From positions 1,792,001-1,856,000 of the forward strand of contig OY968769.1 of NCBI GenBank assembly GCA_963695345.1: a stretch of DNA of 64,000 nt. Reading direction: 5' to 3'. Shown one piece after another: positions 1 through 64,000 of the stretch. The notes under the pieces are model-generated. The model was not told where the DNA came from and did not search any database. It worked only from the letters and a program-made list of their open reading frames with translations. The stretch's first letter is position 1. The number at the start of each line of letters is the position of its first letter. Source of the DNA: an uncultured Methanomassiliicoccales archaeon (GTDB lineage Archaea > Thermoplasmatota > Thermoplasmata > Methanomassiliicoccales > UBA472). Both the position numbers and the translations under genes were made by a program.

Positions 1-1727
1 ACATAGTATGATAGCAGCTGCAGCACGATGGTCACCGGGATCGGCGAGAATATCGGGGCGGTGGTCGGCACCGTCAGCATCCTATCGGAGATCTGGGCCA
101 GTTCATGGTCGTTCTCCAGTCCGATGGACACCACCGGCGAGTCCCGGGCGGCCACTTCCGATATGTTCGCCATCATCTTGTCGTAGGTGTGGTCCTTGGA
201 GAGGGCCACCGCGATGATCGGTGTCTTCGCGTCGAGCAATGCCAGCGGTCCGTGCTTAAGTTCACCCGCGGCGAAACCCTCGGCGTGGATGTAGGAAATC
301 TCCTTGAGCTTCAGTGCCCCTTCCAGCATGGTCGGGTAGTTGATGTTCCTTCCGATGAAGAAAACGTCCCGGGAATCCTTGATGAATTCCGCCGCATCCT
401 CAATCTCTGACGTCTGGTCGAGGACCGATTGGACCACGGAGGGGGCGGACCTTAGCCCGGACAGCGCGCTCCACATGGCATCGTAGCTGAGGGCCCTCTT
501 GGCATAGCCGATACGGATGCCTATGATGTACATCGCTATCAGCTGGGTGATGTAGGTCTTGGTCGCGGCGACACCAATCTCCGGTCCGGCGTGGGTGTAG
601 AAGACCTCGTCGACCTCACGGGTCAGTGAGCTGCCCACCACATTGGTGACCCCGAGGGTGCGGCATCCCCGGCGCCTTGCCTCGCGAGACGCTGCCAGTG
701 TGTCCGCGGTCTCACCGCTCTGCGATATCAGGATGACCAGGGGTGTTTCCAGCGCCCCGGGCGAGTAACGATATTCCGAAGCCAGCTCCAGAGTGGTCGG
801 GATCTTGGCGAACTCTTCCATGATGTACTTGCCCACCATGGCGGCGTTGAACGATGTGCCGCATCCGACGATCTTGATGGAATTGAAACTGACATTGGGG
901 AGCAGGTCACCCTCGATGAGCTCCTGCGCGCCCAGTATGGAATTGTGGATGGCCAGCGGTTCCTCGAATATCTCCTTCAGCATGAAATGTTCGAAACCGC
1001 CTTTCTGGGCGTCCTCGGCGCTCCAGGAGACGGTTTCCTCTTTTCTCTCCACCAGCAGGCCGCCCAGGTCGAACACTCTGACCCCTGTCCGGAGTGATCC
1101 TGACCGTTTCCCCGTCCATGATGTAGAGGACCTTGTTGGTGTAGGGCAGGAGCGCGGTCACGTCCGATGAGACGAAGTTCTCCCCGACTCCCAGGCCGAT
1201 GACCAGCGGGTTCTCCTTGCGCGCCGCGACGATCTCGTTGCTACCTTCCTTGACGGCCGCTATGGCGTACGTCCCGCGTATCGGTCAGCAACGGTCTTCT
1301 GCAACGCCTCGTGCATATCGTTCACGTAGTACTTCTCGAGCAGGTGAACGATGACCTCGGTGTCGGTCTGGGAGGAGAACTTGTGCCCCTCTCCTTCGAG
1401 CGTCTTCCTCAGCGACATGTAGTTCTCGATGATGCCGTTGTGGACGACGGCGATGCCCTTGCGTGCAGTCGCGGAACGGGTGGGCGTTCTCGTCCGACGG
1501 CTTTCCGCATGACGCCCAGCGGGTGTGGCCGATGCCCACGTTGCCCTTGATCTCGGGCAGGATCTTCTCCAGTTCCTTGATCTCGCCCTTCTTCTTGTGG
1601 ACCTCCAAATGGGGGTCATGACGGCGATGCCCGCTGAATCGTACCCGCGGTATTCCAGCCGTTTCAACGCGTCCAGCAATACTGGCGATGCCTGCCTGTA
1701 TCCAGTATAACCTATGATGCCGCACAT
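1..1727 (-). CDS. glmS: Glutamine-fructose-6-phosphate transaminase (several frameshifts; 3' end outside the window)
   Basis: Starts MCGIIGY with the N-terminal Cys; LEYRGYDSAG, GIGHTRWA and VVHNGIIEN motifs spread across frames; SIS-domain segments downstream. Confidence 0.93.
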
Positions 1728-1732
1728 CTCAG

Positions 1733-2922
1733 ATCACAACGCTCTTGTTTTCCATGTTTCCTCTGAGGGTCGCTCCGTCCCCTATCCGGCAGCCTGCCCC
1801 GACGATCGACCCCAGAGGTCAGAACGACCCGGGAACAGATGGCGGTGTCCTCACCGATCATCGCCCCGATCTCCTCGACCTTGAAGAACTCGCCTTCAAC
1901 CTTGACATAGGCAGGCCCGACGAACGCGGAGAGGGCCCCCTTGATCGAAACCCCGTCGTCGATGACCGCATTCCCCAGGTGCGAGTGCGAACCGATCCTC
2001 ACGTTGTTCATGATGAGCGAATTATGGATGCTGGTGAAGGGTCCGATCTCCACGCTGTTGCCGATGCTGGTGGACGGGAAGATGGCCACGTTCGGTCCGA
2101 TGTCGCAGCCTTCCCCTATGACCACCGGCCCTTCTATATAGGTACCGGCCCGGATGCGGGAACCCGCCCCTATCGACACCGGTCCTTTGATGGTGACGCC
2201 CGGCTCGATCATGCCGGACACCTGCTGTCCATGCAGGTCGAGGGCGGTCTCGTTCAGCTTGATCAGGTCCCAGGGATAGACCGCGTCGTGCCAGCGTCCA
2301 TCGGTCCGGACGGCTTCCAGGCGGATATCGTCGATCTTGGACTGAAGGACCTCGGTGAGCCCGTATCGGCCCGCCTTTACCTCTTCCTCGACCAACTGGA
2401 AGATGTCCTTGTTGAAGTGGTATACTCCGGTGTTGATAATGTTGCCGATCCTGCGATCGGGCTTCTCGGTGATGCTGGCGACCCGGTCGTGCTCGAGGGT
2501 GATGACGCCATACTTCGATGGAAGCTCGCTCTCCGTGACCAGGACCGACGGGTTCTTGTCGTGGTGGATGATCCTGGAGACGGTCTCCCGATCGATGATG
2601 TTGTCCCCTGCGACCAGGACGAAATCCTCTTTCACCATGCTCTTGACATGTAGGAGCGCATGGGCGGTCCCCAGCTGCTTCTCTTGAACTACGTAGGTGA
2701 TCTTTGCCCCGAACTTGGAGCCATCGCCGAAGAAGGACATGATCCGTTCCTTCTTGTAACCGACGACCATGATGATGTCTTTGAGGCCGTTCTCCACCAG
2801 CGCCTCTGACAACGTAGGCAAGGATCGGTTTGTTGCCGATCGGCAGCATGACCTTGGGCTTCGAAATTGTGAAAGGCCGTAAGTCTGGTCCCTTCCCCTG
2901 CCGCTAGAATAATCGCCTGCAT
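1733..2922 (-). CDS. glmU: Bifunctional sugar-1-phosphate nucleotidylyltransferase/acetyltransferase, archaeal GlmU-like (frameshifted)
   Basis: MQAIILAAGEGTRL, KVMLPIGNKPIL, QEKQLGTAHA and C-terminal hexapeptide repeats in successive frames; 3' end approximate. Confidence 0.85.
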
Positions 2923-3097
2923 CGTAAATGCCTCGGGCCGAGCATCAACATATGGAGGTATAATAACTTTCTAACCCATTTCCAGCAGTCTGATAGTATC
3001 GATATTCGTTGCCTTGATAATCAGACCACAAGCGGGATTAACACCGAAGGACTGTTGTGAATTCTAATTCATTTCAATATTCCACAGGTGTTCATAG

Positions 3098-4564
3098 ATG
3101 ATCAGTTCAGAAGAGAACCGGAGAATACCGACCGAGATCTATCAGTTCTTCATGAATCCCGGTGGGCACTCACTCATCCTCCGGGGAAATGCCGGTACTG
3201 GTAAGACAACCTTCGCCCTCCAATCGATCGAGGATCTGGCCCAGATCGAGAACAGCTTCTATTTCTCCATGCGGGTCTCTGACCACTCACTGATCACCCA
3301 GTTCCCGTGGCTCACGGAAAAGCTCATGCCCGCGGGAATTGCCTCCGATCAGAAGAAGGAGGACGTGGTGGGAAAGCACCGGACCGGGCTCAGCAAGCTG
3401 AAGGGGCTGGGGATGCAGAGCATCGGCACCGCCAAGAAGGAGATGTCGGTCATGATCGGGAAGGATCTGGGCGACCTTGAGCACGTCTATGATGTGGTGG
3501 AGGGATCGTACCCGGCCCGCTCGCTCATCATAATCGACTCCATCGATGCCATGGCGGAAAGGTACAGCATGACCTGCTCGTCCCTCATCACCGCCATCCA
3601 GAAGGATCTGGTCGAGGGCTATGGCTCCAACGTGCTGTTCGTCCTCGAGAACAATGAACCAAAGCTCGACTACTTGGGAGACGGGGTCATCATCCTCGGG
3701 CTGGCAGTCCATCAGCTGCGCCGCATAAGGGAGATCGACATCCTCAAACTGAGGGGGGTGGAGATCGCCCAGCCAAAGTACCTCTTCACACTGAAGACAT
3801 CCCGTATCCAAACCTTCGCCAATCTCTGGGAGAACGAGGTCAGGCATCTTGATCCTTGGAAACCGGTGCCGGACGCGACCGGGAAGGTATCCTTCGGCCT
3901 CACCGACCTGGACCGGCTCATGAGGGGCGGCATGGAGAAAGGTTCCATGACCCTGATCGAACTGGGCCATGGCATACCCACGGCAATAAGCGGGGTCCTG
4001 GAAAGGTCCTTGGTGGCCAACTTCGTCTCGATGAACCGGGGCGTCTTCTGGTTGCCCACACGCAAGACCTCGGCCGAGGCGGCCAAGAACCTGATGATGG
4101 GGTCGCTGACCAAGGAACAGTTCGAGAAGAACGTCAGGATACCCGAATTGGCGGCCCAGATGGAGCTGGTGGGAGCACCCTACGTCATGCCCGTGGAAGG
4201 TTCCTCACCCGCATCGGATTACAAATGGAAATCGATCTCATACGCTCTTGGCAATGCCGAGTCGCCAATGCTGTCGCTCGTGGGTTTCGATTCGCTAGAG
4301 TCGAACTACGGAGACAAGGTGATGGACCAGATCCCGGACCATCTGGCGGCCATCAAGCGCAACAACGGCATATTCGTGGGGATCACGTCCCCATCGACCA
4401 AGTCCACGCAACGGCTGGCAGATCTGGCGAACCTGCACATCAAGGTGGAAAGGATCGGCGGCACGGTGGTGTTGTTCGGCGAGGAACCGTTCACCGAATG
4501 CAATGCGTTGGCAGTGGAGACCAGGGAGCGGGGCGGAAACATATCGCTCTCGCCGATTGTGTGA
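3098..4564 (+). CDS. GvpD-like / KaiC-RAD55 family double-domain P-loop protein
   Basis: Walker A GNAGTGKT, Walker B IIIDSID, KLRG motif; second RecA-like domain (FGLTDLDRLMRGG) with degenerate Walker A. Confidence 0.8.
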   Translation: MISSEENRRIPTEIYQFFMNPGGHSLILRGNAGTGKTTFALQSIEDLAQIENSFYFSMRVSDHSLITQFPWLTEKLMPAGIASDQKKEDVVGKHRTGLSKLKGLGMQSIGTAKKEMSVMIGKDLGDLEHVYDVVEGSYPARSLIIIDSIDAMAERYSMTCSSLITAIQKDLVEGYGSNVLFVLENNEPKLDYLGDGVIILGLAVHQLRRIREIDILKLRGVEIAQPKYLFTLKTSRIQTFANLWENEVRHLDPWKPVPDATGKVSFGLTDLDRLMRGGMEKGSMTLIELGHGIPTAISGVLERSLVANFVSMNRGVFWLPTRKTSAEAAKNLMMGSLTKEQFEKNVRIPELAAQMELVGAPYVMPVEGSSPASDYKWKSISYALGNAESPMLSLVGFDSLESNYGDKVMDQIPDHLAAIKRNNGIFVGITSPSTKSTQRLADLANLHIKVERIGGTVVLFGEEPFTECNALAVETRERGGNISLSPIV

Positions 4565-4576
4565 GGTGGAAAGGAA

Positions 4577-5260
4577 ATGATAAGAGCCTCACTCCCCGAC
4601 CACAGTTCCATTCTGATGGTAGGGTCGCCAGGGATCGGATTGTTGGAGTTCAACATAAGTCTCCTGAAGGACTATCTGACGGAGGACGTTTCGGTCATCT
4701 TTGTGACGGTCGACGTGCTTCCCTCGGACATCGTGACCATGATGGGGCAGTTCGGCATTGACACCAAGGCCGTGCTGGGCAAGAAGCTGTTCGTGGTGGA
4801 CTATCATTCCTCGTTGCTCGGCTCCGCGGAGGAGAGGTCCTCCTACCCCAAGACCGAGGTGCGTCCCGTTTCCGACCTGGAAGGGATCATGTTCAACGTG
4901 AACTCCATCGCTTCCGAGCATTCCCGTCCGGTGAAGGTCTTCCTCTACACCCTTTCAACGCTGTTCCTGTACAACCAGTCGAACGTCGTACTGAAGTTCT
5001 TCCAGATATCGAGTTCCAAGGTGAGGAGCTCCTACGGGACGATGATATTCTCGATCCATGACAGCGTGCATGATGATAAGACGGTCAATCACCTGATGGC
5101 CATTGCCGATGGCGTGATCGAGCTCAAGTTCGATGATGAACTGAACCGGCGGATGCGGATACGCCACATGCGCGGTTTCCCCACCTCCAGCCAATGGGTC
5201 CCGTTCGAGATCAGGGGAGATGCGGCAGAAACCTGCCCGGCACTACTGGAATGGCGTTAG
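4577..5260 (+). CDS. Single-domain KaiC/RAD55-like protein, probably inactive ATPase
   Basis: GSPGIGLL (no Walker A Lys), ADGVIEL and RIRHMRG motifs. Confidence 0.75.
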   Translation: MIRASLPDHSSILMVGSPGIGLLEFNISLLKDYLTEDVSVIFVTVDVLPSDIVTMMGQFGIDTKAVLGKKLFVVDYHSSLLGSAEERSSYPKTEVRPVSDLEGIMFNVNSIASEHSRPVKVFLYTLSTLFLYNQSNVVLKFFQISSSKVRSSYGTMIFSIHDSVHDDKTVNHLMAIADGVIELKFDDELNRRMRIRHMRGFPTSSQWVPFEIRGDAAETCPALLEWR

Positions 5261-5262
5261 CC

Positions 5263-5472
5263 TCATTCCTCGTGCTCTTCCTCGATCTCACCGTAGATGG
5301 ACTTGTGCAGTTCCTTGACCGACTGTTTGGTGGCCCGGGTGTAGAGGGGGCATTCCGCCTTAGCTCTGACCACCATCTCCTTTCTTCGGCAATAAATCAA
5401 TTGACCGTTGACCCCCAGTTCTGGTCTTATCTCCCTGTGTAGACATGTAAAACATTTTTGATCGTTGGTCAT
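5263..5472 (-). CDS. Small Cys-containing hypothetical protein
   Basis: 69 aa ORF with CxxC and two more Cys; fills the gap between converging genes. Confidence 0.55.
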   Translation of the reverse strand: MTNDQKCFTCLHREIRPELGVNGQLIYCRRKEMVVRAKAECPLYTRATKQSVKELHKSIYGEIEEEHEE

Positions 5473-5530
5473 GGACGACCGAAAAGAGGCAGATGGGGTA
5501 TTTTAGCGATTGGCACAGCAAGTTCGTTCT

Positions 5531-6563
5531 CTAGAAACGGAACGATATGAACTCGGTGAGGTCCATGACGTCCATTCCGCCTGCCTGTTTCAGGTTGAGC
5601 ACGCAGAAAGGGCAGGGGGCGAGGACGACATCTGCTCCGCTGGTCAATGCGTCCTCCACCTTTCTCTTGGCCAGGTCCATGGCGATGTCCGGATATCCTG
5701 AGAGAAGGCCTCCGCCTCCCCCGCAGCACCGATCCGCCTCCGGCATGTCCAGGACCTTGATTCCGGGCATGGAATGCAGAATGTCGTAGCAGTAGTCGAT
5801 GGCGTGCGGGCCCACCGTCCTCTTGAGATGGCAGGGTTCGTGCAGGGCGACCCGGACCACGCCATGGTTCCTGAACTTGAGCTTTGCCAGCCCCACCGAT
5901 TCGACCAGGTACTCGACGATATGGAGGGCCTCGATGCCGTAGTGATCGTTGATATGGCTGGTGCAGCCGGGGCATGAGGTCACTACCTGTGAGCGCCCCT
6001 CGAAGAGCTTGATGTTCCTCTTCCTCAGCGCCTCCATCCGCACCCTGTCGCCCACCTTCTCCAAGGGGGACCCGCAGCACACCAATCCAGACGGTGTTCG
6101 CACCGTGGAGTTCTGCAGCAAGGTGCGCACGGCGCCGTCCGCGATGTTCCTGAACTTCTGCCCGGCTATGCATCCGGGGAAATACAGCACCGACGCCTTC
6201 TCCACTCCCAGCGAGAGCGAGTCCAGTTCCCGTCTTACCGACAGGCCGTCCACGTCAATGTTCTGCATCATCTTGGTGTGTCCGGGCATGGCCGCGTTCC
6301 GGTCGAAGATATCTGCCCTGGCCCTGAGGATGGCGCGGGGCATCTCGACCCGGGAAGGGCACACGTCAGCGCACTTCCAGCACATCGAGCAGGCGAAAAT
6401 GTTGTCCCTCAGCGAGTTCACCTCATGGGAGAACCGGGAGGAGTCCACGGCCAGGCTGCGCGGGCCGTCGAATGTGGTGGTCGACTCCTCTTGGACGACC
6501 GGGACAGGCGCGCATGCAGGCGCCGCACTTGATGCAGCGGTCCGCGTTGAAGGGCCGGGTCAT
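5531..6563 (-). CDS. glpC: GlpC/HdrD-like Fe-S oxidoreductase with CCG domains (frameshift near 6505)
   Basis: CIKCGACMRAC and CSMCWKCADVCP clusters, YFPGC, VCCG and RCCGGGGG; ATG overlaps the glpB stop. Confidence 0.8.
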
Positions 6564-7651
6564 CTCGACACCTCCGCGTAATGGGCCACATCCCAGGCAC
6601 CGTCGAGAACGTCAAGCAGCCCCCGGCCCAGTGGATAAGAGAGCCCGGCCAGCGCCGAGCCGCACGCGTACACGTTCTCCGCTGAGTTGCCATTGTTCAT
6701 TATGGCTCGATATCTTCCGTCCACGTCGTATCCCGAGGATAGGGCACGGTTGACGGGCATGCCGCTTAGGCTCTCCTGTTTCCTGGTGATGACGAACGCC
6801 TCAAACGGGTCGGTCACCTCTTTTCCTGAGACCATAAGGCCCGGACCGATGGCGTTCCCCCCGGCCAGGACCAGGGTAGAGAAATTGATCTCCTGGACGG
6901 TGCCTGCGGTCTGCACCACCGCCGTGTCGTAGCGGCCGCCTATCTGGATCAATTTCGTCACCCTGCGATGGTCCAGGACATGGCATCCGCTATTGGCCAA
7001 TATGCAGCGCATCGCCTCCGCCAGCCTTGTCCCTGGTAGTGAAAGTGGGGTCACCGGTTCGAACACGATCCGTCCGGTGCGTTCTGTCAGCTCGAGCATG
7101 CCCGATTCATGGTCACGGAGCGCGAACAATGGCGGCAGCATGATCGAGTCCGCATCGATGCGGCTCAGTTCATGGCACAATGAATCCAACGAAATCCTAC
7201 CTTTGCCGGAGATGTACACCGGGTCCGCTTTCATGCCGGCGTCCTGCCTCAGGAATGAACAGACGAGCTCCGGATCCACATCCTGGTTGTCCTCTATGCC
7301 AACGACGGCCAGCTTGGACCGCATTACCGATTCCAGCGTGCCCAGCGCCGTATACCGGGGGGCCAGGCTGCAGTGGTAGCGATTTCCCGCATTGCCCAGG
7401 AGTGGCACCTGTTCCAGGTGGCGGGTCATGCTCAGTCCGTTGGACCTAAGCCTGGGCAAAAGGTAGTCCAGCATGGCCTCGTTCAACCCCGTGCCCTTGA
7501 GGCATCCGGTGGAGAGGGCGGTGCACGATGTACCGGTATCGACAAGGGCCACGTCCCTCCGGTGTTCCGCAAGGTATGTGGCGACCAGCATTCCGGCCGC
7601 TCCCCCTCCGATCACCAGGAATTCGGTCCGGACCGGATCTAGGTGCCTCAT
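6560..7651 (-). CDS. glpB: Anaerobic glycerol-3-phosphate dehydrogenase subunit B-like flavoprotein
   Basis: VIGGGAAG FAD motif, PLSLPGTRL, NVYACGSAL; lies between glpA and glpC. Confidence 0.75.
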   Translation of the reverse strand: MRHLDPVRTEFLVIGGGAAGMLVATYLAEHRRDVALVDTGTSCTALSTGCLKGTGLNEAMLDYLLPRLRSNGLSMTRHLEQVPLLGNAGNRYHCSLAPRYTALGTLESVMRSKLAVVGIEDNQDVDPELVCSFLRQDAGMKADPVYISGKGRISLDSLCHELSRIDADSIMLPPLFALRDHESGMLELTERTGRIVFEPVTPLSLPGTRLAEAMRCILANSGCHVLDHRRVTKLIQIGGRYDTAVVQTAGTVQEINFSTLVLAGGNAIGPGLMVSGKEVTDPFEAFVITRKQESLSGMPVNRALSSGYDVDGRYRAIMNNGNSAENVYACGSALAGLSYPLGRGLLDVLDGAWDVAHYAEVSR

Positions 7652-9222
7652 CTGGATTCCTCCCGGATACCATATACTCCGCGCAGTAGGTGGGCTTTGA
7701 ACATCTCCTGCCGGAGCTGTTCCCCGACCAGTATCGACGAGACGCCCTTGTTCCTCTCTTTGAGGAAGCTATCGATATACTCGATCGGAGCGGTCCTGTT
7801 CACCCCTATCGCCGCAGACATCAAGCCTAGCACGCACAGTCCTCCCTGGCAGTACCCCATGCCGACCCTTGTCCGTTTAATGAGGTCGGAGGCATTATGC
7901 ACATCGCCCTTCTTCAGGTGATATTGGATCTCTCCGCGCAACACTCTTTCGCAGGTGCAGACCTCTTCCTTGCCGCGGGGATAGGAAACGCAGTGTTCCA
8001 GGACGTCCTGGTATGCCGAGCCGTTCTTTTTCGCTATTCGCAGCAGTGCCAGGTCATGGATCCCTGGAGTGGGGTCGATGGCCGGCATATCAGAGATGAC
8101 CTCCTTTGCCGTGCGGCATTTGTTGGGATTGTTGATCTTCTCACAGGCCAGGTCCGAGATCTTCTCTGCCATGAGACGGTAGGTGGTCAGCTTGCCCCCG
8201 ATCACGCTGACCAGGTTATAGACATCCGAGCTGGCATGATCAATGACCTTGAAATTGCGGCTGGCGGAGCGCCCTCCCCCGCCCGCGGTTATCAAGGGCC
8301 TGACCCCGCAGTAGGCCCTCACCGTCCTGGCGCTGGCGATTCCCGGAACAACCTTGGCGGTTTCCCGCAGGAGAAACGAGACCTCTGCCTCGGTTGGGCT
8401 GTTCCCATCCCCGGAGGTCACACCGTTAGATGTCGTTCCTATGATCGTGGATGAATGATTGGGGACCACTATGTCTCCGTCGGCTGGAGGCCTGAGGCGG
8501 TTCACAAGCATCTTGCAGAGGCGACCGTTCAGCACCACCAGGGTCCCCTTGTCGATCCGCAGCGACAGCCGTTGACCGGCCATGGCCGCTATTCCCGGCG
8601 ACCAGGCGCCAGCCGCGTTCACTACCACACCCGGGGTGACCGTTTCTATGATGCCGCTCCTGTGGTCCTTGAAACGGACCGCGCTGATGATGGATCCGTC
8701 GACATCCAGTCCGACGACCTCGCAGTAATTGCGGATCCTCGCTCCCTTGGACCGGGCGTCCTCAATGTTTGCCAGGGTCAATCCGAAAGGATCGATGGAA
8801 CCGTCGTCCACCCAGAAGGCCCGGACCACCTCTCCGCTGAGGGAAGGCTCCATCTCCCGGGCCTGATCCACGTCCACCTCCCTGGTATCCACCCCGGCAT
8901 TGCTGCAACCGCGCTTGAACTTCTCGGCGAAACCGAAATCATCCTCTGGCAATGAAACGAAAAGACCGCCGGTGTCCTCGATGAATGGGGCGGCGATCCT
9001 CCTCAGGATGTTGGCCTCCGAGGCGCACTCCTTGGCTGATTCCGGGTCCTTGACCGCGTACCTAGCCCCGCTGTGGAGCATCCCATGGTTGGATCCAGAT
9101 GCTCCGGAACAGAAATCGCCGCGGTCCAGGAGCATCACCGACGCCCCCCTCATGGAAAGGTCCCGGGCGACACCTGCACCGGTGATTCCCCCGCCAATGA
9201 TCAGAACGTCAACTTTCGGCAT
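7648..9222 (-). CDS. glpA: Anaerobic glycerol-3-phosphate dehydrogenase subunit A
   Basis: IIGGGITG, NHGMLHSGARY, GGKLTTYRLMAE; C-terminal BFD-like CTCE...RTRVGMGYCQGGLC. Confidence 0.88.
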   Translation of the reverse strand: MPKVDVLIIGGGITGAGVARDLSMRGASVMLLDRGDFCSGASGSNHGMLHSGARYAVKDPESAKECASEANILRRIAAPFIEDTGGLFVSLPEDDFGFAEKFKRGCSNAGVDTREVDVDQAREMEPSLSGEVVRAFWVDDGSIDPFGLTLANIEDARSKGARIRNYCEVVGLDVDGSIISAVRFKDHRSGIIETVTPGVVVNAAGAWSPGIAAMAGQRLSLRIDKGTLVVLNGRLCKMLVNRLRPPADGDIVVPNHSSTIIGTTSNGVTSGDGNSPTEAEVSFLLRETAKVVPGIASARTVRAYCGVRPLITAGGGGRSASRNFKVIDHASSDVYNLVSVIGGKLTTYRLMAEKISDLACEKINNPNKCRTAKEVISDMPAIDPTPGIHDLALLRIAKKNGSAYQDVLEHCVSYPRGKEEVCTCERVLRGEIQYHLKKGDVHNASDLIKRTRVGMGYCQGGLCVLGLMSAAIGVNRTAPIEYIDSFLKERNKGVSSILVGEQLRQEMFKAHLLRGVYGIREESR

Positions 9223-9334
9223 TGGAAACCTGTCCCTGTGTGACTTTGGGAGGTAATACGTTGGCGTCTATTTGTTTGTGACCTTCAACCCAGATAAGAG
9301 TAGAAGGTTACTGCGATAGATTTGATTTAGAAGA

Positions 9335-9412
9335 TGGTAGCGGGGGATCGATTTGAACGATCGGTCTCCGGGTTATGAGCCCGACGGGATGTCCTGGCTA
9401 CCCTACCCCGCT
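9335..9412 (-). tRNA. Initiator tRNA-Met (CAT)
   Basis: Cloverleaf AGCGGGG...CCCCGCTACCA, A1-U72 pair, three G-C pairs in the anticodon stem, anticodon CAT, encoded CCA. Confidence 0.96.
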
Positions 9413-9543
9413 ATTGTGGAGTACTCCTAATTGAGAAGCCTTAGATAAAGGTTTCCTAACAATACCGATGCCTGATGCGGTCCCCGGTTGGCGGTTCCAT
9501 GCCCTATGGCAAGTCTAATATCGTGCGCAGAGCATGGTGTGGC

Positions 9544-9711
9544 ATGGACGATATCCTCTCGAAGTATCTTGCCATCGGGATATTGCTGGGCCTGATGGGC
9601 GGATTCGTGACTTACCTATTCACGGACCAGGTATTGTTCATAGAGGCCGGGGCCGCCTTGGGCATCGTCGCCGGAGCGGTTATGGGCCTTCTTCTCTCCA
9701 GGAAGAAATGA
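9544..9711 (+). CDS. Small two-helix membrane protein
   Basis: 55 aa with two Gly-rich hydrophobic segments and a basic C-terminus. Confidence 0.6.
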   Translation: MDDILSKYLAIGILLGLMGGFVTYLFTDQVLFIEAGAALGIVAGAVMGLLLSRKK

Positions 9712-9714
9712 GGT

Positions 9715-10047
9715 TCAGAAGAACTTGCGGAGGCGCATGACGTCCTCCAGAGAACCCTTTATCTTGATCTTTTTGAGAGCCCAGGCCTTCATCGGCTTCA
9801 TCTTGCCGGTGATCAGTTCCTCGACGGTCTTGGGGTCAGATATGATAGTGACATCCGGGTTGTCGACCATGCCCTCTTTCAGAGAATGGATCTTATTGCA
9901 TGACAGTTCGAAGGAGTAGCTTTCCGTGCCCAAGTCAACGTTCGCCTTCTTCTTGACGCACTCGAGCTCTTTTTGCAGGGCCTCATCTTTTTCGACCTTC
10001 GCGTTGAATTTGGCGATGGTTTCTTCCAGAAGATCTTTTACCGGCAT
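9715..10047 (-). CDS. SCP2 sterol-binding domain protein
   Basis: PDVTI...LITGKMKPMKAWALKKIKIKGS signature. Confidence 0.85.
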   Translation of the reverse strand: MPVKDLLEETIAKFNAKVEKDEALQKELECVKKKANVDLGTESYSFELSCNKIHSLKEGMVDNPDVTIISDPKTVEELITGKMKPMKAWALKKIKIKGSLEDVMRLRKFF

Positions 10048-10051
10048 TAAA

Positions 10052-10696
10052 TCATTCCCAGTCGGTCAGTTTCGCGTTCTTGGATGAGCTCAAAGCTTCT
10101 TTGGCGGTAGCCCAAGATCTGCGCGTATAGGGCGGCAAATCCCCTTTCTCCTTTATCCACTTTTGCAGAAATGAAATGGTCGTCGGGTCGGAAGCGTACC
10201 CCGACCCAATCTCCTGGCCTATCTCGGACTGGATCTCAGACACGATGCGGTCCCGGTTCGTCTTAGCTATGATCGATGCCGCCGCCACGACTGGATAGTT
10301 ATCATCCGCCTTATGCTCGCATACCATCCGCGGGCCATAGCTCAGGCGCCCTCTTACCATCTGGCGAAAGTGGTCCTCATTGACATCGCAGGCGTCAATA
10401 TAGACGATATCCGCCCTCAGCCGGTCGATCAAGGCAGCGAACGCCATCGCCTCAAGTTCGTTCAGTGAGACCTTCTGGCCCCGAGCATCGATCTCCTCGT
10501 GGCTGATGACCTGGAATTCAACTCGGCAGGACTCGCATATCTTCGTTGCCAGTTCTTCCCTGCGGGTCGGGGTCAACTTCTTCGAGTCGCGGACCTCCAT
10601 GCGTCTCAGCAGGACGTCGTCCTCAACGGCCACCGCCGCCACTACCATGGGGCCGAGAACCGGTCCCCGTCCCGCCTCGTCCACCCCGCAGATCAT
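10052..10696 (-). CDS. rnhB: Ribonuclease HII
   Basis: GVDEAGRGP, DSKKL, VAAASIIAK, GSGY. Confidence 0.96.
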   Translation of the reverse strand: MICGVDEAGRGPVLGPMVVAAVAVEDDVLLRRMEVRDSKKLTPTRREELATKICESCRVEFQVISHEEIDARGQKVSLNELEAMAFAALIDRLRADIVYIDACDVNEDHFRQMVRGRLSYGPRMVCEHKADDNYPVVAAASIIAKTNRDRIVSEIQSEIGQEIGSGYASDPTTISFLQKWIKEKGDLPPYTRRSWATAKEALSSSKNAKLTDWE

Positions 10697-11028
10697 AGGT
10701 CCAGGATTCCTCCCGAGCTATTAATCAGTGTCGTGACGGTAACGCCTGCCAACAGAAAGGGACGCCGCTGCCAGGAACATACGTCAGAAGGTCTTCTTAA
10801 ATCGTCCGAGTTACCGGGACGACCATTGACAAGATCCGGACACGAAGGAAACGGTGGCGGACCTTATTCTAACGTATAGATGGTATCAGGATTTTCCCGC
10901 ATCGGACATTCTGGAGTAACGCACCGATCAGGGTCCGGTCCTATGTTCCTGCCCAACAGTTAGAATGGTCGCAAACGAGAGGTTTATAACATATAGCCCG
11001 AATCACGGCGCTAGGTGGTACCATTCAG

Positions 11029-11899
11029 TTGAGCGACGTTCAGAACAGGCGGCTTACCAACGGGTTCATGCTGACCAGGGTCGGGGTTACAGGGGTCAAG
11101 AAGCCTGTAGCGGTGAACCGAGCCGGTCACCTTGTCACACTTACATGCACATTCGATGTCTTCGTAGACCTTCCCTCGGAACAGAGAGGTTCTCATCTTT
11201 CCCGAAACCTGGAGGTCATCACCGATGTGGTGGAGAACAGTCTGAGCAAGCCGGTCAGCGGCATCGAGGTGCTCGCCTCGACCATGTCCAAGGACCTTCT
11301 GGATCGGCATGAGTATGCGACATATTCCGAGGTCAACATCGTCGCCGACTATTTCCTCGAAAGGACCGTACCGTCGGGCAGAAAGACCATGGAGTCCTTC
11401 AAGCTAATGGCCAAGGCCACCAGCCGGAAAGGCAACGGCCTGAAGAAGACCATCGGTGTCCAGGTCATCGGAATGACCGCCTGCCCCTGCGCCATGGAAA
11501 CGGTCAAGGACCTGCAGAAGGGAAACATCCGGTTCAAGGACAATGACCTGCCGAACATAACCCACAACCAGAGGAACGTCGCCACCCTGATGGTCGAGAT
11601 CCCGGAGGAACTGGACATCGAGGCCAACGACCTTATCGAGATAGCCGAGGCATCGTTCAGCTCTCCCACCTATCGAGATCCTGAAACGGTCCGAAGAGGC
11701 CATGGTGGTCATCCAGGCGCACGATCACCCGAAGTTCGTGGAAGATGTGGTCAGGGAGAACCTGCAGCGCATCCTGGCAAAATTCACGGACCTGCCGGAC
11801 GAGACGCTGGTGACCGTTCGGAGCGAGAGCGAGGAGTCCATACACAAACACAACGCCTTCGCCGAACGGGTCACCACCCTCGGCGAGCTGCGTAACTGA
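11029..11899 (+). CDS. mptA: GTP cyclohydrolase MptA/FolE2 (frameshift near 11675)
   Basis: DVQ, RGSHLSR, TACPCA and HNQR, then PKFVEDVVR and ESIHKHNA in the next frame. Confidence 0.9.
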
Positions 11900-11915
11900 T
11901 CGCTCGGTTGATCCG

Positions 11916-12650
11916 ATGAATCCCAGGTACAAACTGCTGGTGTGCGATGTCGACGGCACGATAACCGACGACAGGAAGCGCATTCAGACGCTCGGTATCG
12001 AGACGCTGCGCCAGGTGCAGGAGAACGGATATACGGTATCGCTGTGCTCAGGGAACGTGCTCCCGGTGGCGTTCGGGCTTTCCACCTTCATCGGGCTGAA
12101 GGGTCCGGTCATCGCCGAGAACGGGGGACTAGTCTCTTACAAGGAGCAGATCCACCAGCTACATTCGGACGAGATTGCCAGGAAGGCGTTCGCCTATCTC
12201 CGGACTAAGATGCCTGAGGTCGACCGACTCTTCACCGACAACTGGCGAAAAACCGAGGTGGCGGTAAAGCGATCGTTCGACCTTGACACGGTCAAGGCCG
12301 TACTCAGTGATTGGAATGTGGAGATAGAGGCCACCGGCTTTGCCATTCACATAATGGAGCCGGGGCACAGCAAGGCGGACGGGGTCAGGAAGGCATGCCA
12401 GATTCTGGGAATAGACATCTCGGAAGTGGTGGCCATCGGGGATTCTGACAACGACGTGAAAATGCTTACACAGTGCGGTTACGGGATAGCGGTGGGCAAT
12501 GCCTCGGAGCCAGCAAAAGAAGCCGCTGACTTTGTGTGCAGCCGACCCCACTCAGAAGGGGTCGTCGAAGGCCTGGCACATCTGGACATGCTCGATCGCC
12601 CGGTGAATTGGTGCGCGTCCTCAGGACACGACGAGACCAGCGGCATTTGA
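11916..12650 (+). CDS. Phosphoglycolate phosphatase (HAD IIB, archaeal SPP-like)
   Basis: CDVDGTIT, SGN, IAENGG, GDSDND. Confidence 0.88.
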   Translation: MNPRYKLLVCDVDGTITDDRKRIQTLGIETLRQVQENGYTVSLCSGNVLPVAFGLSTFIGLKGPVIAENGGLVSYKEQIHQLHSDEIARKAFAYLRTKMPEVDRLFTDNWRKTEVAVKRSFDLDTVKAVLSDWNVEIEATGFAIHIMEPGHSKADGVRKACQILGIDISEVVAIGDSDNDVKMLTQCGYGIAVGNASEPAKEAADFVCSRPHSEGVVEGLAHLDMLDRPVNWCASSGHDETSGI

Positions 12651-12710
12651 CATCCATCGGTCTTTTTTCTCGGCACAAGATTTATCCCTCGGCATTTCCA
12701 ACAGACAATC

Positions 12711-12890
12711 ATGGACCTGATCGGCCAATGTAGCATCTGTGGACGTCCCGCATACTTCACCTGCATCATCTGCGGACATATGGCTTGCGAACTGCACTAT
12801 GACCGAAAAAGCAAGATGTGCGCGAACTGCAGCCCATCGGCCTCCTTGGAGAATAAGAAAGGATGGGAAGAGGACAAGCTCCTCCGCTGA
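12711..12890 (+). CDS. Small Cys/His zinc-finger protein (59 aa, absent from the ORF track)
   Basis: MDLIGQCSICGRPAYFTCIICGHMACELHYDRKSKMCANC...: CxxC, CxxC, CxxH, CxxC. Confidence 0.75.
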   Translation: MDLIGQCSICGRPAYFTCIICGHMACELHYDRKSKMCANCSPSASLENKKGWEEDKLLR

Positions 12891-12911
12891 ACAGATTTTA
12901 AATGAATCGGT

Positions 12912-13403
12912 TTAGAGAAGCTTCTTCGCGCTTGCTTCGTCCAGGTTGATGGACTTCAGCAGGTACTTGAGCGACTTCTTGGTTATGATCTCCATGGTCT
13001 TTTCGTCCATGTGCTGCTCGAAGACCACCGGCGCCTTGCGGAAGTACTCGACTCCGAACTCGGAATAGTAGTACGATGCGTCCTCCGGATCCTTCTCGGC
13101 TGCTTTCAGATAGGCAGCCTCTGCGTCATTGAACAATCCAACGTCCATGCAGAACGCGGCCTTTGACTGAAAGATGAACGGGTTGTCCGGCTCGAGCTCG
13201 ATCGCCTTGTTGTAGAGGGCGATGATCTCTTCCTGCGTCACCTTGGGGACGAGAACGCCGGCGTCGGCTTTGGCCAAATAAGCCTCCGCGCTCGTTGGGT
13301 TGGCCTTGATGGCCTTGTCGAACTTGGATAGGGCGGCGGCATATTCGCCTTCGCCCATTGATTGGAATCCCTGCTTCATCAATTTCTCGTAATCATCCGC
13401 CAT
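12912..13403 (-). CDS. Tetratricopeptide repeat protein
   Basis: Repeated TPR helices (AAALSKFDKAIKANP, YNKAIELEPDN); start taken at MADDYEK. Confidence 0.82.
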   Translation of the reverse strand: MADDYEKLMKQGFQSMGEGEYAAALSKFDKAIKANPTSAEAYLAKADAGVLVPKVTQEEIIALYNKAIELEPDNPFIFQSKAAFCMDVGLFNDAEAAYLKAAEKDPEDASYYYSEFGVEYFRKAPVVFEQHMDEKTMEIITKKSLKYLLKSINLDEASAKKLL

Positions 13404-13611
13404 CGGATCACTTAATCCGCAGTAAGTTGTGATAGGTAATAAGCGTTTTCTTTTGAGAGACATTGTCCGTGACAGATGCTGGATGTTAGTCAATTGTCGA
13501 GGTGGCGGGTTCTTGGGCGGTGACAGCGTCCTGATTTCAGTGCGAAAGTTTCACATGACTGCAGTCACTTCAGGTCATGGCGTCCTCCTCAAGAGACGCC
13601 GGGTTGATGGA

Positions 13612-13884
13612 ATGGAAATCGAAAAGGTGAAAAGGGTCGCGAAGGTCGCGAGATTGGAGCTGACGGACGAGGAACTCAAGAAGTTCGCCCAGGATCTCGA
13701 GGACATTCTCAATAATTTCTCAGTGCTGGACGAAGCACCCGGTCTCACCGAGTACGATTTCAACCCCATACCGGTGAACGATGTGCTGCGTGAGGACCAG
13801 GTCGGACAGGAGTTCGATCCGGCAGTATTGCGGGCAATGATGGACACCTACGAGGACTACGTCAGGGGGCCTAAGCTCTCGTGA
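13612..13884 (+). CDS. gatC: Asp-tRNA(Asn) amidotransferase subunit C
   Basis: VKRVAKVARLEL...LREDQ...YVRGPK; first gene of gatCAB. Confidence 0.9.
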   Translation: MEIEKVKRVAKVARLELTDEELKKFAQDLEDILNNFSVLDEAPGLTEYDFNPIPVNDVLREDQVGQEFDPAVLRAMMDTYEDYVRGPKLS

Positions 13885-15220
13885 GCAGTGGTATCGACGA
13901 GCCCCGCCTGAGGGCCATCAACCAAAGGTATCGCATATTCAACCAGCTCATCGACCGAGAGATGATGGAGGCGGACGACAGCTCGTCGTTCACGTTCTCC
14001 GCCAAGGACAACCTGTGCACCAAGGAGTTCCAGGCGCGGGCCGGATCGAGGATCCTAGAAGGTTACCGCCCGCCATTCGACGCCACCCCGGTGCGCAAGC
14101 TGAGGGAGGCGGGGGGCCTACTGCTGGGAAAGACCAACATGGACGAGTTCGGATTCGGCACCTTCAGCACCAACTCCGGTTTCGACATCCCGCTGAACCC
14201 GTTCGATACTGGACGTGCGTGCGGTGGATCCAGCGGAGGTGCGGCGGCGGCCGCTGCGCTCATCGAAGGCCATGTCGCGCTGGGGGTCTCCACCGGCGGT
14301 TCGATATCTGCGCCGGCGTCCTTCTGCGGTGTCTACGGCCTGACGCCAACCTACGGCCGCGTCTCCCGTTATGGCCTGATCGACTACGGAAACTCGCTGG
14401 ACAAGGTGGGTCTCATGTCCCGTTCGATGGCTGACATCAAGAGACTGCTCCCGGTGATCTCCGGTTCCGATCCGAAGGATCCCGACTTCCTGCACCCAGC
14501 CGAGGCTGGAGATATCTGCGAAGAAGATCAGGCGGTTGGCTTTGCCGACGGAGGCGATGGCGAACATATCGCCGGAGGTCGAATCGACGTTCCGGCAGGC
14601 ATTGGAGACCATAACAAACCAGCTCGATATCGACATTCACGAGGTGAGCATGCCATCGCTGAGGTTCGCCATGCCGGCCTATTACATACTGGCGACGACC
14701 GAGGCATCGACGAACCTGGCAAGGTACTGCGGGATGAGGTTCGGGGTTCCGGAAAAGGACGTCTCGCAGCACTTCAACGATTTCTTCTCCGGCGTTCGTT
14801 CCGAATGCTTCGGACAGGAGGCGAAACGCCGGATCCTTCTGGGGACGTTCTGCCGCATGGTCGGGTTCAGGGACAAGTACTACCTGAAATCCCTGGCAGT
14901 CCGTCAGCTCATCACCAAGGAGTACCAAGCGGTGTTCGACGAGCATGACCTGATCGTGACCCCAACCATGCCCTTCGTGGCTCCCAGGTTCGATGAGATC
15001 GCCAAGATGAGGCCTTTGGAGATGTACTCGGCCGATTTCCTGACCATCCCGCCCAACCTCACCGGGATGCCGCATCTCTCCGTGCCCTGCGGATATGCGT
15101 CGTCGATGCCCGTCGGAATGCAGTTCGTTGCTCCGCACTGGGACGAATCGGGACTGACTGTCCATGGGGGAGGCATGGGAGAGCGTTTTCCAGCTCCGGA
15201 CCCCGGAGGTGATCCAATGA
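13881..15220 (+). CDS. gatA: Amidotransferase subunit A (frameshifts near 14487 and 15160)
   Basis: KDN, GKTNMDEF, GGSSGG, STGGSI amidase signature, EASTNLARY, EAKRRILLG. Confidence 0.9.
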
Positions 15221-16569
15221 AGATCGGCCTGGAGATGCATTTCCAGCTGCCCACCAAGTCGAAGCTGTTCTGCTCCTGCAGCACGGAGGGAGCGGAACCT
15301 AACACCCATATCTGTCCCACCTGCCTTGGTTTCCCCGGTTCCCGGCCGGCCTTGAACCGTCAGGCGCTCGAGTATGGGCTGATGATCACCAAATTCCTGA
15401 ACTGCGAGCTCAACGACCGCATATGGTTCTCCAGGAAGACCTATTTCTACCCAGACCTTCCGAAGAACTTCCAGATCACCATGTACGAGAGTCCCTTGGG
15501 CGAGCACGGCCATTATCAACTGAACGGCAAGCGCATAGGCATCTGGAGGGTCCACATCGAAGAGGACCCCGGCAGGATAAAGAGGGTGGGCCGGTCCGGA
15601 GAGGAGGTGTCGCTCATCGACTACAACCGCAGCGGAGTGCCGTTGGTGGAGATAGTCAGCGCACCGGACATGTCGTCACCCGCCGAGGCCAGGGACTTCG
15701 TGGCGGAACTGCTGGTCGAACTGCGCCATCTCGTGGGTCTCAGCGCCTCGGATGAGCAGGTCGCCCGGTGCGATGCCAACATTTCCGTGGGCGAAGAGCG
15801 CGTCGAGGTGAAGAACATCCTGGGCCTGAAGAACCTGGAAAGGGCGCTGAACTACGAGGTGTCCCGCCAGACCAAGATGCTGGCCGCCGGGAAAGTGATC
15901 GTCCGGGAGACGAGGGCGTTCGACGAGGAACGCAAGGTAACGATGCCGGCCCGCAAGAAAGAAATGGAGGAAGAGTACGGCTACATAGGCGAGCCAGACC
16001 TGGGAGAGTACAACGTCGGGGAGTTCGCCAGAGGACTCGTCCTTCCAGAAACGCCGATCAGGCGCGCCTACCGCCTCGAGCAACAATACGGCATCAACGC
16101 CGTCACCGCCAAACAGATCGTGATGACATCGTGGGGAATGGCCGATCTGTTCGAACATCTATGCGAGAAGATCGAGCCAGAAAAGGTGGTGCCAAAGATG
16201 CTCGGGCCGATAACGTCGAACTGGACCTCCATCGAGCAGAGGCTGGACGACACCATGAGGTCTCAGATCTGCCAGGTCATAGAGGACGATATCAACGGTA
16301 AGATAACCGACTCGGAGGCAAGGAGAGCCATCGCCACCATTGCCGAGGGCGGCAGCCACGTCGTCGAGGAAAAGGTCAATATCGAAGACGAGCTCGTCCG
16401 GTCCGTGAACGAGTTCTTGGATGCCCATCCCGAGACTGTCAGGGACGCCAAGGTCAATCCGAAGGCGGCGAACAGCGTGATCGGTCATGTGATGAAGGCC
16501 ACGAAGGGAAAGTTCCAGTCGAAGGAGATCGTGGAAGCGGTGAAAAAAGAACTGGAGAAGAGGCCTTAG
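15217..16569 (+). CDS. gatB: Amidotransferase subunit B
   Basis: MKIGLEMH, KLFC, RKTYFYPDLPKNFQI, IDYNRSGVPLVEIV; GGAGGT RBS upstream. Confidence 0.95.
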   Translation: MKIGLEMHFQLPTKSKLFCSCSTEGAEPNTHICPTCLGFPGSRPALNRQALEYGLMITKFLNCELNDRIWFSRKTYFYPDLPKNFQITMYESPLGEHGHYQLNGKRIGIWRVHIEEDPGRIKRVGRSGEEVSLIDYNRSGVPLVEIVSAPDMSSPAEARDFVAELLVELRHLVGLSASDEQVARCDANISVGEERVEVKNILGLKNLERALNYEVSRQTKMLAAGKVIVRETRAFDEERKVTMPARKKEMEEEYGYIGEPDLGEYNVGEFARGLVLPETPIRRAYRLEQQYGINAVTAKQIVMTSWGMADLFEHLCEKIEPEKVVPKMLGPITSNWTSIEQRLDDTMRSQICQVIEDDINGKITDSEARRAIATIAEGGSHVVEEKVNIEDELVRSVNEFLDAHPETVRDAKVNPKAANSVIGHVMKATKGKFQSKEIVEAVKKELEKRP

Positions 16570-18399
16570 GCCTCCTTCTCATCCTCCGCCAGGGAGAGCA
16601 GCTGGAGCTCGTCCAGCTTTGATTGCTCGACCTGGGTCGGGGATCCGTCGACCAGCGATTGGAACTTCTTGTTCTTCGGGAAGGCAATCACGTCGCGTAT
16701 GCTCTCGCAGCCCAGCAGCATGGCGCAAAGCCGGTCCATCCCCATGCCTATGCCGCCGTGGGGCGGAGCCCCGAAGGACAGCGCCTCCAGGAAGAAGTCG
16801 AACTCCTTCTTCATCTGCTCCTCGTCCTTGCCCAGAAGGTGGAACACCTTGCGCTGGACGCAGGCATCGTGGTTCCTCATGGAGCCGGAAGCGATCTCGC
16901 TCCCGTCCAGTACCAGGTCATAGGAGAGGCCCATGATGTTCATCGGGTCCTCGTTCACGCTTATGTCCCCGCTGACCGGTCTCACGAACGGATGGTGGAA
17001 CGAGGTGAGCTTGCCGGTCACCGGGTCGGCCTGGAACATGGGACAGTCCACGATCCACACGAACTGGTGGCCTTTGCCCTCGAGCAGGTCGTTCTCCTTC
17101 GCCAGCTTGATCCTCAGCTGCCCGGCCGCCTTAAGCGTCGGCATCTTCGAACCGGCCAAGAAGAGGAGCAGGTCCCCGGGCTCGGCCTCCATCTTCCCTT
17201 CCAGTCCTCTGCGGACCTCCTCGGGGAAGTACTTCACGATGTTGGAGCTCAGACCCTCCTCGGTCATCCTCATCCAAGTGAGACCTCCCATCCCCTGCTG
17301 CTTGGCCCACTCGATGAGCCGGTCCACCTGTTTGCGTCCGACGTTCGCGTCCAGGATCTTCTCCTTGACCAGTGATGATTTGAGGTTGATGCAGACGATG
17401 GTGCCCTTTTTCTTCAGGATCTGATGGAATATCTCGTAATTGGCGCACTTCACCTCTTCGGTGACGTTTACTATCTCCAGTCCGAAGCGGACGTCCGGCG
17501 CGTCAGTGCCGTACTTGGAGAACGCTTCCTCCACCGGAATTCGGGGGAACGGCGTCTTCAGCTCGGTGTCGTATACCTCCTTCCAGACGTGTGAATACAT
17601 ATCCTCGATGGTGTCGAAGATGTCCTCCTGCTCGACGAACGACATCTCGATATCTAACTGGGTGAACTCTGGCTGCCGGTCAGCGCGTGAATCCTCGTCC
17701 CTGAAGCAGCGGGCCAGCTGGTAATAGCGTTCGACGCTCCCGACCATCAGCATCTGCTTGTAGAGCTGCGGCGACTGTGGCAGCGCATAGAACTCACCGG
17801 GCATGGTCCTGGACGGTACCAGGAAATCTCTGGCGCCCTCCTGCGAGCTCTTGGTGAGCATCGGTGTCTCGACCTCGATGAAGCCTACCTTAGTCCAAGT
17901 ATCTCCGGGCGGCAGAGATGACCTTGTGCCTGAACTGCAGGTTGGCCACCATCTCCTTCCTTCTCAGGTCGAGGTAGCGGTATTTCATCCTGACGTCCTC
18001 GTTCGGCAACGTGGAGTTCTTCTGCTCGGCGATCTCGAAAGGTATCGCCTTGGACGTGTTGAGCACCTTCGCCTCCTCGATGAGGACCTCCACCTCTCCG
18101 GTGGGATTGCGGGCATCCTCGGTGCCTGGAACCCTTTCCCTGACAGTACCGGTGATGGAGATGACATACTCCCTGCCGATGCTATTCAGGATGGAGCCCA
18201 GACCTTTTACGTCAACTGAGCTGGTGTAGGCCTCCGGGTCGAAGACCGTTTGGGTGGTGCCATGTGCGTCCGCAAGATCGAAGAACAGCACTCCTCCGTG
18301 GTCCCTATAGAAGCGAACCCAACCAGCCAGCTTGACTTGCTTTCCGAGGTCCTTTGTTCGAATTTCGCCGCAATCATGTGTTCGGATCATTTGCTGCAA
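16566..18399 (-). CDS. aspS: Aspartate-tRNA(Asp/Asn) ligase, bacterial type with GAD insert (frameshift near 17890)
   Basis: RTHDCGE, RDHGG, EGARDFLVPSR, ALPQSPQLYKQ, CFRDEDSRADRQPEFTQLDIE, GAPPHGG. Confidence 0.94.
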
Positions 18400-18579
18400 C
18401 CTCTGGTCACGCTGTGGTTGTGATGGCTGTGGTTAAGGGCGAACGGTATTAAACATTTTTCTAGCTGGCTCTCGCCAAAATGACAATAAATGGCAACAGA
18501 TGGTCAAAATAATTGACACTATGCTTTCAATTAACTTGAGAATCTGCCGTTTGTTTGCGGTTTCATCGGGGGAGGGAGC

Positions 18580-19071
18580 TTACTTTCCGCGGTGGCGGGC
18601 TTGCTTCTCCCCCTCACTATTGTCGTCAAAATTGGGGATGAACTTGAATGGGTCCTTGATCAAGCTCAGGATAACGTAGGTATTGGTCTTCTTGACCCCG
18701 GGGATGGTCAGCATCCCCTTCACGACATTGCTGAACTCTTCCCTGGACCGGCAGGCCACCCAGGCGATCGCATCGCATTCACCGGTAACATCGAAGACCG
18801 CCACTATGTTCTTCAGGTCGGTGATCCGGCGCTCCACTTCGACCAGGTCTCCTTCTACATAGATATGGACGATGGCCATGAACTCGTATCCGAGTCGCAT
18901 GTAGTCGACGTTGGCACGATAGCCCTTGACGATCCCCTGCTCCTCAAGGTTCTTGATCCTCTGGATCAAGGTGGTCGGGTGGATCCCCAGTCTTTTCGCT
19001 ATCTGGCGGTAGGATCCCTGGCTCGAGGTGCAGATCTCCTCAACGATGCGCTTGTCCAAATCGTCCAACAT
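18580..19071 (-). CDS. Lrp/AsnC family transcriptional regulator
   Basis: LDDLDKRI, HTH, RIKNLEEQGIVKGY, VTGECD. Confidence 0.92.
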   Translation of the reverse strand: MLDDLDKRIVEEICTSSQGSYRQIAKRLGIHPTTLIQRIKNLEEQGIVKGYRANVDYMRLGYEFMAIVHIYVEGDLVEVERRITDLKNIVAVFDVTGECDAIAWVACRSREEFSNVVKGMLTIPGVKKTNTYVILSLIKDPFKFIPNFDDNSEGEKQARHRGK

Positions 19072-19289
19072 GGTGCTGACCAGTCCCGAATCGTGGTCCG
19101 CTTTCGCGATGCTCAGAAATGTCTTGCTAGATATATGTCGGTTTGCATGACCACACAGTAATCATTTATCTAGCATTTTATTCCTTAAAGAATTCGCCTT
19201 GGTCGATTAAGACACAAGGCCGATCTATAAGAAAGACAGGTTCTCTGATTGAGAACGTTTATCAACGCGCTCATGGTTTTCAGAGTCGT

Positions 19290-20477
19290 ATGACGGTTCG
19301 CCTGTATGAAAAGGATCCATACTGTTCTCGTTTCGACGCCAACGTGGTCAGCATCAATGGGGACTGGATCGCCTTGGACGGAACATATTTCTATCCCGGG
19401 GGCGGCGGGCAGGAACCAGACCGCGGAACGATAGATGGCCTGGCCGTGGTCGAGGTCAAAGCAGATAAGGAATCGGTGAACCACCGGGTGCCTGGCCACA
19501 AGTTCGCGACCGGTCAGGGGGTCCACTGCGAGATCGATTGGGAGAGGAGGTACGACCTCATGAAAGGGCATTCCGGCGAACACCTTCTCTATGGTTCCAT
19601 CCAAAAAGGCCTGGACGAGCTCGAGCTGGTGAAGATATCGATCACCCCGGAAAGGAAGATGGTCATGGTCCGGGGACAGATCGATTGGGACAACATACAG
19701 ACGAGCCAACGGGCGGTGAACGAGGTCATCGCGAGAGGTTTGCCTTCCGAGGACGTTTGGGTGGGGAAGGAAAGCCCTTTGCTGGAAAAGGCCCGGGTCA
19801 AACTGGACAGGATCCATGGTGACCGGATCCGCCTGGTCAGCTTCGGGGACTACGACATCGCGGCCTGCTCCGGGATCCATGTGAGGAACACGTCCGAGAT
19901 CGGAATGCTGCTGGTAACGAGGTTCACCTCGGCGAAACCGGCGGGGGACTACGAGATCGAGTTCGAGGTCGGGAACCAGGCCATGCTCAAGGCGTTGGAA
20001 CTATCCAGCATTGCGCTCCAGGCCTCATCCTCGATGGGCGCGACCACCGAGACCCTGCTCGGCGCGATATCCAACCAATGTGGGGAGCTAGCGGCATCCA
20101 GGGATGCGCTCAGGAAATATGCCCGGGAGGCCTTGGACCGCATCGTTCCGCAGATCGTCGAGGGAATGAAGATCTACAGCGGGGTTTTCAAGGGCATAGA
20201 CAAGAAGGTTCTGATGGATGCGGCCACCTCCATTACTCGGGAGAGCATGTCCCTCTGCGCCTTCGCCACCGAAGGCGACAAACTAACCCTCGTCGTAGCT
20301 TCCAGCCCCGACCTAGGGATTGATTGTTCCGCGGTCCTGAACGACGTACTGAAGAAGGTCTCTGGCAAGGGCGGCGGAAATCGCACATTTGCCACCGGGG
20401 GAGCGCTGGTCTGCGGTCATGCGGATAATCTGGTCGGTGAAGTGGTACAAACCGTCCGCAAATGTCGTGCGGTCTGA
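19290..20477 (+). CDS. Alanyl-tRNA editing protein AlaX-L with C-terminal DHHA1 domain
   Basis: FYPGGGGQEPDRG, HSGEH and CSGIH zinc motifs, GKGGG. Confidence 0.88.
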   Translation: MTVRLYEKDPYCSRFDANVVSINGDWIALDGTYFYPGGGGQEPDRGTIDGLAVVEVKADKESVNHRVPGHKFATGQGVHCEIDWERRYDLMKGHSGEHLLYGSIQKGLDELELVKISITPERKMVMVRGQIDWDNIQTSQRAVNEVIARGLPSEDVWVGKESPLLEKARVKLDRIHGDRIRLVSFGDYDIAACSGIHVRNTSEIGMLLVTRFTSAKPAGDYEIEFEVGNQAMLKALELSSIALQASSSMGATTETLLGAISNQCGELAASRDALRKYAREALDRIVPQIVEGMKIYSGVFKGIDKKVLMDAATSITRESMSLCAFATEGDKLTLVVASSPDLGIDCSAVLNDVLKKVSGKGGGNRTFATGGALVCGHADNLVGEVVQTVRKCRAV

Positions 20478-20541
20478 GTCATTCTCCGGTCTCTGACATT
20501 GAAAGGGAAAGAACCATATTCGACTACTCCGAGTATATGTC

Positions 20542-21892
20542 ATGACCGAAGGCCCGCGGAATTCGGAATTGAAGGAAGAGATAGTCAGGAAGATCAAGGA
20601 AGATGACGTGAAGTTCATCGAAATGCAGTTCTCGGACATACTCGGTACGGTAAAGAGCGTTTCCATCCCTACCACCCACATTGACCGGGTGATTGAGGAA
20701 GGAGTCTACATTGACGGGTCCTCCATACTCGGATACGCGACGATCGAGGAATCGGACATGAGGGCCATGCCGATACTCGATTCGTTCCAGGTCTATCCAT
20801 GGACGATGGACGGTCCCTTGAGGACCGCTCGGTTCATGTGCACCATCTATGATCACAGCGGCGACCGTTTCAAAGGCGACCCACGCTGGGTCCTGGAGAA
20901 GCTGGTGGCCAAGGTGAAGGAAAGAGGCTATGACTTCAATGTCGGGCCGGAGTTCGAGTTCTTTCTATTCCCGATGGACGATTCGGGATTGCCCATCCGG
21001 AAGCCGTCCGATTCGGGAGGATATTTTGACCTGATGCCCATGGACAGAGGGGAGATGGCCCGCAAGGAGATCATGCTCATGTTCGATCAGATGGGCTATG
21101 AAATGGAAGCATCCCATCACGAGGTAGCTCCGGGCCAGGTCGAGATCGATCTGAGGTATCAGGACGCCCTCACAATGGCGGACCGGGTGCTGACGCTGAA
21201 GTTCGGCATCAAGACCATCGCGGCGCAATATGGCCTCCACGCCACTTTCATGCCGAAACCCGTGCATGGTCTGGCTGGTTCGGGTATGCATGTCCATCAA
21301 TCCATGGCGAACAAAGGTCACAACGCGTTCGACGATCCCGACGGGAAGTTCGGGCTCAGCGAGATGGCCATGAACTATCTGGCCGGACTATTGGTACACT
21401 CCAGGAGCAACTGTGCGGTATCTGGCGTCCCATGTGAATTCCTACAAGAGACTGGTCCCGGGCTATGAGGCTCCCTGCTACATCAGTTGGGCGAACCGGA
21501 ACCGGAGCGCTCTGATCCGCGTGCCGGCCGGCAGAGGCGGACGGACTAGGGTGGAACTGAGGAACCCCGACCCAGCCGGAAATCCGTACCTCCAGTTCGC
21601 GGTCATGCTGGCCTCGGGTCTCGATGGCATCGACCGGCATCTCGAACCTCCTGAACCGGTAGAGAAGGACATCTACAAGATGAACAAGACGGAACGGGCC
21701 AAAAACGGGATCGACAGCCTGCCCATGAATCTCGGGGATGCGATGCAGGTATTCTCCGAGAGCAAGCTCATGAAGGAGACGCTGGGGGACCACATATTCG
21801 AGCACTATGTGCACATCAAGGAGGAGGAATGGGACAACTACCGTACCTGGGTCACCGACTGGGAGGTGGACCGCTACCTGAAGGTCCTGTAA
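20542..21892 (+). CDS. glnA: Glutamine synthetase type I (frameshift near 21420)
   Basis: DGSSI, GPEFEFF, HHEVAPGQ, TFMPKP, GSGMH, NSYKRLVPGYEAP, NRSALIRVP. Confidence 0.95.
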
Positions 21893-22067
21893 CCGGTCGA
21901 TTCGCGGCACCTGTGCGGGATTCACATCTGCCGCCCTTTCGATCCAAGCGACTGACCGGCCGCTTGTAGCTCCATTTACATCTGGACACCCAAAACCATC
22001 AAACGTTCGTCCCGATGCATCTTTGTAAGGATTTTATATACGCTACATAATCACTCACAGGACGTCC

Positions 22068-22460
22068 ATGATGCCAGGAATGGGCCGGGTCAACCCTAGA
22101 CAAATGAAACAGGCTATGCGCAAGATGGGCATAAGCACTGAAGATCTAACCGACGTTCAGGAAATAATCATCCTGACCAAGACCAAGGAGTACATCTTCA
22201 AGGAAGCCGAGGTCACGATAATGACCGTTCAAGGCCAGAAGACATTCCAGGTCGTTGGGGAGCCCGAAGTGAGGCCCAGATCCGCCACAGCGAAGCAGGG
22301 AAATACCACGCTCACCGCACCGGCAGAACCAGGCCTGCCCGAGGAGGACATCACATTGGTGATGGAGCAGACCGGTGCCTCGAGGGAAAAGGCCATCGCA
22401 GCTCTAAAGGCCACCGATGGTCAGCCAGCGGAAGCAATACTGATGATAATGGCAGGGTGA
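22068..22460 (+). CDS. nac: Archaeal nascent polypeptide-associated complex protein
   Basis: NPRQMKQAMRKMGI and C-terminal UBA-like DITLVMEQTG. Confidence 0.93.
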   Translation: MMPGMGRVNPRQMKQAMRKMGISTEDLTDVQEIIILTKTKEYIFKEAEVTIMTVQGQKTFQVVGEPEVRPRSATAKQGNTTLTAPAEPGLPEEDITLVMEQTGASREKAIAALKATDGQPAEAILMIMAG

Positions 22461-22465
22461 AAAAA

Positions 22466-22684
22466 ATGTGCCTAGCGGTCCCAGGTAAGATTATGAGCAT
22501 CGAGGGTAAGGACGCCGATGTCGATTTCGGGGGTGTCACGAGAAAAGTGAACGTATCCCTGGTGAAGGCAGATGTGGGTGAGTATGTTATCATCCATGCT
22601 GGATTCGCGATCCAAGTGGTCGATCGAGAAGAGGCGGAAGAGACCATCAAGATATGGGAAGAGATGTTGGCCGCCCAATCTTGA
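22466..22684 (+). CDS. hypC: Hydrogenase maturation chaperone HypC
   Basis: MCLAVPGK, VDFGG, HAGFAI. Confidence 0.96.
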   Translation: MCLAVPGKIMSIEGKDADVDFGGVTRKVNVSLVKADVGEYVIIHAGFAIQVVDREEAEETIKIWEEMLAAQS

Positions 22685-22906
22685 GGGCGTAACGATCCCT
22701 TCTAGTACGCCCGGACAGCGATATAGTATATTTTTTCTGATGCTTTCGCCACGAAACCTTTATGGTTGATTGGCGGCAATTACAATCTCCAAGGTTGTCA
22801 AGGGCGTGCTCGCAAGCTTAAAGTTTGATCGATTCAAGTGCAATTGCCAGTTACAACGCTCTGTCCTGACCGGCAAGGGGTAACCCAATCAAAGGAGACA
22901 ATAAAA

Positions 22907-23617
22907 ATGAGGTCAGTCTACGATGTGAAATCGAGCGAATCCGGTTGCGGTCTAGGCGTTGACCCCATATGTCGGGGTCCGAAGGTCTGCAATTTCAATT
23001 GCAGCTATTGCCGACTGGGAAGGGGTGGAATGATGGTCACGCAACGTAGCAAGTTCGTGGCCGAACAGGACCTGGCCAATGATTTCATGGAACACATCAA
23101 TGTCTCCGATGTCGACCACATCACATTCCGTGGGACGGGAGAGCCTCTTCTGGCCGAGAACCTGGGTGAAATCGTAGGAGCGCTGCGTAAGCTCACCGAC
23201 AAGAAGATGTCAGTGATAACCAACTGCAGCCTTCTGAACGAGGACGACGCTCTCGCCGAGATACTCAAGTTCGACATCATCATCGCGAAGATCGATGCCG
23301 CCACCGAGGCCACCTTCCAGAAAGTGAACCGGCCTTGCGGCGTCATTCATATCAACGACGTGGTTTCTGGAGCCAGAAGGGTCAGGGACACGTTCAAGGG
23401 AGATTTCCGCGTGAAGACCACGCTGATCGGTCACAATATTGGTGAGATCAACGAGATTGCCGAGACGATAAGCAACCTTGACCCCAAGATCGTCTATATC
23501 GACAGGCCCACAATGCCCAACACCGGCAGGCAACTGACCAAGAAGGACCTCGAAGCCATCGAGAGGGCTTTCCGCGGAATGGATGCGGTATTCGAGGAAC
23601 CTGGGTTGACCCACTAA
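22907..23617 (+). CDS. Radical SAM protein of unknown function
   Basis: CNFNCSYC, GTGEPLL, ITN; AGGAG RBS. Confidence 0.88.
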   Translation: MRSVYDVKSSESGCGLGVDPICRGPKVCNFNCSYCRLGRGGMMVTQRSKFVAEQDLANDFMEHINVSDVDHITFRGTGEPLLAENLGEIVGALRKLTDKKMSVITNCSLLNEDDALAEILKFDIIIAKIDAATEATFQKVNRPCGVIHINDVVSGARRVRDTFKGDFRVKTTLIGHNIGEINEIAETISNLDPKIVYIDRPTMPNTGRQLTKKDLEAIERAFRGMDAVFEEPGLTH

Positions 23618-23697
23618 GGTCCTTCTCGCATCCAGTTTCTTACATCCAACGCAATCGAAAAAGGGTGACGGTTAAAAGGTTTGAAAGTTGGGGCCGA

Positions 23698-24642
23698 TCA
23701 CATCTGGCTGAGCTTGATCAGCTCTCCCCATTTCTTATCGACATTGGCCTGGATCTCATCGATCACCGGTGACCATTTGTCCTTCAGGAGGTGGCCGAAA
23801 CGTCCCTGGGATTTGATCCATTCCATGACCGGGCGCTTCTCCTTCTTCCCTTCGGCGATCCTCTTGCTCTCTCCGGTCAGGCTCCAATTCCCCTTTTCGA
23901 ACTCGTAGAGGGGCCATATGCAGGTCTCTACCGCCAGCCTGGAGATCTCAACGGTCAATGCCGGGTCGAACCTCCAGCCGCGAGGACATGGGGTGATCAC
24001 GTTCATGAACGCCGGACCTCCGCATTCCAGTCCCTTCTTTGCCTTTTCCATCAGGTCCTTCCAGTTGTGGGGGGATGCCTGGGCGGCGTAGGGGAGGTCA
24101 TGGGCGATGATGATCCGCGTGAGGTCCTTGGGGAACTCTTTCTTTCCCGGGATGCAGGACCCTGCCGGGCAGGTGGTCGTCTGGGCTCCCCTTCCGGTCG
24201 CCCCGGACCTCTGGATGCCCGTGTTCATGTAGGCCTCGTTGTTCAGGCAGACATAGAGGAAACGGTGTCCCCTCTCGATCGCACCCGATAGTGCCTGGAA
24301 TCCGATATCGTAGGTGGCGCCATCCCCGCCGAAGGCCAGGAAGTTTATTTCCTCGGTTATCTTGCCCTTCCTCTTCAACGCCAGATATGTGGCTTCGACG
24401 CCGCCGATCGATGCCGGGGCGTTCTCGAAGGCACTGTGTATCCATGGCACGTTCCATGAGGTATACGGATAGATCGTGGTCGAGACCTCGAAGCAACCGG
24501 TGGCGTTGGACACGATGACCGGTTTCTTGCTGGCCATCAGTATTTGCCGGGCAACTATGGATTCGGAGCATCCGGCGCAGAGACGGTGACCCTCGGTCAG
24601 GCGCTCTTCGGAATGCGATAGCTCTTTCAGCGTGAAGCTCAC
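23698..24642 (-). CDS. porB: Pyruvate:ferredoxin oxidoreductase beta subunit
   Basis: GHRLCAGC, ATGC, GGDGAT, NEAYMNTGIQRS, PCPRGW. Confidence 0.93.
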   Translation of the reverse strand: MSFTLKELSHSEERLTEGHRLCAGCSESIVARQILMASKKPVIVSNATGCFEVSTTIYPYTSWNVPWIHSAFENAPASIGGVEATYLALKRKGKITEEINFLAFGGDGATYDIGFQALSGAIERGHRFLYVCLNNEAYMNTGIQRSGATGRGAQTTTCPAGSCIPGKKEFPKDLTRIIIAHDLPYAAQASPHNWKDLMEKAKKGLECGGPAFMNVITPCPRGWRFDPALTVEISRLAVETCIWPLYEFEKGNWSLTGESKRIAEGKKEKRPVMEWIKSQGRFGHLLKDKWSPVIDEIQANVDKKWGELIKLSQM

Positions 24643-25799
24643 GGACGCACCCCCAGGTAGTTGATCATGTCATGGTCTTTCGTCATCAGCTGCTTGTACA
24701 CTCCCTTCAGCTCATCGATCTTGACGTCCCTTCCTCCCAGGCCATAGACATAGTTCGCTATGTCTGGACGGTCCACGGAATCGTACAGTGCGGTGCGCAC
24801 CTCCGGGAACATCGGCCCTGAGGACCCAGTGCTTATCGCGCGGTCCATAACGGCCACTCCCTTCTTGCCTTCCAGCATTTCCTTGACCTCATCGAACGGG
24901 AAGGGCCTGAACAGGCGCAGCTTGATCGAGCCGACCTTCTTGCCCTCATGCCTCAGCTCGTCGACCACATGGCGTAGAGTACCTGCGGTTGACCCCAATG
25001 CCATTATGACGTAGTCAGCATCCTCGGTCATGTATCCCTCAATGATGCTGTGCTCTCGGCCGGAGATCTTGGCGTAGTCCTTCTGGACCTGCTTGACCAC
25101 CGGTTTGGCGCGCTTCATGGCCTCCATGACCTGAAATTTGTGCTCGAAATAATAGTCCGTCTGCGAGAACGGCCCGTAGGTAGTTGGGTTCTTCAGGTCC
25201 AGAAGCGGCCTGATCGCCTCATACGGTCCGACGAAGTCCTTGACGACCTTGGTGTCGAGCGTTTCCAGGCGCTCCAGCGCGTGGGTGACTATGAAACCGT
25301 CGATGCAGGTCATTATGGGCAGGCGAATGCCGGAATGCTCCGCGATCTTGAACGACATTATCGTGTTGTCGTAGGCTTCCTGGACGTTCTCTCCGAATAA
25401 CTGGATCCACCCGGTGTCCCTGGCGCCCATGGCATCACTGTGGTCGCACTGGATATTGATCGGTCCGCTCAGCGCCCGGTTGGCCACCGACATGCAGATG
25501 GGAAGCCTCATCGCGGAGGCGATCCAAAGAACCTCCCACATATAGGCCAGTCCTGCCGATGCGGTCGCCGTCGCCACTCTGCCTCCGGCAGCGGAGGCGC
25601 CAATGCACAATGACATCGCGCTGTGTTCCGACTCGGCGCAGACGTATTCGGTGTTAACCTCTCCGTTGGCTACGAACTCGGCGAAGTTCTCCACTATGAT
25701 GGTTTGCGGAGTGATCGGATAGGACGCGACGACGTCCGGGTCGATCTGTCTCCAAGCATGTGCTATGGCCATGTCCCCGTTCAACGCAATCGGTTCCAT
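24639..25799 (-). CDS. porA: Pyruvate:ferredoxin oxidoreductase alpha subunit
   Basis: YPITPQT, ESEHSA, NRALSGP, LFRPFP, GLGGRD. Confidence 0.93.
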   Translation of the reverse strand: MEPIALNGDMAIAHAWRQIDPDVVASYPITPQTIIVENFAEFVANGEVNTEYVCAESEHSAMSLCIGASAAGGRVATATASAGLAYMWEVLWIASAMRLPICMSVANRALSGPINIQCDHSDAMGARDTGWIQLFGENVQEAYDNTIMSFKIAEHSGIRLPIMTCIDGFIVTHALERLETLDTKVVKDFVGPYEAIRPLLDLKNPTTYGPFSQTDYYFEHKFQVMEAMKRAKPVVKQVQKDYAKISGREHSIIEGYMTEDADYVIMALGSTAGTLRHVVDELRHEGKKVGSIKLRLFRPFPFDEVKEMLEGKKGVAVMDRAISTGSSGPMFPEVRTALYDSVDRPDIANYVYGLGGRDVKIDELKGVYKQLMTKDHDMINYLGVRP

Positions 25800-26080
25800 T
25801 ACGCTCCCTCCTCCTTCATGGTGATGGCTTTGACCGGACACTGGTTGGCGCAGATGCCGCAGCCTTTGCAGTGTGAGTACTTGAAGCCCTTCATCTGCTC
25901 GTCCTCGACGATGACACTGTTGTCCGGGCAGTAGATCCAGCAGAAAAGGCAGTTGGTGCATTTCGCCTTGTCTACCTCCGGTCTCTTCGACCTCCAGTCA
26001 CCCGTCTTATACTCTCTGGCGTTGCCTGCCTCGCATATCATCGCGCCAGGTTCCAGTTCCTTTGAGCTCTTCTCCGCCAT
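25799..26080 (-). CDS. porD: Pyruvate:ferredoxin oxidoreductase delta subunit
   Basis: TGDWRS, CTNCLFCWIYCP, CKGCGICANQCP. Confidence 0.93.
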   Translation of the reverse strand: MAEKSSKELEPGAMICEAGNAREYKTGDWRSKRPEVDKAKCTNCLFCWIYCPDNSVIVEDEQMKGFKYSHCKGCGICANQCPVKAITMKEEGA

Positions 26081-26081
26081 T

Positions 26082-26643
26082 TCAGTCCACCTCCTCGAAT
26101 GCCCTTTCGACGGCCTTGACGTTCTTCGCGATGACCTCTTCCTTGAACTTGCCAGTGAATTTCGCCCTAAGCTCTTCCGTGACAGTCTTCAGGCTTACTA
26201 CATTCGAGACCTTGACCAGCGCACCCAACATGGCGGTGTTGGTCATCGGCCTCCCGAGCTCATCCAGCGCTATCTTGGTGGCGTTGACCGCATGGATGTC
26301 CGCTTCGCTGCCTATCTTCATCTTGAGCTTGTCCTTTCCGTCTGGATAGTTCGCTATGACAGATCCCGTTCTGCTTGAGCCCATCCAGCACGTTGACGAC
26401 GCCGATCAGCGTGGGGTCGATCACGACCACCACATCGGGATAGTAAACCTGACTATGAACAACGATCGGCTCTTCCGATATGCGGGCGAACGCCCTGATG
26501 GGTGCCCCCATCCTTTCCGGACCGAACTCCGGGAACGCTTTGATATACTTGCCCTCCTTCAGTGCGGCTCCAGCCAAGATCTCGTTTGCTGTAACGACAC
26601 CTTGTCCGCCCCTGCCGTGCCATCGTATCTCAATGGTTTTCAC
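26082..26643 (-). CDS. porG: Pyruvate:ferredoxin oxidoreductase gamma subunit (frameshift near 26375)
   Basis: [27 protein letters not shown]. Confidence 0.92.
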
Positions 26644-27141
26644 TTCAACGCCCTCGCAGGATACTGAAAAATAACATGATATTTAATCATTTCACTTATT
26701 CAATTACGAAAGACAATAAATTCATTGCGAATAATGGTATAAATGCTCATTGTTGACCTAACAATTTCGAAAATAGCTCTGAATAGCGAAGTCACCCTTC
26801 GATTATCGAATATGAAATTATGGAATAATGTCACATGGCATGCAATGGCATAGCTTGGCCCATCTTGAATCTCGGGCGGAATCAGAAGAACCGCCTAGTC
26901 CTCCTCGGCGTTGAATTAATATTTCAACCTAACAATTCTTAGTGCAGAAGGTCGTTCCTGTCTCGATCGGCAGTTCGTCCAGCGTTGGTTCGGAGTTCCT
27001 ACCGAACCACGATTGTTTTTCTTACCAAAATAACAATGTTCTCGGAAAACTTAATAGCCATTGCGCTTATTGCGAACTGGCGAGCGGGACGGACATTCGG
27101 TCCCATGAGTCCAAATCCGTTCTTGAAAGGGGGACGAAACA

Positions 27142-29471
<2,330 letters not shown>

Positions 29472-29528
29472 GCGCTCCCCGATAAAACCCCTTCCTCAAT
29501 GTTTTAAGAAGAATAGTCTGCCAATGTT

Positions 29529-30335
29529 CTAGACATTGGTCTCGTCCTTCATGAACCTGGTGGTTATCTCGATCAATGGATGGTGTGAGCCATCGATGAT
29601 CTTGACATCGTCGAGGGTATGCAGGTCCCGTTCGTCGGCCGAGCGTTCCAGGCCGAGCTCGACATCGACGCTCGGTTCCAAGACGAAGGCAGTGAACTGC
29701 CTCACGCCCATCTTCTTCGAAGCCAACGCCCGGTGGTGTCCGTCCACCAGGATGTAATGGTCATGTTTCTGGACTACGATGATCGGCTCCACCAGTCCGC
29801 GCTTGATCTCCTCCATCCGCCCGAACAGCTCGTCGGCGTAGACCTCGTGCTGGGTCGGTCTGAGCTCCTCTATTGGGATCAGGCGCCTCTTGACCACGAT
29901 GGTGATATTGTGCTTGGATTCCAGGAAGTTCTTGATCATGTTGACCTTGTTCGGTGTCGCCCTTTCGATGTGCGAACGAACAATGTCAAGGTTCGAGATG
30001 ATTCCGATAAGAACGCCTTTCTCGTCGACCACCGGAACGTTCCTCAACCCATGCCGGAACAGGACACGCGCGGCGTCGTCCAGGTCCATCTGGGGGTTAA
30101 CGCTGACGGTGCCCTTCTTGATGATGTTGCGAACGAGCTCCTTCGGGCGGTTCGCGTTCCGGAGCAGTTCCTTGGCGGTAATGAACCCGATGAGGCGGCC
30201 ATTCTCGGTGACCGGCAGCCCGTGGAACTCGGTGGAGATGAGCTTAGCGGTCGTCTGGGCGACCGTATAACCACCAGGGATCTCGATGACGTCCCTGACC
30301 ATATAGTCCTCTACTCTGAGTTTTCGTTCTGCCAT
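29529..30335 (-). CDS. CBS-pair plus ParB/Srx-like domain protein
   Basis: Two CBS repeats followed by LRPTQ...EPIIV...LVDGHHR. Confidence 0.88.
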   Translation of the reverse strand: MAERKLRVEDYMVRDVIEIPGGYTVAQTTAKLISTEFHGLPVTENGRLIGFITAKELLRNANRPKELVRNIIKKGTVSVNPQMDLDDAARVLFRHGLRNVPVVDEKGVLIGIISNLDIVRSHIERATPNKVNMIKNFLESKHNITIVVKRRLIPIEELRPTQHEVYADELFGRMEEIKRGLVEPIIVVQKHDHYILVDGHHRALASKKMGVRQFTAFVLEPSVDVELGLERSADERDLHTLDDVKIIDGSHHPLIEITTRFMKDETNV

Positions 30336-30498
30336 GACATTACCATCCTTCTGCCTCAAGCAGTGCCTGCAAAGAATGATGGGTACAATAATAATCTTTT
30401 CCGGACCGGCATCAAATATTTGCCACTTTTGTCCATTCATCTAGACTGAGTCACCTCAAGCCATATATATGACTTATTTATTGTGGAGACCAGCATAA

Positions 30499-30574
30499 GC
30501 CCCGGTAGTGTAGCGGCCTATCATCCTAGCCTGTCGAGCTAGGGACTCGGGTCCGAATCCCGACCGGGGCGCCA
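30499..30574 (+). tRNA. tRNA-Asp (GTC)
   Basis: GCCCCGG...CCGGGGCGCCA cloverleaf, anticodon loop CTGTCGA, TATA-like sequence upstream. Confidence 0.95.
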
Positions 30575-30619
30575 TGCTCAATTTTATCGCCCTCATTCCT
30601 CTCAAACGGATTTTCCTGG

Positions 30620-30650
30620 AATTGGTATCAATTTCTATAATACCGTATTA
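30620..30650. promoter_or_regulatory. Two short palindromes in the promoter region of the CARF-HTH pair
   Basis: AATTG-GTAT-CAATT (30620-30633) and TAATAC-C-GTATTA (30638-30650). Confidence 0.35.
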
Positions 30651-30695
30651 ACCAACAAATAAACGAGGCCGTGATATTGTCTCGGTTCGATTGAT

Positions 30696-31334
30696 ATGGT
30701 CGTAATTCTAGGCACGCTCGGTCATCACCCGGAGACATTGATGCCCACGATCCGGTCCACGAGGTGCACCGAGGAGGTTGTGGTGTTCCACAGCGATCAT
30801 GAGGACTCCTTGAAAGCGGTGGATGAGATCAGGCGCACCTGCCAGATGATGGAGGTCGCCTTCTCCCCTCGTCTGATACCGGACGCCTTCGACCTGGTCT
30901 CGACGGCCATGGAGATACAGAGGGCGATTGAGGAGCTGCGGACGGCCAACAAGCAGATCGCCGTGTTCAATATCGCTGGCGGCACCAGGATCATGAGCGC
31001 CTCAGCCCTTCTGGTCTGCACCCTGGAGGGATTGAACGCGGTCTATGTCCATGATGATAGCCACAGGGAGATACCGCTGCCACTTCTTCAGATCAAATAT
31101 TCAAATATCCTCACCGACCAGGAAAAGGTGATCCTCCGTTTCCTGCTGGAAAGGAAAGGGAAGGAGGTGACCCAGCGGGACCTGGCGAGCGCGCTGCACT
31201 TGCACAAGGCCACCGTCAACCACCACGTCCAACAGCTTATCGAGAAGGGGGCGGTGCACCTGGAGGAAAAGGCTGGGGACAAGAGGGTCAAGCTCATCAG
31301 GATCGAGGACAGCATGGCGTTGCTGCTCAGGTGA
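30696..31334 (+). CDS. CARF (Csa3-like) domain plus MarR-type wHTH regulator
   Basis: GTLGHHP and FNIAGGTR CARF motifs; TQRDLASALHLHKATVNHHVQQL helix-turn-helix. Confidence 0.8.
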   Translation: MVVILGTLGHHPETLMPTIRSTRCTEEVVVFHSDHEDSLKAVDEIRRTCQMMEVAFSPRLIPDAFDLVSTAMEIQRAIEELRTANKQIAVFNIAGGTRIMSASALLVCTLEGLNAVYVHDDSHREIPLPLLQIKYSNILTDQEKVILRFLLERKGKEVTQRDLASALHLHKATVNHHVQQLIEKGAVHLEEKAGDKRVKLIRIEDSMALLLR

Positions 31335-31338
31335 GCAA

Positions 31339-31962
31339 ATGAGAACACTGGTCTGTACCTATGGCTATCGTCAGGACAAGATAGTCAAGGCGATGAGGAC
31401 CATAGACCACAACGAGCTGGTGCTGGTGACCGGGGAGAAGAACACTGCCCGACCAGAATACTCGAAGATATTGGAGCTTGCCCGGAGCTTAGGCACTCCT
31501 GTGGAGACGGTGGTAGTGGACATTTTCGATTTCATCTCGTGTTTCTCCAGCATCGACGAGATCGTGCGCCAGAGGCAGGATGCCAATCACACGGTCGCGA
31601 TCAACATCAGCGGTGGGCTTTCCCTGCTCTCCGACGCCGCGATGATGGCGGCGCTCAATAATGGTTGCGAATCATACTATGTCGACGATGTGGTCAAGAG
31701 GATGCCGACAACGCTCCCAATATTGAAGGTGAATATTGGCGAAAGGCTTACCTCGATGCAGAAGGAGACCTTGCTGGACCTTAAGGAGGGTTCTCCGGTG
31801 GTCGTCTCAAGTACAATTGGGGATGCGCCTGAACCGCGTTTGCGGGCCTTGCGCGAGCTCAAAGAAATGGGGATGATATCCGTGGACCTGACAGGCGGAC
31901 AGGCGAGGATGTCCCTCACCCCGAACGGCCTTAGCATACGAGATTGGCTCCGGCGTCGTTGA
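31339..31962 (+). CDS. Divergent CARF domain plus wHTH protein
   Basis: CTYGY, INISGG, C-terminal LRELKEMGMI...LTPNG winged helix. Confidence 0.7.
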   Translation: MRTLVCTYGYRQDKIVKAMRTIDHNELVLVTGEKNTARPEYSKILELARSLGTPVETVVVDIFDFISCFSSIDEIVRQRQDANHTVAINISGGLSLLSDAAMMAALNNGCESYYVDDVVKRMPTTLPILKVNIGERLTSMQKETLLDLKEGSPVVVSSTIGDAPEPRLRALRELKEMGMISVDLTGGQARMSLTPNGLSIRDWLRRR

Positions 31963-33051
31963 TCAAGGGGACCCGCGCATCATGGGCAGGACGTTGTCCA
32001 TGACGTTGCGCACCGCGGCGTCCGCCTCCCTGACTCCGATCTCGGTGCGGTGGTAGATGCATGGGTCTTGCAGGTGGTGGAGCCCTTCGGGGTCGTCGGG
32101 ATAGGATCCGGAGACCACACACGTCGCAATCGCCCAGCTTCGTCTGGTCGCGCTCAGGTTGTAGCCTCCTCCGCCGACCACCACGTATCGTCCCCCGCAT
32201 AGATGGTGCGCCAGGTGATGGGTGGTTTCGGCAATACGCTCGAAAGCCTTGGTGGTCAGACCGAGACGGACCATGTCGTCGTCCCGGTGAGCATCGGTTC
32301 CGAACAGGTGAAGGATGAAATCCGGCTTGTATTCCCTCAGGGCCTCGGTGATTACCTTCCGGAAAGCCGGGACGTAAACCTCATCCTGGGTGCCGCATGG
32401 CAAAGGGACGTTGATGCAATAGCCACATCCTTCCCCCTTACCTATTTCCTTGACCGATCCGGTGGAAGGGAAGAACCCGTTCCCGAAGCGGTGGAATGAG
32501 ATGGTGAGGACCTTTTCCTCATAGAAGATCGATTGGGTCCCGTCTCCGTGATGCCCGTCCGTGTCCACCACTGCGATCCTTTTGAAGCCGTAATCCTGCT
32601 GCAGCATCCTGACAGCGATCGCCACATCATTGAAGATGGAGAACCCGGCAGCGCCATCCGGCCGTGCGTGATGGAACCCTCCGGAAGGGTTCATGGCGTG
32701 CTCATAGCGTCCTTCTGCAACCGCTCTGCACGCATCAAGCGTTCCACCGACGCAGGACAGCGCTCCCTCGAACAATGTTGGAGTGGCTGGAGTATCGCCG
32801 TCATCCAGGTAGCCATGGCCTCGGGCGCATTCCGCTTTGACCCTATCGATATACTCCGGACTGTGGACGCGCTCTATCTGGTAGATGTCCGCAAGCTTCG
32901 GTTCGACCATGACCAGGTTCTCACCGAAAACGCCCATATCCTGCAACGTTTCTTTGATCAGGCGGTACCTGATCGGTTGCGAGGGATGATCTGGTCCGAA
33001 CTGATAGTTGAGCATGCCGTCGCTGTAGTAAAAGGCAGTCGGATTGGGCAT
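31963..33051 (-). CDS. Histone deacetylase/AcuC family protein
   Basis: HP...R, GGFHHA, GFSIFND, DTDGHHGDG, GGGGY. Confidence 0.92.
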   Translation of the reverse strand: MPNPTAFYYSDGMLNYQFGPDHPSQPIRYRLIKETLQDMGVFGENLVMVEPKLADIYQIERVHSPEYIDRVKAECARGHGYLDDGDTPATPTLFEGALSCVGGTLDACRAVAEGRYEHAMNPSGGFHHARPDGAAGFSIFNDVAIAVRMLQQDYGFKRIAVVDTDGHHGDGTQSIFYEEKVLTISFHRFGNGFFPSTGSVKEIGKGEGCGYCINVPLPCGTQDEVYVPAFRKVITEALREYKPDFILHLFGTDAHRDDDMVRLGLTTKAFERIAETTHHLAHHLCGGRYVVVGGGGYNLSATRRSWAIATCVVSGSYPDDPEGLHHLQDPCIYHRTEIGVREADAAVRNVMDNVLPMMRGSP

Positions 33052-33263
33052 CTTCGGACCTCAGGGGTCATCTACTCTTCTTAATCAATAAATTTTGCTT
33101 CGATACAACGTTATGAAGGCAATGATGGCGACCTGTAATCGAAAGGAAAGTACCTAAAAGCCGCGAACGGTCTAAGGTTGTCAAAAACACAATCTAGGTG
33201 TGCAGTTCCTCCAGTGGGAAGTCCCAGGGAAAGATTCTTGAGGGAGGTCTGATTGCTACATTC

Positions 33264-33605
33264 ATGCGTTGCCTACTGCGGGGGAAGATCCACCGCGCTA
33301 CAGTCACCGAGACGAACACCGAGTATATCGGTAGCATCGTCATCGATCAGGACCTGCTACGGGCGGCTGACATATGGCCAGGGGAGAGACTGCTTATCTC
33401 CGATATCAATAATGCAGCCCGTTTTGAGACCTACGCGGTAGAGGGTAAGGCAGGGTCCGGGCAGATAATGGTCAATGGCGCGGCGGCCAAGTTGGTCAAC
33501 AAGGGCGACAAGATCATCATCATGGCGTTCGAGTACACCGATGTACCGGTGGAACCAAAGACCATTCTGGTCGATGAGAAGAACCGCTATGTCAAGCGGC
33601 TCTAG
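33264..33605 (+). CDS. panD: Pyruvoyl-dependent aspartate 1-decarboxylase
   Basis: KIHRATVT, YIG/SIVID self-cleavage site, RFETY, NGAAA. Confidence 0.94.
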   Translation: MRCLLRGKIHRATVTETNTEYIGSIVIDQDLLRAADIWPGERLLISDINNAARFETYAVEGKAGSGQIMVNGAAAKLVNKGDKIIIMAFEYTDVPVEPKTILVDEKNRYVKRL

Positions 33606-33641
33606 GCAATATTTTCTATTCGTTCCTGCCTTGCGCATCCG

Positions 33642-34058
33642 ATGAGATTAAGATTGTACACCGATGGCGGGTCTAGGGGAAACCCCGGTCCTTCGGCTTA
33701 CGCATTCATCCTAATGTCCGAGGACGGCAAGACGATCCAAGAGGGCTCCCACTTCCTCGGCAAGGCCACCAACAACGAGGCGGAATATAGCGGTCTGCTC
33801 GCTGGACTGGCCGCGGCCCGGGAGAAGGGCGCCGATGAGATCGAGGTGACCATGGACAGTGAACTGGTGGTCAGGCAGATGCAGGGCATCTATGCGGTCA
33901 AGTCCCCCAACCTCATGCCTCTCTACAAAGAGGCCAGGTTGAGATTCTCAAGTTTCAATAAACCCGTGATCCTTCACGCCCCTAGGGAACACCCCGTCAT
34001 CACGAAGGCAGATGCGCTGCTGAACGGGGAGCTCGATCGGTGTACAAAGCGCAAATGA
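33642..34058 (+). CDS. rnhA: Ribonuclease HI family protein
   Basis: YTDGGSRGNPG, TNNEAEY, DSELVVRQ. Confidence 0.9.
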   Translation: MRLRLYTDGGSRGNPGPSAYAFILMSEDGKTIQEGSHFLGKATNNEAEYSGLLAGLAAAREKGADEIEVTMDSELVVRQMQGIYAVKSPNLMPLYKEARLRFSSFNKPVILHAPREHPVITKADALLNGELDRCTKRK

Positions 34059-34118
34059 ACGCCATTCGCGGCAACAGTTATTTCTAACTGACAAAACCAA
34101 GCTCTATCGGTGATAGAA

Positions 34119-34316
34119 ATGGTTCAGAAAGTGATAGAGATAGTTGGGATATCGAAGAAAGGATTCGATGAGGCTGCCAAGAACGCGATAGAAACTGCTG
34201 CGAAAACCGTGAGGAACATACAATGGGCCCGCGTTTCGGAATTCGAATGTAAGTGCGGGGAAGGAGAGATCGTTGATTTCAGAGCTCTTGTGAGGATATA
34301 CTTCGACGTTGATTGA
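34119..34316 (+). CDS. Dodecin family protein
   Basis: KVIEIVGIS...AAKNAIETAAKTVRNIQWARV. Confidence 0.88.
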   Translation: MVQKVIEIVGISKKGFDEAAKNAIETAAKTVRNIQWARVSEFECKCGEGEIVDFRALVRIYFDVD

Positions 34317-34513
34317 AGGACTTCTATCGTGATCAATTTGATCTTGGCCAACGTAGGTCATGGATCCTAGAAGGAGACCAACTGCTATTGGACTTCAGAT
34401 AGCATGGGCGTTTTTCTTGTTCATGCCATGCAATCACCATTCGGTTCGCTGGATCAACGAAATTTGAACGAATAGAAGAATAACCGGGAATATTTTGTTA
34501 TAGTAATAAAATA

Positions 34514-34521
34514 TTTATATA
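34514..34521 (+). promoter_or_regulatory. TATA box for candidate sRNA copy 1
   Basis: TTTATATA after an A-rich BRE-like run, 20 nt before the stem-opening GGCG; no + strand CDS follows. Confidence 0.6.
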
Positions 34522-34540
34522 AGATGGCGAATCGTCGGTT

Positions 34541-34623
34541 TGGCGTGCGGGGCCCGGTGACTCAACTGTCCTCCTAAGATCAGTTCTTCAATACTCCCCC
34601 AATAAATCCGGTCCCCGGCGCCA
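34541..34623 (+). ncRNA. Candidate structured sRNA, copy 1
   Basis: 5' TGGCGTGCGGGGCCCGG pairs with 3' CCGGTCCCCGGCGCCA; inner hairpin AACTG-TCCTCCTAAGAT-CAGTT; paralog at 55827-55904. Confidence 0.72.
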
Positions 34624-34627
34624 AGAT

Positions 34628-35875
34628 TCATTGTCGCAGAAGTTCGACCAGGTCATTGTTCTTTACCAATGACTGTTCTCCTGAGCTCATGTCCCGCAGA
34701 GTGACCGAACCTGCTTCCTCTTCCTTTTCGCCAACAATGATGGCATAACGGGCACCGATCGAATCGGCATATTTGAAATTCTTGGCCAGGTTGCGCCTCA
34801 TGAGATCTATGTCGGCGACGATTCCGGATTCCCTCAGGTTAGCCACGATTGTGAATGCCCGTACACGCATCTTTTCATTGACCGGGATGACGTAGACCTG
34901 AATGCCGGTCTTCGGGGATATCATTCCCTCGCGTTGTAAGGCAAGAAGTATCCTGTCGAATCCGATCCCAAATCCACTGGAGAATACCTTTTCCCCTCCG
35001 AAAAGCTCTGACAGCGAATAGGAACCGCCACCGCAGACCTGTTTCTCCGCACCTAGCGAGGGGGCGTCTGCTTCGAACACCATACCAGTATAGTAGGCTA
35101 GTCCCCTCACCACGCCCAGGTCGACAGAGACGTTGGTGAATCCATAGGCGTTCAGGACCGCAAAGACCTGTTCAAGATGTTCCTTGGCCTCACCCGAGAA
35201 CCCGTCAAGGACCGACGTCGGGCCCGTTATCTGAGTGGTCCTGATGACGTCTTCAGCGGTCTCTTCGCTCATACCTGCCTCTTTCATGATCGGACGGGCT
35301 TCATCGTAGAGCTTCTTATCCAATTTTTGAAGGATCTTCAGCATGTCATCGGGTTTGACGCCAGCCGACGCTAGCTTCGAACGCAATATCCCGATGTGAC
35401 CGACCCTGATCTTGTAGTCCTTCAATCCGGTCCGCTTGATTATTGAAGCGGCCAAACCAATGACCTCAGCGTCAGATTCCGGAGTGGGGGCCCCGATCAG
35501 TTCGGCCCCGAACTGAAAGAACTCACGATAGCGGCCGGATTGGGGCCTTTCGTACCGGAAGCACTGCCCGAAGTAGAACATCTTGAGCGGCCGTGGATAG
35601 GTGGTAAGATCGCTCAAGAAGAAACGGATGACCGGTGCGGTGAGCTCAGGCCTCAGGCAGATCTCGCGATCGCCCTTGTCCTTGAAAGCGTACATCTCAT
35701 CGACGATGCCCGGGCCGGATTTGATAACAAAAAGGTCAGTTGTTTCGAAGATCGGGGTGGAGACCTCGCGGAATCCATGGGTCCTGGCGACATCCCTCAT
35801 GAGCGATTCGAAGTACCTCCTCGTTTCCATCTCCTCGGGGCCGAAGTCCCTCGTCCCGCGCGGCCGCTGAATCAT
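34628..35875 (-). CDS. hisS: Histidine-tRNA ligase
   Basis: RPRGTRD, LRPELT, FRYERPQSGRYREF, VRGLAYYTG, GFGIGFDR. Confidence 0.97.
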   Translation of the reverse strand: MIQRPRGTRDFGPEEMETRRYFESLMRDVARTHGFREVSTPIFETTDLFVIKSGPGIVDEMYAFKDKGDREICLRPELTAPVIRFFLSDLTTYPRPLKMFYFGQCFRYERPQSGRYREFFQFGAELIGAPTPESDAEVIGLAASIIKRTGLKDYKIRVGHIGILRSKLASAGVKPDDMLKILQKLDKKLYDEARPIMKEAGMSEETAEDVIRTTQITGPTSVLDGFSGEAKEHLEQVFAVLNAYGFTNVSVDLGVVRGLAYYTGMVFEADAPSLGAEKQVCGGGSYSLSELFGGEKVFSSGFGIGFDRILLALQREGMISPKTGIQVYVIPVNEKMRVRAFTIVANLRESGIVADIDLMRRNLAKNFKYADSIGARYAIIVGEKEEEAGSVTLRDMSSGEQSLVKNNDLVELLRQ

Positions 35876-35960
35876 GCCCGAGCAATATTGTGGACGGTAT
35901 TAACTCTTTCTTTGCTCAGTAGGCGCGGCCTCAGCTGACTGACTCATGTTACAGCAATAA

Positions 35961-35976
35961 TGAAAAGAAAAAAAAC
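35961..35976 (-). terminator. Oligo-U terminator after the aquaporin gene
   Basis: Long A run on + (U run on -) downstream of the stop codon. Confidence 0.5.
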
Positions 35977-36022
35977 AATTGGAAATTGTTTGGTGAAAGG
36001 GTTTGTGGCTTCGGTTGGCTGC

Positions 36023-36715
36023 TTAAGCTGCCTTCTTTGCCGGGGTCGCCATCCACTTGAAGACCCAGGAACCGATGACTCCTCCGATGATCGGCGCGAC
36101 CACGAATAGCCATGCTTGTTCCAGTGCCTTGCCGCCAGCGAACAGTGCCGGGGACAGGTCCCTGATTGGGTTGATGCCAGCTCCGTCAAGGCCACCGGTG
36201 AATAGGATGATCGCACCGACGACGAGACCGATCGAGACTCCAGCCATCGCCTCGTTGCCCTTGTTTCCCAATGATCCAAGGATAACGATCTGCAGGATGA
36301 AGGCGCTCAACAGTTCAATTATGAAGACAGGTACCATTCCATAGCCTGTTGCCGTGTCCGGGTCTGTGTAGGACGTGGTTCCAAAGCTTCCAACGACCGA
36401 GTGTGCATCCATGTACACATAGTACAGGATTGCTGCACCGATGATACCGCCAATGATCTGCATGACGACATAGATGACCATGTCCTTGGTCTTCATGCCT
36501 CCAATTGACCAGACACCAATGGACACTGCCGGGTTGATGTGGCAACCGGATATTGGTCCGATCGTGTAGATCAGCGACATCACGATTATTCCGAAAGCTA
36601 GCGCCGGTACGACAAGGTTAATAGTATCGCCTAGGACCAAGCCAAAAAGCAATGATCCTACACCAACCATAACCAACAGCATACTGCCTATCAATTCTGC
36701 TACGTAGTTCTTCGT
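36023..36715 (-). CDS. MIP family channel (aquaporin Z-like)
   Basis: (T)KNYVAELIG, ISGCHINPAVS, second motif NPIRD, six hydrophobic segments; apparent ACG start after a G-rich RBS. Confidence 0.88.
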   Translation of the reverse strand, partial: TKNYVAELIGSMLLVMVGVGSLLFGLVLGDTINLVVPALAFGIIVMSLIYTIGPISGCHINPAVSIGVWSIGGMKTKDMVIYVVMQIIGGIIGAAILYYVYMDAHSVVGSFGTTSYTDPDTATGYGMVPVFIIELLSAFILQIVILGSLGNKGNEAMAGVSIGLVVGAIILFTGGLDGAGINPIRDLSPALFAGGKALEQAWLFVVAPIIGGVIGSWVFKWMATPAKKAA

Positions 36716-37094
36716 TGTCTTTCCCCCCTAATAAGATATTGGTTATAAAAATCTCAAAGAACATTTTAAAGGTTGTGGTCGGAGCGAACCTATTTTTTTG
36801 GTAGGAAACGACTTAACGGGTAGTTGGGCGGACAGCATACTCCCCCCTTTGCATTAATCGTTTAAGTTTAAATAATAGTGAAAGTTTTTTAGATTGAAGG
36901 TTAATCCATCCAGCAAATAAAAAGGAGTCGTCCGGTTCATATCTGGATGAATAGTGCTTCTGAATAAGCGCTCATAGGGTATTTTGTAAGGAGGTTTGTT
37001 AACATTCAAACCTGAGTTCGCAAGTTTACCTTATTGGCACGAATTGGCTAAGGAAGAAGGGACAGGTAAAGATGTCCCCTAGAAAAATGGTCGA

Positions 37095-37277
37095 TCACTC
37101 CTTCTTTTCCTCGCCGGGGGCGGGCTCAGCGACCTTTTCCTCAAAATAGGCCTTGATCTTCCCGCATTTCGGGCATTCGACAATGTGGACGAAGCGGTTG
37201 TTCTCCGGCTCGTCGAATGTATCGTTTATTTCCTTGTCGGTCAACTCATAGTTGCATTCGCACTTTATCGATTTCAT
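37095..37277 (-). CDS. Small zinc-ribbon protein
   Basis: IKCEC...ECPKCG, 60 aa. Confidence 0.6.
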   Translation of the reverse strand: MKSIKCECNYELTDKEINDTFDEPENNRFVHIVECPKCGKIKAYFEEKVAEPAPGEEKKE

Positions 37278-37692
37278 CAAAGCACCGATCGAATTCCCGA
37301 TGCTATTCATCAATATGTTTTCTTGGGTGAGGTGCGTCCTATCTGTGGATAACATCTTGTTCGGATGTGTTGGGGTTTCTAGTATTGATATGTAAAATCA
37401 GCTCGTCTGTTTGTTCATACTCAGTATGAACATTCTCCGGTGAACGGAGGTCGGGGAAGTGTTTGCTGGCGGCGCCGCTGTATTGCACATCGATGACATA
37501 TCTCGCGGTCCATGGCCCAATTGATGGCCTCGGGACCGTCGGGATGCCTTAGGTTTCTAAATCATGGTCTAGCGATTGCTCATGCCATGATGGTCAAAGG
37601 CGATGGCCACAGATTAATATTAGAAAACACATTTTGTTCTATTGTGGTCTGGCCAGGTCTAGGCTGGCCACTCCGTCAATGGGGGAAGAGAA

Positions 37693-38652
37693 GTGTCGAA
37701 CGTTTCGGACAAAAATGGGAGTTTCGCGATCGCTGTTGTTGTACTCATGGTCGTGCTGGTTGTGGTCCTTGCGATCGCCGCCGTGCTGTTCCTTCCGGTT
37801 AAGTCGGTCAACTTTGATGAATCAAGGAGCGTAACCTCGACGGCCGGTGTGAACAAATTGAGTCTCCGGCTGAGCGCCGATTTGGGAGAAGTTCAGGTCA
37901 CCTATGCTAACCTGAGCGGTCTGGCCCTCAGCCTGCATGTGACGGCAAAAGGCTCGGTCGGCTTTCTGATGGACCCCAATACGATATCCCTCGATTTCGT
38001 CCAGAGCACATCGGCCGACACCGCGTTGGTGAACGCCTCAGTGAATGTAAGGGACCGACTGCTAGGGGCCTCGAACCTCAACCTCCAATGCATCGTCCAG
38101 ATAGACGATTCAATGCGTTCCAAGCTGGATCTGTCGACATCCACCGGGAGTGTTCTGGTCAACAGTACCAATGCCAGTGCCTTCGATCAGATCAGCATGA
38201 GCGTCAAGACCGGAGCGGTCAATCTGAAGATAGCTTCCGGCGTATCCCTCTACGGCGACATCACCCTGTCCACGAACGTCGGCGCCTCCTTCCTTGATTG
38301 GACGGATCCATTGGTTATGGAAGACATCAAGGTCGTGTCTTCGACCAAGACCGGCGGTTTGGAAATGAACATCAATCAGACCGCTCCGATGGACCGGACG
38401 GTCATCTTGAACGGAACGACCGCCACGGGCGGTGTGTCCCTTAATATGGGCATCAGAGGAAACGTGAGCGCCTCCATCGAATCGGAGACCGGGCTGGGGG
38501 GAGTTCATGTTGGGAGCAGGACCGGGTTCAATGGGACGGATAACGCATTGAAATCAACCAACTATCCGTCCTCAGGCAACTTCGAGGTCACCCTAAAGAC
38601 GAACGTAGGCGGTGTCGATGTGAACGCCCTGAGCGTTCCCTCCAACGTCTGA
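37693..38652 (+). CDS. Membrane-anchored beta-repeat protein (DUF4097/adhesin-like)
   Basis: N-terminal transmembrane helix; repeated TxxGxV strands (TSTGSV, TNVGA, TKTGGL, TATGGV, TNVGGV). Confidence 0.72.
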   Translation: MSNVSDKNGSFAIAVVVLMVVLVVVLAIAAVLFLPVKSVNFDESRSVTSTAGVNKLSLRLSADLGEVQVTYANLSGLALSLHVTAKGSVGFLMDPNTISLDFVQSTSADTALVNASVNVRDRLLGASNLNLQCIVQIDDSMRSKLDLSTSTGSVLVNSTNASAFDQISMSVKTGAVNLKIASGVSLYGDITLSTNVGASFLDWTDPLVMEDIKVVSSTKTGGLEMNINQTAPMDRTVILNGTTATGGVSLNMGIRGNVSASIESETGLGGVHVGSRTGFNGTDNALKSTNYPSSGNFEVTLKTNVGGVDVNALSVPSNV

Positions 38653-38695
38653 GACAAAACCACTTCCGAATTTTCCAATGACGCGAGGATGAATC

Positions 38696-39283
38696 ATGGC
38701 ATTGACGATCCGCAGGATGGAGGAGAAACTGTTGCGAGGGGCCATAGAGGAACTGAAGGCACGTTATAGCGCCTATCCGAGTCAGCTCGATCCGAAGGAT
38801 GAGAAGGAGTCCAAGATGATCCAGCCAAGATCTCGCGTCTATGAGGCCCTGGTCAGGAAAAAGTTCGAGCTTGACCTACTGGACCGAAAATGGTATGTCG
38901 ACATCAATCCATTCCTGGGCGGAGGGCCGGAAGAACTGGACATGCACACACCGGACATGGTCGTCTTCCGTGACGGTCTGGTCATAGTCACAGAGACCAA
39001 ACAGATCAATGAGAAGTCGGAAGGCACCAAAATGGGCACCTTCTTCACCCAGGTCAAAGGTTACCGCGACTACTATGAGCAGAAGTTCGCGGAACCGGAC
39101 GTCAAGTTCATTTCCGTCCTGGTGACCAACAGCGACACCATCGTGAACTCTGGCTCCTACCAGTCGTTCAAAGGCATCGTCATCCTGTTCAACCCCGAGA
39201 ATTGGGAACAGGATGCCCTGAAGATGCTCGAGGAGGGCATCAGAGAGCTCGAAAGAACGGGCGGCCCGGTCCTGGTAAGGTAA
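38696..39283 (+). CDS. Hypothetical protein with PD-(D/E)xK nuclease-like motif
   Basis: TPDMVV...VTETK followed by QVKGY helix. Confidence 0.6.
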   Translation: MALTIRRMEEKLLRGAIEELKARYSAYPSQLDPKDEKESKMIQPRSRVYEALVRKKFELDLLDRKWYVDINPFLGGGPEELDMHTPDMVVFRDGLVIVTETKQINEKSEGTKMGTFFTQVKGYRDYYEQKFAEPDVKFISVLVTNSDTIVNSGSYQSFKGIVILFNPENWEQDALKMLEEGIRELERTGGPVLVR

Positions 39284-39328
39284 GCGGAACCATTTTTAGG
39301 CAAGTGCTCGCCTCTCTATTCGATCAAG

Positions 39329-40708
39329 ATGTATTTTGCCAAGGTGAAATCCGAAGGTCTGGCCCACTTATCATATCTTGTCGGATCGGGCAACGAGGCG
39401 TGCGTGATCGATCCCCGCCGTGATTGCGAAGAATACCTGCGGATCGCGATGGAGAAGGAGATGCGCATCCGTTACATTTTCGAAACCCACCGGAATGAGG
39501 ACTACGCGATCGGCTCGGTCGAACTGGCCAGCATCACCGGGGCGGAGATATTCCACGGGGGGGCGGTTCCTTTCAACTACGGCCGCAATCTGTACGACGG
39601 TCAGGAGTTCGCCCTGGGGAACATACGTATACAGGCGATCGCCACGCCTGGCCACACCATTGAGCACTACTGTTACTCGCTCACCGACCTTTCTTCCGGG
39701 GACGAACCGGTCATGGTCTTCACCGGTGATGCGCTATTCGCCGGTGATGTGGGGCGTACCGACCTTTCCGGACATGAACGCAGGGAAGAGCTCTCTGGAA
39801 TGCTGTACGACTCCCTGTTCGATAAGGTCCTCCCGTTGGGAATGGGCGTGATCGTCCACCCCGCACATGGCGCTGGTTCTGTGTGCGGAGGGAACATCTC
39901 CGATCGAGACGTGACCTCCATCGGCATCGAGCTCGAGGTCAATCCGATGCTTTCGTTGACAAGAGAGCAGTTCGTAGAGGCCAAGATGAAGGAGAAGATC
40001 GAGCGCCCCCCCTATTTCACCAAGATGGAGGAGATCAACCTGAACGGTCCGCCGTTGATTGGACGACTGCCCTGTCCCAGGCCCCTTCCGGTCGCGGATT
40101 TCCGTTCGGCCATGAAAGGGAACATGACCGTTCTCGATGTCAGGATGCCGCACTCGTTCGGAGGGGCCCACATATCCGGTTCCCTGAGCCTATGGCTGGA
40201 CGGCCTCTCCCAGTATGGAGGATATCTTCTGGACTATGAAAAACCGATATTGCTGGTGGTTGAGAACCGGTCCCAATTGGAGGAAGTGGTGAGATCCCTG
40301 GTCCGGATAGGGTTCGACGACATACCCGGGTACCTGAGGGTGGGAATCGACACATGGTATCGGGCCGGGGCTCCGGTGGCGATGACCCAAATGACCACTC
40401 CCGCACAGGTCAAGGGATGGATGGAATCAGGGATGGATATGACGCTGGTTGACGTCAGAAACATCCACGAGCTGGGTTCCGGAGTGATCGCCAACTCCAA
40501 GCTCATACACCTTGGCTCGGTCGAGTCCCGTTCGGACGAGATCCCTCACGACAAGCCGGTCGTCATATACTGCTCATCTGGTTATCGGGGAGGGACAGGC
40601 GCAAGTCTGCTGCTCCGGAAAGGCTACTCCAATGTATGGAACATGCTCGGCGGCACAAATGCCTGGAAAGCCCTGGGATATCCGATGGTCGAACCGCCTC
40701 AGGACTGA
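39329..40708 (+). CDS. MBL-fold hydrolase with two rhodanese domains
   Basis: ETHRNED, TPGHT, FTGDALF, HPAHGAGS; C-terminal YCSSGYR. Confidence 0.9.
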   Translation: MYFAKVKSEGLAHLSYLVGSGNEACVIDPRRDCEEYLRIAMEKEMRIRYIFETHRNEDYAIGSVELASITGAEIFHGGAVPFNYGRNLYDGQEFALGNIRIQAIATPGHTIEHYCYSLTDLSSGDEPVMVFTGDALFAGDVGRTDLSGHERREELSGMLYDSLFDKVLPLGMGVIVHPAHGAGSVCGGNISDRDVTSIGIELEVNPMLSLTREQFVEAKMKEKIERPPYFTKMEEINLNGPPLIGRLPCPRPLPVADFRSAMKGNMTVLDVRMPHSFGGAHISGSLSLWLDGLSQYGGYLLDYEKPILLVVENRSQLEEVVRSLVRIGFDDIPGYLRVGIDTWYRAGAPVAMTQMTTPAQVKGWMESGMDMTLVDVRNIHELGSGVIANSKLIHLGSVESRSDEIPHDKPVVIYCSSGYRGGTGASLLLRKGYSNVWNMLGGTNAWKALGYPMVEPPQD

Positions 40709-40895
40709 ATGAACTTCAAGTAACTGACGCCCTCCAACTTTTCCAGTTGATCGAGGATGTTGTTGACACGGGATGCTTCCCCATCGCTCATGAGCAGGTT
40801 CATGCAGCGGTCCCCTCCGACGTGATTATGGATGTGGGTCTTGATCATTTCCTGGTTCTTGTGATAGCTCTCATCGATGGAGCGGTGTTGGTATG
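40699..40895 (-). pseudogene. 3' remnant of a NikR-like regulator
   Basis: ...IKTHIHNHVGGDRCMNLLMSDG... resembles the NikR metal-binding domain; no N-terminal ribbon-helix-helix part. Confidence 0.5.
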
Positions 40896-40896
40896 T

Positions 40897-41408
40897 ATGG
40901 CCGGAGGATTCAACGTCGACCTTTTCGGCTACCTTTCGGCTCCATCCTTGCTGTTTCGGGGGACGGCCTCCTATTCGTCCTGATACTGGCGGCGGTGCTG
41001 GGTTTCGCATTGGTGTTCTACAAGGAGCTGCTGCATATGACCTTCGACGAGCCCGGTGCCCGACTTGCCGGCGTTCCGGTCTCGCAGATGGATTTGGTGT
41101 TCAATATCGTGGTGGCCCTGACGGTTGTGATCTCCATCAAGATCGTCGGTTCTCTGCTGGTGTCATCCCTGCACATCATCCCGGCGGCTTTCGCGATGCA
41201 ACTGTCAAGATCATTCAAGGGAACAATGGTGGAGGGGCGTCATCTTCAGCATCGTTGCGCTCATCGATGGCTTTCTGGTGTCGTTCTTCTACGATGTGGC
41301 CACTGGCGGTGCGATCGTTTTGATCAGCGTGGTGATCTTCGCGCTATACGCCCTTCTGAGACGCTTCTTCTCCAGCGCGAAGACCTCGACAGACGTGGGA
41401 ACCTGTGA
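40897..41408 (+). pseudogene. 3' remnant of a ZnuB-type metal ABC permease
   Basis: GGFNVDLFGYLFGSILAV, YKELLHMTFDE, IKIVGSLLVSSL, YDVATGGAIV across shifted frames; N-terminal half absent. Confidence 0.72.
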
Positions 41409-41652
41409 CGACCGATCACGATCGGCTAGGTTCGAACTAGTCGATCGCAATCAAACCATTTTTGTAGCGTTTTATTAGATCATAATGCAAAATATTTCCA
41501 AATCTATGAAACAAAATTGCAATTAATTGCATAATAATAGTAATAAATTATCAATATCAACATGGATAAGCTCCCTTGATGTAACATTGTTGCGGAAAAA
41601 TACGATAATCATTATATATCCTTCAATACTAGTCATAATACGGGGAAAATAA

Positions 41653-42771
41653 ATGGGCCATGAAGAGCTATTTCCACCATGGGACATGAACTGGGCGGGA
41701 AACGCCTCAAAGAGATTCGCAAGCCCCTTCGTTGACAAGCCACACGACAGGATCGATGTCGATGCGTTCATGTCGTCGCATGCTGCCATAGCCTGCGGCC
41801 AGACTATCAAGGATTTCTACGAGAAACCGGAATTGGGAATCCACTGCGTGGGTTATGCGAACGAGATGTATGACCTGCTGCCGGTGACAAACTGGTTCTT
41901 CTCACTGCCATGGGTCACCGAACTCGGCCTGAAGCTCGAGTACAGGGACACCCAGCCGCCGGTCTCCACGGGGCCGATCTACTCGGAACCGGGCGAAATC
42001 GACCAAATGCACGTTCCTGACAAGCAGGAGCTTGAGAAAGGCTGGACGCTGCCTTTGTACAAAAGGATCTATGATTATGTTGAGAAGAACATGCCGCAGA
42101 CCCTGCTCCCTATCTCGTACGGATTCGATCTCTGCGGGGGAGCGGCCGAATTGGTGGGGGTGGAGAACTTCATAATGTGGACCTTCACGGAGCCCGAGGC
42201 GGCCATGAAGTTGGTCAGGAACTACACCATGACCGCAGTCAACGGCGCTGAGGCCTTGGCCGATGCCTATGGAACGGCCATGCTGGTGGTCGGGTCAGTG
42301 CTCGGCAACAACGATATCTTCTCCGATGGGGCGGTCAAGAAGTATTCCGCCGACAACATGAGGATGTTCGTCGACCAGGCTTTCAGAAAGGGGGCAGGGC
42401 CGCAGGTGTTCTATCACCTGTGCGGTAACCATCAGACCGACTACAAGGTCTTCAAGGACACGCTGGTATGGTCCCCTCTCAGCGTCACGCACATCGGATA
42501 TGATGGAAGGAACCCGTTCCCGTCCGCCAAGCTGAAAAGCGAGTTCGAGAGCGTCTCTACCTGCATGGGCTCGGTCGATACCAAGCTGATGATCAACCCG
42601 AACCAGAAGGCCGTCTATGACCAGGCGAAGGACCAGTTACTCGCCGGCCGCGACTCAAAGAAGGGATACATTCTAGGCACGTCCTGCGAGACGCCCCCCC
42701 ATACCCTGCCTGGAAACATCAGAGCACTGGTGAAAGCCGCCCAGGACTTCGGTACCTACGGAACATGGTGA
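41653..42771 (+). CDS. Uroporphyrinogen decarboxylase family methyltransferase (MtaA-like methylcobamide:CoM MT2)
   Basis: Zinc motif YHLCG plus GYILGTSCETP; MGSVD. Confidence 0.75.
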   Translation: MGHEELFPPWDMNWAGNASKRFASPFVDKPHDRIDVDAFMSSHAAIACGQTIKDFYEKPELGIHCVGYANEMYDLLPVTNWFFSLPWVTELGLKLEYRDTQPPVSTGPIYSEPGEIDQMHVPDKQELEKGWTLPLYKRIYDYVEKNMPQTLLPISYGFDLCGGAAELVGVENFIMWTFTEPEAAMKLVRNYTMTAVNGAEALADAYGTAMLVVGSVLGNNDIFSDGAVKKYSADNMRMFVDQAFRKGAGPQVFYHLCGNHQTDYKVFKDTLVWSPLSVTHIGYDGRNPFPSAKLKSEFESVSTCMGSVDTKLMINPNQKAVYDQAKDQLLAGRDSKKGYILGTSCETPPHTLPGNIRALVKAAQDFGTYGTW

Positions 42772-42772
42772 G

Positions 42773-43238
42773 GTGACAAAGATGGAAGTCAGAACCGACG
42801 CGATCAGGGAATTGCTGGGTAGGAGAGGGATAAGGGAAGCGGACGTCGAGGACACGGTCAAGACCGCCGAATCATCTGGCGTGAAGGTTCAAGAAGGGCA
42901 ACGACAGCCTCGGAAAGAAGAGGATCGGGGAAGTGACCTTCTACGCATTATATGACATGCAGAGCGGGATCCTGAAGAAGTCCGCCACGGTCAAGACCGC
43001 ATATTCGCACCGCATGGAATTGGGTGATGTACAGAGCATCGGAGACCGGACCGACTGGGTCTGCGCTCACTGCAACGAGGCGGTCCATCAGGGCCAAGTG
43101 GACGTCACCTATTTGACGGTCAGCCGGTCGGCCCCGGCATTGGTCTGCCCGAAGTGCAAGGTGACTATGGTCGAGGAATACCTGGCCGTAAAGACCATGG
43201 CGGCGGCCGAGGGACTTTTCGAGAAGAAGCGGGCCTGA
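42773..43238 (+). CDS. DVU_1557-like CxxC zinc-ribbon protein (frameshift near 42890)
   Basis: TFY...AYSHRM, WVCAHC, LVCPKC...VEE. Confidence 0.65.
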
Positions 43239-43295
43239 GCCAAACAAGGTTTGGCCGTGATGAACGGCCAATTGATGATCCAAGAGGCCGGCCGC

Positions 43296-43607
43296 TCAGC
43301 GGTTTCGGGTCTTCCCTACGCTGGTGTTGTAGTTGCTAACGATGTTGTTGACGTAGGTCGAGAGGTTCCTTTCCCCCGTGCGGTTCGCCACCCACTTTGG
43401 TTCTGCGATCAGTGGGAACTCGGCGTCGCAATGAATGCAGCGGGCATAACTGCAGTTGGTACCTGACTTCGGGCAGCCGACGCAGGCAATGGCCCTGGAC
43501 TGGAAAAGGCTGAAGCTCTTTCCGCATTTGGGGCAGACGATCTGCTTTGTTGTCCTCAACAACTGCGGAGTGACCCCTCCGCGGGCCATTTCCGGGGTCA
43601 GAACCAT
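43296..43607 (-). CDS. Cys-rich hypothetical protein
   Basis: CPKC, CVGC, C..ARCIHC; GAGG RBS upstream. Confidence 0.7.
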   Translation of the reverse strand: MVLTPEMARGGVTPQLLRTTKQIVCPKCGKSFSLFQSRAIACVGCPKSGTNCSYARCIHCDAEFPLIAEPKWVANRTGERNLSTYVNNIVSNYNTSVGKTRNR

Positions 43608-44156
43608 TTGGAATCCTCATTCAACAAACCCAATCTCGCGTATTTAATGTCTGGCAACATCCGATTCGGTGTCCAGTCCATGCTTTGGACCCCTGGTTTC
43701 CTTCTCGCCGTCAATTAACGGTCCAACGATGCATGGCCTTGATGGTGATCGTGTCGATTTTTCTGTCACCAGAGCCTCATGCGTCATTAGGCTGTTGAAG
43801 GCGGATGGCATTTTAACATCATTCTCACTTGCCAGGCTGAAGTCACGGTCTCCGACGCAAGTATGCCGATCCCTCGTCCGCCTCAAACACCAACGGCACC
43901 AGGCCGAAGACCAGCGCTCGCTTACGTAACCGCTCAGAAAATGAACGATCTGGACCGCGTCGATTCTCGATAGCGATCATCATCTGGGCCATAGGGTTGA
44001 CCATTGCACGGGGCCTCGGCAAAGAGTTATCGGAGGCTGAACACATCGTGGTGCGTGCATCCCGTACGGTCAATGTTGTTCGCTTTGACCCGCCGAAGGT
44101 TGACCTCAGACAATCTGGACTCCGAATCAGAGAACCCGCTTGAGGAATGGATACAC

Positions 44157-45506
44157 ATGAAGGTCCGCCAGACATTGAGGGACCAAAAGGAGTTCCGACG
44201 GGAATTGGGCCGTAGCTCCCTATCCGAGGTCAGCCGGGAAGACCTCCGGTGCTATCAGATGTTCAAGTTCCGCAAGCTGATGCGATACGTCGACCAGAAC
44301 AGCGTCTACTACCATAAGGTCATGGCCGACAATGGATTGACCCCGGGCTCGTTCCGGGAGTTCGAGGACCTGGTCCGTTTCCCCATTACCGAACCGGCGG
44401 CGCTGGCCGCGGAACCTTTCCACTTTCTTTGTGTCCCCCAGTCCAAAGTGATGCGTGTCTTCTCGACCTCAGGCACATCCGGTCAGAAGAAGCGCTTGTT
44501 CTACACCAAGGAAGACATCCTGAATATCGTTGATGCCATCTCCGCCGCCCTGAAGAATGTCGGGCTGAGGGAGAAGGAGACGCTTCAGATAATGTTCCCA
44601 GCGGTCACCGCCTGGGACCCCGGACTGATGTTGGAGGGCGCCTGCAAAGTGGCCGGCCTGAACGCTGTCCTCTGCAGCTCCATCGATATCGATCTTCAGG
44701 TGGGGACGATGCGTAAGAGCGGGACCAGGATGATGATCGGGCTGACCTCGTTCATATACCGGTTTACGATGCTGGCCCGGGATAGGCACGACCTCAGGTC
44801 CCTGGGGATCAAAGCCATCATATGTTCCTCGGAACCACTCTCCGGGGCGATGCGCAGGGAGATCGAGTCGGCCTGGGGGTGCAAGGCCTTCACCCAATAC
44901 GGTATGACGGAGATGGGGCTGGCAACTGCCATCGAATGTACCGCGCAGGACGGCATCCATGTCGATGAGGCGGACTATCTGGTGGAATGCGTCGATCCAG
45001 AAACTGGTCAACAGCTATCGGACAGAAAGGAAGGCGAGCTGGTGTGGACCAGCCTGAACATGGGTGGGAGCCCGCTCCTCCGTTATCGGTCCTTTGACCT
45101 GAGCTGCTACATCCCGCCTCCATGTGGCTGCGGCTTTCGGACGGTGGGCAAGATCGGCAAACCCAAGGGAAGGACCGATCAGACCATCAAGTTCGGGTCC
45201 GGGGAGAAGGTATCCCCTTATCTGTTCGACGAGGCCATCGGATCCGTGCCTGGCGTGGTGTCCCATCAGGTGGTGATCGACCGGCCATCCTTCCGCGACC
45301 GCCTCACCGTTACGGTCGAGCTTGTCGGCGATCGTGAGACAGCTGGACAGCTGCTTGGGGAAAGGATCATGGGCATCCCCGAGGTCCGGTCGAGCCTGGA
45401 GAACGACCTCATGGAACCGCCAGTGATCATCGTGGTAGGCGTCAGGCCCGAATTCGTGCTCAATAAGCGGACCCTTGTGGACAAAAGGGAGCTGTACGAC
45501 CGTTGA
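44157..45506 (+). CDS. Phenylacetate-CoA ligase / F390 synthetase family adenylating enzyme
   Basis: STSGTSG, YGMTE, GELVWTSL, PLLRYR, GRTD. Confidence 0.87.
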   Translation: MKVRQTLRDQKEFRRELGRSSLSEVSREDLRCYQMFKFRKLMRYVDQNSVYYHKVMADNGLTPGSFREFEDLVRFPITEPAALAAEPFHFLCVPQSKVMRVFSTSGTSGQKKRLFYTKEDILNIVDAISAALKNVGLREKETLQIMFPAVTAWDPGLMLEGACKVAGLNAVLCSSIDIDLQVGTMRKSGTRMMIGLTSFIYRFTMLARDRHDLRSLGIKAIICSSEPLSGAMRREIESAWGCKAFTQYGMTEMGLATAIECTAQDGIHVDEADYLVECVDPETGQQLSDRKEGELVWTSLNMGGSPLLRYRSFDLSCYIPPPCGCGFRTVGKIGKPKGRTDQTIKFGSGEKVSPYLFDEAIGSVPGVVSHQVVIDRPSFRDRLTVTVELVGDRETAGQLLGERIMGIPEVRSSLENDLMEPPVIIVVGVRPEFVLNKRTLVDKRELYDR

Positions 45507-45572
45507 GACAGGTATCTTAACTATTTTTCACCAAGGATTAATTAAGGCGTTGTTGTTCGCATGAGGGACAAC

Positions 45573-46163
45573 ATGAAAGCGGGAGTGATATCGGTCCAAG
45601 GGGCGGCACCCGAGCACATCGCGGCCTTGAAGGTAGCGATGGCCAACATCGGAGTCTCTGGGGAGGCCGTCACGGTCAGGAAGGCAAAGGACCTGGAAGG
45701 GGTCTCCTGCCTCGTCATTCCCGGTGGTGAGAGCACCACCATCTCCAAGCTCCTGCGCCGTTTCGACCTATTCGATCGCATCATCGACCTGGCGAACGAG
45801 GGGCTGCCGATAATGGGGACCTGCGCTGGATGCGTCCTGCTGTCCAAGGAAGGGGACGAGCAGGTGGAGAGGACGGAAACCGAGTTGCTCAAGCTCATGG
45901 ACATGGCGGTCGACCGGAATGCTTTCGGCAGGCAGCGGGAATCGTTCGAGGACCTGCTGAACATCAAGGGGCTCGATTCTCCCTATCCCGCGGTATTCAT
46001 CAGGGCACCGCTGATAACCAGGGTCTGGAACAAGTGCGAGCCGCTGGCCATGCATTCGTCATCCGTCGTCATGGCGAAACAGGACAACCTGCTTGCGTTG
46101 TCGTTCCATCCGGAGCTGTCCGACGACACTCGGATACACGAGATGCTGCTTAGAATGGTCTGA
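45573..46163 (+). CDS. pdxT: PLP synthase glutaminase subunit
   Basis: PGGESTT, GTCAG, RNAFGRQRESF, FIRAP, FHPEL. Confidence 0.96.
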   Translation: MKAGVISVQGAAPEHIAALKVAMANIGVSGEAVTVRKAKDLEGVSCLVIPGGESTTISKLLRRFDLFDRIIDLANEGLPIMGTCAGCVLLSKEGDEQVERTETELLKLMDMAVDRNAFGRQRESFEDLLNIKGLDSPYPAVFIRAPLITRVWNKCEPLAMHSSSVVMAKQDNLLALSFHPELSDDTRIHEMLLRMV

Positions 46164-46193
46164 CCGGAGATCGGTCAGGATACGGCGGACCTG

Positions 46194-46970
46194 TCACCAC
46201 ACGTCCTTTTTTCTTGGAGAAGAGTTATTCCAGGTCAGCCCTTTGACCGCCTGGATGATGGCCTTGAGCTTTTCCTGGTAATCGCCGTTCTCGACCACGG
46301 TGCCGGTCACTATGATGTTCGCCCCGGCCTCTCTCACCATGGCCGCCTGCTCCGGCTCCCGGATGCCTCCGCCGATGATGAGCGGGACGGTGATGTTCTT
46401 CCGTACCTCGCTGATGATCTCTCCAGGGACCGGCGACGGGGCACCGCTGCCAGCCTCCAGATATACCAGTTGCATGCCCATGTACTCCGCGGCCAAGGCA
46501 TAGGAAACGGCCGACTTGGGATCGTTGCGCTTGACCACGTTGGCCTCCCCGACCTCTCCCACCTTCATCCCAGGCTCCACGATGATGTATCCCATGGATA
46601 TGGGCTCGATGCCCAGCTTCTTGACGATCCGGGAAGCGGCCACCTGTTCTCCGATGATCATCTTGACATTGCGGCTGTTCAGCATGCTCATGAAGTAGAT
46701 GGCATCGCTATGGGCGGAGATGGCATGAGCCCCGCTGGGAAAGTAGATCACCGGCAGCTTGGTGCTCTTCTTGATGGCCAGAATGGTGGCGTCCAGGTTC
46801 TCCTGGGTGATGCCGGTGGAACCGCCGACCATGATCGCGTCGGTGCCGAACCGGTCTGCCGAAGCGGCAATCTCCCCGGCCTGCTCTGGCTCCTGCTTGG
46901 CGGGGTCGATAAGTGTCATGTGCAGGGTCCCTTTCTTGACCTTTTCCCGAAGATACTCTATGACTTTCAT
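46194..46970 (-). CDS. Geranylgeranylglyceryl phosphate synthase (group II)
   Basis: TLIDP, IMVGGS, YLEAGSGA, IGGGIR, IVTGT. Confidence 0.93.
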   Translation of the reverse strand: MKVIEYLREKVKKGTLHMTLIDPAKQEPEQAGEIAASADRFGTDAIMVGGSTGITQENLDATILAIKKSTKLPVIYFPSGAHAISAHSDAIYFMSMLNSRNVKMIIGEQVAASRIVKKLGIEPISMGYIIVEPGMKVGEVGEANVVKRNDPKSAVSYALAAEYMGMQLVYLEAGSGAPSPVPGEIISEVRKNITVPLIIGGGIREPEQAAMVREAGANIIVTGTVVENGDYQEKLKAIIQAVKGLTWNNSSPRKKDVW

Positions 46971-47782
46971 TGGATTCCTCCTACTAGGAAGGCCACTAGG
47001 GCGACCAGCATGCCGTACTTAGCGAACTGCTGACCCCTGGTCGGATTTCGAAAATGAACTATGGAACAGTATATAAATATTGCATCGGCGACCAGGACCA
47101 CCAACAGATATCCACTGCCGAACATTTCGGTCAGGTAAGGGAACGGGCTCAAGGCCACCGCCACAACGAAGGCGACGCTGCCGACTATGCCCGCGTTCCT
47201 CTTGCCGATCCGCTTCGGAAGCGTGTTGCGGTCGAAATCCCCTTCCATGTCCTGGATGTCCTTGACGATCTCCCTTCCGATCGTGGCCAGGCCTGCCATG
47301 AGTGCGATTATGATCGTCTTATCGATCATTCCCACGACCGAGCCTCCGAAGACGAACAGCATACCAGTCAGCACACCTATGGTGATGTTTCCGGAGAATC
47401 CCTTCTTCTTCGTGCTGAGCTCATAGGTCAGCATCAACGCCATCGCCACCACCACGACGAGCGTTGCCTCGATCCTGAGGAAGAAGGACGCCACCAGGGA
47501 AGCGGAGAAGCAGTAGATGGCGACGGTCCTTGCCGTGCTCGGTTTGACCCGCCCGGAGGGTACAGGGCGTTCTGGGTGGGCGATCTTGTCCACCTCACGG
47601 TCCATGTAGTCGTTCAGGGAATTGCCCGCGGCAACGAAGAAGAATACCACCAGGGCAGCAGGAATAAGGTCTGCCCAGTAATTCGCTATCGAGGTGCCCG
47701 TGGCTATCAGAACGCTCATCAGGAGCCCGACGATACCCATCAGGCAGTTGCCCAATCGGAACAACTGGACTATCCGGTTCAC
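46967..47782 (-). CDS. Digeranylgeranylglyceryl phosphate synthase (UbiA family)
   Basis: NDYMDREVD...RPVPSG, REIVKDIQDMEGD; coupled to GGGP synthase. Confidence 0.92.
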   Translation of the reverse strand: MNRIVQLFRLGNCLMGIVGLLMSVLIATGTSIANYWADLIPAALVVFFFVAAGNSLNDYMDREVDKIAHPERPVPSGRVKPSTARTVAIYCFSASLVASFFLRIEATLVVVVAMALMLTYELSTKKKGFSGNITIGVLTGMLFVFGGSVVGMIDKTIIIALMAGLATIGREIVKDIQDMEGDFDRNTLPKRIGKRNAGIVGSVAFVVAVALSPFPYLTEMFGSGYLLVVLVADAIFIYCSIVHFRNPTRGQQFAKYGMLVALVAFLVGGIQ

Positions 47783-47917
47783 GTCGCAGGATTGGGATTG
47801 GGCTAATTAATGCTTGCTCCATGGCGCAATGGGCAAAATGACCGCTCAGGTCGCCCTTGGTCGATCCTATCTCTGTCAGGAAAATCCTTTTATTCATTCG
47901 GCTCAGAGGCACTATTC

Positions 47918-48100
47918 ATGAGAGAGTGCATGAAGTGTGGCGAGGTCACTGATTCGGGAGAACGCATTTGCGCAAATGCGGCAGCAAGGAATTCATTGTC
48001 AAAAAGGACTCAGAGACCGTCCGATGCCCGATCGTGCGGGATGTATAGTGATAGGGATAAAGGCGAATGCGAGGAGTGCGGTGCACATTTACATAGTTAA
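47918..48100 (+). CDS. Small multi-zinc-ribbon protein (two compensating indels)
   Basis: CMKCG, CxxCGSKEF, RCPxCG and CEECG when a -1/+1 pair is corrected. Confidence 0.6.
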   Translation: MRECMKCGEVTDSGERICANAAARNSLSKRTQRPSDARSCGMYSDRDKGECEECGAHLHS

Positions 48101-48179
48101 GGCAAGAGGCCAGGCCACTTTCCGTCCATGTGTTGTTATTACGAAAATGTTAATATGAGCACTCTTGATAGGGGCGTTC

Positions 48180-49625
48180 ATGGTCCCCACGGACGTGGCG
48201 GCGGAGATCGAACTCCTCAGGGCGATGGTCGGCAAGTACTTCCCGATCTACGACGTCAAGGTCAATGCCCAGTCGGTGCAGATATTCATCAGTCCCGACC
48301 CTGCCACGCTGGAAGTCAAATTCGATGGCATGCGCAGGGAGATGAACGAACAGAAGTTCATCCCGTTTCTCTCCCACGCGGGCGGGGAATACACAATCAC
48401 CGTAGTGAGAAAGAACGAGCGCAACCGGATAGGGATATGGACGAACCTCTTCCTGCTCGGGATCACCTCCGTGACCACGGTGCTCGCTGGGGCTTTCCTG
48501 TGGGCTGCCTACATCAACGCGTCCAACTTCCTCACCCTGGAGATATTTGCCATGGGTGCCCTGTTCTTCGCCATCCCACTGATGACGATTCTTGGCGTTC
48601 ACGAATTTGCCCATTACATTGCCGCCAAAAGGCACGGCGTGGCGGCATCATTGCCGTTCTTCATTCCGTCGATCCCGCCGCTCGGGACCTTTGGCGCGTT
48701 CATCTCTATACGCGACCCGATTCCGAACCGCAAAGCCTTGGTGGACATCGGCATCTCCGGTCCCATCGCCGGACTGCTGGTCGCCGTTCCTGTATTCCTG
48801 TTCGGCATGGTGCTGACACAACAGTCGCCCCATTACATCACCGGGGGGACCGGAGGACTGGCGGGAACAATGGCGTCGATGCTATCCTATGCCCTGTCCC
48901 AGTTCTTTCCCATATCGGGGAACGTCATCATGCATCCGTTGGCATTTGCCGGTTGGGTCGGTCTGTTCGTGACTGCCATAAACCTGCTGCCCGCCGGTCA
49001 ACTGGATGGAGGGCATGTTGCCCGCGGCCTTCTGGGGGATAAATCGCGGTATCTCAGCTACATAACCGTAGCGACGCTCTTCTTTCTCGGGGTCACGGTC
49101 TACTCCGGCTGGCTCCTGTTCGCGGTCCTTATATTCTTCCTCGGCCTGAGGCATCCCGCGCCGCTCAACGACCTAACCAAGCTAGGTGCCAGGAGGACAA
49201 TCCTGGGGGCGATCGGAATAGCGCTGCTGGTGGTGACGTTCGTGCCGGTGCCCATTTCCGTGGAGCCGAGCGACCATAGTTTCACCATGCAGATCATCGG
49301 TGCTGATAACGCTACGATCATGCCGGGCCAGACCGCAGATTTCTACATCTGGGTCAACAACACCGGCAACATCAATGAAACGATCACGGTGAACCTGCAG
49401 GCCTGGGAGGGGCTGGCGGCTTATGTATACACGGACCATGCCATCTCCGGGAATGGGACATCACAATTGATCTACAATCTTCCCTACCAAGGAAACTCGA
49501 CCGTGATGGTGAGGGCCACGGCATTGTCCTCCGCCCAGCCGGTCACACGGACCCTACCAGTATTCGCAGAGAGCGACCCTCTGTTCCAGAGGCAGTTCAA
49601 CCTGACCGTGTCTATTTCCTTGTGA
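48180..49625 (+). CDS. Site-2 protease (M50) with C-terminal Ig-like extension
   Basis: HEFAH, NLLPAGQLDGGH, many transmembrane helices. Confidence 0.92.
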   Translation: MVPTDVAAEIELLRAMVGKYFPIYDVKVNAQSVQIFISPDPATLEVKFDGMRREMNEQKFIPFLSHAGGEYTITVVRKNERNRIGIWTNLFLLGITSVTTVLAGAFLWAAYINASNFLTLEIFAMGALFFAIPLMTILGVHEFAHYIAAKRHGVAASLPFFIPSIPPLGTFGAFISIRDPIPNRKALVDIGISGPIAGLLVAVPVFLFGMVLTQQSPHYITGGTGGLAGTMASMLSYALSQFFPISGNVIMHPLAFAGWVGLFVTAINLLPAGQLDGGHVARGLLGDKSRYLSYITVATLFFLGVTVYSGWLLFAVLIFFLGLRHPAPLNDLTKLGARRTILGAIGIALLVVTFVPVPISVEPSDHSFTMQIIGADNATIMPGQTADFYIWVNNTGNINETITVNLQAWEGLAAYVYTDHAISGNGTSQLIYNLPYQGNSTVMVRATALSSAQPVTRTLPVFAESDPLFQRQFNLTVSISL

Positions 49626-50634
49626 AAACGAAATAGTGCCGGGAAAGTGATCGATGTACTCTCTGGATATGTGATTCGGTTTGCATCAGTTCATCCCTGG
49701 GATGGTCCAGGGGTGCCGGGAACACCACTCCTACTCTCCCGCCCGATCTCACCGCATCCACAAAGGCGTCCATTGCTCTGCCGTAGAGGGATGATTTGCC
49801 CTCCTTCCACAGGCTGGCAGAACGTCCATAGGGCGGGTCGGTGGCCACAACGTCAACTTTGCCGAAGACGCTGGCAATGTCACCGATGTCCGATGCGTCT
49901 ATCCTTTCGAACGAGGCTTGGAAATGGTTCAGGTTCGCGACGCATCCGTTTACCATGTCCTCGGCGATGTCTGAACCCAACACCTTCGCTCCGATCATCG
50001 ACGCCTCGATCAGAATTCCTCCAGTGCCGCAAAAAGGGTCGAGTACCGTTTGTCCTTTCCTGACTCGGGTAAGGTTAACCAGCGTCCTTGCGTAACGCGG
50101 ATGCAACGATACCGGGGAGAAGAACGGACGTTCGCCTACCTTCCTGATATCGAATTGCTTGCGGTCGATCTCGAAGTCGCCGATGTAGAAATGGAGCCGG
50201 TCGGAGACCAGGATGCGTATCGGAACGTCTGGTCTTTCCAGGTCCACGGCCCGGCCTCGGGTCAGGATGCCTCCGCATTTCCTCACCAGTGAGGGCATGT
50301 CCACCTCCATCTGGGATTTCTCGACCCTTTTCGCCCGGACGGAAACGCTGCCCTCCGGAATCGGCAGGTCAGAAAGGAACCTTTCGATCTCAGGCAGATC
50401 GCATGCTCCTAGGTATCTGCCGATCCGGTGGGTGAGCGCGATCCGGGCGGCAATGGCGGAAACATGCGACCGGTCGAAACCGATGATCTCGTATCCGCCT
50501 CCCGAACCTAATCTCGTGAAGGTCCCGGACTCGGCCTCGACGCAGGCTACCGCCTCTGCCTGCGGAAGGGTGGGATGCTCCCCCGAAAGCTCAAAAAGGA
50601 AGGGGGAGTGATTGGTGTTTACGGGTTCGGTCAT
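49612..50634 (-). CDS. trmG10: tRNA (guanine-10-N2) methyltransferase, THUMP plus MTase
   Basis: [29 protein letters not shown]. Confidence 0.9.
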
Positions 50635-50653
50635 CGGATGCCTTGGTCAAGCA

Positions 50654-51597
50654 TCAGTCCCTTATACCTTCTTCTGAGACGGTGATCACGCACTCCGCCT
50701 CGGGCAGGTTCGGGGAATCGATGAGCCTGGCGATACGTTTGCCGCCCTTGCTCTTCCTCAGATATACTCTGAAGGTCGAGGCATGACCGACAATGTGTCC
50801 CCCTACGGGTCTGGTCGGGTCCCCGAAGAACGCGTCCGGTTTGGCCGCCACTTGGTTCGTGACCGCGATCACCGCGTTGCTGACATCGCCGAAGCGCAGC
50901 AGGTCGTGCATGTGCTTGTTCAGCAGACCCTGTCTTTCCGCCAAGGGTTCCCCTGCCGACATATTCGGAACGGAAATGGGCGGTCAGTGAGTCGACGATC
51001 AGGAGTCTGACGGGGGTCTTGACGGCCATTTCAGCGGCCTTTTCCACCAATAGCATCTGGTGCGATGAGTTGAAGGCCCTTGCCACATGTATCCTCTGCA
51101 ACGTTTCCATCGGGTCCACGCCTTGGGCATTGGCGATCTGGACTATCCTCTCCGGACGGAACGTGTTCTCGGTGTCGATGATGACGACGTCCCCGTCCAG
51201 CCCGCCCTTTTCGATCGGCATGGTGGCGTTCACGGCCAGCTGGAACATCATCTGGGTCTTCCCGCTCCCGAACTCGCCGAAGAACTCATGTATGGCCTGG
51301 GATTCAAGTCCCCCGCCAAGCAGTTCATCGAAAGCTTTCGATGAGGAGGTGAGCCTTTTCAGGTTCTTCCTTCTCTCCAGTATCGTCGTCCCCGGACTCG
51401 AATCCACCGACCTCGGCCGCCTCCTTCGCGGCGGCGATGATCTTCGCAGCGGTCGCCTCTCCGATCTCGCAGACCTCTGCGAGGACCTTAGGGTTCTCCA
51501 CCGCGATCGACATAAGATCTTGATATCCGGCATCACGCAGCTTCTCGGCAGTTGCGGGTCCTACTCCAGGCAACTCTTCTATCTTCTTCTCAGCCAT
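50654..51597 (-). CDS. radA: DNA repair and recombination protein RadA (two frameshifts)
   Basis: [50 protein letters not shown]. Confidence 0.95.
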
Positions 51598-51816
51598 TGA
51601 TGCACCTACCTCTGCTAATGCCACCCCTATTTAAAAGGGTGATGACGGGTTGTCCGAAAGTACCTGACACTTTCATGGATTCCAGAATTCATTTTGAATC
51701 AGATATATCATGCCAATACAGGCAGCATTCAGGTCATTAAGGCGGTCCGTTGTCAGTATGGCAATCAATATAGCCAAGTCAAAAGATGGAAAAGGGTTTG
51801 CCTTGGGCCAGGTGTT

Positions 51817-53787
51817 TCAGTTCTTCGGCGTCGTGCCTGCCTGTTCCTTCTTCGATGTCTCCAGGGTCTTCGCCACCGTCTGGGCGAGGAAAGTCGACAA
51901 CAGCGGCATGGCACCCGAATCACCGGTTGACCCAGATATCAAAATGTCCGGAGTTATCTTGACATTGTTGACGCCGACCTCGCCCATGATCTTGATCGCC
52001 GCCGTGGCCTCCTTCCCTATGACCTCGGCTTGCGCTCTGTACGCGTCCGCTATGCCCCTTCCGACCTCGCGCTGGGCGTAGGCATTACCGTCGGCGACGG
52101 TCTTGAGCATGTAGCTCTCACCGTCCGCGGTGATCTTGTTGAAATCCCTGTCACCGCCCGCCAACTTCCTCTTGGCCTCGGCCTTGTCCTCTTCGATCTT
52201 GATCGAGAGCATTGCCGCCACCACTTCTGGCTGTTTGTCAGCGTTGGCCGCCTTCGACTGCACCTCAATGCGTTTCTCCTGGGCCAAGGCCTCCTGCTGG
52301 TACTGAGCCTGCTGTTGCAACGCTATCTCCCTCTTGGTCTGGGTGTCGAGGAGTGCCTGGTCCACCTTGATGTAGGCTATCAGAAGGTTCTGGGCCTCGA
52401 CATGGTACACCTCGAACTCCCGTTGCGCCTTCTCCAGGGCCGAGCGTTGCAGCTCGGTCCTGCTCATGATGAAGCTGATGGCCTTCTCCTCTCCCGCCTT
52501 GTTACGGAATGAGGAATCGATCAGCGGATGGACGATCTGTTCGATGAGGTTCTTCACTGAACCGAACCGGGCGATGATGAACGCGGCGTTCTGTGGCCTG
52601 ATGCGGATGATCATCCTTACATCCACTTCAAGCTGGAAACCATCAACGGATGTCACCCTGAGCTGCGAGAACTTGAAGAACTCGGTGGCCTTCGAATCGT
52701 CATCGTCGTTGATGTTCTTGATGCCGGTGGGGGCGTTATGCTGGGCTCTCTGGTCCACTCCCGACGCCCAATCGATGGTGACCGCGCTGGTGGGTACCAG
52801 ATAGGGCGTGAATGCCAACGGGTTCAGGTTGTATTTGCCCGGGGCCATGGGCTCCTTCCAGATGCCCCTCATGTTCTTGTCCAAGATCAAGAGGGATTCG
52901 ACATCCTCGTGCAGTGGTTGGTTGATTTCGACCAACTGCTTGCTCGGCTGAGCCGGCGATACCGGACCGACCGCCCCGACGTTGGGGATCGGCGATCCTT
53001 CGCTCCGTTCCAGGATGAGTCCGACGTTGGACCGCAGGATCGCCACATATCCAGGAGGGACCTCTGACACATTGTATATCTCCACCCTGAAGAGCAGGGG
53101 ATTGATGTAGTACCGGCCAGGCTGGAGCGTGTCCAGTTGAGGCCCTCTGTATCCCGCGCTATTTAGGAAGGCTTGACCATCTTGGAAATATTGATTGTTC
53201 TTCGCATTCGGGTATCCGGGCATGGGGTTTTCCAGTGGCCTCGGGGCGATTATGAACCCAGAGGGCAAGGGCAGACCATCGTTTGCCACTACCACTCCGA
53301 TCTTTTCCGAGGGTACCTCTATCAACCGGGACTTGACGACCTTGAAGGCATAGGTGTTGATCCTATACGTACCAGGCCGGAGAATGCTGACCTGGGGCCC
53401 CTTCATCCCGCCATTATCCAGGAACATGCGGGCATCCTGGAAATGGTTGCATTCCACCTCATCGGACAACAGTCGCCCCTTAGGGATGGAGCGGCCATCA
53501 ATCGATTCGACTATGCCGACCTCGGTCGGCAGGATCTCCGTAACCGGATGCTTTTCGATCCTCCAAATTATCGGAATCCTCCAGTATAGCCCGGGCATCA
53601 GTATGTCTGCCCTGACTCCGATCTCGCCTGATCTGGCCACCACTTGGCCCTGCGGCATCATTTTTCCGAACATCTTCTTGGTGACAATTCCGACCTCGGA
53701 GTCGCCGATCAGCTTAAGACCGCTGATCAGGAACAATACCAGAGAACCGATTAACAATACCAACAATAACACTGATACCAGGTCCAT
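51817..53787 (-). CDS. SPFH/flotillin-like protein with four N-terminal repeats and a C-terminal coiled coil
   Basis: N-terminal TM helix, 4x (V.xx.GxV...G.....L.PGxY), SxDGF and FRN SPFH core, Ala/Glu/Gln-rich tail. Confidence 0.85.
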   Translation of the reverse strand: MDLVSVLLLVLLIGSLVLFLISGLKLIGDSEVGIVTKKMFGKMMPQGQVVARSGEIGVRADILMPGLYWRIPIIWRIEKHPVTEILPTEVGIVESIDGRSIPKGRLLSDEVECNHFQDARMFLDNGGMKGPQVSILRPGTYRINTYAFKVVKSRLIEVPSEKIGVVVANDGLPLPSGFIIAPRPLENPMPGYPNAKNNQYFQDGQAFLNSAGYRGPQLDTLQPGRYYINPLLFRVEIYNVSEVPPGYVAILRSNVGLILERSEGSPIPNVGAVGPVSPAQPSKQLVEINQPLHEDVESLLILDKNMRGIWKEPMAPGKYNLNPLAFTPYLVPTSAVTIDWASGVDQRAQHNAPTGIKNINDDDDSKATEFFKFSQLRVTSVDGFQLEVDVRMIIRIRPQNAAFIIARFGSVKNLIEQIVHPLIDSSFRNKAGEEKAISFIMSRTELQRSALEKAQREFEVYHVEAQNLLIAYIKVDQALLDTQTKREIALQQQAQYQQEALAQEKRIEVQSKAANADKQPEVVAAMLSIKIEEDKAEAKRKLAGGDRDFNKITADGESYMLKTVADGNAYAQREVGRGIADAYRAQAEVIGKEATAAIKIMGEVGVNNVKITPDILISGSTGDSGAMPLLSTFLAQTVAKTLETSKKEQAGTTPKN

Positions 53788-54048
53788 CTTCCCCCTCCTT
53801 ATCTATACTACCATTTTAGGTAATGCGACGAAAACATCAGAATCCACATATTTGAAAAAATGCCCGGTCATATCTTCTAACATCCTGACATCCTTCGAGC
53901 GGTGTGGAAAAGGCTATGCGCCGGCTTCAGAGCCACCAACGAGCCATCATCCCCGGCATTGAGTAATCTGGAGATATTGGGCTCCCTCGAACCGGCCAGT
54001 CCTGGGGGGGCAAACATATTATTAGCCGCTTGTGTTTAGGGGATTTCT

Positions 54049-54405
54049 ATGGCCCAAAAGAAGAGAAAGGAGGAGGAAAAGAAAGAACCTCAATATGAGT
54101 TCGTTCCTCCCGACTTCGACGAGAAGGACTTTCTCGAGAAGGACATCAGGGCAACCAAGATAACTCTGTTGTCCTCCGCGTGGGGCCTGATATTCGGCAT
54201 AATAGCTGGATTGACAAATTCTATCTCTCCGTTCATAGGATTGCTGCTCCTGTTCGTCGGCATCTATCTGCTTAGGTTCATCCTCCCGCTGTTCAAGATC
54301 GATGTCAAGGAGATTGATAAGAAGGGATGGCTCGGCAACATCGCCATGTTCTTCTTCCTGTTCCTCGGGACATGGATCATGCTCCTCAATCCGCCCTTCG
54401 CGTGA
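54049..54405 (+). CDS. Hypothetical membrane protein
   Basis: Charged N-terminus (FVPPDFDEKDFL) and three hydrophobic helices. Confidence 0.75.
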   Translation: MAQKKRKEEEKKEPQYEFVPPDFDEKDFLEKDIRATKITLLSSAWGLIFGIIAGLTNSISPFIGLLLLFVGIYLLRFILPLFKIDVKEIDKKGWLGNIAMFFFLFLGTWIMLLNPPFA

Positions 54406-54427
54406 TAGGGGAACCGGGATTCTGGGG

Positions 54428-55768
54428 TCACTTTTCCCACGGAAACCTCTTATCCATCATTTTACTGAGGATTTCTTCGAATCCGGGCATGAGCAGTTCC
54501 CGGTGGTCGAAGACCTCTGTCTCTTCCATCTTTCTGAAAGCATTGCCCAATGCCGCGTCTTTGAATTTGTTCTGTAACAGTTTCGCCGCGTTGGGATTCT
54601 CTCGGTGGGCCAACACCGCCCATCTGCCGTCCTTGATGAAGGGGAGGCTTGCCCCCTCCTCTTGCCATCGTTCCAGGAATTTCACGGAATTCCCTACCCA
54701 GACCGGCGGGCCCATGTGGAGCGCGCATTCCGACAGTGTATCGGTCTCAAGCATGATGGCGAACGCTATCTTATCATCGACCAGATAAGCTTGGTCTATG
54801 ACATTGAACCCGTGTTGGGCCAGCAATCCGGCCAGTCCATCCATTGTCTTCTGGACCTGGGGATAAAGATTGTCATCGGTGAGGTCTGGACGAGGGGTCC
54901 TTATTCCAACGACCTTTGTCCCGAATCCATCTATCATGTTTACCAGATGATGCAAGGAGAAAGGCTCTCCCGGTTCTGGAAGGAAGAATCGCCGGTCCTG
55001 TTTTTTCGAATATTGCTGGCATGCGTAAACATAGGTGGCGAACGAGTTCGCCGACAAAGCGGAAGCCACGTTCCTGTTCGGGTCTACCGGGTCTATGAAT
55101 ACTAATGGGGAATTGAAGCTTTTTTTAGACTCTCCCGCCATAGAAAGGGCCATCCCCGAAGACCAGATCGCCCCCTCCTCGATAGTCGTTGAGAAGCTGC
55201 CGTATCTCAGTATGAGAAGCTCGGCAAGGTAGCCTGAGAAACCACAGACCTTAGCATCGGCCCCATAGACTCCAACTCCTTTCATGAACTGTTTCAATAG
55301 GCGGACATGGTCATGTTGCTCTGGTTGTAGGTGAGTGACTACATACTCGGTATGGAAAGGGGTCCTGTCCACCGCCGATTTGATATGCGAGGCGTCAGGC
55401 AGTTTATAACACGGAACAAGGTCCACCTGAAATCCTTTGAACAAACCATGGATGTACGGGTGTTCCGCATATCTTTCTTCCCCACCGATGACCTTGTGGC
55501 CGATTTCAAGGCCAACCTTTTCAAGCGTCGATCTAGGAGTATCTTTTGGGAATAGAATGAACACGTCGATGTCCGGATCGCCTACAAATGTGTCCTTGGC
55601 TACTGAACCGACGAGTCGAATATCGAGATCAAGAGGATATGTCGATGCAACCTCCCCCACTATGGTCATTAGATCTGAGGAGGCTTTGTTGACTCTTTCC
55701 CGGAGAAGACGGTCAGGAACGACGGCCTTCAGCATCTCTTTTTCTATTGACATTCCCTCCTCTATCAA
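54428..55768 (-). CDS. cca: CCA-adding enzyme (class I)
   Basis: VGSVAKDT...DIDVF, YAEHPY, SAVDRTPFH, GFSGYL, DPVDPNRNVA. Confidence 0.96.
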   Translation of the reverse strand: MIEEGMSIEKEMLKAVVPDRLLRERVNKASSDLMTIVGEVASTYPLDLDIRLVGSVAKDTFVGDPDIDVFILFPKDTPRSTLEKVGLEIGHKVIGGEERYAEHPYIHGLFKGFQVDLVPCYKLPDASHIKSAVDRTPFHTEYVVTHLQPEQHDHVRLLKQFMKGVGVYGADAKVCGFSGYLAELLILRYGSFSTTIEEGAIWSSGMALSMAGESKKSFNSPLVFIDPVDPNRNVASALSANSFATYVYACQQYSKKQDRRFFLPEPGEPFSLHHLVNMIDGFGTKVVGIRTPRPDLTDDNLYPQVQKTMDGLAGLLAQHGFNVIDQAYLVDDKIAFAIMLETDTLSECALHMGPPVWVGNSVKFLERWQEEGASLPFIKDGRWAVLAHRENPNAAKLLQNKFKDAALGNAFRKMEETEVFDHRELLMPGFEEILSKMMDKRFPWEK

Positions 55769-55826
55769 TTGACATCGGCTTAATGTTTTATGTTAAAAAA
55801 CACTAGAGAACCATGCAATTCTATTA

Positions 55827-55904
55827 TGGTATCCGGGACCGATGTGGTGGGGATTCGAAAAACTTTTCTTAGGAGGAAAGTTGAGTCACCGGACCCGAAC
55901 ACCA
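55827..55904 (-). ncRNA. Candidate structured sRNA, copy 2
   Basis: 5' TGGTGTTCGGGTCCGGTG pairs with 3' CATCGGTCCCGGATACCA using G-U pairs on this strand; inner hairpin AACTT-TCCTCCTAAGAA-AAGTT. Confidence 0.72.
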
Positions 55905-55926
55905 TTTTTTAACTAGAATATCGCAG

Positions 55927-55934
55927 ATATAAAA
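55927..55934 (-). promoter_or_regulatory. TATA box for candidate sRNA copy 2
   Basis: TTTTATAT on the - strand, 23 nt before the stem-opening GGTG. Confidence 0.6.
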
Positions 55935-56564
55935 GAATATTCTATCGAAGTATCGTAATGTCGGGAATATTTCGCTATTGATTAAGCCAACACGAAAAAC
56001 CAAGTCTGCCGTTCGCTCCTATCTCCATTTTTCCACCTTTCCCCATTGACGAGTAACATCGGTACCGTGAATCGTTCTTATGAAAGACCGCACATGGGGC
56101 AAAAATGAATCCAGTGTCTAGCCAGATGGTGCTTAGAAAAGACCGGTTTTGTTTTTTATTCGTTCTGTAGCATTACTTAATTCCCATTATCAATTTTGAT
56201 ACCAGCATATTATTGAATTGTGAGTTAGCGGTCATTTATAGTGTGTTAAGAGATTCTCTTTCAATAAGCATTCAAGAATGCCTGATCTTGTCGAGTTCAA
56301 TTCAACGACATCCTGGCTAGTGGGAAAAAAACCAACAATTGTCTCCATGATAAATTGCATTGCTAACTATTTATATATTTATAATTATAAACACTATATG
56401 TAATTATATTATCAGAATACATCCTATATGAAAATCAAATTGTTACCTTTGACTTTCAACGAATACTATCCAGTGTCGGTGGATGGATTATCCATCTAGC
56501 CCACTAATAAGTTATAATGTGAATCAATATATTAATAATATTTATATATATATAATGCCTAAAC

Positions 56565-56628
56565 AAAAGGTTAATATACCCTGAAAAGCAACTACATTAT
56601 TGCGACTCCGGAGAAATCCGGGATTGCA
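56565..56628 (+). promoter_or_regulatory. mtaCB promoter and 5' leader hairpin
   Basis: AAAAGG-TTAATATA BRE/TATA, then TGCGACTCCGGA-GAAA-TCCGGGATTGCA stem-loop. Confidence 0.55.
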
Positions 56629-56658
56629 GTTTGGAGGAGTTATTAGGGGTGTCGAAAA

Positions 56659-57444
56659 ATGATTGACATATCTAGTGTAAACTACGACATGGTCTTTAAG
56701 CGCTACGACATACTCGTAGAGGCTAAAGAGAAGCCAGAAGACATCGCGGCTAAGATCTTGCCGAAGGACGCGTTGCTGAAGAAAGTCGCTGAAGACGTTG
56801 TTTTCATGAAGTACAAGGACGTCGAAGCGGATGTAAAAGCAGCCTTGGCCAAGTTTAGCCCCGAAGAGCTAGTCGAGAAGGGACTCCTGAAGGGAATGGA
56901 TGTCGTCAGCGAGCTGTACGGAAGGGGTATCTACTACCTGCCGCACGTCATGGTCGCCGCCGACGCATTCGACAGGGGAATCAAGCTCGCCGAGAAGAGC
57001 ATGAAGGGAGACCGCGTCATGAAGGGCAACGTTGTCATGATGGTCGCCGAGGGTGACCCGCACGACATCGGCAAGAACATTGCAGCCGTCATGCTAAGAT
57101 CCCACGGATACGGAGTCGTCGACATGGGCAGAGATGTTCCAGTTGATGATGTTGTGAAGCAGGTCGAAGAGAGCAAGCCGGACCTCGTAACCGGAACCGC
57201 ACTCATGACCACCACCATGTCCGCATTCCCGAAGGTTGCCGAGAGGCTCATCGAGAAGGGAATAGAGATCCCGTTCATCTGCGCCGGCGGTGCAGTGAAC
57301 AGGTCATTCGTAGAGTCCTACCCGCTCGGTATCTACGCCGTTGCAGCAGCACAAGGCCCTGGACTTGCCGACAAGGCAATCGAAGGCTGGGACTGGAAGA
57401 AGATTCGCTCCAAGTGGGACGACATCACAAGCGGGAAGGCGTAA
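56659..57444 (+). CDS. mtaC: Methanol corrinoid protein
   Basis: EGDPHDIGKN B12 motif, DMGRDVP, GTALMTTTM, GGAV; directly upstream of mtaB. Confidence 0.93.
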   Translation: MIDISSVNYDMVFKRYDILVEAKEKPEDIAAKILPKDALLKKVAEDVVFMKYKDVEADVKAALAKFSPEELVEKGLLKGMDVVSELYGRGIYYLPHVMVAADAFDRGIKLAEKSMKGDRVMKGNVVMMVAEGDPHDIGKNIAAVMLRSHGYGVVDMGRDVPVDDVVKQVEESKPDLVTGTALMTTTMSAFPKVAERLIEKGIEIPFICAGGAVNRSFVESYPLGIYAVAAAQGPGLADKAIEGWDWKKIRSKWDDITSGKA

Positions 57445-57461
57445 ATTGGGGGTGACAAAAC

Positions 57462-58868
57462 ATGGCAGTAAAGAGATTCACAAAGATGGAAACGAAGAGC
57501 GCGGACGACCTCGTCTTCGGTGACGCGAAATACCCGGTATCATACGGTCTCGGAATGAAGGCCGGTGCGGGATTCGTCGTACCAGAGATCAACTTCGCCC
57601 CAAGGCCCGGCGCTGAGAAGAACCCGGACACCCTGAGGCGCGAGTACGTCGACTACATCACCAAGGACATAATGGACAGGGCAGTAACCCTCGGTTTCCC
57701 AGCAGTTCAGCTGGAGAACGAGTGGATCTACCAACTCGGCAACGAGCCAGAAAAGTTCGCCAAGCCAGTTGTCGCAGGCCAGAAGGAGTGCATGAAGAAG
57801 TACCACGATGAGTACGGCATTGCAACCGCCATCAGGCACACCCTGCCTGACATGAGAGAGGCCGAGAAGGGCCTGAGGGAAGGCATGGACAAGAAATCCT
57901 CCTACCCGGAGAAGGTCATCGAGTCCATCGAAGTCGCAGCCAAGAACGGCGCCGATGTGCTCTCGATCGAATCCATGGGTGGCAAGGAAATGTCCGACTA
58001 CGGTATCCTGCACCAGGATATCCGCGCATGGCTCTTCGGTATCGGCTACCTGGGCTCCATCGACATGGAGTACATGTGGACCAAGATCGTGGACATCGCC
58101 AAGAAGAACAAGGTCATCGCCGGCGGAGACACAAACTGCGCAGGCGCCAACACCTCGATGTTCATGGCCGGTGGCTACCTGGACAAGGATATCCCGAGGA
58201 CCTTCGCGGCTACAACCCGCTGCATCGCTTCCGCCAGAACCCTGGTGGCAATCGAGTGCGGTGCAACTGGCCCGGACAAGGACTGCGGCTATGAAGGCCC
58301 GATCCTGAAGGCAATCTCTGGACGCCCATCCGCCCAAGAGGGAAAGGGAGCCCAGGACGCACATGCTGACCTGATGGGTAACCTGATCGCCTCGACCTGC
58401 GACCTGTGGTCCAACGAGTCGGTTGAATACCACCCAGAGTTCGGTGGCTCATCCGTACAGTGCTGGCTCGGAGTCATAGGATACGAAGCCGCCTTGATGA
58501 ACACCGCCAAGCAGCTGAAGCAGGACAAGGTCCTCAGGGACTTGTACGCAGCCTGTGACTCATACAGGAGCCCGGAAGGCTTCTGCCTGAGGTACGACAA
58601 CGCCTACAAGATCGGTGAGGCAATTGTCGCAGAAGGCGACAGCACCTACCTGCGGTCAAGGGCAGCCGGTATCAAGGCAGCCGAGTTGATCGCGGAGTCC
58701 GCCAAGACCAAGAACGGCCTGAAGCTCTCCAAGCACGAGAGCGACATGCTGAACAAGGTCATGACCGACCTGAAGGCCCTGCCGGACGAGGAAGCCAAGT
58801 TCGTCGACCAGTGCCTCAAGGCCTACAAGGACGTCCAGGCGTTCAACCCGAAGAACTACGAGTTGTAA
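57462..58868 (+). CDS. mtaB: Methanol:corrinoid methyltransferase
   Basis: PEINFAPR, SIESMGGKE, GGDTNC, GPDKDCGYE, CDLWSNESV. Confidence 0.95.
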   Translation: MAVKRFTKMETKSADDLVFGDAKYPVSYGLGMKAGAGFVVPEINFAPRPGAEKNPDTLRREYVDYITKDIMDRAVTLGFPAVQLENEWIYQLGNEPEKFAKPVVAGQKECMKKYHDEYGIATAIRHTLPDMREAEKGLREGMDKKSSYPEKVIESIEVAAKNGADVLSIESMGGKEMSDYGILHQDIRAWLFGIGYLGSIDMEYMWTKIVDIAKKNKVIAGGDTNCAGANTSMFMAGGYLDKDIPRTFAATTRCIASARTLVAIECGATGPDKDCGYEGPILKAISGRPSAQEGKGAQDAHADLMGNLIASTCDLWSNESVEYHPEFGGSSVQCWLGVIGYEAALMNTAKQLKQDKVLRDLYAACDSYRSPEGFCLRYDNAYKIGEAIVAEGDSTYLRSRAAGIKAAELIAESAKTKNGLKLSKHESDMLNKVMTDLKALPDEEAKFVDQCLKAYKDVQAFNPKNYEL

Positions 58869-58902
58869 GCGTGGAGTGATATCCCTTCCAAACCTTTTCA
58901 AA

Positions 58903-58928
58903 TCCTTTTCTTTTTTTTAGATTTTTTA
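58903..58928 (+). terminator. Oligo-U terminator after mtaB
   Basis: Consecutive T runs about 35 nt after the stop codon. Confidence 0.6.
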
Positions 58929-59045
58929 TGTCCCTATCCACTGTGGATGTTGTCGTACGACATGAAGATTGACCACATACAGAATCAATAGAAGTATTGT
59001 GAGAAAAATGGGTCTTAAAGGGTTTGTTACACGCAGCTGGGAGGA

Positions 59046-60686
59046 TTACTTCTTTGCCACTCTCGTGCTCCTCAAGCCCTTGAACTTGAATACCTTCTCA
59101 GGACAGCCGCGCTCACAACGCAGGCAAGCGGTACCATTGCACAGGTCTGATGAGACCGTGATCTCTGGCTCTCCGCTTGCACCCTTCTCGACCGTCAACG
59201 CCCTTTCCGGGCAGTTCTCCACGCACTTCATACATGAAATGCATCCATCGAATGTGCCCTTCAGTTTCGTCCCGATATCTGTGAGTATCTTCAAGCCCTT
59301 GTCACCCAGGACAGGTATGTCCCGCTGCACGATCTTGAACACCTTTGCCTCACGGAAAGTCTCCGGGAGGGGCTGAATGCCCATGCTCTGGATGAAGAAA
59401 TTGTAGGAAGAGAGCGGCATTCCCTCTTGCCAAAGGGCGAGCTCTTGGATATAGAGCGTCTCGAACACCTTGTCGGTTGCGAACATGATGTGGTTGGACC
59501 GGATGCTGTGTGCCATTTCCTGCAGCGTTTCCATCAGGTTCGGGTCCTTGACGATATCCGTGGCCATGGCTAGGGATGTGTTGCCAACCTGGTAGATGTT
59601 CTTCGGGGTCGGCGGCAACAGTCCTACTCTCTGAGCCTTGAGCGCGTCCACATACGTCCCGGACGCACCACTCATGTACATGCTGTCCAGGTCGTCGAAG
59701 GTGATGCCTGCTTTCTCCAGCAGGGTGAAGTGTCCGGCCCTCATGGCACCGAAAGCCTTCGCCGCTTCCTGGAAGTCATGGTCATCGATGAATACGCCGT
59801 CCTGAAGGTGCAGCTTTCCGTCATCTGTCAGGATGTGCGGTGCCTTGATCAAGCCAGTATCCAGACCGGTGGCGATGGCAGCAATGACACCGGTGCCGGT
59901 GACTCCTCGGGACCGTCCGTGCATGTTGCCTTCCTCCACAACATCTCCGGAGGTCGGGTCCACCTTGTCCCCATCGACAGGCATTAGTGTGTCGTCCAGG
60001 ACTTTACAGCGCCAGTGACCTTCGTAGTCGATATCGGATATCGCACCAGGTGAAGCAAGCATACCGAAATGGATTGCCTGCCCTTCCATCGCCGGACCGG
60101 CGGCAGCGGATCCGGTATAGATCTCATCGCCCACTTTCAGCGCCATTTCGGCGTTAGTTCCATAGTCAGTGACAAGGCACGGCTCTTTTCGGTCTAGCAG
60201 GCCGGTCTTGAACATCATGGCGAGCGCGTCAGCACCAATCTCATGAGCTATCGACGGGGGAACATAGACCTGCGCGTCAGGTCCTCCCAGTTCGATACCG
60301 ATAGCTTCCGAGGACATGATGCGTGCGTCACGTTTCTGAGGTGTAACGCCCTTTGACTTCAGCGATCTCTCTCCCACGAAGGCCAAGTCCCTGAGCTCCA
60401 TGTTCTGGAATATGGAAAGCTGGATGGGGTTGCCGCACACAGCCATCCTTTCAACCTTCTTCAGGTCGATCTCCAGCAACCTGATGAGACGGTTGATGGT
60501 CTCTATCATCAATTCATTGGCCAGGTTCTGATCTACTTCTATGCAGTAGGTCAGGTGGTCCATGACGTTCGCTCCTGGTACCGGATGCCTGACGGTCATG
60601 GCCGTCGAGATGATCTCTTTCGTGTCCAGGTCCAGCGCATGCACTCTTGTTCCGCTTGTGCCAACATCTATTGATATTCCAAACAT
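59046..60686 (-). CDS. ramA: Corrinoid protein reductive activase, RamA family
   Basis: IDVGTSG, HPVPGANVMDHL, TDYGTNAE, GSAAAGPA; C-terminal two 4Fe-4S motifs. Confidence 0.92.
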   Translation of the reverse strand: MFGISIDVGTSGTRVHALDLDTKEIISTAMTVRHPVPGANVMDHLTYCIEVDQNLANELMIETINRLIRLLEIDLKKVERMAVCGNPIQLSIFQNMELRDLAFVGERSLKSKGVTPQKRDARIMSSEAIGIELGGPDAQVYVPPSIAHEIGADALAMMFKTGLLDRKEPCLVTDYGTNAEMALKVGDEIYTGSAAAGPAMEGQAIHFGMLASPGAISDIDYEGHWRCKVLDDTLMPVDGDKVDPTSGDVVEEGNMHGRSRGVTGTGVIAAIATGLDTGLIKAPHILTDDGKLHLQDGVFIDDHDFQEAAKAFGAMRAGHFTLLEKAGITFDDLDSMYMSGASGTYVDALKAQRVGLLPPTPKNIYQVGNTSLAMATDIVKDPNLMETLQEMAHSIRSNHIMFATDKVFETLYIQELALWQEGMPLSSYNFFIQSMGIQPLPETFREAKVFKIVQRDIPVLGDKGLKILTDIGTKLKGTFDGCISCMKCVENCPERALTVEKGASGEPEITVSSDLCNGTACLRCERGCPEKVFKFKGLRSTRVAKK

Positions 60687-60690
60687 GGTT

Positions 60691-61119
60691 TCACTCCCCG
60701 TCCTCATGGCAATGATCGTGGTCTTCGTGCTCTGCCACATCAATGTCCAAGACCTTCCTCAGGTCCTCGATCCGTTTCTCGATGATCTCCTCCACATGGT
60801 GATCATCCACGCCCACGACGGCGGCCATGACCTTGATGGTCCCGCCCGTGATGCGATCCGATTTGATCTCATCGCCGATATCGATTCCAAGTTCACTGTC
60901 CACGATATTGAACCTAACGAATCCGTCATCCACGCGGGCAAAAGCCTTGACATGGCCGATCAATCCGCCCTTTCTCGATTCGACGTCCTTGGCGACTGAC
61001 ATCAGAAAATGACCCAACTCTTCCACGAACCTGTCCTTTTTCATATTGTCGGTCGTGAAGGTTATCTCGACCCCGAACGTGCCCGCCTCCGCCAAAGCCT
61101 TGGAGTCATCATCGTTCAC
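60691..61119 (-). CDS. Hypothetical protein with His/acidic C-terminal tail
   Basis: IGHVK motif and tail HEDHDHCHEDGE; translationally coupled to the CobW gene. Confidence 0.75.
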   Translation of the reverse strand: MNDDDSKALAEAGTFGVEITFTTDNMKKDRFVEELGHFLMSVAKDVESRKGGLIGHVKAFARVDDGFVRFNIVDSELGIDIGDEIKSDRITGGTIKVMAAVVGVDDHHVEEIIEKRIEDLRKVLDIDVAEHEDHDHCHEDGE

Positions 61120-61718
61120 AGCGTTGCCTCCTCGGCGATTGTGTCTGCGATTTCGTCCAGGCCCCTTTCCTCCTTGGCCGAGATATCCATGATCCGTCCT
61201 TTCGCATTGAGGGAGGACACCAGATCCTTTACCTCGCGGAGGGTGGTCTCGTTGACCAGCTCAATCTTGTTGATGACGATCATGTCCTCGCCCTCGATCT
61301 GTCTGCGGAAGAAGAGCTCGCATTCCCGGTGTATCTTCTGGGCCCTAAATGCGTCGACTATGACCATGCCATAGCTCTTTTCGGCATGGATCATGGACCT
61401 ACGCACGATATCGTTGATCTTGTTGGGCAGGGCCACACCGGTGGGCTCGATGAAGATCACGTCTGGTTTGTATTCCCTGGCGATGGTCTGCAGTGTATTC
61501 ATCAGGCTGCCAGATAAGGAGCAGCATATGCATCCTTCGGTCAGCTCGACGCTTTTAAGCCCGTAGGCGTCTATGACCGCCCCGTCCACGCCGACCTCTC
61601 CGAGCTCGTTGACCACGACCGCTACTCGTTTCTTTTTTTCTCCCAACCTTTTAGCGAGCTTAATCAGCAGAGTGGTCTTCCCGCTGCCCAGGAAGCCAGA
61701 TATCAGACAGACCATCAT
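61116..61718 (-). CDS. CobW/COG0523 family metallochaperone GTPase
   Basis: GFLGSGKTT, NELGEVGVDG, GCICC, IEPTG, INK. Confidence 0.9.
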   Translation of the reverse strand: MMVCLISGFLGSGKTTLLIKLAKRLGEKKKRVAVVVNELGEVGVDGAVIDAYGLKSVELTEGCICCSLSGSLMNTLQTIAREYKPDVIFIEPTGVALPNKINDIVRRSMIHAEKSYGMVIVDAFRAQKIHRECELFFRRQIEGEDMIVINKIELVNETTLREVKDLVSSLNAKGRIMDISAKEERGLDEIADTIAEEATL

Positions 61719-61891
61719 TGGCCGAACAAATCGTCAGGAGCGCATTTATAACTTTTCTACCCAGCCATGGAAAAGGCAGGCAAGTTATGACAAACGCCCA
61801 TTGCCAAATTGGCGTTAGGGCATTATTGCGGAAAAACTGACCTACGTCTGGAAACCCTTATTATCGGTGTTACGCATTCACCTGGACAACA

Positions 61892-62737
61892 TCAGAGATC
61901 GACGTTACTATCGATCTTCTCTTCGTCCAGGTCCGGTTCCGTCTGTTCTCCGTTCTTCGATACCCGGATCACTTTGCCGACATGGATATTCATGAGGTCT
62001 TCCGCCGCGACCGTTCGAACACCGGAGTTATCCTCGATGAACGATGCCTGGCGGTCGGCCCCCTCATGCACCAGCTTAGCCCCGAAGTGCGTCAGGATGA
62101 TCATCTGCGGGCGCAGCATCTGGGCGATCTCCAGTGCATCCTCCGTACAGATATGATTGGATACACGTGACTTAAGCGGGCGGGTCAGGCATAGGATGAT
62201 TATGCGCGATCCCGCATGCTGTTTTATGACCTCATAGTCGAACTCGGTATCGCTCATGTACGATACGTCCCCGTTCTGAGTACTGAGCACGAAACCGACT
62301 CCAGACGGGTCGCTGTGCCGGGTGCTGGTGGCCCTAACCTCCATCGAACCGATGTTGAACGTGTCGCCGCCCTTGACCGAGAGGACCTTCTCCGGGATCG
62401 AGCGGTGGTAGCTGGAAATTGCTGGTCCATGTCCCTCGTAGCCATCGAGGACGCTCTGCGAGCCCACCACCAAACCCCTCTTCTTCAAGCCCCCGCGGGT
62501 CATGCCCTCGACCAGGACCTCAGCATCCGAATAGTGGTCTGGATGACAATGGGATATGAGCAACGCGTCAGTCTTGGCCGGGTCCAGATGCAGCCGGCTC
62601 ATGTTATAGAGAGCGGTCGGGCCAGGATCGATATGGACCTTCGCCACATCCTTTACATAAAGACCCCCGGTAGCTCGCACCTGGTAGATCGTGGCGAACC
62701 TTCCTCCGCCGGTGCCCAGGAACGTCAAAGTCGTCAT
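61892..62737 (-). CDS. MBL-fold metallo-hydrolase
   Basis: FLGTGGGR, DPGP, SHCHPDH, THFG. Confidence 0.88.
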   Translation of the reverse strand: MTTLTFLGTGGGRFATIYQVRATGGLYVKDVAKVHIDPGPTALYNMSRLHLDPAKTDALLISHCHPDHYSDAEVLVEGMTRGGLKKRGLVVGSQSVLDGYEGHGPAISSYHRSIPEKVLSVKGGDTFNIGSMEVRATSTRHSDPSGVGFVLSTQNGDVSYMSDTEFDYEVIKQHAGSRIIILCLTRPLKSRVSNHICTEDALEIAQMLRPQMIILTHFGAKLVHEGADRQASFIEDNSGVRTVAAEDLMNIHVGKVIRVSKNGEQTEPDLDEEKIDSNVDL

Positions 62738-62862
62738 GTAACCACAAAAATCCGATTATGGTCCCCCAGCCCTTCCGATTGCTTGAATCTTTCGGATGGT
62801 ACGCTGATTTGTGAACTCCAACAAGGATTATCTATTTCAGATAGGATAACGAGCCGATCCGG

Positions 62863-64000
62863 ATGACCACGCTGATCAAGAACGCTCACATTGTGACCCA
62901 GAATGCGAAACGGGAGATTTTGAAAGGTGACATCCTGGTCGATAAGGGAAGGATCGAGGCGATCGGGAAGATATCCGACTCCGCTGACCGGGAGATCGAT
63001 GCGAAGGGCGACGTCGTAATCCCCGGCCTGATCAATACTCACAGTCATGTGGCCATGGCAACGATGAAGGCGGTGGCGGACGACGTAACATTCCCGAACT
63101 TTCTGGACCGGGTTTTCGCGTTGGACTCGAAGCGAACGGAAAAGGACATCAAGGCAGGAGCGGCCCTCGGATGCCTGGAGATGATCCGTTCTGGCACGAC
63201 ATCGTTCGTTGATCTGTACTATTCGGAGGACGTGATCGGAAAGGTAGTGGAGCAGTCCGGCCTGAGAGGTCTTCTCTGCTGGGCGGTGCTGGATGTTGAA
63301 TACACGACCCAGAAGGGAGTCCCTCTGGACAACTGCAAGAGGTTCTGCGAGCAGTTCAAGGACAGCACGAGGGTGATTCCTGGCATTGGGTTGCAAGGGG
63401 TCTATGTGTGTTCGACCGATACTCTTGTCTCATCGAACGAGTACTCTGAGAGCAGCGGCAGGCGGATGACGTTCCACCTTTCAGAAACACGAAAGGAGGT
63501 CTATGACCTTAAGAAGAAGGAAGGTCTGCGGCCCGCAGAATATCTGGCCAAGATCGGGGTTCTCAACGAACGGTGCATCGCGGCGCATTCGGCTTGGTTG
63601 ACGATCAATGAGGTAAAGATACTGGGCAGGGAGAAGGTATCTGTCTCCACTTGTCCTGTTTCGAACATGAAGCTCGCCACCGGGGGCGTGGCGCCAATTC
63701 CTGAAATGCTCCAGAACGAAGTTAACGTTTCGATCGGCACCGACGGCAGCACAACGAACAATAGCCTCGACTTGTTCGGGGAGATGAAGACACTGTCACT
63801 GCTGCAGAAGGCTTCCCGATGGGACCCGACCGTTCTGCCTTCTCAGCAGGTATTAGATTTCGCGACACTGGGCGGGGCCAAGGCGCTCGGCCTTTCAGAC
63901 CAGATCGGGTCCATCGAGGTCGGAAAGAGGGCAGACCTGGTGATCATGGACGGCAGGTCACCCTGCCTAAGGCCGATGCTGCCGGAGAACATCGTCTCCA
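62863..64000 (+). CDS. Amidohydrolase, MTA/SAH or 5'-deoxyadenosine deaminase family (3' end outside the window)
   Basis: MTTLIKNA..., PGLINTHSH, HLSET, CPVSNMKL, GTDG, GSIEVGKRAD; not in the ORF track because no stop is reached. Confidence 0.9.
   Translation, partial: MTTLIKNAHIVTQNAKREILKGDILVDKGRIEAIGKISDSADREIDAKGDVVIPGLINTHSHVAMATMKAVADDVTFPNFLDRVFALDSKRTEKDIKAGAALGCLEMIRSGTTSFVDLYYSEDVIGKVVEQSGLRGLLCWAVLDVEYTTQKGVPLDNCKRFCEQFKDSTRVIPGIGLQGVYVCSTDTLVSSNEYSESSGRRMTFHLSETRKEVYDLKKKEGLRPAEYLAKIGVLNERCIAAHSAWLTINEVKILGREKVSVSTCPVSNMKLATGGVAPIPEMLQNEVNVSIGTDGSTTNNSLDLFGEMKTLSLLQKASRWDPTVLPSQQVLDFATLGGAKALGLSDQIGSIEVGKRADLVIMDGRSPCLRPMLPENIVS

Follow-up and report, generated by a model that had tools for sequence, protein, structure and literature searches.

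A predicted family of structured small RNA genes adjoining cca and hisS in Methanomassiliicoccales, with an invariant anti-Shine-Dalgarno-like loop word

Two predicted RNA genes in one window

Two short segments of the window (the whole stretch of DNA analysed here, 64,000 nucleotides from an uncultured Methanomassiliicoccales archaeon) share a core sequence and a hairpin shape, and they raise the question of whether they are genes of small RNAs and, if so, what reads their common loop. The original prediction described them as sibling small RNAs that block ribosome-binding sites. Reading of the sequence confirmed both copies, at 34541-34623 on the + strand (copy 1) and at 55827-55904 on the - strand (copy 2), together with most of the details claimed for them. 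The 36-nt cores show 4 differences (32/36 identity), one G-C to U-A swap was found in the inner stem, each outer stem contains one pyrimidine-U mismatch (C.U and U.U), a TATA box upstream of each copy ends 19-22 nt before the first stem base, and the flanks of the two copies are unrelated. The features discussed below are the following.

34514-34521, + strand: TATA box of copy 1, TTTATATA, read in the sequence
34541-34623, + strand: copy 1, hisS-linked paralog (type B); covariance-model match, 71.8 bits, E 4.4e-13
34542-34557, + strand: closing stem of copy 1, 5' strand, from fold and family covariation
34569-34575, + strand: UCCUCCU word of copy 1, complement of AGGAGGA, from family conservation and unpaired probability
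34594-34600, + strand: second C-rich single-stranded word of copy 1, CUCCCCC, aligning with CCCCACC of the cca-linked type
34608-34622, + strand: closing stem of copy 1, 3' strand, from fold and family covariation
34628-35875, - strand: hisS (histidyl-tRNA synthetase), Pfam tRNA-synt_His 1.5e-56, convergent with copy 1
54428-55753, - strand: cca (class I CCA-adding enzyme), Pfam tRNA_NucTransf2 1.3e-38, CAA_C, NTP_transf_2
55779-55794, - strand: AT-rich box AACATAAAACATTAAG, candidate cca promoter, between copy 2 and cca, genus-conserved
55795-55800, - strand: oligo-T run (T6), candidate terminator of copy 2, 27 nt past the stem, read in the sequence
55827-55904, - strand: copy 2, cca-linked paralog (type A), the family prototype; covariance-model match, 91.7 bits, E 8.2e-18
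55828-55844, - strand: closing stem of copy 2, 3' strand, from fold and family covariation
55846-55852, - strand: CCCCACC word of copy 2, conserved at 1.26-2.0 bits per column and unpaired with a probability of 0.92-0.96
55871-55877, - strand: UCCUCCU word of copy 2, from sequence and family conservation
55887-55903, - strand: closing stem (17-bp) of copy 2, 5' strand, from fold and family covariation
55927-55934, - strand: TATA box of copy 2, TTTTATAT, read in the sequence

The predicted fold of copy 1 (-30.0 kcal/mol, z -3.20) was equalled by none of 200 shuffled sequences and that of copy 2 (-28.1 kcal/mol, z -3.44) by 2 of 200, while the opposite strands fold poorly (z -1.38 and -0.52 for copies 1 and 2). 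Since G-U pairs are also frequent, these z-scores fix the strand of the RNA. Searched by blastn against the 2.56-Mb genome, each copy matched only itself and its sibling (26 nt, 96%, E about 9e-6), and a covariance-model search of the same genome returned 2 matches only, a third candidate having an E value of 7.

The neighbours in the window are cca, a B12-binding protein gene, hisS and an RNase HI gene. Copy 2 is followed directly by cca on the same strand, and the stop codon of hisS lies 4 nt from the 3' end of copy 1. An 85-aa ORF beside copy 1 showed no Pfam or NCBIfam family and no usable protein atlas match.

A conserved family with fixed neighbours

A covariance model, which had been proposed as a check, recovered the family across Methanomassiliicoccales and beyond: it is present in 71 of 151 genomes of the order, with one to three copies per genome, and in three families outside the order but in the same class (Thermoplasmata); family f7 is RNA-free. 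The two copies of the window are ancient paralogs and not a recent duplication. Type A RNAs always lie just upstream of cca on the same strand (71/71 distinct cca-linked RNAs), with a gap of 48-144 nt (median 82), and type B RNAs are always convergent on hisS (29/29 distinct hisS-linked RNAs), their 3' ends lying 0-10 nt from the hisS stop. Orthologues of copy 1 occupy the same genomic slot in relatives. Altogether, a context of the cca/hisS type holds for 100 of the 101 distinct RNAs with context, and a third paralog adjoins a gene for a lipid-pathway-type dehydrogenase. The linkage to cca persists outside the order, at 10 of the 10 loci fetched, where cca identity is 35-42%.

Covariation strongly supports the closing stem of 17 bp. 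In 80 distinct sequences, 15 of its 17 pairs have changes on both sides and 95.8% of the cells are paired; none of 500 shuffles reached the observed values, and controls with a slid register were 27-49% paired. The stem encloses a loop of about 45 nt, mostly unpaired, which carries two near-invariant blocks of 23 and 12 nt, GGUGRCUCAAC-UYUCCUCCUAAG and AAUCCCCACC, and these stay near-invariant while the neighbouring cca protein drops to 36-41% identity. The family alignment bears out the claim that UCCUCCU is invariant and predicted to be unpaired: over 58 distinct sequences the columns of U-CCUCC-U carry 2.0 bits each, with a mean unpaired probability of 0.64-0.92, and CCCCACC is unpaired with a probability of 0.92-0.96. 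The inner stem of 5-6 bp proved to be confined to this genus. No common inner fold was found among 80 minimum free energy structures, and the only helix that persists around UCCUCCU family-wide is one of 3 bp, CUY/RAG.

Some parts of the RNA vary. The hisS-linked members of family f6 contain a second UCCUCC, 30 of the 71 cca-linked members have a C-rich word within the first 20 nt of the tail, and UCCUCCU is replaced by UCCCCUUUU in the cca-linked RNA of genus g2 (G008). The word UUCGAAU is limited to the genus, being replaced elsewhere by UUUGAAU, UGUUAUC and similar words, and there is no conserved CCA end, any of the four bases occurring last. Types C and D, which are the third and fourth paralogs, carry GGCUCACC(N)CUCCUA, near the 16S end GGAUCACCUCCUA.

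The description of a two-copy family was too narrow, in that at least two further conserved RNAs of the genome share the module GGCUCA...UCCUCCUAAG, so that within one genome the module occurs in four or more conserved RNAs of different build. In addition, TCCTCCTAAG occurs six times in the genome; five of these occurrences are intergenic hairpin-like loci, two of which are themselves conserved in relatives.

In 95 of 99 distinct family sequences a TATA-like hexamer begins between -36 and -22, and the AT fraction reaches 0.87-1.00 at -28 to -24 over 99 members. Together with the covarying closing stem, this upholds the claim of sibling structured RNA genes with their own promoters, and it is very probable, as far as sequence can tell, that the elements are a real, independently transcribed structured RNA gene family. 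The T6 run of copy 2 is not a general feature of the family, as only 15 of 101 sequences have a T5 run in the 60 nt that follow. Two metatranscriptome contig sets with small shares, the only RNA runs found, were compared with positions 26001-46000; they cover other genes (for example 35988-36714) and not 34005-34671, and are uninformative either way.

The cca gene presumably has a promoter of its own. At 68 loci the AT fraction peaks at 0.82-0.90 at -33 to -27 from the assigned start, and an SD-like 4-mer precedes only 14 of the 68 starts, so that cca looks leaderless or short-leadered.

Comparison with known RNAs

The original prediction recognised no known archaeal family in the elements, and the searches agree, neither copy having an Rfam or a tRNA match. 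Rfam 15 at gathering score found only two tRNAs in the whole window, both elsewhere. With E values of up to 10, the 300 nt and 278 nt around the copies gave nothing for copy 2 and two chance-level, wrong-strand matches for copy 1 (E 9 and 2.4), and three other module-bearing loci gave no match at E up to 1. The family is previously uncatalogued.

Several classes of archaeal RNA were compared individually. Archaeal H/ACA guide RNAs have a lower stem of about 9-10 bp, a pseudouridylation pocket, a K-turn or K-loop, and an ACA/ANA box directly 3'. Here the stem is 17 bp long, the K-turn GA varies (GGUGAC vs GGUGGC), the stem is followed by any of the four bases and then by unrelated tails, and no Rfam H/ACA model matched. 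Archaeal C/D box RNAs carry a C box (RUGAUGA) and a D box (CUGA) at their ends; the only match of this class was to sR21, with 13 bits and E 9, on the opposite strand of copy 1 and absent in copy 2. An SRP Alu-like domain, suggested by GGUGGCUCA, was rejected because the SRP RNA lies at G000:C1:62670-62979 and no likeness to it was apparent by eye, and RNase P RNA is located elsewhere in the genome.

Two local likenesses concern the translation machinery. The 3' tail of 16S rRNA (GGAUCACCUCCU) shares CCUCCU(A) with the RNAs, with GG-UCACC as a further common element in the third and fourth paralogs; the RNAs, however, are separate genes of about 80 nt, otherwise without rRNA likeness. When the conserved blocks were compared with an 11.5-kb stretch containing the 16S gene, duplex energies were no better than those of shuffled motifs. 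As to the genome's own tRNA-Arg(CCU), its anticodon loop with flanks is matched exactly by CCUCCUAAG and its T-arm resembles UUCGAAUCCCC, but the RNAs have no cloverleaf and likeness to the tRNAs of the genome is not significant for two of three queries.

Among regulatory RNAs, the family had been likened to the bacterial cuckoo and LhrC RNAs. The analogy concerns the mechanism only, and the defining features of those families are absent. In Firmicutes, RsaE/RoxS and LhrC each use several unpaired C-rich words to pair with G-rich ribosome-binding sites; they are strongly conserved in sequence, and LhrC occurs in sibling copies. They are bacterial RNAs with Rho-independent terminators and UCCC-type words, their folds differ from that of the present family, and no homology is known. 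The cuckoo/CcsR RNAs of Alphaproteobacteria (ar14, NfeR; PMC8034643) are likewise siblings with an anti-SD pyrimidine word in hairpin loops, and likewise show several copies per genome and a conserved neighbourhood. They consist of two hairpins, each with the 9-nt anti-SD word CCUCCUCCC in its loop, and the CIN1 subgroup adjoins a DUF1127 gene. In contrast, the RNAs described here combine one 3-bp mini-hairpin, a 45-nt loop and a 17-bp stem, their neighbour is cca or hisS, and CCUCCUCCC is absent from both copy 1 and copy 2.

Among archaea, the proposed mechanism finds its nearest precedent in the intergenic RNAs sRNA154 and sRNA41 of the methanogen Methanosarcina mazei; loop 2 of sRNA154, and sRNA41, are proposed to mask the ribosome-binding sites of their targets (PMC5867862). 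These RNAs are confined to Methanosarcina and are nitrogen-responsive. They showed no resemblance to the present family in sequence or architecture, and none of the Rfam families matched.

What the conserved loop may read

The most likely reading of the sequence data, though a tentative one, is that these are trans-acting small RNAs with C-rich, anti-SD-like seeds that affect translation. The two elements are very probably separate small-RNA genes, each under its own archaeal TATA promoter, and in each transcript the 17-bp closing stem is predicted to hold open the loop of about 45 nt, so as to present the unpaired C-rich words UCCUCCU (in the 3-bp mini-hairpin) and CCCCACC; some members carry an additional UCCUCC, or a 3' tail with a C-rich word. 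These words could pair in trans with G-rich, SD-like stretches of the minority of mRNAs with a strong SD, and the pairing would block 30S binding or alter mRNA stability. An internal U-tract may serve as a site for an Sm protein.

UCCUCCU is, as in anti-RBS RNAs, an invariant unpaired seed complementary to AGGAGGA, and the anti-SD word of the 16S rRNA 3' end lies within it. GGAGG peaks at -12 of crude gene starts (6.8% of 1549 genes, vs 1.6% in a control window), which indicates that a limited SD-led gene set exists. The extended complement of 22 loop nt had, genome-wide, a best non-self match with 4-6 mismatches, and RNAduplex showed no outliers among 987 crude sites of GGAGG plus start codon, many false starts being included. 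Nor did SD use split cleanly with RNA presence. In a comparison of about 110-130 crude genes per genome, the frequencies of GGAGG in the SD and control windows were 11.8% and 1.8% (G014), 9.5% and 0% (G187), and 6.1% and 0.8% (G000) in carriers, and 4.9% and 3.3% (G050) and 8.5% and 0.9% (G054) in the RNA-free family f7, so that the carriers, at 6.1-11.8%, include the value of RNA-free G054 (8.5%).

Properties of the family itself also count against this mechanism. The near-invariant blocks are much longer than a seed needs, and a free-standing trans regulator does not need a fixed place beside cca or hisS. A simple anti-SD model predicts neither the class-wide frozen blocks, nor the fixed synteny, nor the genus variant that lacks CCUCC.

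Loop invariance and fixed synteny suit nearly as well a mimic directed at a protein or at the ribosome (a decoy, sponge or cofactor), in which a conserved factor, and not mRNAs, would recognise the invariant loop; the RNA could, for example, imitate the 16S 3' tail for its binding factor, or tRNA elements for the CCA-adding enzyme or HisRS. We regard this as somewhat unlikely, although much of the family evidence fits it: the two blocks are near-invariant class-wide while the stem sequence drifts and covaries, the GGCUCA...UCCUCCUAAG module recurs in differently built RNAs as expected of a shared binding module, types C and D approach the 16S end, and the link with cca outlasts the divergence of the cca protein outside the order. 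Local likenesses to tRNA point the same way, namely that of GUGGCUCAAC to U8-C16, the identity of CCUCCUAAG with the anticodon arm of tRNA-Arg(CCU), and the resemblance of UUCGAAUCCCC to a T-loop and stem. On the other hand, likeness to the tRNAs of the genome is not significant against shuffles for two of three queries (p about 0.15 and 0.25, as against about 0.03 for the third), the encoded terminal CCA is not conserved, and the partner protein is a candidate only. Moreover, the promoter-like AT peak of cca itself and the dehydrogenase gene beside the third paralog imply that the neighbours are not all tRNA enzymes. In its most specific form, which we consider unlikely, the RNAs would not regulate mRNAs at all and would be class-wide mimics of the 16S 3' tail (GG-UCACC...CCUCCUA) and/or of tRNA elements. 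It is similarly doubtful that such mimics engage a central factor in the maturation of ribosomes or of tRNA ends, for instance the adjoining CCA-adding enzyme or a 16S-tail binder. Mimicry would, however, explain why 35 loop nucleotides are frozen class-wide and why the genes never leave cca or hisS.

It is conceivable, but quite improbable, that the elements act in cis, type A as a 5' leader of cca or a transcriptional-interference element and type B as an antisense element on the hisS 3' end or UTR. Adjacency and orientation are strictly conserved and the gap to cca is short, the scarcity of T5 runs makes read-through possible, and type B ends so close to the hisS stop that the two transcripts must overlap. 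Nevertheless, cca seems to be transcribed from a promoter of its own with a short leader or none, the folding strand, as judged by its G-U pairs, lies opposite hisS, and the occurrence of the same loop in three contexts (upstream in sense, convergent, and upstream of an unrelated gene) argues for a shared function in trans.

That the elements are degenerate or unusual tRNAs, or RNAs derived from tRNA-Arg(CCU) that still enter tRNA pathways, is highly improbable. Copy 2 does contain three co-linear short likenesses, in members of the genus a 6-bp stem with a 7-nt anticodon-like loop (CUCCUAA) can be drawn, and the neighbours are tRNA enzymes. However, ARAGORN and the Rfam tRNA model (RF00005) find nothing at either copy, the latter even at E up to 10, and alignment to the 34 ARAGORN tRNAs of the genome was not significant for two of three queries: against 300 shuffles, p was 0.027 for copy 2 (with tRNA-Arg(UCG)), 0.153 for copy 1 and 0.247 for a type A copy from another genus. 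Outside the genus neither the anticodon-like register nor the UUCGAAU word occurs, a 17-bp terminal stem is incompatible with a cloverleaf, and a normal tRNA-Arg(CCU) is present in the genome. Finally, a MITE or other selfish repeat, which the original prediction had named as an alternative and which the hairpin shape and the presence of more than one copy might suggest, has a negligible probability, given only two covariance-model matches in 2.56 Mb, unrelated flanks, fixed orthologous positions across the order and beyond, and a stem with compensatory changes.

Methanomassiliicoccales, a group of methylotrophic methanogens, live in wetlands, digesters and guts; our literature searches found no paper on small RNAs in this order, and to our knowledge very few archaeal small RNAs are conserved beyond the genus. 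The present family combines textbook covariation, a canonical promoter and a frozen loop with an anti-SD word. It merits an Rfam entry whichever way the loop is read, and is recovered cleanly by the covariance model of this analysis. If its members are translation regulators, they would be the most widely conserved archaeal riboregulators of ribosome-binding sites known to us, and would help to explain why strong SDs persist at only a minority of the genes of these largely leaderless genomes. If they are instead mimics tied to cca and hisS, they would suggest that the maturation of tRNA ends or of ribosomes is controlled at a level not yet recognised.

The two structured elements and their relatives

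Reading of the sequence confirmed the two elements of the original prediction, copy 1 (34541-34623, + strand) and copy 2 (55827-55904, - strand), and the observation has also been extended. As claimed, their 36-nt cores differ at four positions, and each copy has a long terminal stem, with one pyrimidine-U mismatch, around a large loop. The fold of copy 1 (-30.0 kcal/mol, z -3.20) was equalled by none of 200 shuffles and that of copy 2 (-28.1 kcal/mol, z -3.44) by 2 of 200; for the opposite strands there was no advantage over shuffles (z -1.38 and -0.52). Both copies do have the inner stem, including the G-C to U-A swap, but it is confined to the genus. The TATA box expected upstream of each copy is present, ending 19-22 nt ahead of the first stem base. 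The boxes, read in the sequence, are:

34514-34521: TATA box of copy 1, TTTATATA
55927-55934, - strand: TATA box of copy 2, TTTTATAT

In the 2.56-Mb single-contig genome (G000), each copy matched only itself and its sibling by blastn, and a covariance model found copies 2 and 1 only (91.7 and 71.8 bits; next candidate at E 7). The RNA was originally not recognised as belonging to a known archaeal family, and Rfam 15 matched neither copy: at gathering score the window yielded two tRNAs only, both away from the copies, and when the stretches surrounding the copies were searched with E relaxed to 10, copy 1 gave two wrong-strand, chance-level matches and copy 2 gave none. Within the window, ARAGORN reported two ordinary tRNA genes and no others, tRNA-Met(CAU) (9335-9412, -) and tRNA-Asp(GUC) (30499-30574, +). 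Run on G000 in bacterial mode, the program returned only 34 tRNAs, a clear undercount, and a 98-nt 'tRNA-?(Arg|Ser)(ccga)' at G000:C1:2430787-2430884, which is probably an intron-containing tRNA. A mobile element was considered as an identity of the copies and excluded.

The order had been guessed rightly. The supposition of a mere two-copy pair did not hold, as DNA and model searches revealed a wide family across the order and beyond. Over 41 genomes (40 relatives and the window's own), copy 2 was matched in 36 at E<=1, with many full-length matches in several families, and copy 1 gave full-length matches in the genus only. Copies were aligned with MAFFT (alignment A1, 26 copies), and the covariance model R1 was built thereafter and used for scans, in which E-values are rough and the genomes are mostly mutually related MAGs, so that counts are not independent samples. 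In the order, R1 matched 71 of 151 genomes at E<=0.001, with one match in 31 genomes, two in 39 and three in 1.

Genomes with an R1 match in the families (f1-f7) of the order, the window's genome not included
f1: 35 of 46
f2: 1 of 1
f3: 4 of 4
f4: 0 of 1
f5: 10 of 10
f6: 20 of 24
f7: 0 of 64

In the scan of the class, 28 of 151 genomes were matched; outside the order the RNA was present, always in single copy, in three families (f10, 15/15; f13, 10/10; f30, 2/2), and the other families sampled there gave no match. An exact 21-letter loop pattern, scanned over one genome per species (185,579 species), occurred in 68 stretches, 64 of them in records titled Methanomassiliicoccales, -aceae or -coccus, Thermoplasmata or -ota, Methanobacteriota, Euryarchaeota or, once, 'Methanomicrobia archaeon'; two others came from a 'metagenome' chromosome and two from bacteria. 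Of the 68, R1 rejected only the bacterial pair, as expected of chance hits, and matched the other 66. Variants also exist: G008, from one genus of f1, has UCCCCUUUU in place of UCCUCCU, and in G029 the RNA is shorter, without GGUGGCUCAAC but with both C-rich words. In f7, whose genomes are small, only a promoter was seen upstream of the CCA-adding enzyme gene (cca) in the three genomes inspected (3/3).

Covarying stem, conserved loop and a reused module

The closing stem was evaluated on alignment A3 (95 model matches, 80 distinct sequences), which is fitted to the model and favours structure. It comprises 17 pairs, 15 of them with double-sided changes, and pairing extends to 95.8% of its cells. 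On none of five measures did any of 500 shuffles of A3 reach the observed value, and pairing fell to 27-49% when the partner was shifted by 1-3 columns. The independent alignment A1 agrees (94.1% paired, double changes at 7 pairs, 26 sequences). G-U pairs are frequent in the stem (up to 23/80 at one pair) and, because they would be A.C mismatches on the opposite strand, they settle the strand of the RNA. The only general inner element is a 3-bp helix, CUY/RAG, around UCCUCCU (90% paired), and MFE folds of the 80 distinct sequences had no other inner structure in common. This helix is almost invariant, with one double change, and therefore covariation neither proves nor disproves it.

Two blocks are conserved in the loop (58 distinct sequences), with a U-rich tract between them. 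The first is GGUGRCUCAAC-UYUCCUCCUAAG, whose U-CCUC-U columns reach 2.0 bits with a mean unpaired probability of 0.64-0.92; the second, AAUCCCCACC, has 1.26-2.0 bits and an unpaired probability of 0.92-0.96. Members of f6 linked to hisS carry a second UCCUCC immediately ahead of GAAUCCCCACC, and a further C-rich word lies within 20 nt past the stem in 30 of 71 cca-linked members.

The string TCCTCCTAAG occurs six times in G000. Two occurrences are copies 1 and 2, a sixth site looks like an ordinary ribosome-binding site read in antisense, and the others, all outside the window, are:

G000:C1:2072309-2072391, - strand: type C RNA, with its own TATA box
G000:C1:2468439-2468559, + strand: type D RNA, reading CCGGUGGCUCACCGCUCCUAUGCGAUCCUCUCCUCCUAAGAAAG in a longer conserved block
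G000:C1:2524314-2524414, - strand: GC-rich intergenic hairpin (CGCGGCCGCCGG...CCGGCGGGCGCG)

Type C is kept in 18/41 relatives (f1, f3), and at 11 of 12 loci its neighbour is an Fe-ADH_2-type dehydrogenase gene. It contains GGCUCACCCCC and has a composite closing stem of about 19 bp followed by UUUUCU; a 6-bp hairpin displays UCCUCCUAA, and AUUCCACC follows. Type D was found in 12/41 relatives, including all seven other genomes of the genus (7/7, 89-95% identity). Its block of about 150 nt holds CCGGUGGCUCACCGCUCCUAUGCGAUCCUCUCCUCCUAAGAAAGUCCGC and, farther upstream, a covarying hairpin (GGUAGAGGYC...GACCYC); a 228-aa ORF that matches no Pfam family follows directly. Type D may be a separate, larger structured RNA with the common module. 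The intergenic hairpin, which has CUUUCCUCCUAAGAAA and GGCUCA in reversed order, recurs in only one of the 40 relatives. Rfam at E<=1 returned nothing for any of the three. These occurrences beyond copies 1 and 2 indicate that the shared unit is a module, GGCUCA(A/C)C, 0-16 nt, UYUCCUCCUAAG(AA), which recurs in no fewer than four conserved RNAs that differ in build.

Promoters and genomic neighbours

Promoters and contexts were surveyed for 101 distinct RNA sequences with flanks, 99 of which had enough upstream sequence. A TATA-like hexamer starts at -36..-22 in 95/99, and the AT fraction is 0.87-1.00 at -28..-24 ahead of model position 1, the distance that is canonical for archaeal promoters if transcription begins at the first bases of the stem. 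In 71/101 sequences, including copy 2, the next gene downstream is cca, in the same orientation (type A); in 29/101, including copy 1 and seen in f1 and f6, hisS is downstream and convergent, and an RNase HI gene is upstream on the same strand (type B); the last lies at a contig end. The cca linkage was kept at all loci fetched outside the order (10/10), where the protein is just 35-42% identical to the window's, and the two copies in the window are accordingly old paralogs. A putative 85-aa ORF (34104-34361, -), which is directed away from copy 1, separates copy 1 from the RNase HI gene. It has no Pfam or NCBIfam family and no protein-atlas match; tblastn located it next to type B RNAs of the genus at 38-49% identity, with weaker matches (31-36%) at three f6 loci.

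The gap from RNA to cca is 48-144 nt (median 82). A second AT peak (0.82-0.90) lies at -33..-27 from the cca start, and an SD-like 4-mer is found at only 14/68 cca starts, all start codons being crudely assigned. In the window the candidate site is:

55779-55794, - strand: candidate AT-rich promoter box of cca; orthologous sites are similar, 27-33 nt before the start codon

The second peak and the scarcity of SD-like starts suggest a cca mRNA with its own promoter, likely leaderless or short-leadered, immediately behind the sRNA gene; cca is unlikely to be just a cistron downstream of the RNA. Just ahead of the window's cca ATG is GAGGAGGG, too close for a normal SD. Within 60 nt past the RNA, a T5 run occurs in only 15/101 sequences and T4 in 41/101, so that termination is not evident, and there may be some read-through. 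The hisS stop codon is 0-10 nt from the end of type B RNAs, and hence the RNA tail and the end of the hisS mRNA must overlap.

Possible functions of the RNAs

The RNAs have a conserved promoter, a covarying stem, invariant and unpaired C-rich words, and several paralogs. That they block ribosome-binding sites, as originally proposed, is plausible, but as a deduction about function it is unproven; we rank this reading first, and only tentatively. UCCUCCU, which includes the anti-SD of the organism's 16S 3' end (GGAUCACCUCCU), and the further C-rich words would compete with 30S subunits for the few strong-SD mRNAs. In G000, 6.8% of 1549 crude gene starts have GGAGG at -18..-3, peaking at -12, vs 1.6% for a control window; strong SD use is low, in a minority of genes (4.9-11.8% in four relatives). 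The same docking-word competition has been shown for alphaproteobacterial cuckoo/CcsR RNAs (PMC8034643) and proposed for loop 2 of sRNA154 and for sRNA41 of M. mazei (PMC5867862).

Several results count against this anti-SD reading. At 23 and 12 nt, the frozen blocks greatly exceed the length of a seed, a genome search for an extended complement of the loop found none, scans for target and rRNA duplexes gave nothing above background, SD use does not separate RNA-free from RNA-bearing genomes, and one genus lacks CCUCC. In addition, a trans-acting model needs no fixed linkage to cca or hisS. In the region at G000:C1:639745 (-), several kb past the 16S 3' end appear unlike a 23S gene, since the duplex hits there lay in protein-like sequence; the rRNA genes of G000 may be unlinked.

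The same points fit about as well a loop that serves a conserved protein, or the ribosome, as a binding module, a reading we consider possible and rather doubtful. Mimicry of the 16S tail would accord with types C and D, which read GGCUCACC..CUCCUA vs GGAUCACCUCCUA; alternatively, the loop could mimic pieces of tRNA: GUGGCUCAAC is similar to tRNA positions 8-16, CCUCCUAAG is identical to the anticodon arm in the tRNA-Arg(CCU) of G000 and UUCGAAUCCCC is similar to a T-arm. This likeness to tRNA is not statistically significant (p 0.027, 0.153, 0.247) and its best parts are restricted to the genus, and an actual tRNA origin or role is therefore very improbable. A cis-regulatory or antisense role toward the neighbouring genes appears improbable.

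If the anti-SD reading is right, the RNAs function like the cuckoo, LhrC or RsaE-type C-rich sRNAs, and also like the Methanosarcina anti-RBS sRNAs. Membership in any of these families was rejected, as their defining features were looked for and are absent. A full-text search, with subscription journals and supplements outside its scope, retrieved no paper on small RNAs of Methanomassiliicoccales or Methanomassiliicoccus, and for archaeal anti-Shine-Dalgarno C-rich small RNAs none of the matches listed was relevant. The RNAs are therefore a new family of a broadly known functional kind, with an architecture and a degree of conservation that are unusual for archaeal sRNAs.
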